48,253 nt of DNA from Candidatus Margulisiibacteriota bacterium (GTDB lineage: Bacteria; Margulisbacteria; Termititenacia; Termititenacales; Termititenacaceae). Under the pieces are notes generated by a model that saw only the letters and a program-made list of their open reading frames with translations, was not told where the DNA came from and ran no database searches. Numbering within the stretch: the first letter of the stretch is position 1; every line of letters starts with the position of its first letter. The stretch is taken from contig JAITIS010000045.1 in NCBI GenBank assembly GCA_031279305.1, forward strand, positions 1 through 48,253, read 5' to 3'. Below, piece after piece: positions 1 through 48,253 of this stretch. The position numbers were made by a program, and so were the translations under genes.

Positions 1-407
1 TTATTGAGCCAGAATTTTACAGCCGCCGCGTTGGTCGTATTAGCCTGCGTGCTGAGGTGTATTTTTACGCTGGCGCTTAAAGAACGGATGAGCTGAAGCA
101 GACCGGGATCGGCGATGATCACCGCGTCTATGCCGATTTTTTCCGCCTCCAGAAAATAGGCGCGGATCAAATCTAAATCATTGTCAAAAGCATAGATATT
201 TAAGGCCAGATAAAATTTGCAACCGTGCTCGTGAGCAAAACGCACGCCTTCACCGAGCTCGGCTGGACTGGAAAAACCCCCGTCCGCGCGCAGGGAGTAA
301 CCGCCGCCGGCATACACTGCGTCCGCGCCGAAACGCACGGCTGTCTGGAGTTTTTCCAGATTGCCGGCAGGCGCCAAAAGCTCCGGCCGTTTTCCGCGCT
401 GGCTCAT
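1..407 (-). CDS. Peptidase U32 family protein, N-terminal 135 codons (gene runs off the left edge)
   Basis: Absent from the ORF track because it is open at the window edge. Reverse-strand ATG at 405-407 is preceded by an in-frame TAA. Translation MSQRGKRPELLAPAGNLEKLQTAVRFGADAVYAGGGYSLRADGGF...IHLSTQANTTN stays open to position 1. The PELLAPAG...GADAVY N-terminus is typical of U32 collagenase-like peptidases. Confidence 0.75.
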   Translation of the reverse strand, partial: MSQRGKRPELLAPAGNLEKLQTAVRFGADAVYAGGGYSLRADGGFSSPAELGEGVRFAHEHGCKFYLALNIYAFDNDLDLIRAYFLEAEKIGIDAVIIADPGLLQLIRSLSASVKIHLSTQANTTNAAAVKFWLN

Positions 408-424
408 AAGAAAATATTATATCA

Positions 425-1390
425 TCAATACAGAAGCATATTGGCCGTGATGCCGAGATAAGCGTAAATATCCGTCTCTGCCCTAGGCGGATTTTGGTAC
501 AGCGCGCCGTAATTGCGGAGTACATCAAACGCGGCGGCGTAGTCATTGCTGGAATGCCAGATAAAAAATCCGTCTGTGCCGGCATCCTCGCAGGCGCGGA
601 TCTGTTCCCGGATATATTTGGCTAACGGCATATCGGCGTAGCTTAAATTCATAGCAAAACCTTGAATGTAGGGGATCATCCGCGCCGGCGTGCCGGCCAG
701 TTTTTGTCTGGCCAGAGTGGATCCCTCCAGCACGGTGCGGTAAGGATTGCCCATTCGCAAGCGGTCGCCGTAAAAATGCGAGGGATATAACATCGGACTG
801 ACCACGTCGAGATATGGAGCCATTCTGATCAAATCCTGTCCGATAATATGGTGCGGCTGATAAGCCACAGAACCGAACACATCCGCGCCGACCGGAATAT
901 TCAGAGTGGCCCGCGCGTCTGCAAGAAATTTTTCAATGATTTCTTTTTTGCGCGGGTCCGGCGAGCCGCGGTCGGAAAACCGTATATAATCGTACTGTAT
1001 TTCCGCGAAGCCTAAACTTTCCGCTTCTCTGGACAACGCTAATTTTTTCTGCCGGTTAGCCGGATCCTCAGCGGTTTGGTAGGTGGCGCCGTCTGCAAAA
1101 ACCACAATGCGCGCGATGCGGTAAAACCCCAGCTTTCCAGCTTCTTGAAAATTTTTTAAGTAGATTGAATTGACGCCGTCGAAATCGCAGATCACGGTGT
1201 TTAGGCTGACCGCTCTGGCTTGCTGTAGGAGCGGCAGACAGCGTTCCGGGTAATTCATTGTCCAGATGCTTAGGTAAATGCCGCACAGCTTGCCGGGGCG
1301 TCGGGATGTATTTTCGGCTGTTTGGCGGGTAAAATTAAAGATAGCGAAAGAAAAACTGCCTAGAACTAATAGGATTAAAAATTTACGCAT
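425..1390 (-). CDS. Secreted putative glycoside hydrolase (DUF4015/GHL-type TIM barrel)
   Basis: 321-aa ORF with a signal-like N-terminus MRKFLILLVLGSFSFAIF. Motifs NTVICDFDG, EIQYDYIRF and SPMLYPSHF resemble the DUF4015 putative glycosyl-hydrolase family. The family call is from memory. Confidence 0.55.
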   Translation of the reverse strand: MRKFLILLVLGSFSFAIFNFTRQTAENTSRRPGKLCGIYLSIWTMNYPERCLPLLQQARAVSLNTVICDFDGVNSIYLKNFQEAGKLGFYRIARIVVFADGATYQTAEDPANRQKKLALSREAESLGFAEIQYDYIRFSDRGSPDPRKKEIIEKFLADARATLNIPVGADVFGSVAYQPHHIIGQDLIRMAPYLDVVSPMLYPSHFYGDRLRMGNPYRTVLEGSTLARQKLAGTPARMIPYIQGFAMNLSYADMPLAKYIREQIRACEDAGTDGFFIWHSSNDYAAAFDVLRNYGALYQNPPRAETDIYAYLGITANMLLY

Positions 1391-1461
1391 CGCGCGAAAA
1401 TTTTAGCCTGACCGGCCGGAAGTGGCAAGGCAAGTGATATAATATCCGCGAGGGGGAGCCG

Positions 1462-3348
1462 ATGTTTCCAGTGATAGATTCAGAAAAAACCGCGGCTTTG
1501 CTGTCTCGTCTGACCGCCGCCGCTACGGAAGAGGCGTTGTTTACGGAAATTATCGCCCTGAGCGGTTGTTATTACGACCGGCTTGGCGGTTCGGCCTCTT
1601 TTGGCGTCTGGTCTCCGCGTCTGGCCGCCGGACAAAAGTTGATTTTGAATATTGCTGTGCCGGCGGATGCTCCGGGCGCCTATACGCTGTTCAAATATGA
1701 TATGCCGCGCCTTGATTCTGCTCTGAAAGCGGGCAGAGATTTTTTTCTGCTGGCGCTGAAAAATATAGAGCCTTTTAGCGCCCCCGGACAGGGCGCTTTG
1801 TATTTCTATACTTTTCCTGAACAGCCTCTGGTTCCGGATATTTATGCTTTTTACCAGCCTTTTGGCGTGGACGGGCCGTCAGCGGTCATTGACCAAGATT
1901 ATCTCTGGCGCTCGGAAAAATCCGGCGGCTCGACGCCAATCTCGATCACCAAACTGCACGTCGGCATCGCCTCGCCCAGCGGAGATTTTGCCGGCCTGCA
2001 AAAAGAAATTATGGAAAATAAATATTTTGCGGCGGTGGACAGTCTGGAATTTCTGCCGCTGGGCGCCTTTCCCGGACGCTGCGGCTGGCGGCTGGAATTA
2101 AATGAAAATCAGCTTTTGGCAGTCAAGACGTCGGAACAAAAGCCGATCAACTGGGGTTATGACGGCGGCCCGGCTTTTATCTTGAGCGTTTCCGAGGCTT
2201 ACGGCCTGCCCGGCCAGTTAAAAGCGCTGGTCGATACGGCGCGGATGCGCGGGATCAAAATCGGGTTTGACATACAGCTTAATCATTTTGGCCCGGAAGG
2301 AGTGTATCAGAATTATTATTTTCCGGAATACATTTCGCCGGAGCAGACAGAATGGGGGGCGCGGCCAAATTTCCGGAACAATTATGTCCGACGCTTATTG
2401 CTGGGTAAATTAAAAGAATTTTGTCTCCTGTACCGGCCGGATTATCTGCGGCTGGATATGAGCTCGCGTTATGGCGATGATGATTTCATCGCGGAGATCT
2501 GTCATCTGCTGCCGGATCTGCCGGTGATTCTGGAGGATGAGCGGCAAAAAAAATGGCTGACTGACTCGGACGGCGCGGGTGCTTTGGCCTGCTGGTCTTT
2601 TCCGGCGGTGCACGATCTGCAAAAAATCCGCGCGGGCAATTTTGCTGTTTTGCCGGAGCTTTTGGCTAAAATCACCTCCGCCGAGCGCCGAGTAATCTTT
2701 GCCAATTCGCACGATGAGCAGGGCAATAACGACGCCCGTCCGGTTTTAGACAAACTGACTCCGGCGCTGGCCGCGCTGGCGAACGGCATCGAGATGAGCT
2801 GGTATGCTTTTGGCTGGTTTCATTTTTTCTGCAATTACCGCGATGATGTGCAGCTGGTGCTGGTTACGGCGGAAAAAAGCGGAGCGATCCGCCATTATCC
2901 GGCTGAGCTTTGGCCGCGGATGACCGCGCTGCATCCTTATTTTCAAGATTTCCAGACCGCGCAGGAATTTTATAATTTCATTCATCATCTCTGGCGGGCG
3001 GAAGTGGCGCCCTGCCGCGGTGATCCCGCCCAGTGCCGTCGTAATGTGCAGGTCTGGATCAGCAATAACGAAATGCTGGCGGTTCTCTGTCTGGCTTTTA
3101 ATCAAATGGTTTTTGCGCTGGCCAATATCGCCAGCTGGACTGCCGATCCGGCTTATTTGGAGTTTATCGGCGCGTTAAAAAAACTGCGCAAAGAAAATCT
3201 ATGGCTGTACCGCGCGTGCTGTTATTACCATATCGATCACGAGCAAAAAAAACTGGCCGTGCTCAGCATCAACGAGCAAACCAAACAGGCTGTCAAACTG
3301 ACTTATTCTTTGGGCGACGATACCAGCGTTAAATTATCTGTATTATAA
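1462..3348 (+). CDS. GH13 alpha-amylase-family enzyme, TreZ/GlgB-like
   Basis: 628-aa ORF. The GH13 conserved regions are visible: FDIQLNHFGPEG (I), DYLRLDMSS (II, nucleophile Asp), VILEDE (III), FANSHDEQGN (IV). It also has NWGYDG and WGARPNF as in trehalohydrolase/branching-type members. Confidence 0.75.
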   Translation: MFPVIDSEKTAALLSRLTAAATEEALFTEIIALSGCYYDRLGGSASFGVWSPRLAAGQKLILNIAVPADAPGAYTLFKYDMPRLDSALKAGRDFFLLALKNIEPFSAPGQGALYFYTFPEQPLVPDIYAFYQPFGVDGPSAVIDQDYLWRSEKSGGSTPISITKLHVGIASPSGDFAGLQKEIMENKYFAAVDSLEFLPLGAFPGRCGWRLELNENQLLAVKTSEQKPINWGYDGGPAFILSVSEAYGLPGQLKALVDTARMRGIKIGFDIQLNHFGPEGVYQNYYFPEYISPEQTEWGARPNFRNNYVRRLLLGKLKEFCLLYRPDYLRLDMSSRYGDDDFIAEICHLLPDLPVILEDERQKKWLTDSDGAGALACWSFPAVHDLQKIRAGNFAVLPELLAKITSAERRVIFANSHDEQGNNDARPVLDKLTPALAALANGIEMSWYAFGWFHFFCNYRDDVQLVLVTAEKSGAIRHYPAELWPRMTALHPYFQDFQTAQEFYNFIHHLWRAEVAPCRGDPAQCRRNVQVWISNNEMLAVLCLAFNQMVFALANIASWTADPAYLEFIGALKKLRKENLWLYRACCYYHIDHEQKKLAVLSINEQTKQAVKLTYSLGDDTSVKLSVL

Positions 3349-3355
3349 TTCGCTT

Positions 3356-4492
3356 ATGGCTGAGCTTTTTGTTTTTATTTTGGCCGGCGGCTCCGGCACC
3401 AGACTGGCGCCGCTGTCTCTGACTATGGCTGGCAGACTGCCCAAGCAGTTTCTGCCGCTGGTCGGCGAGCGGACAATGTTGCGGCAGACCCTTGACCGTA
3501 TTCCCAAGGGGCGTCTAATAGTGGTGCCGGAAGAACGTTACGCGCCGGCGGTGCGTGAGCAATGCGGGGGAGACGTGCAGGTATTGGCCGAGCCTTTTGG
3601 CTGTAACACCGCGGCGGCGGCGGGCTTGTGCGCTCTGTATGCTTTGCGGGAAACTGGCAGCCTCGACACCTTGTTATTTTTTCTGCCGGCGGATCATATT
3701 ATGGATAAACAAATTTTTGCGCGGTTGTTTGCGCGGGCGCTGGCGCAGGCCAAAACCGGCAAAATTGTCACTATCGGCGTCACGCCGGACAGGCCGGATA
3801 CTGGCTACGGCTATATCCAGACAGCCGGCTCTGGCCCCGTATTGCCTGTATTATCTTTCGTGGAAAAACCGGATCTGCCGACTGCCCAAAAGTATCTGGC
3901 GGCAGGTAATTATTTTTGGAACGCCGGCATATTTGCAATGCAGACCGGGGTGGCTCTGGACGCGCTGCGCCGCGACGCGCCGGAGATTTACGCGGAGCTG
4001 CGCGGCATTGATTTTGCGAAAGATTTGTCCGCGGAGATCGCCAGACAATATCAGAAAATTAAAGATAAAAAACAAAATATCTCGATTGACTATGCCGTGA
4101 TGGAAAAAGAAGCGAAAAATATGCTGCTTATTCCCGCCCCGGCGACGCTGGACTGGAACGATGTTGGTGGCTGGATCGCTCTGAAAAAATATTATCCGCA
4201 GGATGCCGCCGGCAATTTGATTATCAATTATACTCCAGACCGGATACAGATTTCCGGCCTGCGGGACGCGCTAGTGGTGGATACGGAAAACGGCATTTTG
4301 CTCTGTCCGCAGGCTCTGGCGCCGCGGGCCAAAGAGATTATTCCAGGCATTGAAAAGGGACTGCGGACGGAATGTCTGGACTGTGAAAATATTGCAACGG
4401 AAAACACAACTGAACGATATATTGGTGTGCTTGGTTTAAGCCGTATCAGAGTATTTTACCGGGCAGGATTTTTGCGAATTGATAAAATATAA
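3356..4492 (+). CDS. Mannose-1-phosphate guanylyltransferase-like nucleotidyltransferase
   Basis: 378-aa ORF. N-terminal FILAGGSGTRLAPLS sugar-nucleotidyltransferase motif, plus LPKQFLPL, FLPADH and GYGYI. No C-terminal isomerase/cupin part is obvious. Confidence 0.8.
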   Translation: MAELFVFILAGGSGTRLAPLSLTMAGRLPKQFLPLVGERTMLRQTLDRIPKGRLIVVPEERYAPAVREQCGGDVQVLAEPFGCNTAAAAGLCALYALRETGSLDTLLFFLPADHIMDKQIFARLFARALAQAKTGKIVTIGVTPDRPDTGYGYIQTAGSGPVLPVLSFVEKPDLPTAQKYLAAGNYFWNAGIFAMQTGVALDALRRDAPEIYAELRGIDFAKDLSAEIARQYQKIKDKKQNISIDYAVMEKEAKNMLLIPAPATLDWNDVGGWIALKKYYPQDAAGNLIINYTPDRIQISGLRDALVVDTENGILLCPQALAPRAKEIIPGIEKGLRTECLDCENIATENTTERYIGVLGLSRIRVFYRAGFLRIDKI

Positions 4493-4593
4493 GAGTAGGC
4501 GTTTTATACTCTATGGCGCGACTGGCTCCAGAATATAACACAGCACCGTAAGCCCTCTGCCGCGGCTGATAAACAGTTAGTATAATTAACAGG

Positions 4594-5862
4594 ATGATTA
4601 TGTATAAAAAGATTATTTTTATTCCAGCAACTCTGCAGGATTATGGACAGACTCTGCGCGATATGTGTGAGCAGGTGTTTGACAGATTGTACAGCCTAGA
4701 GCGGGCGCAATTGCGTGACAATAATCCGGCCCAGCTGAATAGAATGTTAAAGCATTATGATTTGTTTTGGGAAAATATTGTTTGCTTAAAAGATTACACG
4801 GCAGATTCTTTGCGAGAATCCCGCCGGGGAATTTTTAAGATATTCAATGAAGCGGCTATTGAGGATGGCCTGAAATATCTGGCAAAGACCCGGCTTGTTT
4901 TTGCGCGGCATGAGGATTTTCTGACGGCGGCCACGATTTTGCACGATTTAGGCAAGTTCATTGCGGACGCCGATCATCCAGCTATCTCTTTGCGGAAATT
5001 TCAGGATTTATGCGCAAGTGACTTTCACGAGCTGATGGGCACAGATATATATCCGTATTTGTCCGCTATGGATCAAGAAACCAGATATATTATGGGTTTG
5101 TTGATTTATTACCACGGCATTGGCGGGATTTCTTTTGAGGGCAACTTAGGCGTGGTGCAGCAGCTTAAAAAAGATTATGCGCTGGCGCGGAACCTTCCGC
5201 TGGATGAATTTTTAGATATACTGGTTTGTTTTGTCGCGCTGGATAAAGCCTCTGTGGCCAATGCGGCCGGAGACGGATTTTTAAGCTGGTATGATATTCA
5301 ACGTTTACAGAAAATGCTGCATTCTATGCTGGTAGAAGGCCACGAGATTAACACTTTGGAAGACTGGGCGGATATGGTGACCAATCAATTCATAATGAAT
5401 TACTCTCTCAGACAGCAAGCATATAATGTGTATTATCCCTTGTTTGAACAAATAGCTCTAAACTATTTTGCTGAGGTTAAAGAGTCTTTTCTGCGGCAGA
5501 TACGGAACAATTCCAATCAGGCGCCTCTTTTTGGTTATGTAAACAGCTATCTATTTCATTTTGCTTGGAACGGCGATGTGGGCGCGATTTTGAATGAAAA
5601 AATGGCTAAAAATGGTGAACTATTTACAGATATTACTGTTTTAACTAGATTTTTCCTGATTAAAACTGCCGTAGTATTTTTTTATACACAGGAAAAAGAG
5701 GATCTAGACCGGACAGTTCCCTATGCGCAGAGCGGCCAAAAAAATATTTTTGCGGTTAAATCTATTGAGGATATTTACAGAGCGCTTCTGGATTATTTGA
5801 AGACAGGGGAAGCGGTGCGAATTCTAAATATCGCGCCGGAAGAACAGAATAATCCGGGATAG
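4594..5862 (+). CDS. Hypothetical protein with an HD-type motif
   Basis: 422-aa ORF in an AT-richer stretch. FARHEDF...ATILHDLGKFIADADHP looks like the H...HD...D signature of HD phosphohydrolases. I do not recognise the remainder. Confidence 0.5.
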   Translation: MIMYKKIIFIPATLQDYGQTLRDMCEQVFDRLYSLERAQLRDNNPAQLNRMLKHYDLFWENIVCLKDYTADSLRESRRGIFKIFNEAAIEDGLKYLAKTRLVFARHEDFLTAATILHDLGKFIADADHPAISLRKFQDLCASDFHELMGTDIYPYLSAMDQETRYIMGLLIYYHGIGGISFEGNLGVVQQLKKDYALARNLPLDEFLDILVCFVALDKASVANAAGDGFLSWYDIQRLQKMLHSMLVEGHEINTLEDWADMVTNQFIMNYSLRQQAYNVYYPLFEQIALNYFAEVKESFLRQIRNNSNQAPLFGYVNSYLFHFAWNGDVGAILNEKMAKNGELFTDITVLTRFFLIKTAVVFFYTQEKEDLDRTVPYAQSGQKNIFAVKSIEDIYRALLDYLKTGEAVRILNIAPEEQNNPG

Positions 5863-5876
5863 CCCTGCGGCTTCAT

Positions 5877-6893
5877 TTAGGCTAGCTCCCAATTTGGTTT
5901 AGCCTGTATATTTAATTCGGCAAAATGCCCAGTCTTGTACGAGCGAATGGCCGCGCCGGCGATCATCGCCGCGTTGTCTGTGCAGAGCCGCAAGTCCGGT
6001 ATATGCACCTGCAAGCCCCGCATTTCTCCAGCGGATTTGAGCGCGCGGCGCAGAGTTTGATTAGCCGCCACGCCGCCGGCCAGATAGATGTTGCTGATCT
6101 GATATTCCTGAGCCGCGGCCAGCGTGTTGGTGACGAGCATTTCCACGGCTGTTTGCTGAAAAGCCGCGCAGATGTCCTCCATTCTAGCCTCAGGATGAGC
6201 GCGGCGGTAATTAAGCGCGCCGGTTTTTAAGCCGCTAAAACTGAAGTCGAATTTATTCTCCGGCGCGCGGATTTTGGCGCGGGTAAATTTTATTTTTTCC
6301 GCATTGCCGTTTTGCGCGGCTTGGTCTACAGCCGGTCCGCCGGGGTAGCCGAGTTTGAGTATTCTGGCTGCTTTGTCATAGGCCTCGCCCGCCGCGTCAT
6401 CAATAGTGCGTCCAACTGTCCGGTAAACTCCGGCAGCCGGCGACAGAACTATCTGCGTGTGCCCGCCGCTGACGATGAGGCAGAGAAAAGGATATGGCGC
6501 CTCTAGTTTAGACGGTGCGTCTAAGGCAACAAAATTGGCGAAAATATGACCTTCCAGATGATTGACGGCGATCAGCGGTTTTTGGTGAATATAGGCGAGC
6601 GTTTTGGCGGCCTGCAGTCCGACGAGCAGCGCGCCGAGAAGTCCCGGCCCCTGCGTGACGGCTACAGCGGCAATATCCCGCGCTGGCTGTCCGGCTTTTT
6701 GCAGCGCCTCTGCGATGACCAAATTAACCGCCTCGACGTGCATACGCGCTGCTATTTCCGGGATAACTCCGCCATAGTCTTTGTGCGTGTTGATCTGCGT
6801 GGCAATAATATTACTGTGAATGACGCCGTCTGTGCCGACTACCGCGGCGGCGGTCTCATCGCAAGAGGTCTCGATGCCGAGCAGGCAATCCAT
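5877..6893 (-). CDS. tsaD: tRNA N6-adenosine threonylcarbamoyltransferase
   Basis: 338-aa ORF. GIETSCDETAAAVV N-terminus, VNHLEGH and VSGGHTQ motifs typical of TsaD/Kae1/Gcp. Confidence 0.93.
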   Translation of the reverse strand: MDCLLGIETSCDETAAAVVGTDGVIHSNIIATQINTHKDYGGVIPEIAARMHVEAVNLVIAEALQKAGQPARDIAAVAVTQGPGLLGALLVGLQAAKTLAYIHQKPLIAVNHLEGHIFANFVALDAPSKLEAPYPFLCLIVSGGHTQIVLSPAAGVYRTVGRTIDDAAGEAYDKAARILKLGYPGGPAVDQAAQNGNAEKIKFTRAKIRAPENKFDFSFSGLKTGALNYRRAHPEARMEDICAAFQQTAVEMLVTNTLAAAQEYQISNIYLAGGVAANQTLRRALKSAGEMRGLQVHIPDLRLCTDNAAMIAGAAIRSYKTGHFAELNIQAKPNWELA

Positions 6894-6979
6894 TATTTAA
6901 GGATAACAGAATAGCTTAAACAAGTGCAAGCCGGACGGAATTTTATTGCCACGCGCTTTATTCTCTGTTAAACTAGCGC

Positions 6980-7130
6980 CACTTTCGAAGCAAGGAAAGC
7001 AGGGCGCAATTCCCTCGTTGACCCGCAGCCGTATAACCGGAACGCTTGCAGGGAAAGAATTCTGGTCGAGGAGCTGCCATTATGCGGATAAATTTTATGT
7101 CTTAGTTTTCACTGACAAAAATTTTAGGAG
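6980..7130 (+). promoter_or_regulatory. Cobalamin (B12) riboswitch-like leader of metE
   Basis: It follows a TTGCCA-17-TAAACT promoter (6946-6974). It contains the hairpin GGAAAGCAGGGCGCAATTCCCT and the core TTGACCCGCAGCCGTATAA (7018-7036). That core resembles the conserved core as I recall it from E. coli btuB (GACGCGCAGCGGTAAGG). A B12-box-like GGTCGAGGAGCTGCC lies at 7064-7078. metE is a classic B12-riboswitch target. Confidence 0.65.
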
Positions 7131-7135
7131 GAAAA

Positions 7136-9421
7136 ATGCAGACTACAATAGTAGGCTATCCGCGTCTTGGCGCGCAGAGGGAGTTGAAAAAATATACTGA
7201 GCGGTATTTTCGCGGGGAAATAACGCAGGCTGAGCTGCTGGGTTCCGCGGAAAAATTAAAAGAAGCGCAGTGGCTGCGGCAGCGGGAAAAAGGCTTGGAT
7301 ATTTCTCCAGTCAATGATTTTTCTTTTTACGATAATATGCTGGATACGGCTTGGTTATTGAATATAACCCCGGAACGCTACCAAAGACTAGACTTGCCGG
7401 CGCTGGACGTTTATTTTGCTATGGCCAGAGGTTATCAGCGGGACGGACAGGATGTGCGGGCTTTGAAAATGCGCAAATGGTTTAACACCAATTATCATTA
7501 TTTAGTTCCGGAAATTGAAACCGGCGTTAAACCTGAAATTCAGCCGGATAAATTATTTCAGGAATGTGCGGCGGCGGAAAAACTGGGGCTGTCTTATCGT
7601 CCGGCGCTGATCGGCCCTTATACTTTTTTGCGGCTTAGCCTCAATAAATCCGGTAAAAGTCTGGCTGTTCTGGCCGCTGAACTGGCCGCGGCTTACGGCG
7701 CGGTGTTTTCCAGTCTGGCTGCCTATCGCTGTGAGTATATTCAGCTGGATGAACCGGCTCTGGCTCTGGATTTGACTGCGGAGGACGCGGCCCTTTTTGA
7801 GCGGATTTATCTGCCGCTGCTGGCAGACAAACACGGTAAAAAAATTCTTTTGCAGACTTATTTCGGCGATATACGGGACATATACGCTAAAGTTAGACTT
7901 CTGGATTTTGACGCTATCGGGCTGGATCTAGTCGAAGGCGGACGCAATTTGGAGCTGCTGGAGCAATATGGTTTTCCCGGCGCTCAAAAACTGTATGCCG
8001 GATTGATCAGCGGTAAAAATATCTGGCTGAATGATTATCAAAAAAGTCTGGCGGTTATAGGCAGGCTGGCTAAAACTGTCGCGCGGGAACAGCTGGTGCT
8101 GACCACGTCGTGTTCCCTGCTGCACGTACCGTATTCTGTGCGCTATGAACATAAACTGGCGGAAAAATATAAAGAGCAGCTGGCTTTTGCGGAAGAAAAA
8201 TTAGAAGAACTACGCATTCTGAAAACTCTGGCGAAAAATCCCGATGCAGAGATACTGCGGCGCAATCAGGAAATCATACTGGCCAGACAGAATGATCCGG
8301 ATTTTCTAAACGCCGGAGTCAGAGAGCAGGCGCGGCAGGCCGCCGCGGAGATTGTCCGCCGGCCCGGATTTGCCGGGCGCCAGATTAAACAGCAAGGTGT
8401 ACTAAATCTGCCTCTCCTGCCCGCAACCACGATCGGTTCTTTTCCGCAGACGCCGGAGGTGCGCGGCTGGCGCAGAGACTATAAACAGGGACGGCTGTCC
8501 GCGGCGGAATATAAAGACCGCATTAAGGATAAAATAAAAACGCTCATTGCCCTGCAGGAAGAACTTGATCTGGACGTGCTGGTGCACGGCGAGTACGAAC
8601 GCAATGATATGGTGGAATATTTCGGCGAGCATTTGCAGGGTTTTATTTTTACCGAAAACGGCTGGGTGCAATCTTACGGCACCAGAGGGGTAAAGCCACC
8701 GCTTATTTTTGGCGATGTGGCGCGTCCGGAGTCTTTTACCGTGGAATGGATAAAATACGCCCAGTCTCTAACCGCCAAACCGGTCAAAGGCATGCTGACC
8801 GGCCCCGTCACTATTCTTAATTGGTCTTTTCCCAGAGAGGATATTCCGTTATCCCAGATTGCTTATCAGATCGCTCTGGCCATACAAGCCGAAGTGCTGG
8901 ACTTAGAAAAAAACGGCATAAAAATTATCCAGATCGATGAAGCCGCTTTGCGGGAAAAACTGCCCCTGCGCCGGGCGGACTGGCAGGATTATTTGGATTG
9001 GGCGATCAAAGCCTTTCGGCTGACGCATTATCTGGTGAAACCGGAAACCCAGATTCATACGCATATGTGTTACAGTGAATTTGAGGACATCATCGAGGCG
9101 CTCAAGGCGCTGGACGCTGATGTGCTGACCGTCGAAGCGGCCCGCTCCGATTTGACTTTGCTGGCCAGTCTGGTTGATTACGGCGGATATGTCGGGCCGG
9201 GTATTTATGACATTCATTCGCCGCGGGTGCCCTCGGTTGATGAACTGGTTAGTATTTTGGAAAAAATGTGCTCCAAATTGGACGCCGCGAAACTCTGGGT
9301 AAACCCGGACTGCGGGCTGAAGACCAGAACAGAAAACGAGGCGATTGCCAGCCTGCGCAATATGACGGCGGCCGCTGCCCGGATGCGGGAAAAGGTTTAC
9401 CATTTGGCCAAAAGCAAGTAA
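7136..9421 (+). CDS. metE: Cobalamin-independent methionine synthase
   Basis: 761-aa ORF with MQTTIVGYPRLG N-terminus and a duplicated Meth_synt architecture. The C-terminal half has IGSFPQT, HTHMCYSEF and NPDCGLKTR motifs. Confidence 0.95.
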   Translation: MQTTIVGYPRLGAQRELKKYTERYFRGEITQAELLGSAEKLKEAQWLRQREKGLDISPVNDFSFYDNMLDTAWLLNITPERYQRLDLPALDVYFAMARGYQRDGQDVRALKMRKWFNTNYHYLVPEIETGVKPEIQPDKLFQECAAAEKLGLSYRPALIGPYTFLRLSLNKSGKSLAVLAAELAAAYGAVFSSLAAYRCEYIQLDEPALALDLTAEDAALFERIYLPLLADKHGKKILLQTYFGDIRDIYAKVRLLDFDAIGLDLVEGGRNLELLEQYGFPGAQKLYAGLISGKNIWLNDYQKSLAVIGRLAKTVAREQLVLTTSCSLLHVPYSVRYEHKLAEKYKEQLAFAEEKLEELRILKTLAKNPDAEILRRNQEIILARQNDPDFLNAGVREQARQAAAEIVRRPGFAGRQIKQQGVLNLPLLPATTIGSFPQTPEVRGWRRDYKQGRLSAAEYKDRIKDKIKTLIALQEELDLDVLVHGEYERNDMVEYFGEHLQGFIFTENGWVQSYGTRGVKPPLIFGDVARPESFTVEWIKYAQSLTAKPVKGMLTGPVTILNWSFPREDIPLSQIAYQIALAIQAEVLDLEKNGIKIIQIDEAALREKLPLRRADWQDYLDWAIKAFRLTHYLVKPETQIHTHMCYSEFEDIIEALKALDADVLTVEAARSDLTLLASLVDYGGYVGPGIYDIHSPRVPSVDELVSILEKMCSKLDAAKLWVNPDCGLKTRTENEAIASLRNMTAAAARMREKVYHLAKSK

Positions 9422-9457
9422 AATAACCCGTATTTTGAGTGTTTGGAGCGGAAAATT

Positions 9458-10648
9458 ATGACAGCGCGGGTGATAGTCGGCACGCAGTGGGGCGATGAAG
9501 GCAAAGGCAAGATTACAGATATTCTGGCGGAGAATGCCGATATAGTCGTGCGTTATCAGGGCGGCAACAATGCTGGCCATACAGTTATTGCCAGAAGCGA
9601 GGTTTTCAAGCTGCATTTGATACCTTCAGGCATTCTTTTTCCAGATACAGTCTGTGTCATTGGCAACGGCGTGGTCGTCGATCCAGAAGCGCTGCTCGCG
9701 GAAATAAATATGCTGCGCGGCCGCGGCGTAAAAATCACGCCGGACAATCTCAAAATCTCCTCGGCGGCGCATATCATACTGGCCGCGTATAAAACTAAAG
9801 ATTTGCAGCAGGAAGCCGGCCGGGAGAAAAAAATTGGCACCACCGGCCGCGGCATCGGTCCGGCTTATACGGCCAAAATCGACCGCTCCGGCATCCGTAT
9901 GGAAGTTTTTCTGCGCGCTGAACCGCCGGCGGAATTGCGGAAATTTCAGGCGGAGTTAAAGCCGTATATTATCGACAGTATAAAATATCTCGATGAAGCT
10001 CTGACGCGGGGTAAAAATATTTTATTGGAGGGAGCGCAGGGCACAATGCTCGACGTCGATCACGGGACATATCCTTTTGTTACCTCGTCCAATCCGACAG
10101 CCGGCGGCGCCTGCACCGGTTCCGGTATCGGCCCGACGAAAATCGACGAGGTCTGGGGCGTGGTCAAAGCTTATTCGACCAGAGTGGGCGAAGGGCCTTT
10201 TCCCACGGAGCTGTTTGATAAAGACGGTGAATATTTGCGCGCGGCAGGCGGTGAGTATGGCACGACTACCGGGCGCGCGCGGCGCTGCGGCTGGTTCGAT
10301 GCCGTGGTGGTCAAACACGCTGTCCGGGTCAATGGCCTGACCGATCTGGTGATCACCAAGCTGGATGTGCTGGATAAACTACCCCGGATAAAAATCTGTG
10401 CCGCCTATGAAATAGACGGCAGGACAATCACGGATTTGCCCACGGATCTGGAACTTTTCACCAAAGCCAGACCGGTTTACACAGAATTGGACGGCTGGCA
10501 AAAGAACACGACCGGCTGCCGCTCTTTTTCCGATCTGCCGGCCGGAGCCTTAAAATATATTGCTAAACTTCAGGATTTGCTTGATGTCAAAATTACGTTG
10601 GTCTCGACAGGACCAGACCGCGTTCAGGCGATGCGCCGGGATATTTAG
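9458..10648 (+). CDS. purA: Adenylosuccinate synthetase
   Basis: GTQWGDEGKGK P-loop, GGNNAGHT, TTGRGIGPAY. I prefer the ATG at 9458 (GGAGCGG 7 nt upstream) over the tracked TTG at 9443. Confidence 0.95.
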   Translation: MTARVIVGTQWGDEGKGKITDILAENADIVVRYQGGNNAGHTVIARSEVFKLHLIPSGILFPDTVCVIGNGVVVDPEALLAEINMLRGRGVKITPDNLKISSAAHIILAAYKTKDLQQEAGREKKIGTTGRGIGPAYTAKIDRSGIRMEVFLRAEPPAELRKFQAELKPYIIDSIKYLDEALTRGKNILLEGAQGTMLDVDHGTYPFVTSSNPTAGGACTGSGIGPTKIDEVWGVVKAYSTRVGEGPFPTELFDKDGEYLRAAGGEYGTTTGRARRCGWFDAVVVKHAVRVNGLTDLVITKLDVLDKLPRIKICAAYEIDGRTITDLPTDLELFTKARPVYTELDGWQKNTTGCRSFSDLPAGALKYIAKLQDLLDVKITLVSTGPDRVQAMRRDI

Positions 10649-12007
10649 TTACCAGCGGCGGGGCTTGGGTTTCGGCCAGATATTTTCCAGCTCTTCCCAG
10701 TTGAACCGGCGGGTCAGATACATCACTAGCGCTACGACTATAAAAGCGGAGATAGAACCGATCAGCAGAGCGTAAGATTCAGCGTTGAGCACCGCATAAA
10801 GGAAAATATACATAATAGCCACAACTATGCCCATATACCAGTTTTTCCGCCAGTCCGGCAGCAGAGATCGGACATAAAGCGTCAGGGTAATAGTCACCGC
10901 CAGAGCCGAAGCAAAATACGCGGCAAAAAAATTGATCTGTTCCGAAAGAGACAGCAACAGCAAATAGAAAATAATATTTTCAATGCCGGCGAGCACATAG
11001 GAAACCGGATGAATATGTTTTTTGGCGAAAATCTCTAACAGGAACAGCGTAAAAAACGGCGCCGCCAAGAAAAGCACCGCGTATTTAACCGCGCGGGTAT
11101 TGATAGCGTAGGTATCCAGCACCCGCAGAAAATTCACGCCGAATAAAGAATCGTCAAAAACAGCGGTGTATCCTTCCCGCCAGAAAAGCGGAATATTCCG
11201 GCTGAGGTAACTGATATCCCACTGCGCGGTAAATCCTTTGTCTGTGATATGGGATTTATTCGGCAGAAACGAGCCCTGAAACGAAGGAGAGCGCCAGTCA
11301 GCGGTGATGTCTATATGATTGTCCTGTCCAATCGGCAGGATTTCCATTAGCTGGCCGCCCTGAATGGCAATGCTGATGGCAAAATCCGCTTTTTGATTGG
11401 TAAAATTAGGTATTTTGGCGTAAATGCCCGAACTGCCGCGCCGGAACAATTTATTATTCAGGCTGCCAGGCTGAAAGAAAAGCTCCTGATAATTAAACCT
11501 AGCGGTGTTTATTTTGCGTATGCCTTTTTGTCCAGACAGCGAGATGACCAGCGCCGCTTGATTGAAAAAAAGCCGCTCGTTGGGTTCCAGCGCGGCCAGC
11601 GCCATTGCCGGAGCGAAATTGCCGGTCAAGGTCATCTCGCCGTAAAACAACGGCACGGCAAAAATACCGCGCTTGCGCACCTCGGTCTTAAAGTCCGCGC
11701 TGATCCCCAGTTTTTGCGGCGCGATGGCCAGCGTGATCGGCGTGTGTTTGATCTCGACTTTTTCGCCTTCTTTTTCAGTCTTGACGCGCGCTTCGGTGGT
11801 GCGCACTCCCGGTATAACAATAATCGGACCGGCGGCGCTCAACTGTTTACCCCAAGCTTCCATTATATTGGCTTCTGCTTCTTTGGCGGTGTTGCCGCGC
11901 TCATAGACCAGCCCCCGAATCATAGAGGCGGGTATCTGAAGCAGGATGATTAAAAATACCAGCAGGCCAAACTTAAAAGTATAGGTATGGTGAAAATATT
12001 TAGCCAT
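10649..12007 (-). CDS. CreD-like inner-membrane protein
   Basis: N-terminal TM (FKFGLLVFLIILLQIP), IRGLVYER motif, a large soluble middle and about 5 C-terminal hydrophobic segments, as in CreD. Start moved to MAKYFHH (12007) because the tracked start would overlap ispH. Confidence 0.7.
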   Translation of the reverse strand: MAKYFHHTYTFKFGLLVFLIILLQIPASMIRGLVYERGNTAKEAEANIMEAWGKQLSAAGPIIVIPGVRTTEARVKTEKEGEKVEIKHTPITLAIAPQKLGISADFKTEVRKRGIFAVPLFYGEMTLTGNFAPAMALAALEPNERLFFNQAALVISLSGQKGIRKINTARFNYQELFFQPGSLNNKLFRRGSSGIYAKIPNFTNQKADFAISIAIQGGQLMEILPIGQDNHIDITADWRSPSFQGSFLPNKSHITDKGFTAQWDISYLSRNIPLFWREGYTAVFDDSLFGVNFLRVLDTYAINTRAVKYAVLFLAAPFFTLFLLEIFAKKHIHPVSYVLAGIENIIFYLLLLSLSEQINFFAAYFASALAVTITLTLYVRSLLPDWRKNWYMGIVVAIMYIFLYAVLNAESYALLIGSISAFIVVALVMYLTRRFNWEELENIWPKPKPRRW

Positions 12008-12021
12008 AGTATATAGATGGA

Positions 12022-12867
12022 TTATAACATAGCGTTTTGTAAAAAAGCCAAGCATTCCCGCACCAGATATTCCGGCGCGGAAGCTCCCGCCGTAAGTCCG
12101 ACTTTGCTGTACTGTTTTATCTCCGCCGGCAGTTCCCGGTAATTGTCCACCAGATAAGCCGGACGTCCCTGCGCCTCAACCACTTCTTTCAAACGCGCGG
12201 AGTTAGAGCTGTTGCGCGAGCCGATGATAACCACCGCTTCGGTTTTGGCCGCGATATTGCGCGCTGCCTCCTGTCTGGCCGCGGTCGCATAACAAATATC
12301 TTTCTGCGCCGGTTCGATCAATCCGGGGAAAATCTTTTTTATTTGCGCGATCAAGCCGGCGGTTTCCGTAATATTCAGCGTGGTTTGGGTCAGCGCCGCG
12401 TACTGTTTTTTGTCTCTGGGGATGAGCGGAATATCCGCGCTGTTCTCAATAATCGTAATGTTTTGCGGAGCTTCGCCGTAGACCCCGGCGGCTTCCTCGT
12501 GTTTGTGGTGGCCGATATAAATAATATATACTCCGTGTTTGGTAAATCCCAGCGCTTCCCGGTGCACTTTCTTAACCAGCGGACAGGTCGCGTCGATGAT
12601 TTGCAGATTGCGTTCCGCGGCCTGACGGCGGATATCCGGAGCGACGCCGTGCGCGCTGAAAACAATATGGCCGCCATTCGGAACGGCTTTTAAGTCTTTG
12701 ACAAAAACGACGCCTTTGTCCTGATAATTTTTAATGATCGTTTTGTTGTGGACAATCTCGTTCAAAACGGACAGCTTTAGCTTTTTGGCCAGCGCCTCGT
12801 CCAGCAGGTTCAGCGCATTCTGCACCCCGTTGCAAAATCCGCGTGGTTCGCTCAAAAAAACCTGCAT
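12022..12867 (-). CDS. ispH: 4-hydroxy-3-methylbut-2-enyl diphosphate reductase
   Basis: 281-aa ORF. The three cluster cysteines sit in the expected contexts (GFCNGV, DATCPLV, DICYAT), plus a GSRNSSNS motif. Confidence 0.93.
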   Translation of the reverse strand: MQVFLSEPRGFCNGVQNALNLLDEALAKKLKLSVLNEIVHNKTIIKNYQDKGVVFVKDLKAVPNGGHIVFSAHGVAPDIRRQAAERNLQIIDATCPLVKKVHREALGFTKHGVYIIYIGHHKHEEAAGVYGEAPQNITIIENSADIPLIPRDKKQYAALTQTTLNITETAGLIAQIKKIFPGLIEPAQKDICYATAARQEAARNIAAKTEAVVIIGSRNSSNSARLKEVVEAQGRPAYLVDNYRELPAEIKQYSKVGLTAGASAPEYLVRECLAFLQNAML

Positions 12868-12878
12868 TTTATACGCTT

Positions 12879-14075
12879 CTAAAAAACAAAACTGCTGTGC
12901 AGGACGTAGTAAGACTGTGGCTGGCGGCCTACTTCGTCACCCAGCTCCTCCGTGTAATAAACTAGGCCGGCGCGGTACCAGCCCAGATTGAAATTAAAGC
13001 CCAGCGTGGGATAACCTTGATTTAGCCCCATCCGCCAGCCGCACAGCCCGTAGTTTTGCTCCAAGCCGAAATGCAGTCTTTTGTACAGCGAGTTGTCCGG
13101 ATGAATGATATCCCAATCCGCGGCGTACACCGCGTCGGGCAGAATATAATGCAGAAACGCCAACCAGCCTTGCTTAAAAGGCGAAGCCTGCACAGCCAGA
13201 CCGGCGGTCATAGTCAGTGGAATCTGCTGGGTATAAGGGTATTCTTCCTGAAGTTTTTCAGAGTTAATATTGTCATAAGAAATGCCGTTTAAGCGGGTGA
13301 ATAAATTATGCGCCACAATGCCAATCTTGGTCGCGCCTAAAAAAGTCTCCGCCTCGCCCAGTACTCCAATATCCAGTCCCACGCCGCTGCCCGCGCGGAC
13401 ATTTAATCCACTGGGTGAATCTTCGTCTAATAAATCGATCGCTTCTACTTCCAGCGTCTCACCGCCGTCTTCGGCATTGTAAAGCGCGTAACGATTTATT
13501 TTTTTGAGAGTGAAACCGATCTGAAGATTGCGCAGGAAAAAATCCTCTGGATTGGCAACATAATTAGCCAGATCGACTTCATCCGCCCAAGTCAGCGAGG
13601 GAAACACCAGATCAAAATAACCGGAGGCCTCAAAACGCGGCGAGAGGCGGTTCAAAACTTTGGAGTCGAGCTGTCCGCCGGCGTAGGCTCCGATGGCCAA
13701 AGCTCCGATTTCCTCCGCGTCGAATACTATCCCGCTGGACCAATTGCCGCCCAGTCCCAGCGCGGTCGGAATTATCCGGCGGTAGGCTTCCACAGCGCTT
13801 TCCTTCTCCTCGCCCTCATTTAATTTGCGCAAAGCGCCCGGAGTTTCTGCGCCGTAATAAATGCTGTTGGGGAAAATAATAAACGGCGGCAGGGTAAGCG
13901 AGTGTTTTATTTTTACGGCGTGCGCGGGATTGTAGAAATAGGAATCTTCTTTATTGACCACGGCGCTGCCGGCCCCGCCCATAGCCATTCGCGCCGGGCT
14001 GCAATGCACCGCCGGCCGGGCGGCAGTGCTGCCTATCGTGCATAACATAAACAAAACCATTAAAAACTTTTTCAT
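12879..14075 (-). CDS. Outer-membrane beta-barrel protein candidate (FadL/TraF/PorV-like N-terminal motif)
   Basis: Signal peptide MKKFLMVLFMLCTIGSTAA. ARMAMGGAGSAVVNKEDSYFYNPA resembles the MGGAG...YNPAG motif of FadL-type barrels. Alternating hydrophobic pattern and a C-terminal aromatic (SSFVF). Confidence 0.55.
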   Translation of the reverse strand: MKKFLMVLFMLCTIGSTAARPAVHCSPARMAMGGAGSAVVNKEDSYFYNPAHAVKIKHSLTLPPFIIFPNSIYYGAETPGALRKLNEGEEKESAVEAYRRIIPTALGLGGNWSSGIVFDAEEIGALAIGAYAGGQLDSKVLNRLSPRFEASGYFDLVFPSLTWADEVDLANYVANPEDFFLRNLQIGFTLKKINRYALYNAEDGGETLEVEAIDLLDEDSPSGLNVRAGSGVGLDIGVLGEAETFLGATKIGIVAHNLFTRLNGISYDNINSEKLQEEYPYTQQIPLTMTAGLAVQASPFKQGWLAFLHYILPDAVYAADWDIIHPDNSLYKRLHFGLEQNYGLCGWRMGLNQGYPTLGFNFNLGWYRAGLVYYTEELGDEVGRQPQSYYVLHSSFVF

Positions 14076-14089
14076 AGATTATTTTCTCT

Positions 14090-14830
14090 TTACAAGCCAA
14101 AAATTGCCTGCACAATGCCCCAAGTGGTGGCCGGACTTATGCCTCCGGCTACGGTTATTGCATAATTTACATCTGTCATAGTTTTCTGCATCTCCCGAAA
14201 TGCTTTGGTGAGATCTTTGTTATTGGTGGCCAGCGCCAGCAATTCGCCGGCGCGGTTCACATAACGTATTGCTTCAGTGACATTGTCGCTGCCGCCGCAG
14301 ACGGCTTTATATTCGCTGGAAACATCATCCAAAATATTGAGGCTGGCGATCACAGCCTGCAGGCCGTCATCGCTGGGATCAAATGCCTGTTTGAGATTGG
14401 CGGTATGCGCGGCCAGCACAGCCAGCGCGCCGATCAGCTGATCAGACTTGTTATCCGGGGTTATGTTCAGAAAAATATCTCCAGCTTCGATGATCAGTCC
14501 GGTATTATTTTTGCGATGCATTAGCTTATCTAGTCTGATGATCGCGTTGTCCGGCAGAGTGTCGTCATCTAACGCCTCCAAGATAGAAGCCAAATCAAGA
14601 TCCGCTTTGCCTAGCAAAGCCTCGGCATAGATAATCCGGCCTTCCACGCTCCGGTCATCTTTGACCAGAGACAGCGCCTTGTCATATTTAGCTTCGTCGA
14701 GCGCTTGTCTAGCCGCTTCCGTGTTGCTGATATTCGGTTTGGGCGTAGCCCATTGCAGCGCATTGGTCTGACCACAGCCAGACAGACTAAGAGTCAAAAA
14801 TGCCAGCAAAAATAAAAAAATTTTTTTCAT
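14090..14830 (-). CDS. Hypothetical lipoprotein
   Basis: MKKIFLFLLAFLTLSLSGC lipobox. The rest is helical and TPR-like by eye. Start taken at the ATG (14830) rather than the tracked GTG (14842). Confidence 0.6.
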   Translation of the reverse strand: MKKIFLFLLAFLTLSLSGCGQTNALQWATPKPNISNTEAARQALDEAKYDKALSLVKDDRSVEGRIIYAEALLGKADLDLASILEALDDDTLPDNAIIRLDKLMHRKNNTGLIIEAGDIFLNITPDNKSDQLIGALAVLAAHTANLKQAFDPSDDGLQAVIASLNILDDVSSEYKAVCGGSDNVTEAIRYVNRAGELLALATNNKDLTKAFREMQKTMTDVNYAITVAGGISPATTWGIVQAIFGL

Positions 14831-14867
14831 TGACGCAGCCACTCAAATTATACAATAACCTCTACTT

Positions 14868-17315
14868 CTAAAACAGCTCAAGCTGGCCGGCCCCAGCGGG
14901 TTTTTCTAGCATAGCCAGCAGCAACTCGGCGCGTTTGGTGATCTCTTCCGGCAAACCGGCCAGTCTGGCGACATAGATGCCGTAACTGCCGCCGGCTGTT
15001 CCCGGCGCTACTTTGTGCAGAAAAACAATATCCTGTCCCTGCTCTGCCACCGAGACATTGTAGTTGTGAATATGCGGATACTGGCCGGCCAGCTGGGACA
15101 GCTCGTGGTAATGCGTGGCGAAAATCGTCTTGGCGCCCAGACGCAGATAAATATACTCCGAGAGCGCCCAAGCTATGGCCATCCCGTCATAAGTACTGGT
15201 GCCGCGGCCAACTTCATCCAGAATGATCAGGGAATTTTTAGTCGCGTTGCGCACGATATTAGCGGTCTCGGCCATTTCGACCATAAAAGTGGATTTGCCG
15301 GCAAAAAGATCATCGGTCGCGCCAACTCTGGTAAACAATCTGTCGATCAGCTCAAACTCCATTTTTTCCGCGGGCACATAGGAGCCGGCCTGCGCCATTA
15401 ACGCCAGCAAGGCAGTTTGCCGCATATAGGTGGACTTGCCGGACATATTGGGTCCAAAAAGCAGCATCAGACGGGTGGTTTCCGGCGACAATAACAGGTC
15501 GTTGGGGATGAATTGTTCCGCGCCGAGCGACTGTTCCACGGCCGGATGCCGGCCTTTGCGTATTTCTAATTTTCCGCCGGTGTTTTCCAGTATGACCGGC
15601 CGGACAAAATGTCTGGCCGCGGCGGTTTCCGCCAGCGCCAGCAGAACATCCAGCTCCGCCGCGGCTCCGGCGATCTTTTGAATGACTGGCGTGTGCTCCG
15701 CTATGCTCTGGCGCAGCGAGGCGAACAAAGTATATTCTAATTTTTCGGTTTTTGCTCCGGCATTGAGCATCGCTTCTTCTTTGGTTTTGAGTTCCGGCGT
15801 GATGTAACGCTCGGCGCCCGTCAAAGTCTGTTTGCGTATATAATCCGCCGGCACCAGATTTTTATTGGCGTTAGAAATTTCTATATAGTAGCCGAACACC
15901 GAATTGTAGCCGATTTTAAGTGATTTAATCCCGGTGCGTTCTTTTTCTTTGTTCTCCAGTTTAGCCAGCCAGTCTTTGCCTAGACGGGTTATGCGGCGCA
16001 GTTCATCTAGTTCGGCGTTATAGCCGTCGCGGAAAATGTTGCCTTCTTTAAGCTGCAGCGGCGGGTTTTCGACAATAGCCTGCTTAATAAGCGCACAGAT
16101 CTTTTGGCTAACCGTTTGATATTCCGGTTCGCGCAGAGCCAGCAGCGGCGGCGCGGAAAACTGCGCCAGCAGCGGCAGCAGATTTTGGATTGCCCGCAGG
16201 GACTCTTTGAGGCAGACCAGATCGCGCGCGTTGGCATTGCCGTTGGTGATTCGGCCGATGAGCCTTTCGATATCGTAAACATCTTTTAATAATTCCGCCA
16301 ATTCAGCGCGGGAGACCAGATCCGCCAGCAGTTCCGCGATCGCTTCATAACGCTCTGCGATGGCTTGGGGCGAGAGCAGGGGATAGCAGAGCCATTCTTT
16401 GAGCAGGCGGCTGCCCGGCGCGGTTTTGGTGCAGTCGAGCAGTCCGTAGAGCGAGCCGGACTTGTTGCCGGAGCGGATAGTTTCAGTAAGCTCCAGATTT
16501 TTCCGCGAGGCGCTGTCTAAATACATATAATTCTGCGGCAGATAGATAGTCAGTCTGGTCAGCTGTTTTAGCTCGGTTTTCTGCGCGGCTTTGAAATAAT
16601 TAAAAACCGCGGCGGCGGCCTGCAAGGCCAGCGGTTTGCCGGCCAGCTCAAAATCACGCGGATTGTCCGCCGGAAAATGTTTGAGCATATTTTGCGCCGC
16701 GCGCAGACCCGGCAGATCCACGCGGGTGGCGGGCGCCGCGGAGCCGGAAAGATCGCGCTCGCCGGTGTAAATGATCTCCGCCGGATCGATGCGCAGCAAC
16801 TCCGCGCGCAGATTGTCCAGCCCGTGCAGTTCGGTGGTTTTAAATACTCCGGTGGAAATATCCGCGAAAGCCAGACCGAAGGTTTCTGTTTCGCCCTGCA
16901 CTACCGCCGCCAGATAATTGGCCGCGCCGTCTAACAGCAGTTTTTCATCGATCAATGTGCCGGGCGTGATGATTTTGGTGACTTCGCGTTTAGTCAAGCC
17001 TTTAGCCAGCGCCGGGTCCTCGACCTGCTCGCAGATAGCCACTTTATAGCCTTTGCTTAGCAGACGCGAAATATAGTTTTCCGCCGCGTGATAGGGCACT
17101 CCGCACATCGGCATCCGCCTATCCGTGTCCTTGGGGCCGCGGCCGGTCAGAGTTAATTCCAGCTCGCGGGCTGCTGTTTCGGCGTCCCTGTAAAACATTT
17201 CATAAAAATCCCCCAGCCGAAAAAATAAAATAGCGTCTTGATGTTTTTTTTTGATGTCCAGATACTGGCGCATCATTGGTGTGGCTTCCCCGGATATTTG
17301 CAGCTGCGCCGGCAT
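14868..17315 (-). CDS. mutS: DNA mismatch repair protein MutS
   Basis: 815-aa ORF. TPMMRQYLDIK N-terminus, Walker A GPNMSGKST and LDEVGRGTSTYDG. Confidence 0.95.
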   Translation of the reverse strand: MPAQLQISGEATPMMRQYLDIKKKHQDAILFFRLGDFYEMFYRDAETAARELELTLTGRGPKDTDRRMPMCGVPYHAAENYISRLLSKGYKVAICEQVEDPALAKGLTKREVTKIITPGTLIDEKLLLDGAANYLAAVVQGETETFGLAFADISTGVFKTTELHGLDNLRAELLRIDPAEIIYTGERDLSGSAAPATRVDLPGLRAAQNMLKHFPADNPRDFELAGKPLALQAAAAVFNYFKAAQKTELKQLTRLTIYLPQNYMYLDSASRKNLELTETIRSGNKSGSLYGLLDCTKTAPGSRLLKEWLCYPLLSPQAIAERYEAIAELLADLVSRAELAELLKDVYDIERLIGRITNGNANARDLVCLKESLRAIQNLLPLLAQFSAPPLLALREPEYQTVSQKICALIKQAIVENPPLQLKEGNIFRDGYNAELDELRRITRLGKDWLAKLENKEKERTGIKSLKIGYNSVFGYYIEISNANKNLVPADYIRKQTLTGAERYITPELKTKEEAMLNAGAKTEKLEYTLFASLRQSIAEHTPVIQKIAGAAAELDVLLALAETAAARHFVRPVILENTGGKLEIRKGRHPAVEQSLGAEQFIPNDLLLSPETTRLMLLFGPNMSGKSTYMRQTALLALMAQAGSYVPAEKMEFELIDRLFTRVGATDDLFAGKSTFMVEMAETANIVRNATKNSLIILDEVGRGTSTYDGMAIAWALSEYIYLRLGAKTIFATHYHELSQLAGQYPHIHNYNVSVAEQGQDIVFLHKVAPGTAGGSYGIYVARLAGLPEEITKRAELLLAMLEKPAGAGQLELF

Positions 17316-17319
17316 AAAA

Positions 17320-18546
17320 CTAACGTTCCGGCGGCCAGTCGTGCCCGATGATCAGCGAAAAACTGATCTGATTGCTGTTTTGCGGGCGCGCTATTATGTT
17401 GTCCGGATTTAGATAAAGCTTACGCGCTAGAATATAAGCCTCATCTTCTAGTTTTTCGCCGTGCCAGTTAATAAGCACGGTTTCTTTATAATCAAAACGG
17501 CTGGCGTCTTTGGTTGCCCAGACTTGGTAGCCCAGCTGTTTAAGTTTGCGCGCGGCATTACGGCCAAAACCGCTGCGGCCGCTGCCGTTCAAAACCTCGA
17601 CGGACAGCTCCGGCGGTTTTTTGACCGGAGGCAGAACCGGGGTGTAAAACTCGTAGCCGTGAATAACCCGTCTGACCAGTTCCTGTGCGCGTTCCCAGTT
17701 GGGCTGCATATAGGCGATGCCGTCGATATAAACCGGCTCGCTGGGCAGGGTGACTATATCCAGATGGCCGAGCTGATAGGCTGCTCTGACCCGGGAGGCC
17801 AGATCAACGAACTGCGAGGCAGGGATATTGGTTTTGGCATATTTGGCCATTTTGAAAATCATCGTCGGCGCTTTGAAAATCACCCCGACACTCATTATCT
17901 TGCTGCCCACTGCCCGCAGGAATTTTTGCTGCCTGTCAATGCGGCCGAGGTCGGCGCGCGCGTCGCTGCGAAAACGCACATACTGCAGGGCTTTGCCGCC
18001 GTCTAACACCTGATAACCCGGATACAGATCGATGTAGAGATCGCCGGCGCGGTCAACATAATGCATTCTTCTTTCCACGTTGAGCGGAATGCCGCCTATC
18101 TGGTCGACCAGCTCTGCCACGCCGGACATATCCATTTCGACATAGTATGGGATCGGGATTTGCAGATAATTAGACAAGGCTTCGCGCATTAGTTTGGCTC
18201 CGCCGTAAGCGTAAGCGTGATTTATCTTGATCTGGCCGCGGCCCGGCACCGGCAGACGGCAGTCGCGGGGTATAGACAGCACGCCGATATATTTGGTGTA
18301 AGGGTTGATATTAACGACCATTATGCTGTCGGCGCGATGAATATTATCCTGCGCTCCGCCGTCGATGCCCATTACCAGAATATTGGTGTTGCTGGTGAAC
18401 TGCCGCTGGGGCAGAGACATAGTGAATATTTTTAGCACGGTGCCAAAATTTTGAATATTGGTTGAAAAAAACAGGCCGACTAACGCCGATATTATAGAAA
18501 TGACCGCGATGGTGAGCAGGATTTTCTTTTGCGCGCCGGTGAACAA
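17320..18546 (-). CDS. LCP (LytR-CpsA-Psr) family protein with LytR_C domain
   Basis: N-terminal TM, NILVMGIDGG...RADSIMVVNINP...VLSIPRD core, C-terminal VEVLNGSGRSGFGRNAARKLKQLGY. The only start that retains the TM is the TTG at 18546, which overlaps yqeK by 55 nt. Confidence 0.85.
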   Translation of the reverse strand: MFTGAQKKILLTIAVISIISALVGLFFSTNIQNFGTVLKIFTMSLPQRQFTSNTNILVMGIDGGAQDNIHRADSIMVVNINPYTKYIGVLSIPRDCRLPVPGRGQIKINHAYAYGGAKLMREALSNYLQIPIPYYVEMDMSGVAELVDQIGGIPLNVERRMHYVDRAGDLYIDLYPGYQVLDGGKALQYVRFRSDARADLGRIDRQQKFLRAVGSKIMSVGVIFKAPTMIFKMAKYAKTNIPASQFVDLASRVRAAYQLGHLDIVTLPSEPVYIDGIAYMQPNWERAQELVRRVIHGYEFYTPVLPPVKKPPELSVEVLNGSGRSGFGRNAARKLKQLGYQVWATKDASRFDYKETVLINWHGEKLEDEAYILARKLYLNPDNIIARPQNSNQISFSLIIGHDWPPER

Positions 18547-19067
18547 CTTTTAAGCCTTTTGTTTTTTAAGTATTTTAACACAGACCGCGCTTTGCTCAAG
18601 ACAGCCCGGTCTATATTTTTATCCCGCCTAAGCTGCCTGCGTATCTCTGCGGCCTTAGGATACGTCCGCCCCGGTTCCGTGTAGTCCGCTACATAAATTA
18701 TTTTTTCCAGTCTGCTCATCCGCGCGCGCCCGGCGGCGTGATTTTTGATAGCGTTTAACACATCCTTGTTTTGGATGCCAAACTCGTTTTGCGCCGCGCG
18801 CGCCCCCAGCAGACAGTGCAAAAGCGCCGGAGCGGCTTTATATTTTTTCGTTAAACGGAGATGATTATTTCGGGCTTTGGCCAGTAATTCGGCCTCGGTA
18901 TTTTCCCGCTCGCAGTCGTGCAGCAACCCGGCTAAATAAGCGTCGTCAGGATTGGCGCCGCAAAGGCCGGCTATTTCCGCAGCCCAGACAGCCACGCGCA
19001 GGGAATGATTGTAACGTTTAGGCGAGAGGCGGCGTTTAAGCCGCGGTTTTAGGCTGGTCGTTTTCAT
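18492..19067 (-). CDS. yqeK: HD-domain protein YqeK (Ap4A hydrolase family)
   Basis: 191-aa ORF with RYNHSLRVA...LLHDCERE...IKNH...DY pattern typical of YqeK-type HD proteins. Confidence 0.75.
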   Translation of the reverse strand: MKTTSLKPRLKRRLSPKRYNHSLRVAVWAAEIAGLCGANPDDAYLAGLLHDCERENTEAELLAKARNNHLRLTKKYKAAPALLHCLLGARAAQNEFGIQNKDVLNAIKNHAAGRARMSRLEKIIYVADYTEPGRTYPKAAEIRRQLRRDKNIDRAVLSKARSVLKYLKNKRLKSCSPARKRKSCSPSRSFL

Positions 19068-19362
19068 CCGTCAGGCTGGACTTGCGGGCATTAGCGTATT
19101 TCACCGTCAGAGTGCGCCCCTGTAACACCAGCTCCGGGGCGGTCTTGATGAAAATTTCCGGGTCTTTATTGACTATGTCGACGAAAGCGTAGCCCTTGGA
19201 GCGTCCGGTGTTTTTTTCTTTGACTATGCGCACATCCTTGACCTGCACGTTGGCCTGCGAGCTTAATAACATCGAGATGTCATCTGGCGAAGCCTTCCAC
19301 GGCACGTTTCCTATATATATGCTGGAAATTTTATTTTCGGGCTCAGACACAGCGCCTTCCAT
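19036..19362 (-). CDS. RRM-type RNA-binding protein
   Basis: RNP2 IYIGNV and RNP1 KGYAFVDI. Start placed at MEGAVSE (ATG 19362, GGGGGA 5 nt upstream). The longer tracked ORF would run through the gcvH promoter region. Confidence 0.8.
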   Translation of the reverse strand: MEGAVSEPENKISSIYIGNVPWKASPDDISMLLSSQANVQVKDVRIVKEKNTGRSKGYAFVDIVNKDPEIFIKTAPELVLQGRTLTVKYANARKSSLTDENDQPKTAA

Positions 19363-19387
19363 ATATCCCCCAATTAGAAGTAGCCAT

Positions 19388-19416
19388 ATTTTAATTTCCG
19401 TAAAATCGCTTGTCAA
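19388..19416 (-). promoter_or_regulatory. Sigma-70-type promoter of the RRM-yqeK-LCP-mutS gene string
   Basis: Minus strand TTGACA (19416-19411), 17 nt, TAAAAT (19393-19388), about 25 nt upstream of the RRM start. Confidence 0.5.
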
Positions 19417-19439
19417 CCTCCCGCGGCGGGCTTTATAAT
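19410..19439 (+). promoter_or_regulatory. Sigma-70-type promoter of gcvH-gcvPA-gcvPB
   Basis: TTGTCA (19410-19415), 18 nt, TATAAT (19434-19439), 30 nt upstream of the gcvH ATG. Confidence 0.5.
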
Positions 19440-19468
19440 CCCACACATATTTTTTATGGGAGTGTCCG

Positions 19469-19852
19469 ATGTCCAATATTCCGGCGGAGCTTAAATACAC
19501 CAAAGAACACGAATGGGTGAAAATCGAGGGCGGCATTGCCATAGTCGGCATTACCGATCACGCGCAGGCGGAGCTGGGCGATATAGTTTTTGTGGAAATG
19601 CCGGCAGTAGGCGCCAGCCTTTCCCAGCACGGCGATTTTGGCGTCGTTGAATCAGTGAAAACTGTCTCCAGCCTGTATTCGCCTCTGTCTGGCGCAGTGT
19701 CCGCCGTGAATGAAGCGCTTAATTCCGCTTCTGAGCTGGTCAACAAAGACCCTTACGGCGCGGGCTGGATTATCAAAATACAGGGTTTTGACGCTCAAGA
19801 ATTAAACGCCCTCCTGAGCGCTGAACAGTACAAAAAAGAAATCGGCGAATAA
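19469..19852 (+). CDS. gcvH: Glycine cleavage system H protein
   Basis: 127-aa ORF. YTKEHEWV and the lipoyl-lysine context VESVKTVSSLYSP. Confidence 0.93.
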   Translation: MSNIPAELKYTKEHEWVKIEGGIAIVGITDHAQAELGDIVFVEMPAVGASLSQHGDFGVVESVKTVSSLYSPLSGAVSAVNEALNSASELVNKDPYGAGWIIKIQGFDAQELNALLSAEQYKKEIGE

Positions 19853-19859
19853 AAAATAA

Positions 19860-21104
19860 ATGGCTTATTTTCCGCACACGGAAACGGACATTGAAGCGAT
19901 GCTCCAAACTATTGGACTAAAAAGCATCGCTGAGCTGTTTGCCGCTGTGCCGGAAAAATTAAGATCCGTAAAAATTCCGGAATTTGCGCCGGTGTCCGAG
20001 CTGGAACTGCTGGCCGAGATTGATGAGATAAGACGCGCGCCGGAAAATTCTGAACATTCTTTTTTAGGCGCGGGGCGTTACGATCATTATATTCCGGCGA
20101 TTGTGCCGCAGCTGGCCGGCCGCTCGGAATTTTACACGGCTTACACGCCCTACCAGCCGGAAATCAGCCAGGGCACGCTCACGGCGATTTACGAATTTCA
20201 GTCGATGATCTGCGCGTTGACGGGGCTGGATATTGCCAATGCTTCGCTGTATGACGGCGCAACGGCTTTGGCTGAAGCAATCGGTATGGCTGTGTCTGTG
20301 ACCGGCCGCCGGGAATACATCGTGGCCAATCCTCTGCACCCCAATTACCGGGAAGTCCTGAAAACGCATCTTATGCCGAGGAGTATCACAGAACAAAAAG
20401 AGATCACGCCGCGTACCGCGGCGGTAATATTTGTGCTGCCGGATTATCACGGCCTCCTAAGCGATTGGATAGAGTATTTGCAAAAAGCCCGTATGCACGG
20501 CGCGCTGTTTATAGCCTGCGCGGATCCGCTGTTACTCTCCGTCATCGAGCCGCCGCAGGCTGATATTATTGCCGGTGAAGCCCAGTCGCTGGGTTTGCCG
20601 CAAAATTTTGGCGGTCCGGCGCTGGGTTATCTCACCGCGCGCAAAGAATTTTTACGCCAGATGCCGGGACGTATAGTCGGACGAACAGAGGATAACCGCG
20701 GCGGACGGCCTTTTGTTCTGACTATGCAGACGCGCGAACAGCATATCCGCCGGGAGAAAGCGACGTCCAATATCTGCTCCAACGAGGCGCTCTGCGCGCT
20801 GCAGGCTGCCATATATATGTCTTATATGGGCGCGGACGGCCTGCAGACAGTGGCCAGACTCTGCAAGGCTAACACGGATTACGCCAAACAAAAGCTAGGC
20901 AGTCTGCCGGGCTTTTCGGCGGAGCAGGGCGAGCATTTTCGGGATTTTGTTCTGCGCTGCCCGTCCAGCGCTCAGGAAATTTGCAATGCCGCGGGAGCGG
21001 GAATGGCGCTAGACGACAGACGTTTGCTGCTAAGCGTTACGGAAAAAAACACTCCGGCGCAAATTGATTATTTAGCGGGAGTTTTGGCAAAGTGGAAAAA
21101 CTAA
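19860..21104 (+). CDS. gcvPA: Glycine dehydrogenase (decarboxylating) subunit 1
   Basis: 414-aa ORF. FLGAGRYDHYIPA, YTPYQPEISQGTL and REQHIRREKATSNICSN are typical of GcvPA. Confidence 0.93.
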   Translation: MAYFPHTETDIEAMLQTIGLKSIAELFAAVPEKLRSVKIPEFAPVSELELLAEIDEIRRAPENSEHSFLGAGRYDHYIPAIVPQLAGRSEFYTAYTPYQPEISQGTLTAIYEFQSMICALTGLDIANASLYDGATALAEAIGMAVSVTGRREYIVANPLHPNYREVLKTHLMPRSITEQKEITPRTAAVIFVLPDYHGLLSDWIEYLQKARMHGALFIACADPLLLSVIEPPQADIIAGEAQSLGLPQNFGGPALGYLTARKEFLRQMPGRIVGRTEDNRGGRPFVLTMQTREQHIRREKATSNICSNEALCALQAAIYMSYMGADGLQTVARLCKANTDYAKQKLGSLPGFSAEQGEHFRDFVLRCPSSAQEICNAAGAGMALDDRRLLLSVTEKNTPAQIDYLAGVLAKWKN

Positions 21105-22513
21105 TTTTTGAATATTCGCGGAAAGGCCGAAAAGCGCATACTCTGCCGGTAGCGCCGCCGGTGAAATTTGGCCTGCCGGCAAGAAAGTCTTTGTGCCTGC
21201 CGGAAGTGTCTGAAATCGATGTGGCGAGGCATTACACCGGACTTTCCCGGCAGAATTACGGTATTGACAGCGGGTTTTATCCGCTGGGTTCTTGTACGAT
21301 GAAATACAATCCTAAAATTAACGAACAAATTGCCGCGCTGGCTGATTTTACCGGCGCGCATCCGGCGGAAAACCCGCGGGCTTTATTGAAAATACTTTAT
21401 GATACGGAACGGATGCTCTGCCAGATTTTCGGCTACGCCAGATTTACGCTGCAGCCGGCGGCTGGCGCGCACGGCGAGTTCACCGGCCTTTTGCTCATCC
21501 GCGCCTATCATCTGGATAGAGGGGGCGTTAAACGACTTAAAATTCTCGTGCCGGATGCGGCGCACGGCACTAATCCGGCCTCCTGCGCGCTGGCTGGCTT
21601 CCAGTCTGTGACGATCAAATCTCTGTCCGGCGGTGGAGTGGATTTGGAGGATTTGAAGCAACACCTAGATGATAATGTCGCCGGCCTGATGCTGACCAAT
21701 CCTAATACACTGGGCCTGTTTGAAAAAAATATTCTGGAAATTGCGGAACTGGTGCACCAGGCCGGCGGACTGCTGTACTATGACGGCGCGAACGCCAACG
21801 CGACTATGGGCATTGCCCGCCCGGCGGATATGGGTTTTGATGTCTGCCATCTTAATCTGCACAAAACTTTTTCCGCGCCGCACGGCGGCGGCGGCCCCGG
21901 TTCTGGGCCTGTCGGCGTGGTTGAAAAGCTCGCGCCGTATCTGCCGCGCCCGGTGATTGACCGGAGAGATGATAAATATTTTCTGAATGACAATCTGCCA
22001 AAATCTATCGGCAAAGTTCATTCTTTTTACGGCAATGTCGGCGTGATTCTCAAAGCGTACGCTTATCTGAAAATACAAGGCTCATCCGGCCTGAAGCGCG
22101 CTTCCGAGCTGGCTGTCTTAAACGCCAATTATATCAAAGCCCGCCTGCAGGACGCTTATGATTTTCCTTATCCGCAAGTTTGTCAGCACGAGTTTGTCAT
22201 CAGCGCGAAAAATTTTAAGAAACAGCACGGCGTGACTGCTCTGGATATTGCCAAGCGTTTGATGGATTACGGCTATCATCCGCCGACCGTGTATTTTCCG
22301 CTCATCGTAAGCGAATGCCTGATGATCGAGCCAACCGAGACGGAGAGCAAAGAATCTCTGGATGCTTTCTGCGAGGCGCTGCTCAAAATAGCGGAGGAAA
22401 TAAAAACTGCGCCGGAATTGGTGAAGTCCGCCCCGCATAATGCCATCGTCGGCAGACCTGATGAAGTGAAAGCGGTCAAAGAACCGGACTTAAATTATTT
22501 TCAAACCGGATAA
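21092..22513 (+). CDS. gcvPB: Glycine dehydrogenase (decarboxylating) subunit 2
   Basis: 473-aa ORF. LGSCTMKYNPK and the PLP-lysine context HLNLHKTFSAPHGGGGPG. GTG start overlaps the gcvPA end by 13 nt. Confidence 0.93.
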   Translation: MEKLIFEYSRKGRKAHTLPVAPPVKFGLPARKSLCLPEVSEIDVARHYTGLSRQNYGIDSGFYPLGSCTMKYNPKINEQIAALADFTGAHPAENPRALLKILYDTERMLCQIFGYARFTLQPAAGAHGEFTGLLLIRAYHLDRGGVKRLKILVPDAAHGTNPASCALAGFQSVTIKSLSGGGVDLEDLKQHLDDNVAGLMLTNPNTLGLFEKNILEIAELVHQAGGLLYYDGANANATMGIARPADMGFDVCHLNLHKTFSAPHGGGGPGSGPVGVVEKLAPYLPRPVIDRRDDKYFLNDNLPKSIGKVHSFYGNVGVILKAYAYLKIQGSSGLKRASELAVLNANYIKARLQDAYDFPYPQVCQHEFVISAKNFKKQHGVTALDIAKRLMDYGYHPPTVYFPLIVSECLMIEPTETESKESLDAFCEALLKIAEEIKTAPELVKSAPHNAIVGRPDEVKAVKEPDLNYFQTG

Positions 22514-22551
22514 TCTGCGCGGTTTGGTAATTTCTTGCGATTAGATAATGT

Positions 22552-23433
22552 ATGTTGCGCCTGCTTGCCAATATCAAAGCCTCGCCTGCGGAGAATTTTC
22601 CACGCAAAACCCAGTCAGCTATTCAGGCTCTGGTCGAGGAATATCTGGCGCGCAAAGACCGCGGCGCGCGCGATCTGCTGGTAAAGCGCATTCAGCCGCT
22701 GGTGAGAAACACCGCCGGTAAAATAAAAAGACGCTTTGCCACCGCTCTGGAATATTCTGATCTAGTCGCCGCCGGCAACACCGCTTTGCTGCGGAATCTG
22801 AAACAATACGATCCGGACAAAGGCACGCTGTTTATTACATATATTCTGCCTCGTCTTTACGGCGGGATGATCGACGAGGTGCGCAGATACGGCACGAGTG
22901 TCGGGCATATTCCGCGCTATGTGCTGGACAATATACGGCATATCAATGAAACAGAAGAATGGCTGATCGGCCTGCTGGGCAGACAGCCAAAAGATAACGA
23001 AATTGCGGCGCATTTGAATTTGGCGCCGGAGGAAATACACCGTGTCAAAAACCAAGCGCGGAATATGTGGCCGCTTATTCTCTCCGGCGGGGAGTCCGCC
23101 GAGCCGGGAGACAAACCTCTCGATCCGCTGGACAATGCGCCGGACGAGCGCAGCTACCGCGCCGCTGCCGCGCTGGACGAAGAGATAGCCAGCACCATCA
23201 AAGATTTTTCAATGCGGAGATACAGGGGCAACGCCGAGCGGAATAACCGCATCCTGTATAATTATTTCAATCTAAGACACGAGCCGCTAAGGTCCGGAAC
23301 AAAAGCCACAATCTCCTGCGGCGCCATAGCCCGCACCGAGCACCTCAGCGAAGCGACAGTGGCCATTATTGTCAATGAATACAAAAAATATATGCGCGGC
23401 CATTACACTAGGGATGATTTTTGGCCGGATTAA
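22552..23433 (+). CDS. Sigma-70 family RNA polymerase sigma factor (group 3/FliA-like size)
   Basis: Region 2 is DLVAAGNTALLRNLKQYDPDKGTLFITYILPRLYGGMIDEVRR. The C-terminal HTH is GAIARTEHLSEATVAIIVNE. Confidence 0.75.
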   Translation: MLRLLANIKASPAENFPRKTQSAIQALVEEYLARKDRGARDLLVKRIQPLVRNTAGKIKRRFATALEYSDLVAAGNTALLRNLKQYDPDKGTLFITYILPRLYGGMIDEVRRYGTSVGHIPRYVLDNIRHINETEEWLIGLLGRQPKDNEIAAHLNLAPEEIHRVKNQARNMWPLILSGGESAEPGDKPLDPLDNAPDERSYRAAAALDEEIASTIKDFSMRRYRGNAERNNRILYNYFNLRHEPLRSGTKATISCGAIARTEHLSEATVAIIVNEYKKYMRGHYTRDDFWPD

Positions 23434-24392
23434 ATTTTATAATAGCCTTTGTACCATTCCACAAAATTTCTTATGCCGGTTTCCAAAGTGCATTTTGGCG
23501 CATAGCCTAAAACTTTTCTAGCCCGGCGGATGTCGGCGTAAGTTCTGGGTATGTCGCCGGCCTGCATAGGCAGAAGCTTGAGGCGGGCTTTTTGCCCCAA
23601 AACTTTTTCCAGTGTTTTGAGAAGAACGGTCAGCCGCTCCGGTTTGCCTCCGCCCAGATTAAATACGGCGCGGCCTAAATTTTTAGTTTTGTTTAGCGCG
23701 CTGATTATGCCGTCCGCCAGATCATCTATATAAGTGAAATCTCTGGCCAGCCGGCCGCGGTTATAGATATCGACAGGCTGGCCGGCTAGTATGTTTCTGG
23801 TGAATTTGAACAGCGCCATATCCGGGCGCCCCCACGGGCCGTACACCGTGAAAAATCTTAAACCAACCAGATTTAATCTGTACAGCTTGTGGTATGCCTG
23901 CGCCATAAGCTCATTGCTTTTCTTGGTGGCGGCGTAAAGCGACACCGGAGTGTCCGCGCGGTCACTCTCGGCAAAAGGCAGTTTAGCATTGCCGCCGTAA
24001 ACCGAAGACGATGAGGCGTATACGATGTCTTTTATCCGGTATTTTTTGGCCAGCTCCAAAATATTTAAGAAGCCGTCAATATTGCTGTGAATATAGGCAA
24101 AAGGATTGGCCAGCGAATAGCGTACGCCGGCCTGCGCGGCTAGATGGCAGATTTTGGTGAATTTTTCTTTTTGGAAAACTTTTTCTAATTTTTTATAATC
24201 CGCGATGTCACATCTGTAAAATTTATAATTTTTATTCCGGCGCAGTATTTTATTGCGGGCTTTTTTTAAGGCCGGGTCATAGTAGCGGTTGAGATTGTCA
24301 ACGCCGGCCACCTGCCAGCCGTCTTTGAGCAGGCGGAGCGCGGTGTGAAAACCAATAAACCCCGCGCTGCCGGTGACCAAAATTTTAGGCAT
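23430..24392 (-). CDS. NAD-dependent nucleotide-sugar epimerase (UDP-glucuronate 4-epimerase-like)
   Basis: ILVTGSAGFIGFH Rossmann motif and catalytic SLYAATKKS (YxxxK). Its stop overlaps the sigma-factor stop by 4 nt (convergent). Confidence 0.85.
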   Translation of the reverse strand: MPKILVTGSAGFIGFHTALRLLKDGWQVAGVDNLNRYYDPALKKARNKILRRNKNYKFYRCDIADYKKLEKVFQKEKFTKICHLAAQAGVRYSLANPFAYIHSNIDGFLNILELAKKYRIKDIVYASSSSVYGGNAKLPFAESDRADTPVSLYAATKKSNELMAQAYHKLYRLNLVGLRFFTVYGPWGRPDMALFKFTRNILAGQPVDIYNRGRLARDFTYIDDLADGIISALNKTKNLGRAVFNLGGGKPERLTVLLKTLEKVLGQKARLKLLPMQAGDIPRTYADIRRARKVLGYAPKCTLETGIRNFVEWYKGYYKI

Positions 24393-24450
24393 AATAAAAT
24401 TATAATATACAACACAAAATACCGATACAAGATATTGCTTAAAAGTATCG

Positions 24451-24480
24451 ACAGTATATTGTCACACAGTATATTGTCAC
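24451..24480. repeat. Perfect tandem duplication of a 15-bp near-palindromic unit ACAGTATATTGTCAC
   Basis: Units at 24451-24465 and 24466-24480 are identical. Each contains ACAGTA/TATTGT half-sites (5/6 dyad symmetry). They lie in the AT-rich divergent intergenic region, 27 nt upstream of the ATG at 24507. Confidence 0.9.
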
Positions 24481-24506
24481 GGTGAAAATTGTGCGGGGAG
24501 GGGTTT

Positions 24507-24695
24507 ATGGGTTTCGAATTTAGTCCTTTTATTAGCAATATGAAAACTGAACAAGGAGATTATCGAAAAATGCAGTGTCTAGTTACAAATGGTTATAAAG
24601 AGATGTGTAAGAGGGCAGATGAAAGGCTTGGGACCAATTGGTTTTCTGAGGGTATGCCTCCTTCTATTCTGGGCGAGAAAAAAACTATTGTATAA
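24507..24695 (+). CDS. Small hypothetical protein (62 aa)
   Basis: The ATG at 24507 is preceded by GGGGAGGGG (4-nt spacing). Translation MGFEFSPFISNMKTEQGDYRKMQCLVTNGYKEMCKRADERLG... I recognise no family, and the composition is AT-rich. Confidence 0.3.
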   Translation: MGFEFSPFISNMKTEQGDYRKMQCLVTNGYKEMCKRADERLGTNWFSEGMPPSILGEKKTIV

Positions 24696-24771
24696 TTTAT
24701 AGTTACGTTTTGCATATAATAAGTACAAGCAACATCTGTCCTTTTTGTTTATCTTTTGTTAGTATTTTTCA

Positions 24772-25080
24772 ATGATTACCGTTATTGATGTTCATTCCTG
24801 CACAGTGGAGCGCGCCGGCGAGCTGATATTAAATAAAATAAATTACTGCAAGAAAAATGGTTTTAAGGCGCTCAAAATAATTCACGGCCACCGCCGCGGC
24901 ACCGCCCTAAAAGATTTTTTGCCGGAATTGCTGCTCGGCTCAGTCCGGTTTTTTTGCCCGGGTGATCAATTTAATATGTGGTCGGCTGAGGGTCGGGCGG
25001 CAGTCGCGCTGTGCCCGGAACTGTCCAGAGAACAAGATTACCGTTTTGCCAATCCCGGCGTGACGATTGTAGTATTGTGA
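24772..25080 (+). CDS. Stand-alone Smr-domain protein
   Basis: 102-aa ORF. VIDVHSCTVERA...ALKIIHGHRRGTALKDF matches the Smr pattern (D-x-H ... IIHG-x-G...LK). Confidence 0.7.
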   Translation: MITVIDVHSCTVERAGELILNKINYCKKNGFKALKIIHGHRRGTALKDFLPELLLGSVRFFCPGDQFNMWSAEGRAAVALCPELSREQDYRFANPGVTIVVL

Positions 25081-25104
25081 GTTAAAATAACTGGCCTTTG
25101 CGGC

Positions 25105-25177
25105 GCCGGGATAGCTCAGCTGGTAGAGCAGCGCATTCGTAATGCGCGGGTCGCAGGTTCAATTCCTGTTCCCGGCT
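25105..25177 (+). tRNA. tRNA-Thr (anticodon CGT)
   Basis: Cloverleaf by hand. Acceptor GCCGGGA/TCCCGGC, D arm GCTC-AGCTGGTA-GAGC, anticodon stem GCGCA/TGCGC with loop TTCGTAA, T arm GCAGG-TTCAATT-CCTGT. No encoded CCA. Confidence 0.9.
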
Positions 25178-25180
25178 CTC
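25152..25180 (+). repeat. Direct repeat copy 1: the 3' 26 nt of tRNA-Thr(CGT) plus 3 nt
   Basis: CGCAGGTTCAATTCCTGTTCCCGGCTCTC is identical to 25350-25378. Confidence 0.95.
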
Positions 25181-25220
25181 TGTTATTTCAATAAATGTAT
25201 CATTGTTTTCATCCTAGCAA

Positions 25221-25243
25221 GCAATATGCCGGCGGCATATTGC
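25221..25243. other. Perfect 10-bp-stem hairpin GCAATATGCC-GGC-GGCATATTGC
   Basis: Seen directly between the two tRNA-end repeats. There is no U-tract on either strand, so it is not a canonical terminator. Confidence 0.6.
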
Positions 25244-25349
25244 GGAGAGGAATTGAAAGCTCGGAGCGCGTTTTGCAGAAGCGAAACCGCGAGAGCGCGA
25301 CACCGCAGAGAGGGAGCGTGCCGCTAAGGCGGCACAATAGCGACCGAAA

Positions 25350-25378
25350 CGCAGGTTCAATTCCTGTTCCCGGCTCTC
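25350..25378 (+). repeat. Direct repeat copy 2 (att-like partial tRNA-Thr 3' end)
   Basis: A perfect 29-nt copy lying 198 nt downstream of copy 1. No matching 5' acceptor strand lies upstream, so this is not a second tRNA. It contains the last six codons and the stop of the ATPase gene on the opposite strand. Confidence 0.9.
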
Positions 25379-28080
25379 GCTTCTTGCGTTTTCTTTTCTT
25401 CTTTTTTCTTGCCTAGCAGCGCGGAATTGAATGAGGCTATCAAGGTCAGGCTTTCGTGCGCGATTAGCGCGATTAGCATATCCACGCTGCGCCAAGCCCG
25501 CCCGACGCTGTTGCTAATCAGATTTCCCGCGAAATTCAGCGCGACGCCAAAACGGTCTGTAACTACACCGTGAATAATCAATATATTAAACAGTGTGGGA
25601 AATACAATATTTTGTATGATTTTACGGGAATACCTCTTGGCCGTCTGGAATATTTCCGTCACTTTCATTAAATGACTGCCGTCCGTAACCAGCGCGTGCG
25701 CGGCGTTGCGGGCCAAGCCTTTGGCGTTCCAGCTGATGCCAAAGTCCGCCGCGGCCAGCGCGCCGCTGTCGTTATTGCCATCGCCGATCATAGTCACGTA
25801 TCGTTTGGCGCCGTCAGGGCCTTTTTGCAATTCGCGGATGAGCGCGGTCTTTTCCTCCGGTTTTAGATTGGAATGCACATTTTCCAGCGGTTTGGCGCCG
25901 CGCGCGCGCAATTCTTTATTGAGCAAATTCACCGCGGCGTAAACCCTCTGATGGCTGTCGCCCGAAGCGATGACTATTTCTTTGCCGGATTTTTGCAAGG
26001 CGATGATGGCGTCCGCGGCGTCCGCGCGCAGGGTTTCCGCGTACTCCAGATAAAGCCGCGGCTGACCGTCTACGGCCATAACCACGGCGTCATCGCTGAT
26101 CCCGGCGGTTTCCGCCATATCCAGCAAGCTGTTTTCGCGCAGATATTTTAGCGAACCGGCTGTGACTGTATGCCGTTGTCCGTTTTGCATATACTCGCCG
26201 CGCGCCGCTTTGCCCAAATCCTGAAAATTCTGGATTTCCGGACTTTGCGCCTGCGGACCGATGTACTCGCGTATTTCCTCGGCTATGGGATGAGTGGCCA
26301 GCAGCTCCAGCGCGTGTAACAGCGGCAGATCCTGCTCCGGCGCGCCGTCCGCTGTGTAATGCAGGCCGCGAATGGAGAGCTGCGCGCTGTCGGTCAGCGT
26401 GTCGGTCTTGTCAAAAACCACGATTCGGGTTTTAGCGGCGCCGGTCAGCGCTTTGGGATCACGCAGAATAATTTTGTCTTTGGCAAAACTATAGATGACC
26501 GCCAGCTTGGCTATGGGGATAGATGTCTGTAGCGCGCAGGGCGTGGTGGCGACCAGCATAGTCAGCGCGTTTTTGATCGCGAACATATTATTGGAAAGCA
26601 CGCCGTACATAAAATAACTACTGGCGCCTAAACACGCCAGCGGGGACCACCATTTACTGAACTGTTCGACCGCGCCTTCCGCTATGCTTTTGTTTTCCAC
26701 CGCCTGCTTGATCTGTTTTTCCATCTGCGCCAGCGCGGAGTCCTCATAGTTTCTAATTACCTGCACAGGCGCTGTGTCGTTCTGAACAATAGCACCAGCC
26801 AGCACAGTTTGGCCGGGCATTTTCAGCACGGGCACGGACTCGCCGGTGATATGCGATTCGAACACGGTCATTTGCTGGAGAGCCTCCGCGTCCACGGGCA
26901 GCTGCTGGCCTTGTTTTAGGATGAGCAGAGACTGCGAGGCGATTTGTTCCGGCGGCGTCAATATCTGCCGGCCTTCCCGCAGTATCAAATATTCTTTGGC
27001 CAGCTGAGAATTGCTCATTACTTCGGCCAGATTCTTTTTGGCTTTATTTTCGGCGTGTTCCTCCATTAGGTGGCTGATATAGCCGTGCATAACCGCCAAA
27101 AAAGCGGACTCGGCCAGTCCCGGCAGGGCGCCGGCGTAGTTTTGCAGCGGTTGCCCCAGACACTCCTCAATAGCAGACGCGTGTATCGGACAGCAGGGTA
27201 TATAATTGCCGCTGAGCAGATTGTAAATAGATACGAAAAACGGCAGGGTGATCGAGAGCGCGATCTGAGTGTCTATCGATACCGTTCTCCGGCGGGCGCC
27301 GCTCAGGAACTGCAAAAAGGCCTCCTCGCGCTCCGGCGTGAGCTGTTTCCGAAAAACCGCCTGCGCCAGCAGGCGCTGTTTATCCAAGGTCAGCTTACTG
27401 GCTCTGGCGATGAATTTCTGCGTGCCGAACAGCGTGTGCTTAAAAAAAAGCTCGGCATTCTGGCTGATCGTATCGCGCAGATAAGCGCTGACCGCATCGG
27501 TCTGGCCGATAGTCAGCCCCAGCTCAAAAAGCGCGGAGTAAATATCCTCATTGTAATTTTGCGCGTTGACTGTGTACGCGCCTGCGCCGGACGGAACGAG
27601 CACCTCTTGTGCTTGCAGCAGATCAAATACCCGCTCCAGCAGATCCGCGTCCTGCACACCGGCGCGCAGGGCAAAAAGTTTTTTGTCCGTGCTGTTTAAT
27701 TCTGGAAATTTAGCCTGTAGTTCGGCCAAAGTGTAGCGCGGCAGCAGCAGTTTTTGCACAGACTCTCTGATCAGAGGAAAACCGTAAAGACTGAGCGCAG
27801 ACAGACCAATAGTGTGTATTAGCCCTCGTATGCCGGCGGAGTGAAATTTGAATAAGGACACGGTCTGCTCTAAGTCTGGCAGGGTTGCGAGGTCAATATC
27901 GTCCAATATTTCAGACGTGTTTCCGCCGAGGGCGCCGGAGCCATAATGGATCAGCAGCGGCAGGGAAAACATAAACGCCGCGTAGCCGATTCCCGCCACG
28001 GCGCCGGCAGTCTTAATTGTTTTTAGAATTTTGGCTTTGGACTGGAGCGTGTCGCTGGATGCTATGACTTTAAGATGCAT
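25357..28080 (-). CDS. Divergent P1B-type (heavy-metal) P-type ATPase with extra N-terminal region
   Basis: 907-aa ORF. TGES (HITGESVPV), TM motif TTPCALQTS where CPC is expected, phosphorylation motif FDKTDTLT, THPIA (HP motif), SGD, MIGDGNNDSGAL. GGAGG lies 5 nt upstream of the ATG at 28080. Confidence 0.8.
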   Translation of the reverse strand: MHLKVIASSDTLQSKAKILKTIKTAGAVAGIGYAAFMFSLPLLIHYGSGALGGNTSEILDDIDLATLPDLEQTVSLFKFHSAGIRGLIHTIGLSALSLYGFPLIRESVQKLLLPRYTLAELQAKFPELNSTDKKLFALRAGVQDADLLERVFDLLQAQEVLVPSGAGAYTVNAQNYNEDIYSALFELGLTIGQTDAVSAYLRDTISQNAELFFKHTLFGTQKFIARASKLTLDKQRLLAQAVFRKQLTPEREEAFLQFLSGARRRTVSIDTQIALSITLPFFVSIYNLLSGNYIPCCPIHASAIEECLGQPLQNYAGALPGLAESAFLAVMHGYISHLMEEHAENKAKKNLAEVMSNSQLAKEYLILREGRQILTPPEQIASQSLLILKQGQQLPVDAEALQQMTVFESHITGESVPVLKMPGQTVLAGAIVQNDTAPVQVIRNYEDSALAQMEKQIKQAVENKSIAEGAVEQFSKWWSPLACLGASSYFMYGVLSNNMFAIKNALTMLVATTPCALQTSIPIAKLAVIYSFAKDKIILRDPKALTGAAKTRIVVFDKTDTLTDSAQLSIRGLHYTADGAPEQDLPLLHALELLATHPIAEEIREYIGPQAQSPEIQNFQDLGKAARGEYMQNGQRHTVTAGSLKYLRENSLLDMAETAGISDDAVVMAVDGQPRLYLEYAETLRADAADAIIALQKSGKEIVIASGDSHQRVYAAVNLLNKELRARGAKPLENVHSNLKPEEKTALIRELQKGPDGAKRYVTMIGDGNNDSGALAAADFGISWNAKGLARNAAHALVTDGSHLMKVTEIFQTAKRYSRKIIQNIVFPTLFNILIIHGVVTDRFGVALNFAGNLISNSVGRAWRSVDMLIALIAHESLTLIASFNSALLGKKKEEKKTQEARAGNRN

Positions 28081-28099
28081 GCTTTCCTCCCATATATTT

Positions 28100-28118
28100 A
28101 TTGAAATTGTTATTCAAT
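28100..28118. promoter_or_regulatory. 19-bp dyad ATTGAAATTGTTATTCAAT (Fur-family-box-like) in the ATPase 5' leader
   Basis: ATTGA-N9-TCAAT inverted repeat. It is embedded in a longer 29-bp imperfect palindrome, TTATTGAAATTGTTATTCAATTGCAATAA (22/29 self-complementary). It matches 15/19 with the site at 31340-31358. Confidence 0.45.
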
Positions 28119-28126
28119 TGCAATAA

Positions 28127-28155
28127 AGTGTACATTAAATGAAAACGATTGTCAA
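28127..28155 (-). promoter_or_regulatory. Sigma-70-type promoter of the ATPase gene
   Basis: Minus strand TTGACA (28155-28150), 17 nt, TACACT (28132-28127). Confidence 0.45.
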
Positions 28156-28220
28156 TAGTCTGAACTGTTAAATTTGAAAAAAGTGGGCGGGTAAAAGACA
28201 TAACCGTTGCTTTCAAAATA

Positions 28221-29741
28221 TTAAGCTGTCACTAATTCTTCTTCTTTTGTTTCTTCTTTTTTTTCTTTTTGGCGCTGCTGTCCTCTTTTTTGCTGTTCCT
28301 GTTTTTCCTTCTGCTGCTTGATATAGTCGCTCCAGACGCCGTACAACCCTTCTAAATCCTCGTCGGTTTCTTCTAGTTTTTTATAGCGGCCAAAAAGCAG
28401 ACCGAGCAGCTTGCTGAGATTTTCTTTTTGCACATCGCGCTCGTGGGCGATCCGGCTCAACACCGAAAAAGAAATGATCGGCTGGCTGCGCTCGGTTTTG
28501 CCGTCGCTCTTAATATCGCCGAACACCATTTTTTCGCCGTTCTTTCCGGTCAGCGTGGTTTTTTCACCGGATAGCGTGGAAAAAGCCAGCTGGATTTGCG
28601 CGGGTTTTTGCATAATTTTTTCCCCGCCGCCGATGTTCGGGGCTGCGGGAGCGGCCTGAGGCATTGCTTTGGAATTTTGACCTTGGATAATATTCATAAG
28701 CCCGGCAGTCAATTCTTTGCCGCTGCTGGCTAGGGACAGAGCGCCGGACAGCGCAGCCTGTGAGCCGGCGGCTATGGCTGGAGCGGCAGGCGCGGTTTGC
28801 GTCATAACTGGAGAGCCGCTTGTTCCAGCCGCAGCCGTTTGTCCCGAGGCGGATTGCGCCGCGGAGGCGTTGTTGACCGCCGTTGTCCCCCCGGTCAAGG
28901 CAGAATAAGATACAGCGCTGGCAGGCTGCTGCGCGGCTGAAGAAACATTGCTTGAATTGGACAATGAACTGCTGGCACCGGTGTCTGTCCTGGCGGCTGA
29001 GCTGTGACCGGTGTTGGTCGAGGACGCTCCTTTGCCTGCGCTGGCGGTAGAGTGACCGTCAGAACTTTGCGCTAGGCTTTGCTTTTGCGCCGCCAAGACA
29101 GTATTAGTTCCGGATTTGTCCGCAGATTTGGCCTGATTGACGGATAGATTGTTTTGGCCTTCGTCTTGAGCTTTGGGTTTGCTAAGCAGGGTGTTGTTCA
29201 GAGCGTAGTTGTTCTGCTCGTTTCTTATTTCCGCTTTGCCCGCCGCGCGTTCAGGAGTAGGAATACTTACGCTTTTGGCCATAACCGGTTCTTTTTGGCC
29301 TTCATTGTTATTGCCGTTGCTTCTGACACTGTTTGTTGTTTCTGCCGCGCGCGCATTGCCTGCCGGAGCAGCGACGGTCACCGCTCTGGCCGTGCCTGCG
29401 CCGGGAGAGGGCGCGCTGGTCTGTCGGTTGACCGCGGCGGACTGCGGTTGAACTGGGGCATTTGCCGGCGCACCGCCGGCGTCATAAGCGGCTGCGCTGT
29501 TGTAAGCGTAAGTGACGGAACTGCTATAGCTGACAGAACTGCTGGATGATCCCGGAGTTTCAATAGTGAGCGCCATCTGGCCGGTGCAGATGGGACATTG
29601 GCAGCCCGGCGGATGCCCGCCCGTGCTGCTGCCTACAGAGCCGGCGGTAGGCTGCGCGGAATAATAATTCGTGGAGTTATTTACTCCGCTAGAACTGTAA
29701 CTGTTATAGGTCGGCGCTACTGAATTAATACCGTTAATCAA
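28221..29741 (-). CDS. Hypothetical low-complexity protein (Ser/Ala/Gly/Thr/Asn/Gln-rich) with one CxCxxC and a charged C-terminal tail
   Basis: 506-aa ORF. TTG start with GGAGG 6 nt upstream. GCQCPICTG at residues 46-54 (29586-29603). About 330 aa of low complexity, then a more ordinary ~100-aa segment and a KQQKEKQEQQKRGQQRQKEKKEETKEEE tail. No signal peptide or TM seen and no family recognised. Confidence 0.6.
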   Translation of the reverse strand: MINGINSVAPTYNSYSSSGVNNSTNYYSAQPTAGSVGSSTGGHPPGCQCPICTGQMALTIETPGSSSSSVSYSSSVTYAYNSAAAYDAGGAPANAPVQPQSAAVNRQTSAPSPGAGTARAVTVAAPAGNARAAETTNSVRSNGNNNEGQKEPVMAKSVSIPTPERAAGKAEIRNEQNNYALNNTLLSKPKAQDEGQNNLSVNQAKSADKSGTNTVLAAQKQSLAQSSDGHSTASAGKGASSTNTGHSSAARTDTGASSSLSNSSNVSSAAQQPASAVSYSALTGGTTAVNNASAAQSASGQTAAAGTSGSPVMTQTAPAAPAIAAGSQAALSGALSLASSGKELTAGLMNIIQGQNSKAMPQAAPAAPNIGGGEKIMQKPAQIQLAFSTLSGEKTTLTGKNGEKMVFGDIKSDGKTERSQPIISFSVLSRIAHERDVQKENLSKLLGLLFGRYKKLEETDEDLEGLYGVWSDYIKQQKEKQEQQKRGQQRQKEKKEETKEEELVTA

Positions 29742-29863
29742 GGCTGACCTCCTGCGGCGCTTATAAATTGATACGCCTCGGCAATAATGCGCTGATATAT
29801 GTCTGTGAGAGGATTCAACGGTCTTATCGGCTCGGCGGACAGGGCGATTACTTTGCTGGTCAT
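29738..29863 (-). CDS. Candidate 41-codon ORF bridging two genes
   Basis: Below the ORF-track size cutoff. MTSKVIALSAEPIRPLNPLTDIYQRIIAEAYQFISAAGGQP. Its ATG overlaps the upstream TGA (ATGA, 29860-29863). Its TGA overlaps the downstream TTG start (TTGA, 29738-29741). It fills the whole 118-nt gap. Confidence 0.4.
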   Translation of the reverse strand: MTSKVIALSAEPIRPLNPLTDIYQRIIAEAYQFISAAGGQP

Positions 29864-30291
29864 TGTACAGTCTCCTCTTTGAGGATAATTTTATTCTGGT
29901 TTAGTTTGCGGATATAGGCTGGCATTTTTTCCACTATAGCCAGTGTTTTGACCTGCGCGTCGCGCAAGAGCGTGATTTTTTTGTCCATCTCGTCGAGAAA
30001 TGTTTCCAGTATTTCTACTTTGTCGTTAAAGATATCCGTATTTTTGGACAAGATCGCCAAAGCGTGATAGACCGTCTCAAAAGAATTGGGATCTTTGGCC
30101 AGCAGTTTGCTGTATTTTTCATTGATTTCCTTGGTCTGCTCGACCTGCAGATTGATATGATCGATCCTGCTCCACAGTTTTTCATTTTTGCGGATGGCAT
30201 CCAGAGATTTGAGTTGATCCTTGAGCTGTTCGATGATTTTATTCAAAGCGCTCTGGCTATTCTCCGTATTTTCTTTAAGCTCTGTGCTCAT
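29860..30291 (-). CDS. Hypothetical coiled-coil protein (143 aa)
   Basis: Heptad-like, Lys/Glu/Leu/Ile-rich sequence without hydrophobic segments. The ATG at 30291 is 11 nt from GGAG. The tracked TTG at 30300 is only 2 nt from it. No family recognised. Confidence 0.6.
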   Translation of the reverse strand: MSTELKENTENSQSALNKIIEQLKDQLKSLDAIRKNEKLWSRIDHINLQVEQTKEINEKYSKLLAKDPNSFETVYHALAILSKNTDIFNDKVEILETFLDEMDKKITLLRDAQVKTLAIVEKMPAYIRKLNQNKIILKEETVQ

Positions 30292-30309
30292 TTGTGACAA
30301 CGCTCCTGT

Positions 30310-31275
30310 TTATTGGCCAAAATTTCTAATCCTGACAAAATTTCCGGCAACCTCATTAAGAATGATCTGCGCGTCGGTGATCACCCGGCGCTCATTGTCC
30401 GGCCGCATTTTTTCGCTGAGCAGAACATCGCTGTGCGCCAGATCATATTGTCCGGCCAGCGTGTCTAACAGGGTGTAAGCGGAGTTCAGATCAGACTGCG
30501 TGGCGTCCTGCCCGTGATCGTTGGTGTAGAGGCGGTAGCCTTCCAACTGGCGGAGTTTGGCCTGGAAACTGGCGGAGCGCATATCCGCTTCGGAGATGGA
30601 TGCCGCATTGCCATCCGTGCCGGCAATCTCCCGCAGGAGACGCAGTTCCCGGTCTGGATTTTCGATAACCCAAGAAAACAGGACGTTAGTCCGGTTGTAA
30701 AGCTGCAAATTATACAAAGTCTCCTGAGTTTTACGGGATAGGCTGCTCAGACTGGGATTGGCCTGAAAAGAACCGTTTTTAGGAATGTTATAAGCTCTGG
30801 TGATAACGTGATGCGGCGGCTCATTGGCGGCAAATCTTATATTTTTAAACTCCTCTATTTTAGTAAAATCAACGCCTAACAACAATTCTTCAAGAACAAT
30901 TTTGCAATTGCTAAAATTAGCCGCGCCTATCCTCGCTTTTATGCTGGACAGCATTCTGTAAGCGGCGGTCAAGTCGTAAAAAAAGACCAAATCGGCGTGC
31001 CACGGACAGTTGTCATTCTTATATATATGCCTGCCTTGCAGGGAATTAAGAATAGCTGTTGCTCTCTCTCGATTGGCACTATAATCTTCTATACTGGCTT
31101 TGACTCTATTATCTTCAAAATTGTCGGGATTGTCTCCGTTGAGCGCCACAAGTTCACGTAAAAGCTGCAGTTCTAGCTGCGGATTGTCGATGACCACGGA
31201 TTTAGCCATACGAGGCTCCTCCCGGTTGAGTACAAAATTAGGCATCGTGGTAATATTAGGCGTGTATTCTGACAT
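30310..31275 (-). CDS. Hypothetical protein made of two copies of an unrecognised ~85-aa repeat
   Basis: VIDNPQLELQLLRELVAL...LNSLQGRHIYKNDN...DLTAAYRMLSSI aligns with VIENPDRELRLLREIAGT...LRQLEGYRLYTNDH...DLNSAYTLLDTL. ATG at 31275 (GGGAG 5 nt upstream). An alternative ATG at 31209 (MAKSVVIDNP) has an even stronger GGGAGGAG. Confidence 0.6.
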   Translation of the reverse strand: MSEYTPNITTMPNFVLNREEPRMAKSVVIDNPQLELQLLRELVALNGDNPDNFEDNRVKASIEDYSANRERATAILNSLQGRHIYKNDNCPWHADLVFFYDLTAAYRMLSSIKARIGAANFSNCKIVLEELLLGVDFTKIEEFKNIRFAANEPPHHVITRAYNIPKNGSFQANPSLSSLSRKTQETLYNLQLYNRTNVLFSWVIENPDRELRLLREIAGTDGNAASISEADMRSASFQAKLRQLEGYRLYTNDHGQDATQSDLNSAYTLLDTLAGQYDLAHSDVLLSEKMRPDNERRVITDAQIILNEVAGNFVRIRNFGQ

Positions 31276-31328
31276 AACTTCTCCCTTCATAACTAAACTA
31301 TTGCAACTGCTTGCCAATTGCGGCAGGT

Positions 31329-31357
31329 ATAATACGCTAATTGAAATTATATGTCAA
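31329..31357 (-). promoter_or_regulatory. Sigma-70-type promoter of the orphan-gene chain
   Basis: Minus strand TTGACA (31357-31352), 17 nt, TATTAT (31334-31329), between the fur stop and the 321-aa gene. Confidence 0.5.
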
Positions 31358-31358
31358 T
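31340..31358. promoter_or_regulatory. 19-bp dyad ATTGAAATTATATGTCAAT (Fur-family-box-like) over the -35/spacer
   Basis: Same ATTGA-N9-TCAAT architecture as 28100-28118. The adjacent TGTCAATAG 9-mer also recurs at 28150-28158. Confidence 0.45.
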
Positions 31359-31409
31359 AGATTTTTGCGCGCTGGCCGGCGCAGAAAAACTGGGAGAATA
31401 ATTCAAGGA

Positions 31410-31847
31410 TTAAAACGTCGTTTTCTGGCAGTCTCGGCACAGTCCGCGCACTTTGGCGCCGAAACGCACCGGCTTAAATTTATGTTTGGCCGCCAGTTTT
31501 TTTTGCAGTCTGATGATCTCGCTGTTGTCATACTCGATGATCAGCCCGCATTTGGTGCAGATCAGGTGGCCGTGGTTTTGATGCCGGTACGCGTGTTCAA
31601 AACGAAACACGCCGTCCAATCCGTGGATGCGCGCGGCCAAGCCTGCTTTTTCGATGATCTGCATCGTGCGGAAAGTGGAGGAGTAGCTGACTTTAGGATG
31701 TTTTTTCTTCACCAGATCGTGCAGTTCTTCTATGGAAAAATGCCCTTCGGCATTGAGGAAAACCTCCAGCACATCATAACGCTGGTGCGTATTGCGCAGG
31801 GAGTTTTTGACAATATAATCCCGCAGAATTTTTATCTCTTTCTGCAT
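31410..31847 (-). CDS. Fur-family metalloregulator
   Basis: 145-aa ORF. N-terminal winged-helix part (RNTHQRYDVLEVFL), HQNHGHLICTKCG and GLCRDC (two CxxC pairs). The sub-type (Fur/Zur/PerR/Mur) cannot be decided by eye. Confidence 0.85.
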   Translation of the reverse strand: MQKEIKILRDYIVKNSLRNTHQRYDVLEVFLNAEGHFSIEELHDLVKKKHPKVSYSSTFRTMQIIEKAGLAARIHGLDGVFRFEHAYRHQNHGHLICTKCGLIIEYDNSEIIRLQKKLAAKHKFKPVRFGAKVRGLCRDCQKTTF

Positions 31848-31853
31848 TGTCTC

Positions 31854-31862
31854 ATTATAACA
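31854..31862 (-). promoter_or_regulatory. Extended -10 element TGTTATAAT only 6 nt upstream of the fur ATG
   Basis: Minus-strand reading is AACTGTTATAATGAGACAATG. No Shine-Dalgarno sequence is present, which suggests a leaderless fur mRNA. Confidence 0.4.
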
Positions 31863-31863
31863 G

Positions 31864-31891
31864 TTGAACGCGCTAAAATATACTGTATAAT
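31864..31891 (+). promoter_or_regulatory. Sigma-70-type promoter of the ABC-F gene
   Basis: TTGAAC (31864-31869), 16 nt, TATAAT (31886-31891). This leaves a roughly 75-80-nt leader. Confidence 0.5.
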
Positions 31892-31973
31892 TAAATGGTT
31901 ATTTTTAAGGAGTGTTTTTAAGACGTGAGCCTGTAATGCCTGTTTTTATACTTAAACAAAAAAGAGGTATTAT

Positions 31974-33413
31974 ATGCACGCTCCGCTTTTCTTAAAAAAT
32001 ATTACGCTTGAGTTTCCCGGCAAAATTTGTTTTACGGATTTTTCCGCGGGTATTCAGCCTAGCCGCCGGATTTTTATTATCGGCAACAACGGCAGCGGCA
32101 AAACAGCGCTTCTTAAAATTATTCAGGGTTTGCTGGAGCCGACGACCGGAATTGTGGAGAATAAACAAAAAGTTTCTTTTGGTTATGTTCCGCAGCTGAT
32201 TACTGATTTTGCGGACTTGAGCGGCGCCGGGAGATTTAACAAGGCCTTGAGCGGCGAGCTGGCCAAGCATCCTGATTTGTTGCTGCTGGATGAGCCGACC
32301 AATCATCTGGACGCCCTTAACCGCCGGTCTCTGCAAAAAATGCTGGATTCTTATGCCGGCACGCTGGTGATCGTTTCGCACGACGAGGAATTCCTGCAAA
32401 GTTTTGCCGACACGCTCTGGCACATAAATAATGCAAAGGTGAGCGTATTCCGTGGGAGGTACGCGGACTATCAAAATGCTCTGCAGGCCAAGCGGCAGAG
32501 TATAGGAGAACAAATTTTCCGACTGAAAAAAGAACAAAAAGAAAATCAGAAAGCCTTGCTGCGCGAACAGCAAAGAGCGAAAAAGAGCAGGGCGTACGGG
32601 AAAAAAATGGTCAGGGAAAAACGCTGGCTGCCCGCGCTGGCTGATCAAAAAAAATCCTGCGCCGAACGCTCCGCCGGCCAGAAACAAAAAGCTATTGCCG
32701 AAAAAAGAACCACTTTGCGCGGTCAGCTGGCGGATTTATACCTGCCTAAAATTATTCGTCCTGTATTTTCGCTCTCCGCGCAGGATATAGGCAGGCGCAG
32801 TATTCTCTCCATCAGCCGCGCCAGCGCGGGCTACGCGGGCAGGATAGTTTTGAGTAATATAAATTTAGTTTTGGGCGGCGGCGAGCGGCTGGCTGTGACA
32901 GGCGATAACGGCGCGGGCAAGACGACTTTATTCAGGGCGATACTGGATTTGCCGGAGATAGTGAAATCCGGAGACTGGGATGCGCCCCGCGCGGCAGACA
33001 TCGGCTATCTGGACCAGCATTACGCGATGCTCGACAAGGAGCGGACGGTCTATGACACGCTGGCCGTATTGCGTCCGGATCTGCCGCCGCGCGCCATACG
33101 TTCTCTGCTCAGCGTTTTTTTGTTCCGCGCGAATGAGGAGGTGGAGAAAAAAGTCTCCGTGCTGTCCGGCGGTGAAAAAGCGCGCCTGTCTCTGGCCAAA
33201 ATCGCTGTCAAAACGCCGCGGTTGCTTCTGCTGGACGAGGCCACGAATAACATCGATCTGGAAACCAAAGATCAGCTGGCCGCTGTTTTGCGCGAGTATC
33301 CCGGCGCGCTGCTTATCATCTCGCACGACCGGAGTTTTCTGGAGAATATCGGCGTTGAACGGTGGCATCAGATCGTGGAGCCGGCGATAGGATTTGAACC
33401 CACGACCCGCTGA
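31974..33413 (+). CDS. ABC-F family ATPase with Msr/ARE-like architecture
   Basis: Two NBDs with no TM. Walker A is GNNGSGKT and GDNGAGKT. Signatures are LSGAGRF (degenerate) and LSGGEKARL. Walker B is LLLLDEPTNHLD and LLLLDEATNNID. The inter-domain linker is ~90 aa and Lys/Arg/Gln-rich. Confidence 0.85.
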   Translation: MHAPLFLKNITLEFPGKICFTDFSAGIQPSRRIFIIGNNGSGKTALLKIIQGLLEPTTGIVENKQKVSFGYVPQLITDFADLSGAGRFNKALSGELAKHPDLLLLDEPTNHLDALNRRSLQKMLDSYAGTLVIVSHDEEFLQSFADTLWHINNAKVSVFRGRYADYQNALQAKRQSIGEQIFRLKKEQKENQKALLREQQRAKKSRAYGKKMVREKRWLPALADQKKSCAERSAGQKQKAIAEKRTTLRGQLADLYLPKIIRPVFSLSAQDIGRRSILSISRASAGYAGRIVLSNINLVLGGGERLAVTGDNGAGKTTLFRAILDLPEIVKSGDWDAPRAADIGYLDQHYAMLDKERTVYDTLAVLRPDLPPRAIRSLLSVFLFRANEEVEKKVSVLSGGEKARLSLAKIAVKTPRLLLLDEATNNIDLETKDQLAAVLREYPGALLIISHDRSFLENIGVERWHQIVEPAIGFEPTTR

Positions 33414-33451
33414 TTACAAATCAGCTGCTCTACCAACTGAGCTACACCGGC
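33376..33451 (-). tRNA. tRNA-Thr (anticodon TGT), CCA encoded
   Basis: Reverse complement GCCGGTGTAGCTCAGTTGGTAGAGCAGCTGATTTGTAATCAGCGGGTCGTGGGTTCAAATCCTATCGCCGGCTCCA. Anticodon stem GCTGA/TCAGC, loop TTTGTAA. Confidence 0.9.
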
Positions 33452-33462
33452 GGATTTTAGAG

Positions 33463-33535
<73 letters not shown>

Positions 33536-33545
33536 AACGGTAGAG

Positions 33546-33573
33546 ATTTTACAAGAAAATTAACTTATTGCAA
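33546..33573 (-). promoter_or_regulatory. Sigma-70-type promoter of the tRNA-Phe/tRNA-Thr pair
   Basis: Minus strand TTGCAA (33573-33568), 16 nt, TAAAAT (33551-33546), 10 nt before the tRNA-Phe 5' end. Confidence 0.5.
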
Positions 33574-33594
33574 ACCACGGCTTACTGTCCAGAT

Positions 33595-34359
33595 TTACCG
33601 CCGTTTGAGCAGTAGTTTTTGGTAATAGAGCAGGCCGATATATTCTTTTAATCCTAAAAAACTATCGCGCAGATAACTGCTGTCCGGAAAAATATCGTGC
33701 CAGCGGTAACCGCCGCTTTCATATTTATAATCGCAGGCCAGCGGCACGGCATTGATGCCAAAGCTGGCGGCGGTGCGCATAGCGCGCGGAATATGTGCGG
33801 CGCTGGTCACTATTCCGGGACGGCGGTAACCCTGTTTTTGCAGATAAGTTTTGACATTCAGCAGATTTTCTTTGGTGTTGCGGCTGAGATTTTCCTGATG
33901 GATTTTAACGGACGGCACGCCCAGCTGTTCCAGCGTCCTAGCCATAACAGCGCCTTCATTCACCGCCCGGCCCAGCGGAGCGCCGCCGCAGACAATGATA
34001 GATATGTTTTTTTGCCGGTAAATGCGGTAGGCGTGATGAAGCCTGCGCAGGGTGGAGTCCGAAGGAGCCGCCCCGCCGGGAGCGTCGCGCGTATTGTGCC
34101 TGAGCCCTCCGCCCAGCACGATCAGCGCGTCGATCTCTGCGGCTGGATTTGAGCGATAGCGGTTTTCCAGCGGATAAATAATAATATCCCGCGCCGGCTT
34201 GAACGAGAGCAGATAAATAGAACAAACCGCCAGCGTCACCAGAAAAATACTGCCGCGGCGGTAATCGCGGAATATAGCGATGAGCGCTAGAATAAGCAGC
34301 GCTAAAAATAATCCGGGCGAAAGAAAAGTATAGGTGAATATTTTGGCGAGCCAGAACAT
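33595..34359 (-). CDS. DUF218 (YdcF/ElyC/SanA-like) membrane-anchored protein
   Basis: Two N-terminal hydrophobic segments, then ALIVLGGGL, IIVCGG and HIPRA motifs characteristic of DUF218. Confidence 0.75.
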   Translation of the reverse strand: MFWLAKIFTYTFLSPGLFLALLILALIAIFRDYRRGSIFLVTLAVCSIYLLSFKPARDIIIYPLENRYRSNPAAEIDALIVLGGGLRHNTRDAPGGAAPSDSTLRRLHHAYRIYRQKNISIIVCGGAPLGRAVNEGAVMARTLEQLGVPSVKIHQENLSRNTKENLLNVKTYLQKQGYRRPGIVTSAAHIPRAMRTAASFGINAVPLACDYKYESGGYRWHDIFPDSSYLRDSFLGLKEYIGLLYYQKLLLKRR

Positions 34360-34420
34360 AAGTTTTATTCTACAGCATTCATTGGCAATTAAAAATAAAA
34401 AAATATATACTTAAAGCGCG

Positions 34421-35824
34421 ATGACCAAAAACACAGGCGTCCTGCTGCATATTTCTTCTTTGCCCGGCGTTTATCCGGTAGGGGATTTTGGCCCGACCGC
34501 CTACGCTCTGGCAGATATTCTCGCGGAACAAAAAATTAAATACTGGCAGCTGCTGCCGCTGGGCCCGGCCGATCCGGAATATTTTTATTCTCCTTACACG
34601 ATGTTTTCCTCTTTTGCTCTGGGTGAGCTGTACGCCAGCCTGGAGCTGCTGGTGGAGCGGGAATTGCTTACGCCGGAAGAGGCCGCTCCTTGTCCATCCG
34701 TCGCGGCAGACTATCCGCAGGCGGAAAAACTGAAAAATGATCTGCTGCGCCGAGCTTACGCGCGTTTCCGCCCGGATGCGGATTATGACCGTTTCAGGCA
34801 GGAACAGTCTTTCTGGCTGGAGGCCTATGCAGAATTTCAGGCTCTGCGCCGCGCCGCAGGCCGGCCGTGGACTCAATGGCGGACAGATAAACCAGACCGC
34901 GCGCTGGTCGAATACGAGATGTTTGTGCAGTATATTCTTTTTGCCCAGTGGCAGACCTTAAAACAGTACGCGAATAATAAAGGAATAAAAATAATTGGCG
35001 ATCTGCCGCTTTTCACGGCGCACAACAGCGCGGATGTCTGGGCTTTCCCGCGCTATTTCAAATTGCGTTCGGACAAATCAATGGCGGTTACCGCCGGCGT
35101 GCCGCCGGATTATTTTAACGCGCAGGGGCAGGTCTGGCAGCTGCCGCTCTACAACTGGGACGCGCTGCAAGAGGATGATTTTTCTTGGTGGCGCTCCCGC
35201 ATCTGGTCAGCCCTGCAAAAATACGATCTGCTCCGGCTGGATCATTTTCGGGGTTTAGAAGCCTGCTATGAAATACCGGGCGGCGATCCGCACGGGTTGA
35301 ACGGCCGCTGGGTCAAAACTCCCGGCGCGGAGCTTTTGGCCGCGGTCAAAAAAGATTTTCCGCAAATGCCGCTGATCGCGGAAGATTTGGGTGTGATCAC
35401 GCCGGAAGTCCGCCGGCTGCGCGCGGATTTCGGTCTGCCCGGTATGCGGGTTGGATTGCTGGATTTTATTGATTATCCCAGACTGCGCGGACAGAGCGAG
35501 CACAATATCAAACAGCACGCGCCGGACAGCATATTGTATTCCACGACGCACGATTTTGACACGGTGCTAGGCTGGTATGCCACGGCTCCGCCGGAGGCCA
35601 GAGAGTATTTTCACCGCGAGATCGGCGAGCCGCGTCCGGAAAATTATCTGCGCTACTGGCTCTCTTCGCCGGCGGACACAGTGATTTTCCCGGCGCAGGA
35701 TATTCTGGGGTTGGGCAGCGCGGCGCGGCTGAATTTTCCCGGCACCAGCGGCGCGGGACGCAACTGGGTCTGGCGGCTGCAGGCGGAGGAACCGCTAAAA
35801 CTGAATATCGTCAATCCATTTTAA
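34421..35824 (+). CDS. malQ: 4-alpha-glucanotransferase (amylomaltase, GH77)
   Basis: GVLLHISSLPG...GDFGP, YWQLLPLGP, LRLDHFRG and IAEDLG are typical MalQ motifs. Confidence 0.9.
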   Translation: MTKNTGVLLHISSLPGVYPVGDFGPTAYALADILAEQKIKYWQLLPLGPADPEYFYSPYTMFSSFALGELYASLELLVERELLTPEEAAPCPSVAADYPQAEKLKNDLLRRAYARFRPDADYDRFRQEQSFWLEAYAEFQALRRAAGRPWTQWRTDKPDRALVEYEMFVQYILFAQWQTLKQYANNKGIKIIGDLPLFTAHNSADVWAFPRYFKLRSDKSMAVTAGVPPDYFNAQGQVWQLPLYNWDALQEDDFSWWRSRIWSALQKYDLLRLDHFRGLEACYEIPGGDPHGLNGRWVKTPGAELLAAVKKDFPQMPLIAEDLGVITPEVRRLRADFGLPGMRVGLLDFIDYPRLRGQSEHNIKQHAPDSILYSTTHDFDTVLGWYATAPPEAREYFHREIGEPRPENYLRYWLSSPADTVIFPAQDILGLGSAARLNFPGTSGAGRNWVWRLQAEEPLKLNIVNPF

Positions 35825-37147
35825 GTACAGCTTATTGATCCTGTTGTATTCCCGCAGATGTTTTAATTCCAGATTCAACAACGGCACTAGGAGAATATGC
35901 CGCATCTGTTCTTTCAAGTCTTCAGGGATAGCGTTAGGTTTGTACAAAATATGCTCCAGATTTTGAAATATGCTGCTGTCGTATGGTTTGCCCTGATTCT
36001 CATAGTATGTATTATCGCTCTGGGCTTCACCGTTTTTATTGATCAAAGTCAACAGTTTTAGATCGCGGTAAGCCTTTGGCGGATTGTGCAGATACAAATT
36101 TTCTTCTTCCAGAATCATATCTTCCGGATAAATGCACATAATGGCGTTCTTGAGATTTTCTAGAAAAAAATAATCCGCGCCGCTGATCCGCGCGCCGCTG
36201 ATGTCCGGAATATCGCCGACATATATTTTACGCCCGTATTTTTCCTCATAATGATTCATTTTTTTCAGCAGGCTGTATAAAGTTTTGGCGCGAGGATTGT
36301 CTATAACTGGACTGATTCTGTTTTGGAGAGTTTTGAACAAAAAGAAATTTCTGCGTATGTCATTCAGGATCAGGTCATTGTACTGGTCGACAGGCAAAAT
36401 GCGCTGTAAATCCAGCAGCGTATTTTTGAGATCAGTCAAATTTGTTTCAGGATGAAAGTGCAAGCCGACGCCTTTTCTGGTCGGATCGATGTCTGCTATT
36501 TTTTCTAACTGGGTGCGTGCTTTATCCGATAGCCGGCCGGGCGTATAAACATAGTAATAACGCGCCACTTTGTCCGCCAACTCTCTTAATATCATTTCGA
36601 TGACCACCAGATGATTTTTGATATTCCGGACGGAATTGGACGGCGAGTCTCCGATAAAATATTGGGAAAATGGACTGTTTATATCCTGCGCGGCTTCTTT
36701 GGCTTCATTGAAGTCCAGCCCGTAAATATATCGATCCCGTGCTATCCGCTGTTTATTAAACTTTTCTTTTTTTTGCGCGGTGCTGGTGATTTCCTGCGCA
36801 ATGCTGAAAAGTGAACCCAGATAGTCGCTGTGCTGTTTGCGGGTTTTTTCGGACTCAACAAAAAACTCTTTTTGCAGTTTCCGCCAGCTCTCTCCGGTCA
36901 CCGACTCCGCGCAGATGATCCGGCAGACATAATCCCGATAATCGTCAATGTCATTGGTTTTGTCGTTATTGGCCAGCAGCTTGAGCGCAAAAGGATCATC
37001 GCCCTCTTGCAGGGCGTGCCAGAATATCCGTTTTAGCGTCGGCAGATATTCGGCGGGGTATTTGTACCCGCGCAGCCTGTCTTCCAACTCGTCCAGACAA
37101 ACCTGCTGGGTGTCGCTGGTTTTTTCTTGATAACTGCGTATGGCCAT
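35795..37147 (-). CDS. Hypothetical protein (450 aa), no recognised family
   Basis: Long AT-rich ORF (21/60 G+C in 36001-36060) with GAGAGG/GGAAGG upstream of the ATG at 37147. Divergent from copA. Its 3' end overlaps the malQ 3' end by 30 nt. Confidence 0.55.
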   Translation of the reverse strand: MAIRSYQEKTSDTQQVCLDELEDRLRGYKYPAEYLPTLKRIFWHALQEGDDPFALKLLANNDKTNDIDDYRDYVCRIICAESVTGESWRKLQKEFFVESEKTRKQHSDYLGSLFSIAQEITSTAQKKEKFNKQRIARDRYIYGLDFNEAKEAAQDINSPFSQYFIGDSPSNSVRNIKNHLVVIEMILRELADKVARYYYVYTPGRLSDKARTQLEKIADIDPTRKGVGLHFHPETNLTDLKNTLLDLQRILPVDQYNDLILNDIRRNFFLFKTLQNRISPVIDNPRAKTLYSLLKKMNHYEEKYGRKIYVGDIPDISGARISGADYFFLENLKNAIMCIYPEDMILEEENLYLHNPPKAYRDLKLLTLINKNGEAQSDNTYYENQGKPYDSSIFQNLEHILYKPNAIPEDLKEQMRHILLVPLLNLELKHLREYNRINKLYLKWIDDIQF

Positions 37148-37226
37148 CCTTCCGCCTCTCTAATAAATATATCGCAGATCTGACGGCGGTGTTGCAGATG
37201 TTTTGCCATAACATTAAAATAGGTCT

Positions 37227-39437
37227 ATGCGCGCTGTATTTCAGATCGGCGGTATGTCCTGCGCGGCCTGCGCCAGACATATCGAAAAAGCTATCGGTCG
37301 GTTGTCCGGCGTGGCGAGCGTTTTTGTCAATCTGGCTGCGGAACAGGCCACGGTTGTTTATGACGAAAATCGTTTGGACGCCGCGCGAATCGCCGCCGCA
37401 GTCAGTCAGGCCGGCTATCGGGCAGATGCGGCAAAAGACGCGGACGGTAAAAATTTGTTTCCGCTCTGGCCGGACTTTTTGGCCGCGGCGTTTTTTACCC
37501 TGCCTCTTTTCTATATCGCAATGGCGCCGATGCTCGGTCTGCCCCTGCCCGCGCTGCTCGATCCGGTCGGGCGCGCCCGGACTTACGCTCTGCTGGAGCT
37601 GGCGCTGACCCTGCCGGTAGTGCTGGCCGGGCGCCGTTTTTACACCGGTGGTTTTCGGGCGCTGCTGGTCTTCAGTCCCAATATGGATTCCCTGATTGCC
37701 GTGGGCACTTCCGCGGCGCTGATCTACAGCTTATACAATGTATATGTAGTTTTGCAGGGTGGTTATCACGCGGCGCATTCACTGTATTTTGAGACGGCGG
37801 CTCTGATCATCACGCTGGTGCTTTTGGGCAAGGCCCTGGAGACGTTTTCCAAAAAGCGCGCCGGCGCGGCGCTGAAAACCCTGCTGCAGCTAGCTCCCGC
37901 GACAGCGTTGGTTTGGCGCGATGATACGGAAATTACCCTGCCGCTGGCGGAGGTAAAAATAGGCGATATTCTGGTTGTCAAACCCGGCGCGAAAATCCCG
38001 GTGGACGGCACGGTGCTGGATGGACAAACCGCGGTGGACGAATCTATGCTCACCGGCGAAAGCGCGCCGGCGGATAAAAAAGCGGGCGATCCGGTTTATG
38101 CCGCCACTTTGAACACTTACGGAGTCTTGCGCTTCCGCGCGGAAAAAATCGGCGCCGGCACGGCTCTGGCGCAGATTATTAGACTAGTCGAAGAGGCGCA
38201 AAGTTCACGCGCGCCTATTGCCAGACTGGCGGACACGGTTTCCGGCTATTTTGTGCCGGCAGTCTGCCTGATCGCCGCGCTGGCCGGGATCGGCTGGTAT
38301 GCCGCCGGAGCCGGTCTGGAGTTTGCGCTCACTATATTTATCTCTGTGCTGGTCATTGCCTGTCCCTGCGCGCTCGGTCTGGCTACTCCTATGGCGGTGC
38401 TGGCGGCCTCTGGCAGAGGCGCGGAGTGCGGCATACTGATCAAAAGCGGCGCGGCGCTGGAGGCCTTGAGCGCGGTGGACACGGTGGTTTTGGATAAGAC
38501 AGGCACGCTGACCTCAGGTCGTCCAGCAGTGACAGGCATCTGGCCGGCAGAGGGCGTCGAGCCAGATCAGCTCCTGCAGCTGGCTGCGGCGGCGGAAAAA
38601 AATTCAGAGCATCCGCTCGGACAGGCTGTGGCGCGCTATGCAGAACAAAAAAAACTGCCGCCGCTGGCTGCGGCGGATTTTGCCGCGCTGGCCGGCAGCG
38701 GCGTGGAAGCCAAAGTTTACACTGTGTCTGTTCTGCTCGGCAGCCGGGATTTGCTGGAGAAACGCGGGATCAAGCCCGGCGGCGCCGCGCGCGCCGCGAA
38801 ATTGGCCGCGGCAGGCCGGACGCCGGTATTCGCGGCGGTGAATGGCAAATATGCCGGGATCATCGCCCTAGCGGATGAATTAAAACCGGATAGCCGGCCA
38901 GCTGTGGAGTATCTACAAAAAGCCGGCGTAAATGTCGTGATGCTCACCGGTGACAATGCCCGCACCGCCGCCGCGGTGGCGGCTCAGGCCGGCATCACCG
39001 ATGTTTTGGCCGGCGTCCTGCCGCAGGACAAAGCCGCGGAAATAAAAAAACTCCAGTCCGCCGGCCGCCGGGTGGCTATGGTGGGCGACGGTATCAATGA
39101 TGCTCCCGCTCTGGCGCAGGCCGATGTAGGCGTGGCCATAGGCACCGGCACGGATGTGGCGGTAGAGTCGGCGGATGTTGTCCTGATGCGCGGCGAGCTT
39201 TGGGGCGCGCCGGCCGCGCTGGATTTGAGCCGGCGGACTATGCGCAATATCAAGCAAAATCTCTGCTGGGCTTTTGGCTACAATATGCTTGGCCTGCCTG
39301 CCGCCGCTGGACTGCTGCATATCTGGGGCGGCCCGCTGCTGACACCGGCGCTGGCGGCGGCGGCAATGAGTTTTAGTTCGCTGTCTGTTGTGGCTAACGC
39401 TCTGCGCCTGCGCCGCTGCCGGCCGGCAAGACGATAA
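37227..39437 (+). CDS. copA: Copper-translocating P1B-type ATPase
   Basis: 736-aa ORF. N-terminal HMA domain [50 protein letters not shown]. Confidence 0.92.
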
Positions 39438-39439
39438 GA

Positions 39440-41080
39440 CTATACGGAAATATAACCGCCGGTCAGTTCTTGTTCCGCCTTTTGACTGATTTCCTGCAGC
39501 AATTTTTGGGTTTCCGGTGAAATATCGCGCAGAGCTTTGCGCAGGACGCGGATCACATTGCGTCTGTAGGCTAACGGCGCATACCACCAACGCGCGCCAA
39601 TTTCTCTGTATAACGCGGGCAGATCCCGCGCCGCGTCGGTTTTGATAAAAGCCAGGGCGACTAGCGCGTCGTTTATCAGCGGGCGGTTTTCCGGCGTGAG
39701 TCTGGTATGCATCAGCAGGTTTTTTATTTCTGCGTAGCGCGCGGAAAACTCCAGACAGTACCAGATAAAAGTATTTTGGATATATTCCGCCTGCAGTTCC
39801 TGCAGCAGTTTTTGCAGAACCACGGCTTTGCCCAGATCGGCGGGATTTTCCAGCGCGGCGATGTAGGCGGCTAACAGCTCTTGTTTGTCGTCCGTCTGTA
39901 TGGCCAGCCGGAGAATTATGTCTCCGGCCTCCGCCAGCGTGCGCAGTTTGACCCGGCTGTGCTGTTCCTCCGGATCTTTGGGAACGCGTGGCGGGGTTTT
40001 GCGGCGGCCAAAATTAGTCTGCTTTTTGAGCAGAGTGGAGAGATCGAGTATATTCCAGTAAAGGGTGTGCTCAACGGCGGCCTGTTTTTCCGCGGCGGTA
40101 AAATTATTTTCTTTTATTTTGCTATGTTTAGGCGCTCTGTCCGGGGCATTGTAGCCGTCTAAGTTGAACCCGTTGGTCGGATCAGTTTGAAAACCGCCTA
40201 ACAGGCTGGCGCCCAGCCGCAGATAATCCCGGTGCTGAATAATGCGCCGTGGTTTTTGCGCCGCCGGTTTTTCCTGTTCCATAGTCGCTTTGCGCGTGTC
40301 CAGATGTCTCCGGCGCGGCCTGACCGGCGCGGCGTCTAATTCAGCCAGCGCTTTTTCTCTGGCGTATTTTTCCGCCGCCTCTTTTTGCCGCAGAGTTGGC
40401 GTGCGCTTTAGGATATCAAATGCCGCCTGCAATTCCGCCGAGGCAAATTTTTCTCCGTCGTGAAAATCGATGTAATTTATTTCCCAGGCCAGCGCGTATT
40501 CGTCAGGGTCGGTTTCGCTGTAGTCCGGCGCATAGCCGTGCCGGTCGATAAAATCCTGCGCGGCTTTGATCAGATCCGCGCCGTATATTTCCGTATGCGA
40601 CGGCGTGTTATGCAGGAGGCTCTGCCAGAGCTCCAGTTGTTTGGCGGTTTTAAATTTAGGAGTTTTGTACCTATTCAATGCCTCGATACGTTTGGCCAGC
40701 GCGCTCTCGGCTTCCTCTTCCGTCGTTATATTTTGCTTGTACAGCACGCGCGGCTTGTAACCGTAAACCCGCACAAAATCCTGAAATTCCCGCAGCAGCG
40801 CGGCGTTTTGTTTCTCTATGTAGCTCGGAGTTTCGGCGCTGATGCGGTCATATATTTCTTGTTCCGCAGTGTTCAGCTCTATTTTGCCGGTCTTGATATC
40901 TTTGAGCAGTATCCAGAAATTGCGTTCAGACTGGCTGGTTTTATTGTGGTCGTCGTCATAGTAGCGGGGAAAACCCTCCGCGGCGCGGGTGAATTCTTCC
41001 GCCGCGCGCAGTTTCTCTGTCAGAGAAAGTTTTTTCCAGCTGGTTTGTTCTTTTTTATCGGAAATAATTTTGGCCAGCAT
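39440..41080 (-). CDS. Hypothetical protein (546 aa) with three N-terminal helicase-associated-like repeats
   Basis: Three ~70-aa units have cores AEEFTRAAEGFPRY, FQDFVRVYGYKPRV and AQDFIDRHGYAPDY. The units end in ISAETPS, LLHNTPS and ILKRTPT. I do not recognise the C-terminal ~300 aa. Confidence 0.55.
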   Translation of the reverse strand: MLAKIISDKKEQTSWKKLSLTEKLRAAEEFTRAAEGFPRYYDDDHNKTSQSERNFWILLKDIKTGKIELNTAEQEIYDRISAETPSYIEKQNAALLREFQDFVRVYGYKPRVLYKQNITTEEEAESALAKRIEALNRYKTPKFKTAKQLELWQSLLHNTPSHTEIYGADLIKAAQDFIDRHGYAPDYSETDPDEYALAWEINYIDFHDGEKFASAELQAAFDILKRTPTLRQKEAAEKYAREKALAELDAAPVRPRRRHLDTRKATMEQEKPAAQKPRRIIQHRDYLRLGASLLGGFQTDPTNGFNLDGYNAPDRAPKHSKIKENNFTAAEKQAAVEHTLYWNILDLSTLLKKQTNFGRRKTPPRVPKDPEEQHSRVKLRTLAEAGDIILRLAIQTDDKQELLAAYIAALENPADLGKAVVLQKLLQELQAEYIQNTFIWYCLEFSARYAEIKNLLMHTRLTPENRPLINDALVALAFIKTDAARDLPALYREIGARWWYAPLAYRRNVIRVLRKALRDISPETQKLLQEISQKAEQELTGGYISV

Positions 41081-41312
41081 AGTCTTTATTATACTCGCAA
41101 GAAAATAAAAAATGTTGCGATTTTTTAGGCAAAATTGGCTAACTAATTCGGCCTTGTTGATTTCTGATCGTTTGAATAATCACAGTTATAATTAAATCAC
41201 TCCGGCCACTGTTTTACGTATATGAATAATTTTAATAATCCGGCCTAAAGTAAAAGCGCTGTAGCAATCGCTCCGACTTATTTTTGCGGGTTTATGTTAG
41301 TATTGATTGTGT

Positions 41313-41389
41313 GTCCCCGTAGCTCAGCTGGATAGAGCGAGCGCCTCCTAAGCGCTAGGTCGCACGTTCGACTCGTGTCGGGGACGCCA
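41313..41389 (+). tRNA. tRNA-Arg (anticodon CCT), CCA encoded
   Basis: Acceptor GTCCCCG/CGGGGAC, D arm GCTC-AGCTGGATA-GAGC, anticodon stem AGCGC/GCGCT with loop CTCCTAA, T arm GCACG-TTCGACT-CGTGT. Confidence 0.9.
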
Positions 41390-41430
41390 AGCATAGCGCA
41401 ATCAATTGCTGTTTGTGTGACGGACAACAA

Positions 41431-41471
41431 GTTCTGGCCTGTTCGAGCGCGCCAGCGCGGAGTCTCGTGCC
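41431..41471 (+). repeat. Degenerate copy of the tRNA-Arg 3' end
   Basis: GTTCGA[17-nt insert]CTCGTGCCGGATACGCCA compared with tRNA 41366-41389 GTTCGACTCGTGTCGGGGACGCCA. 21/24 positions are identical outside the insert. Confidence 0.4.
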
Positions 41472-41589
41472 GGATACGCCAGTTAAAAACAATTCAAATT
41501 TTAACTAAAAAATTATTGTATTTAACTTAAATCTAATGTTAAACTATTTTGTCTTATTTATTAAGATTATTCCGGAAGGAGTTTTCACG

Positions 41590-42927
41590 ATGAAAAAGTT
41601 TTTTACGGTTTTCGTAAGTGTTTTGCTGTGCCTGACGCTTTGGGGCTGCGGCGGCGGAGACAGCGGCAAAACCAAACTGGTGATGTGGATTATGCCCAAT
41701 TCACAGGAGCCGGTGAACGATCTCCAGCAGATTTTGCGGCCTTTTCTTAATAAAAATCCTGACATCGAAGTGGAAGTCGTATCGCTGGATTGGGGTTCAG
41801 CTTGGCAGAAAATCACCACCGCCGCCACGTCCAAAGACGCTCCGGATATTGTGCAGCTTGGCTCGACTTGGGTGGGCGCGATTGCTTCAATGGGCGCTAT
41901 GTATGATGTTTCCGCCAACATCGCGGCAGCCGGCGGCGGCAAAAATCTGTTTGTGGATTCCGCTTGGGCGACCTCCGGCATTATCGGCTCCCCGGAGGTT
42001 ATCGCTGTGCCGTGGATTGTGGATGTGCGCGTGATGTTTTACCGCACGGATGTTTTCCGCCGGCTGGGATTGACCGCCAAAGACGTGGCGACTTGGAGAG
42101 ATTTTGAGGCGGCGTTAGCCAAAATTAAGGCCGCCCGGCTGTTCATCGACAATAAAAAAATCGAACCGCTCGGCATTACCGGCAAAAACGACTGGAACGT
42201 TATTCATAATCTAGTGCCTTGGATTTGGTCCGGCGGCGGCGAGCTGTTAAACGGCGACCACAGCGCCAGCGCGATTAACGGCTCGGGCGCGCAAAGAGGC
42301 TTGCTGTTTTACATCGATCTTATCAAAAAGGGCTTTGTGCCGATACAGTGTCTGGAGCAAAACAGCAGCCAGATATCCTCGGATTTCAACAACGGTCATT
42401 ACGCCATCATTTTTGACGGTCCGTATCAGCTCAAAGGAATGACCACTCCGCCGGAACGCGGCGGCGGCGGCGGCACTTTTGTGGCTAAAAATTTTGCCGT
42501 GGCTCCCTATCCAGCCGGGCCGGCTGGCCGTTTCGCTTTTTGCGGCGGCAGCAATCTGGCGATTTTCAAATCTTCAAAAAACAAAGAAGCGGCGTGGAAA
42601 GTCGTGCAGTACCTGACCACGGATGACCGCGCGCAGGTGGCTTATTCCCAGCTGACTGGATTTTTGCCGGCCAAGCGCACGTCTTTTGATAATCCGTATT
42701 TCACCAATGATCCCTTCCGCAAAGTTTTTTCCGACGCGGTGAAAGTCTCCAAAGCCTATCCCTGCATTCCGGCTTGGGGGCCGATTGAAACGGTGGTTTT
42801 GACCAGGCGTTTTGGCCTGATGTGGAGCGACGTGGTCAAGGATCCAGAAGGATTCAGCCAGTTAAAGCTCAAATCCCATCTGGATGCGGCCAAACAAGAA
42901 ATGGATATAATGCTGGAAAGAAAATAA
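41590..42927 (+). CDS. ABC sugar transporter substrate-binding lipoprotein (family 1 SBP)
   Basis: MKKFFTVFVSVLLCLTLWGCGG lipobox after GGAAGGAG. The pattern LVMWIMPNS...LDWG.AW.KI is typical of CUT1 binding proteins. Confidence 0.85.
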   Translation: MKKFFTVFVSVLLCLTLWGCGGGDSGKTKLVMWIMPNSQEPVNDLQQILRPFLNKNPDIEVEVVSLDWGSAWQKITTAATSKDAPDIVQLGSTWVGAIASMGAMYDVSANIAAAGGGKNLFVDSAWATSGIIGSPEVIAVPWIVDVRVMFYRTDVFRRLGLTAKDVATWRDFEAALAKIKAARLFIDNKKIEPLGITGKNDWNVIHNLVPWIWSGGGELLNGDHSASAINGSGAQRGLLFYIDLIKKGFVPIQCLEQNSSQISSDFNNGHYAIIFDGPYQLKGMTTPPERGGGGGTFVAKNFAVAPYPAGPAGRFAFCGGSNLAIFKSSKNKEAAWKVVQYLTTDDRAQVAYSQLTGFLPAKRTSFDNPYFTNDPFRKVFSDAVKVSKAYPCIPAWGPIETVVLTRRFGLMWSDVVKDPEGFSQLKLKSHLDAAKQEMDIMLERK

Positions 42928-42931
42928 ACGA

Positions 42932-44266
42932 ATGGCAGATAAAAAATTTAGAGAAGAACTGATCGAGGCCAGCAAAGGCATATTAAACATAGAGTTAAGC
43001 ATCTTTGCCAACTTCGACAAACTGAAACATAAGATTAAATTCAGCATCAAGCGGCAGTTTTCGCAGCAGGTGCGCGACTATTACGCGAAAAACCGCCGGA
43101 TTTACAAGCCGATCATTCAGTTTTTCCTGATGTTAGCTTATCTGGCCTGCATCGCGCTGGTCAGCGCTCTGGGGTTATGGCTGGGCGGGTTGCTCGGACG
43201 GGACACGCCGGGGATTATCTTAAAAATTACGCTGGGTTTAGCCTGCGCGCTGGCTGATCTTTTTCTGGCCGTGTTGCTGGTCGGCACGCTGGATCGTTTT
43301 TTGAGCCGCTATCAATCTTTCCGCGAAAATAAACTAGCCTATATATTTATTTCTCCCGCGGTGTTCTGCCTGATTCTCCTGCATTTTCTGCCGCTGTTGC
43401 AGGGCGTCTGGATGTCGATGCTCAAGCTCGATCAGTTTACTTTCAGCCAGTATCTGGGCGCGCCATTTATAGGTTTGAGCAATTACAAAGATATTGTGCT
43501 GGGTCTTTTTAATCCGGAGTCCCCGGTCGGCTTTGGCTTTTTGAAAGCCCTGCGCAACACGTTTTTTTACGCGCTGATCGTCACTTTTGGCACGCTGGGG
43601 CTCGGTATGATTGTGGCGCAGATGCTCAACCGCGCTTTCAAGGGGCGTAATATCCTGCGCGGGCTTTTTCTTTTTCCCTGGATAGTCCCGACTTTCGTGG
43701 TTGGTATGCTCTGGGGCTTTATGTGGCAGAAAGAAAACGGCATTATCAATATTATTCTCTACGATATTCTGCATCTTAATGTTTTGCTGGGCTGGTTTGG
43801 CGTCGCGGCGGAAAAACCTTTTTGGCTGATGGGCGATCCGCTTACTCTGGCGGCGATCATTGTTCCGACTATCTGGCGCGGCTGGCCGCATCCGATGTTA
43901 ATGCTTTTGGCCGGACTGCAGGGCATCTCCAATGATTATTTTGAGGCGGCGGACATCGACGGCGCCAACGGCTGGCGCAAATTTTGGTATATTACTTTTC
44001 CGCTGCTCAAACCGGTCTGGGCGATCCTGCTTTTATTCGGCCTGATTTTTAATGTGTACGCTTTCAATATCGTGTATATGATGTTCGGCAACGGCGCGGG
44101 TTTTCCCGGCGACTGGGGGGATCTGATGATGGTCAATATTTTCCGCAATTCTTTTCAGAGTTGGAATTTTGGCGCCGGAGCGGCTTTGTCCCTGATCCTG
44201 ATGACGCTGATGCTGATCGCGGTCAGCTTTTGGTACAGATTTTACCGCTCCGCGGAAGAGGGTTAG
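42932..44266 (+). CDS. ABC sugar transporter permease (MalF/UgpA type) with ~130-aa N-terminal extension
   Basis: EAA loop EAADIDGANGWRKFWYITFPLLKP. The canonical core starts near LAYIFISPAVF. It is preceded by a charged segment and two extra hydrophobic segments. Confidence 0.85.
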   Translation: MADKKFREELIEASKGILNIELSIFANFDKLKHKIKFSIKRQFSQQVRDYYAKNRRIYKPIIQFFLMLAYLACIALVSALGLWLGGLLGRDTPGIILKITLGLACALADLFLAVLLVGTLDRFLSRYQSFRENKLAYIFISPAVFCLILLHFLPLLQGVWMSMLKLDQFTFSQYLGAPFIGLSNYKDIVLGLFNPESPVGFGFLKALRNTFFYALIVTFGTLGLGMIVAQMLNRAFKGRNILRGLFLFPWIVPTFVVGMLWGFMWQKENGIINIILYDILHLNVLLGWFGVAAEKPFWLMGDPLTLAAIIVPTIWRGWPHPMLMLLAGLQGISNDYFEAADIDGANGWRKFWYITFPLLKPVWAILLLFGLIFNVYAFNIVYMMFGNGAGFPGDWGDLMMVNIFRNSFQSWNFGAGAALSLILMTLMLIAVSFWYRFYRSAEEG

Positions 44267-44269
44267 CCG

Positions 44270-46132
44270 ATGCTGGGATTTATCCGGGATTTTCTTAAAA
44301 TGCCCTATCACATTAAGAAAAAAGTGATGGACCGTTTTTACAATGTGTTGATGTACGGCACTCTGGCCGTGATGCTGTTTCCAATCTTCTGGATGTTTTT
44401 CAATTCTTTTATGAATAACAACGACATCGTGCAGGGCAAGATTTTTTTTCAGCGCGCGGCCAACAATGTGCTTTTGACCGAACGTATCGGCAATAGACTT
44501 TTGGTCTGCACGCGCGACGGTTCGGTCAATTATCTGGACGCCGAGACTGGCAAGTTGCTGGCGCGCAAATCTTTCAGAACCAGCAACACCAATTTTGCCG
44601 TGGACGGGCGTTATATCTGGCTGTCGTCCGCGGATAAAGGCTTGATCCGCATCGCTAAAAATAATTTTTCGGCCAAGCGGGTAAAAGCCCGCTGGGGCGG
44701 CCGCAAGCTGGATTTCAACAAAATTTCCAAAACTCTGCTGGCTGTCGATCCGGAAAATTCGCGGCTCTGGCTGACGCTCGGCTACCTTAATTATGATCTT
44801 ATTCTGGAGTATGACACTAACACGCTAAAACTCTCCTCCGTCTATAATCTGCTGGACGAGCTGACGGATTTTTATGATAAATTTTCTATCGGCAATATTT
44901 TTTATAACGGCGGGCGTCTCTATGCGGCGACCAATCTGGGCGTGGCTGTCATCGATGCGGACAAACTCCAGCTGGTGGATATTATCCGGCATCCGGATTT
45001 TGAAAATTCGGACATTCGTTATATGGACTATGACGAGGCCAGCGGAAGTTTGTTTATGAATTCGTTTTCCAAAGTGTATGCTTATCGGGACGGAGAGCTT
45101 CGGGACATCTACAATACTGTGTCCGAGGAGAGTTTTGAACAAATCGGTTATATGACCGCCGGTCCGGAGTTCATCGTGCTGGGCACCGGCAGCGGTTTTT
45201 TGCTCATAGATAAAAACGGCAGCCTGCTCAAAAGTGTGGATATTCCGCTTTTTGACGACGTGAATAAAAAAGGCAAGCTCATCAACCCCGGGCGCTATGT
45301 GAACGCTGACGTGTCTTTTGCGGATATTCAGGGGCAAAAAATATATGTCGCCACTTCTTACGGGCGTGCCGCGGTGTACAATGCCAAAACCGGAGCGGTG
45401 GATAGCACCTATCTAGTCGACCGTCCGGCTTTTTACACGCTGTTCTGGCGCAATTATATTGACCTTTTTTATAATATTGATTTTGGACTTTTCGTGCGCA
45501 ATTCTTTTATCATCTGCGGATTAACCGCCTTTTTTTCGATGATTCTGGCCACGATTACCGCTTACGCGCTGGTGCGCTTTGATTTTCCGGGCAGTAAATT
45601 TTTGAGCACGACAATCCTGTCCACGCAGATGATACCCGGCACGATGATGTTGATACCCGTGTACATTATGTTTATCAAAATCACCGAATTGACCGGGCTG
45701 CCGCTCAAGGGCACTTTTGGCGGTATGATTTTTATTTACTCGGCGTTTTTCTTGCCTTTTAGCATTTGGATTTTGCGCGGCTTTTTTGCGTCTGTGCCGG
45801 TGGCTTTGGAAGAGGCGGCCACGCTGGACGGCTGCACGCCGTTTCAGATTTTTTACAAGATCGCTCTGCCGCTGTCTATGCCGGGCATTGTGGCGACGGG
45901 CATTTATGTGTTTCTGACCGCCTGGGATGAGCTGGTTTTTGCCTGGGTGCTGACCGGCCCGCACACTATGACCATACCGGTGGGCATCCGGCTTTTTGTG
46001 GGTAATTTTCAAAACCGCTACGATCTGCTGATGGCTGCCTCCACCGTGGCCACCGTGCCGGTGATGATCTTATTTATCCTGCTGCAAAAACAAATCGTCT
46101 CCGGCTTAACCAGCGGCGCGGTGAAGGACTAG
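44270..46132 (+). CDS. ABC sugar transporter permease (MalG/UgpE type) with ~345-aa insertion after TM1
   Basis: 620 aa versus roughly 280 for typical members. TM1 is GTLAVMLFPIFWMFFNSF. A repeat-rich soluble segment follows (about residues 55-400). The normal core then resumes: FVRNSFIICG..., EAA loop EEAATLDGCTPFQIFYKIALPLSMPG. Confidence 0.8.
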   Translation: MLGFIRDFLKMPYHIKKKVMDRFYNVLMYGTLAVMLFPIFWMFFNSFMNNNDIVQGKIFFQRAANNVLLTERIGNRLLVCTRDGSVNYLDAETGKLLARKSFRTSNTNFAVDGRYIWLSSADKGLIRIAKNNFSAKRVKARWGGRKLDFNKISKTLLAVDPENSRLWLTLGYLNYDLILEYDTNTLKLSSVYNLLDELTDFYDKFSIGNIFYNGGRLYAATNLGVAVIDADKLQLVDIIRHPDFENSDIRYMDYDEASGSLFMNSFSKVYAYRDGELRDIYNTVSEESFEQIGYMTAGPEFIVLGTGSGFLLIDKNGSLLKSVDIPLFDDVNKKGKLINPGRYVNADVSFADIQGQKIYVATSYGRAAVYNAKTGAVDSTYLVDRPAFYTLFWRNYIDLFYNIDFGLFVRNSFIICGLTAFFSMILATITAYALVRFDFPGSKFLSTTILSTQMIPGTMMLIPVYIMFIKITELTGLPLKGTFGGMIFIYSAFFLPFSIWILRGFFASVPVALEEAATLDGCTPFQIFYKIALPLSMPGIVATGIYVFLTAWDELVFAWVLTGPHTMTIPVGIRLFVGNFQNRYDLLMAASTVATVPVMILFILLQKQIVSGLTSGAVKD

Positions 46133-46156
46133 CTCTGGTAACCGTTGCCGGCACAG

Positions 46157-48253
46157 TTAAAACTCCAGCGCCCAGATTGCGTTTGGCCTCATATACATAG
46201 TAGCGGTGAAATGCCCGTCCGTGTCCCAGCCTTCCGGTGTGCGGAAAAAAAAGCCGCGGCGGTAAATAATATCGGCCAGCGTATTCAAAACTTTTTCTGC
46301 TTCTTCGGCCATACCGTATTTGAAAAATAAACTGCACAGCGCGAAATTCGCGCCAACCCAGATATCGCGTCCTTGCTCGGCGGCGGTCAATTTATTCCGG
46401 CCGGTCTTGCCGGAAATGATTCCCCAGCGGCCGTTTTGCGTGCCTTTGTAATTGTATTGATAAATAGTTTTCAACGCGGAAAGGACTTTATTTCTGTCCA
46501 GCGCCGGTTCCTCGTCCAGCAGATCGAGATACCACTGGCCGATTAGCTGGTCAGCCATTATGTCTGTATTGCCGGCGCAAAAATTATAATATTTGCCGTT
46601 CCAGAGTTTTTGGTCAAAAGTTTTCCGCGCTTTGCTGAGCAGGACAGCGTATTGAGCGGCGGCTTTTTTTTCGCCCAGCGCGGATGCCGCGCTGCTCAGC
46701 GCGCGCAAAGACGCCAGCCAGAGGCTGCCGCAATAGGCCGACACGCCGCGCATCGCCCAGTTGTCATAGGTCTGGTCGGGATAGCCGCTATTTTCCGGTA
46801 TGCCGTCTTTATCTTTATCCATTTTTTGCAGATATTGAAACGCGGTCTGCAGCGCCGGCCATAGTTCCCGCAGAAATTTCTGGTCGCCCGCATAGACATA
46901 ATCCCGGTAAACCAGCAAGATAAATTTGGGATTCAGGTCTTTCCAGTAGTTGGTGTTCTGCCAGGTGTAGGCGGCCGGCTTGAAAAACGGATTTTCTTTG
47001 GGCGAGCCCAGATCGTGCGGACAGGCTCCGGCGGCCTTTTTGCGGTCATAGCAGAGCAGCCGTTCTTTCCGGTCTGGGGGCAGAGGCAGGCCCGGCTTTT
47101 CCGCGTGAAAATGGTAGCGTATGTTTTGTTTGTCTTCCGCGAAAATATTTTGGGCAAAATCCCGCATTATTTTTAACTCAATCTGCGGCCAGAATTTAAG
47201 CAGGGGAAAAGATCCGTAAAAACGCACGTCCAGCGTTTCATAAAATGGATAATCAAAACATTCCAGCAGGCCGAATGAGCCGGTGTCCGCATCCCAGCAC
47301 GAGCCGCCGTCCGCGAGAAAGTACAGCTCATTGATCAGCATTTGGAAATAATTTTGTCTGCTTTGCTCTGAGCTTAATTGTTTGGCCGCGCGGCTGTTGT
47401 CGATGATGTCTTGGTGCCAGCTATCGATCTGCTCCGACCAGCTCCGATGCTGGCGCGCGGCGGCCTGGAGCAGGGCATAGGCATTGCGTCCGCTCCGGTC
47501 AAAAAAACGCGTGTAGCGCTTGTGTCTGTTTATGCCTTGACCGAAATGCATAACCGGCAGATCCCAAGCCAGCACAAAAATTATTTTTTTTGTTTCACCG
47601 GCTTTAAGCGCAACCTTGCCGGCTGCTGCCGCGCCGTAATTTTGATGCTCCGACAGACGCGGCGGGTTAAGACTGGACAGCGTGCCCTTTCTGGCAAAAC
47701 TTTTGAATTCCGCGCCGTCACCCTGTAGATAAAAATAATTCAGAGCCGAAGTTTTGACTGTGCTATCCGCCAGCACGGCGATGCCGATTTCGCCGTCCAG
47801 CTCGTTCACGGCTTTTTCCCGCCGGCCGTTCGGCAGATTGCCCATTATCACGGCGGTCAATTTTTTATCCCGGCGCAGGACGTGTCTCTTATTTTGATTA
47901 TTTTTGACGAAACCGCACCAGTTATCCTGCGCGTCCGGCCGTTTATCCTCGAATCCCCAGCCGGTCATATTGGCCCAGCTTATAGCCAGCGCGACTTCGA
48001 TTTTTTCCGCGGACTTATTGCGCACCGTATGCTCGAACACCGCGATTGGATAACCGGTTTCTTTATAATTATGCGGCAGCACCGGCGAATATTGCTCGCA
48101 GGTTATCTTGGCGGGCTGCGCCGGATCGTCAAAAACATATTTGGCTTTGGGGTAAGTAGCGGCGTAGCGGACGTGTTTAGCATTGAAACAGGGCGCGAAT
48201 TTTCCCAGCGCGCTATCCGCGTAAGGTCTGGCCGCCAGGGTATTGAGATAGAT
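46157..48253 (-). CDS. GH116 (GBA2-type beta-glucosidase/glucosylceramidase) family protein, N-terminus off the right edge
   Basis: The reading frame stays open from 48253 (IYLNTLAARPYADS...EQYSPVLPHNYKETGYP), so the tracked GTG at 48082 is internal. The C-terminal FRTPEGWDTDGHF...YMRPNAIWA is GH116-like. Confidence 0.8.
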   Translation of the reverse strand: MYLNTLAARPYADSALGKFAPCFNAKHVRYAATYPKAKYVFDDPAQPAKITCEQYSPVLPHNYKETGYPIAVFEHTVRNKSAEKIEVALAISWANMTGWGFEDKRPDAQDNWCGFVKNNQNKRHVLRRDKKLTAVIMGNLPNGRREKAVNELDGEIGIAVLADSTVKTSALNYFYLQGDGAEFKSFARKGTLSSLNPPRLSEHQNYGAAAAGKVALKAGETKKIIFVLAWDLPVMHFGQGINRHKRYTRFFDRSGRNAYALLQAAARQHRSWSEQIDSWHQDIIDNSRAAKQLSSEQSRQNYFQMLINELYFLADGGSCWDADTGSFGLLECFDYPFYETLDVRFYGSFPLLKFWPQIELKIMRDFAQNIFAEDKQNIRYHFHAEKPGLPLPPDRKERLLCYDRKKAAGACPHDLGSPKENPFFKPAAYTWQNTNYWKDLNPKFILLVYRDYVYAGDQKFLRELWPALQTAFQYLQKMDKDKDGIPENSGYPDQTYDNWAMRGVSAYCGSLWLASLRALSSAASALGEKKAAAQYAVLLSKARKTFDQKLWNGKYYNFCAGNTDIMADQLIGQWYLDLLDEEPALDRNKVLSALKTIYQYNYKGTQNGRWGIISGKTGRNKLTAAEQGRDIWVGANFALCSLFFKYGMAEEAEKVLNTLADIIYRRGFFFRTPEGWDTDGHFTATMYMRPNAIWALEF

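Follow-up and report, generated by a model that had tools for sequence, protein, structure and literature searches.

A probable metal-handling system around a divergent P1B-type ATPase in a relative of Candidatus Termititenax

Our analyses indicate that six minus-strand open reading frames (ORFs) from a relative of Candidatus Termititenax (Margulisbacteria, termite gut) probably form an undescribed metal-handling system, since three of the four orphan proteins that they encode recur beside metal-transport genes in distant uncultured bacteria. The ORFs lie in the window, the whole stretch of 48,253 nucleotides that we analysed, at the coordinates given in a preliminary description of this DNA, which had proposed a candidate metal-handling module. 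That proposal is supported: the orphans match no characterised family, and their linkage to the ATPase gene is conserved. The reading that we favour, with a probability of about 0.45, is a self-contained, repressor-controlled metal-pump module equipped with a dedicated cytoplasmic set of metal-binding and scaffold proteins. It builds on gene content, conserved gene order, motifs, the lack of transmembrane (TM) segments in the partner proteins, a new fold and operator conservation, from which we infer metal binding, physical interaction, transport direction and the identities of the metal and the repressor.

Gene order and neighbourhood

The module genes are joined by start/stop overlaps or short gaps. 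As first described, and as read directly in the sequence, an 18-nt gap containing GGAG separates the stop of the 321-aa gene from the start of the 143-aa gene, which shares an ATGA overlap with a 41-codon ORF that in turn shares a TTGA overlap with the 506-aa gene. All related Termititenax-type loci of sufficient length (six loci) have the order 321-143-~40-~506-ATPase, and so does L015, a deeply divergent locus with protein identities of only 25-35%; there, equivalent genes found through a profile search for distant relatives of the 321-aa protein again precede an ATPase with TPC and HES motifs. In loci L002 and L015 the ATPase gene follows its neighbour directly, after gaps of 26 and 11 nt, respectively, and its separate promoter is missing. 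Because of this conserved order, the overlaps or short gaps and the missing promoter, we consider that the genes function together. The linkage to the ATPase that had been predicted is kept even in L015, whereas linkage to a fur gene holds in the Termititenax group only: a fur-family gene adjoins the module in four loci (the window, L001, L003 and L006, the last three carrying orthologues of the window regulator upstream of the module), and no linked fur gene was found in L002, L015, L017 or L018.

The neighbourhood repeatedly points to metals. The feoAB genes lie 4 kb from the module in L002 and feoA adjoins it in L005; ZnuA, ABC-3 and ZIP genes stand beside the soluble set in L018; and in L017 this set is flanked by a His-rich membrane protein and by a small HxCxxCxxxH protein whose N-terminus is hydrophobic (signal-like). 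The fur-family, feo and ZnuA/ABC-3/ZIP genes and the His-rich membrane protein provide the metal context for the pump module. Overall, metal-transport or Cys/His-motif genes flank the set in the window, L001-L003, L005, L006, L015, L017 and L018, and none occurs within 10 kb of the set in L013. No ATPase gene was found within 10 kb of the soluble set in L013, L017 and L018, which implies that the set is not strictly or obligately an ATPase accessory and which we weigh against the pump-module reading.

An isolated branch of P1B-type ATPases

The 907-aa P1B-type ATPase (25357..28080, minus strand; PF00122/PF00702) and the Fur-family protein are the only products of the six ORFs recognised by Pfam and NCBIfam. 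The ATPase matches TIGR01525 with E=1.4e-86 and 291.6 bits, under the model's cut-off of 346 bits. Its core motifs differ from the usual ones, as had been noticed: TPC in TM4, DKTDT, TGES, GDGNND and, in TM6, HESLT; across the family TM6 carries HE[S/G] and the motif around the phosphorylated Asp reads DKT[D/N/G]T. Members of the Termititenax group have Asp or Asn in place of the Gly of DKTGT, another point against the pump-module reading. The protein is nevertheless predicted to be a competent metal pump, because it retains the phosphorylated Asp, TGE, GDGxND and the HP motif. It has an insert of ~150 aa between helices MB and M1 and a CCxxH motif (C296, C297, H300) in the outward-facing M1-M2 loop, conserved in L015 too, and no HMA or His-rich metal-binding domain was found in it. 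Orthologues score 865-1326 bits, against 165 bits for the next best protein among 5.8e9 and 237 bits for the L015 ATPase, and the family is equidistant from CopA-, ZntA-, CopB- and P1B-4-like proteins. Judged by these comparisons, it is an isolated, previously unclassified P1B branch.

The TM4 xPC and TM6 HE of this ATPase align with the SPC and HE of P1B-4-like proteins, so that its predicted membrane metal site is P1B-4-like on motifs only, overall similarity being equal to all P1B groups; this restricted likeness also weighs against our reading. The P1B-4 pumps (PfeT, PmtA, FrvA, CtpD/CtpJ and CoaT; group definition in PMC7012047) handle Fe2+, Co2+, Zn2+ or Ni2+ and resemble the window ATPase in these aligned residues, in lacking a cytoplasmic HMA or His-rich metal-binding domain and, as in perR-pmtA, in having a Fur-family regulator gene directly upstream. 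However, the family to which the window protein belongs has TPC where P1B-4 pumps have SPC, and HE[S/G]L[T/S] in place of HEGST, the Termititenax group has DKT[D/N]T instead of DKTGT, and there are in addition a ~330-aa N-terminal extension, the CCxxH exit-side loop and a ~22-aa insert in the TM5-TM6 loop. Overall, the ATPase is no more similar to P1B-4-like proteins than to CopA- or ZntA-like proteins, and no partner proteins of the kind described below are known for P1B-4 pumps. Identification as FezB (P1B-6) or as P1B-5 was rejected, as the protein fails both definitions. The motif tests bear out the initial view that the system is distinct from fez/FezB and from PfeT/FrvA.

Four soluble proteins proposed as partners

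The four middle proteins had been described as belonging to no recognised family, and indeed none matches Pfam, NCBIfam, PHROGs, PADLOC or the PDB; four HMM libraries, PDB sequences and a fold search with the 321-aa model yielded no characterised family. None of them carries a hydrophobic segment, and they are thus predicted to be cytoplasmic.

The 321-aa soluble protein (30310..31275, minus strand), without TM segment, consists of two homologous halves, and its previously noted repeat is real (residues 26-120 versus 201-281, 31% identity, pairwise E=2e-9). An HH pair (155-156) and several Asp/Glu residues show little or no variation in its family. A set of 5.8e9 proteins contains only 13 close relatives, all of which come from Termititenax, Margulisbacteria MAGs or JGI metagenomes, and a profile search retrieved 8 real matches among 1.84e9 cluster representatives; the protein founds a new family. 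Its AF2 model (pLDDT 88.8, pTM 0.88) found no neighbour at E<0.05 in a fold search of PDB and BFVD, and as modelled the protein is a new globular fold. The 143-aa Lys/Leu/Glu-rich soluble protein (29860..30291, minus strand) has a conserved core, KDPxSFxTVYxAxxILSKNxDxFNDKxEV, is 63-76% identical across Termititenax-type loci and shares 34% identity with a 135-aa protein at the equivalent position in L015; L017 and L018 have shorter relatives of 102-106 aa. The coiled-coil character first ascribed to it is hinted at only by weak, sub-threshold matches to coiled-coil families. The 41-codon ORF (29738..29863, minus strand), which overlaps the 143-aa stop and the 506-aa start, probably encodes a real small protein: each of the seven loci examined has an ORF of 37-42 codons with a common pattern in precisely this place, the L002 counterpart is 56% identical, and public gene callers predict it in L009, L010, L011 and L012. 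It is missing from L013, L015, L017 and L018.

The 506-aa protein (28221..29741, minus strand), also without TM segment, has an N-terminal HxxxCxCxxC knuckle that contains its only three cysteines (C47, C49 and C52, preceded by H43), in accordance with the single CxCxxC and the Ser/Ala/Gly-rich composition first reported (A/S/G/T-rich; A 15%, S 14%, G 9%). The knuckle is followed by a ~320-aa low-complexity region rich in Ala/Ser/Gly/Thr, a highly conserved ~75-aa C-terminal domain, also conserved in L013, L015, L017 and both L018 copies, and a Lys/Glu/Gln-rich tail. We propose metal binding by this family because all the cysteines (2-6 per protein, in 9/9 members examined) are confined to small motifs near the N-terminus, for example HPxGCxCPxC, GCPCGGKGCPVC, CDC three times, or CC; the L017 member has an additional HDHHHDH.

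In the pump module that we propose, the 907-aa protein would be an active P1B-type pump whose membrane metal site is formed by the TM4 Cys (TPC) and the TM6 His-Glu. The pump itself carries no metal-binding domain, and the 321-aa, 143-aa, ~40-aa and 506-aa partners would work with it in the cytoplasm. The 506-aa protein may bind metal through a (H/C)x3-4-CxC-xx-(C/H) knuckle, its disordered region and conserved C-terminal domain serving as tether or scaffold, and the structured 321-aa and 143-aa proteins might be the core to which it attaches. Together they would capture or buffer metal and pass it to the pump, or else hold and stabilise the pump, by analogy with the PacL proteins of mycobacterial Ctp pumps. 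Mycobacterial P1B pumps require operon-encoded scaffold/chaperone proteins that contain a disordered region and, optionally, a metal-binding motif, and PacL is proposed to act as scaffold and accessory metallochaperone (PMC13460109). As in the window, the partner genes of the PacL-Ctp effluxosome (PacL1-CtpC, PacL2-CtpG, PacL3-CtpV) lie upstream of the P1B ATPase gene in one operon, and the partner combines a disordered region with a short metal-binding motif. PacL proteins are, however, small, membrane-anchored DUF1490 proteins with Glu/Ala repeats, whereas the window encodes four soluble proteins without TM segment or DUF1490 match, much larger partners, one of them with the new globular fold predicted above. 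As for the metal, Fe2+ would be a first guess because of the fur and feo linkage, Zn2+, Ni2+ and Co2+ being nearly as likely.

Regulation and alternative explanations

Both promoters recognised at the outset are present and represent the two best sigma-70-like sites on the minus strand of the region: P1 (TTGACA-17-TATTAT, 31329..31357) would drive the 321-aa gene and P2 (TTGACA-17-TACACT, 28127..28155) the ATPase gene. An alignment of six loci shows that the extended -35 of P1, TATTGACAT, is kept in all related loci; it also occurs at both promoters of the other loci and in L015, and P2 is conserved in L001, L003, L006 and L008. The 19-bp dyad reported at both promoters is indeed shared, but its copies, ATTGACATATAATTTCAAT (31340..31358, minus strand) and ATTGAATAACAATTTCAAT, are not identical (15/19 bases in common). 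They are the only two ATTGA-N9-TCAAT sites in 48 kb, where shuffling gives an expectation of 0.05, and their placement differs: the first overlaps the -35 and spacer of P1 and is a candidate operator, and the second lies downstream of the -10 of P2. Two other candidate operators lie on the minus strand. Directly downstream of the P1 -10 is the 6-5-6 element TTGGCAAGCAGTTGCAA (31301..31317), replaced at the equivalent position by TTGCAA-TGCTA-TTGCA(A/G/T) in L001, L002, L003, L006 and L010 and by TTGCAG-TTCTA-TTGCAG in L005; downstream of the P2 -10 is ATTGCAATTGAATAACAATTTCAAT (28100..28124), whose counterpart in sister species is the 12-1-12 palindrome ATTGCAATTGAA-T-TTCAATTGCAAT. These conserved promoter and operator elements are confined to P1 and P2, which suggests co-regulation of the two, and since the candidate operators overlap strong promoters, repression is implied. 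In the Termititenax group, one repressor would shut both promoters through ATTGCA/TTGCAA-type operators, most likely the Fur-family protein encoded directly upstream.

This regulator (31410..31847, minus strand) has 145 aa and two CxxC pairs (PF01475, E=1.9e-26). Among PDB structures it matches H. pylori Fur best (2XIG, 69 bits); M. tuberculosis Zur (2O03), PerR (2FE3) and Nur (3EYY) give 61, 53.5 and 40 bits. Its NCBIfam scores are 81 and 74 bits for Fur versus 56 bits for PerR, and every score against the equivalog models is far below cut-off. On such scores it is classed as Fur-family only, no assignment to Fur, PerR, Zur or Nur being possible and no metal or signal being implied. The P1 element of the sister loci, TTGCAA-N5-TTGCA(A/G/T), has the same 6-5-6 layout as the Nur box of Streptomyces coelicolor (tTGCaa-N5-ttGCAA), but Nur ranks only 17th among the PDB matches to the regulator, inspection by eye found no clear equivalent of the Ni-site residues His70/His72/His126, and P2 carries the 12-1-12 palindrome instead. 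The candidate operators also differ from canonical Fur boxes; together with the untypable regulator and the lack of a linked fur gene in L002, L015, L017 and L018, this weighs against the pump-module reading.

If the repressor were a classical metal-loaded Fur, the operon would be on under metal shortage, the wrong logic for a detoxifying exporter and a further point against our reading. The most probable of the alternatives, though still unlikely, concerns metal acquisition or allocation: a metal-loaded Fur/Zur-type repressor would keep the operon off in metal plenty and, under shortage, the ATPase would import metal captured by the outward CCxxH loop, which the Cys/His protein and its partners would receive and distribute in the cytoplasm. 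The operators in the spacer and directly downstream of the -10 form a classical Fur-family repression layout, the L018 set adjoins uptake genes, feoAB or feoA lie nearby in L002 and L005, and CCxxH is conserved in the extracytoplasmic loop. Yet, to our knowledge, every P1B pump with a characterised structure is an exporter from the cytoplasm, import remaining exceptional, and the regulator has only four structural Cys, without the extra sensing-site Cys that many Zur proteins typically carry. In the HmtA cluster of Pseudomonas aeruginosa (PA2434-PA2439), a P-type ATPase gene likewise lies among uncharacterised or non-transport genes, within a Fur-family (Zur) regulon that is expressed when metal is short (PMC4542158). 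Its accompanying genes, HflC/HflK-like, are not homologous to those of the window.

We regard as rather improbable a ferrosome-like storage system in which the ATPase, in an internal membrane, would pump Fe2+ into a compartment that the soluble proteins coat, nucleate or position, or around which they form a condensate. The operon that builds ferrosomes encodes a P1B ATPase and small partners, and fez genes are up in low iron, with Fur and Feo genes as common neighbours (bioRxiv 10.1101/2020.01.10.902569). Like fez clusters, and likewise linked to anaerobes, our locus combines a P1B ATPase with lineage-restricted partners, a Fur-family gene and feo nearby, and its repression-type operator layout would fit low-iron induction; the long disordered protein with its charged tail could drive condensation. 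However, the ATPase lacks both FezB signatures (TPC instead of D[Y/F]SCA, HE[S/G] instead of HNxxT), the four partners have no TM helix, GxxxG membrane segment or HMA domain, unlike FezA/FezC and other Fez partners, and the Znu/ZIP neighbours and His-rich motifs of distant loci argue against iron in particular.

Iron efflux in response to peroxide stress, as in the PerR-PmtA/PfeT systems, in which oxidative stress would derepress the operon through a PerR-type sensor and the pump, merely assisted by the partners, would expel Fe2+ and limit Fenton chemistry, appears clearly improbable. It would reconcile a repressor layout with an exporter whose metal site looks P1B-4-like, and it has a precedent in streptococci, where the Fur-family gene perR immediately precedes pmtA, the gene of a P1B-4 Fe2+ exporter, at a distance of 162 bp in S. 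suis (PMC7012047). Against it, the regulator scores higher as Fur than as PerR in both NCBIfam and the PDB. An alignment by eye also places a Glu of the regulator opposite Asp104 of B. subtilis PerR, a residue that we take to be significant, and the candidate operators are presumably unlike the PerR box. Finally, a non-metal job of the soluble proteins (structural, cytoskeletal or symbiosis-related), as mere ATPase neighbours under a shared regulator, would suit the three loci without ATPase, the absence of any family or fold match and the ATPase's own promoter in the Termititenax group, but is very improbable given the same gene order at 25-35% identity in L015, the lack of a separate ATPase promoter in L002 and L015, the related operators at P1 and P2, the metal-transport or Cys/His-motif genes flanking the set in nine loci including the window (L013 being the exception within 10 kb) and the Cys/His motifs that recur in all 506-like proteins.

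A conserved and unannotated gene module

Our analyses show that the six minus-strand genes running from a Fur-family regulator (31410-31847) through genes for 321-aa (30310-31275), 143-aa (29860-30291), 41-codon (29738-29863) and 506-aa (28221-29741) products to a 907-aa P1B ATPase (25357-28080) constitute a real, conserved and unannotated module, which adds a new branch to the P1B ATPases and comprises four new protein families, one of them with a new predicted fold. Metal-regulated P1B operons with accessory proteins were already known in general. All six open reading frames of the preliminary description are present, as are its three junctions (an 18-nt gap containing GGAG after the 321-aa gene, and ATGA and TTGA overlaps on the two sides of the 41-codon ORF), and its two promoters, TTGACA-17-TATTAT before the 321-aa gene (P1) and TTGACA-17-TACACT before the ATPase gene (P2), are the best sigma-70-like sites on the module strand. 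Pfam and NCBIfam matches are limited to the first product (Fur family) and the last (P-type ATPase). The four middle proteins, for which no family had been recognized, have no match in Pfam, NCBIfam, PHROGs or PADLOC; a phage or defence origin was considered and rejected, PHROGs and PADLOC having given no notable hit.

Among 5.8 billion clustered proteins, just 13 are close relatives of the 321-aa protein; the named sources are Candidatus Termititenax aidoneus, T. persephonae and Margulisbacteria MAGs, and the others are JGI metagenome proteins. When one genome per GTDB species was scanned, five loci emerged, all in Margulisiibacteriota. Two metagenome scans for relatives returned nothing in the first case and one 1.3-kb contig in the second. 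Eight orthologues of the ATPase score 865-1326 bits, the next best protein just 165 bits. The 321-aa and ATPase families are therefore tightly lineage-restricted. Synteny with the ATPase extends, as predicted, to other genomes: T. aidoneus (L001) has the order 321, 143, ~40, ~506, ATPase, as do three MAG or metagenome contigs (L003/L009, L010 and L012) and L002, a more distant MAG whose ATPase is 48% identical, and L006 and L011 keep it as far as their contigs extend. The linkage to fur is partial: a Fur-family gene precedes the module in the window, L001, L003 and L006, and L002 has none there.

The T. persephonae module is divided over two contigs, one of them (L008) carrying the ATPase gene together with the part of the 506-like gene that encodes the C-terminal end, and one junction looks chimeric. 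On the other contig (L005, BGZO01000046; features at 1930-3045 and 230-463) the 143-aa homologue is cut at about residue 112 and runs in frame into a membrane domain that, by eye, is FeoB-like, and a divergent feoA lies upstream of the 321 gene. This arrangement is probably a product of chimeric single-cell assembly, though it could be a real rearrangement. L011 (JGI sample 3300042618) has a tandem duplication of the 321 gene (334-1284 and 1345-2343, 316 and 332 aa) before the 142-, 38- and 526-aa genes. An AbiEi/AbiEii pair precedes fur in T. aidoneus, where a 44-aa and 199-aa P-loop gene pair, possibly a toxin-antitoxin system, also separates fur from the module, and a small CdiA_C-domain ORF lies just 3' of the ATPase gene in three loci (for these genes jointly: L001 7194-9707 and 16815-17162, L009 8465-8701, L012 6769-7152). 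In the window, the ATPase gene is directly followed on the opposite strand by tRNA-Thr(CGT) (25105-25178, +) and a small Smr-domain ORF (24772-25080, +). Beyond them lie glycine-cleavage genes in synteny with L001 and L009; the module therefore sits within a stable chromosomal backbone.

An isolated branch of P1B ATPases

The ATPase matches PF00122 (E=2e-28), PF00702 (E=7e-21) and TIGR01525 (E=1.4e-86), in the last case with 291.6 bits and thus below the model's 346-bit cut-off; no exact record of the window's ATPase sequence was found. It possesses the P-type catalytic core (DKTDT, ITGESV, GDGNND, THPIAEE), the Gly of DKTGT being replaced by Asp in most Termititenax members and by Asn in L002 and retained in the distant locus L015, and the Cys tripeptide in TM4 expected of a P1B pump, which reads TPC in seven of seven family members. 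The TM6 motif varies (HESLT, HEGLT, HESLS, HESVS) around an invariant His-Glu. The protein also has the P1B topology, with helices MA/MB ahead of M1; alignment to CopA structures begins at the MB'/M1 region. In a multiple alignment, TPC and HE[S/G]L[T/S] line up with the SPC and HE found in P1B-4-like proteins, including the SPC of protein P0023, and not with the motifs that CopA-, CopB- and ZntA-like proteins have instead (Met/Ser, MSxST or GDxG). Hemerythrin domains are a feature of the P1B-5 subgroup, and Pfam detected none in this ATPase.

By motif, the nearest pumps are those of P1B-4, defined by SPC in TM4 and HEGxT (HEGST) in TM6 (PMC7012047); the TM6 motif matches in part, but TM4 is one residue off in all members, TPC instead of SPC, which places the family outside this subgroup. 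Membership of P1B-5 (Nia), which the TPC might suggest, is ruled out by the defining PCP (PMC13460109), as the family reads T-P-C-A/G with no Pro after the Cys. Likewise, P1B-6 (FezB) requires D[Y/F]SCA in TM4 and HNxxT in TM6 (bioRxiv 10.1101/2020.01.10.902569), where the family has TPC and HE[S/G], and the CSC of P1B-7 is absent. Overall similarity is about equal to every P1B subgroup (120-180 bits), none being closest. The ATPase is an unclassified, isolated P1B branch with a P1B-4-like site.

Its N-terminal extension of ~330 aa includes a ~150-aa insert between MB and M1, and a further loop insert of ~22 aa lies between TM5 and TM6. The conserved I[P/S]CC[P/I]xH of the M1-M2 loop is predicted, by standard P1B topology, to face outward. 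Four of the five cysteines lie within conserved motifs, and the protein contains no HMA or His-rich domain.

Soluble partners and their recurrence in distant loci

None of the four partners contains a hydrophobic segment, an HMA domain or any other Pfam match. This sets them apart from fez (ferrosome) clusters, in which FezB comes with small membrane partners (hydrophobic or GxxxG segments, HMA in FezC); fez membership is ruled out by this absence and by the FezB motif definition, and the module proved distinct from fez in every feature compared, as had been anticipated. Nearest by operon logic are the PacL-Ctp systems of mycobacteria, in which the proteins encoded upstream carry a disordered region and, optionally, a metal motif, and stabilize and cluster P1B pumps (PMC13460109). 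The partners differ from PacL (DUF1490) in having neither a TM segment nor a DUF1490 match.

The two-copy repeat noted in the 321-aa protein is borne out by residues 26-120 against 201-281 (E=2e-9), and His155-His156 and several Asp/Glu are among the positions that are invariant, or nearly so, across the family. An AlphaFold2 model from close relatives was uninformative (pLDDT 64), but after distant relatives were added it reached pLDDT 88.8 and pTM 0.88. Foldseek searches with this model against PDB and BFVD gave best E values of 0.05-0.14 and TM-scores of ~0.08-0.16, and profile searches of PDB sequences came back empty. A T-fold was rejected: GTP cyclohydrolase IB and urate oxidase lead the Foldseek list, but with E>0.1, TM ~0.13 and an rmsd of 17 Å. 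The conserved core of the 143-aa family is KDPxSFxTVYxAxxILSKNxDxFNDKxEV. The 506-aa protein is indeed Ala/Ser/Gly-rich with a single Cys cluster, C47, C49 and C52 being its only cysteines and His43 preceding them; in its family this N-terminal knuckle (GHPxGCxCPxCxG, with a four-Cys version in L002 and L011) is followed by a low-complexity region that varies, a C-terminal domain of ~75 aa that is very conserved, and a Lys/Glu-rich tail. The 37-42-codon ORF occupies the same overlapping position in all seven loci compared, with a common residue pattern, and is most likely a real gene; public annotation includes it in four.

A search of 1.84 billion cluster representatives with an HMM of the 321 family yielded eight real hits. 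L015 (GC 39%) encodes a 357-aa relative, a 135-aa protein related to the 143-aa one at 34% identity, a 476-aa protein and a 778-aa ATPase, ordered as in Termititenax, and the ATPase has TPC, a canonical DKTGT, HES and the CCxxH loop. The 476-aa protein combines three CDC-containing repeats with a related C-terminal domain; within its gene (11510-12940) the repeats are three tandem units of ~48 aa, each with AKKCDCTEKRTTSLGG, so that its six cysteines form three CxC pairs and not one knuckle. The small ORF and the 150-aa ATPase insert are both missing from L015 and therefore co-occur only in the Termititenax group. L013 contains just a pair of 320- and 361-aa proteins, the latter with a CC motif and the conserved C-terminal domain, and no ATPase within 10 kb.

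In L017, a small HxCxxCxxxH protein is followed by 321-like, 143-like and 506-like proteins, the last carrying HDHHHDH, HPPGCGCPTH and GDGCPVCTG, and then by a 197-aa membrane protein. This last protein (12472-13065), whose N-terminus is His-rich (HHHHYH) and whose DUF4396 match is weak and sub-threshold, occupies the usual position of the ATPase. L018 has a small protein like that of L017 with the three soluble genes, and its neighbours encode an outer-membrane protein, ZnuA and ABC-3 proteins, a ZIP gene lying 6 kb away. Beside this full set, L018 contains a second, convergent pair of 321-like and 506-like genes (12467-14501, -) without a 143-like gene. The small proteins encoded just 5' of the 321-like genes (89-124 aa; L017 9665-9937, L018 9686-9955 and 9392-9766, -) share a hydrophobic, signal-like N-terminus, H-x-C-x-x-C-x-x-x-H and a C-terminal (F/Y)(F/L)LRAPP, have no Pfam match, and may give the distant versions an additional, exported component that binds metal. 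The 321/143/506 set is therefore a portable unit associated with differing metal-transport genes.

Operators, regulation and proposed function

The regulator belongs to the Fur family (PF01475, E=1.9e-26, residues 14-127; 21 Fur-family matches in PDB), the profile spanning the regions for DNA binding and dimerization, and has two CxxC pairs, C97/C100 and C137/C140. All NCBIfam equivalogs score far under their cut-offs (best 81 vs 200 bits). Its PDB matches rank as Fur (H. pylori, 69 bits), 5FD5/5FD6, which we take to be Mur-like entries, actinobacterial Zur (55-61), PerR (53.5) and Nur (40), and we type the protein no further than the Fur family.

Between species with proteins ~55-65% identical, P1 and P2 show striking conservation. 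Each promoter combines an extended -35 element, TATTGACAT, with a conserved spacer; next comes TTGCAA-N5-TTGCA(A/G/T) at P1 and a 12-1-12 palindrome, ATTGCAATTGAA-T-TTCAATTGCAAT, at P2. These operators, based on ATTGCA/TTGCAA, are unlike the GATAAT-type Fur box. Both promoters had been said to carry the same 19-bp dyad; two related dyads exist, but only 15 of 19 bases are common. The pattern ATTGA-N9-TCAAT occurs within the 48 kb only in these two dyads, against 0.05 expected. The L015 promoter also starts with TATTGACAT and bears a 9-bp inverted repeat containing GCTATTGCA; no shared ATTGCA-type operator was seen by eye 5' of the L017 and L018 modules. The position of the operators at P1 and P2 implies repression by one DNA-binding protein, for which the adjacent Fur-family protein is the obvious, putative candidate. 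A Nur-type nickel regulator was considered, as the P1 element shares its 6-5-6 layout with the Nur box (PMC2691836). The likeness is real, but Nur is a poor match to the regulator and the P2 palindrome differs, so we keep it as a lead only. The ATPase gene trails the 506-like gene by 26 nt in L002 and 11 nt in L015, short gaps that make a single operon probably the older arrangement.

The operon structure is conserved, the catalytic motifs are competent, the membrane site is P1B-4-like, the partners are soluble, Cys/His motifs recur and operators are shared. The best-supported reading is a repressor-controlled pump module, to which we give a probability of about 0.45. What the pump lacks, cytoplasmic metal binding and scaffolding, would come in trans from the soluble set, with the Cys/His knuckle of the 506-aa protein as the putative metal site. 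Metal binding, protein contacts, transport direction and metal identity are what we infer. Fur and the nearby feoAB or feoA suggest Fe2+, and the His/Cys motifs and Znu/ZIP neighbours suggest Zn2+, Ni2+ or Co2+.

A classical metal-loaded Fur-type repressor would turn the operon on in shortage, in tension with simple detoxification. Import or allocation of the metal, for which HmtA offers a precedent (PMC4542158), suits this logic better, as do ferrosome-like storage and a PerR-type switch; we retain all three as rivals. We also keep as a rival the reading in which the soluble proteins are functionally unrelated neighbours of the ATPase.

Beyond the pump module, we regard as unlikely a broader proposal, in which 321/143/506 would be a portable cytoplasmic metal-handling machine, a storage or buffering scaffold or condensate with a new fold, that plugs into lineage-specific transporters, the new P1B subfamily here and a His-rich membrane protein or Znu/ZIP elsewhere. 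With the pump in Termititenax it would form a protein-organized depot or hand-off station for metal, similar in function to ferrosomes or effluxosomes and unrelated to both.

P1B pumps are the main route by which bacteria move transition metals. To our knowledge, little is known, except for copper, of how metal is delivered to pumps without metal-binding domains of their own, or of the partner proteins that organize such pumps. The locus offers an unclassified P1B branch (P1B-4-like site, altered phosphorylation loop, predicted outward Cys-Cys-His loop), four new protein families, including one whose confidently predicted fold has no known neighbour, and evidence that 321/143/506 move together from one metal-transport context to another. 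Should the partners prove to bind and deliver metal, or to scaffold the pump, they would represent a second, independent answer to the problem that PacL proteins solve in mycobacteria and provide a handle on the metal economy of uncultured, host-associated Margulisbacteria; if they form a storage device, it would be a new kind of bacterial metal depot.

The window also encodes a second P1B ATPase (736 aa, 37227-39437, +), canonical and CopA-like with an N-terminal HMA domain, and an ordinary copper-type pump therefore exists alongside the divergent one. It is flanked by ORFs of 450 aa (35795-37147, -) and 546 aa (39440-41080, -), neither with a Pfam match at E<=1e-5, and the 38-40 kb region of the window is unusually GC-rich (0.61 vs ~0.51 window-wide).
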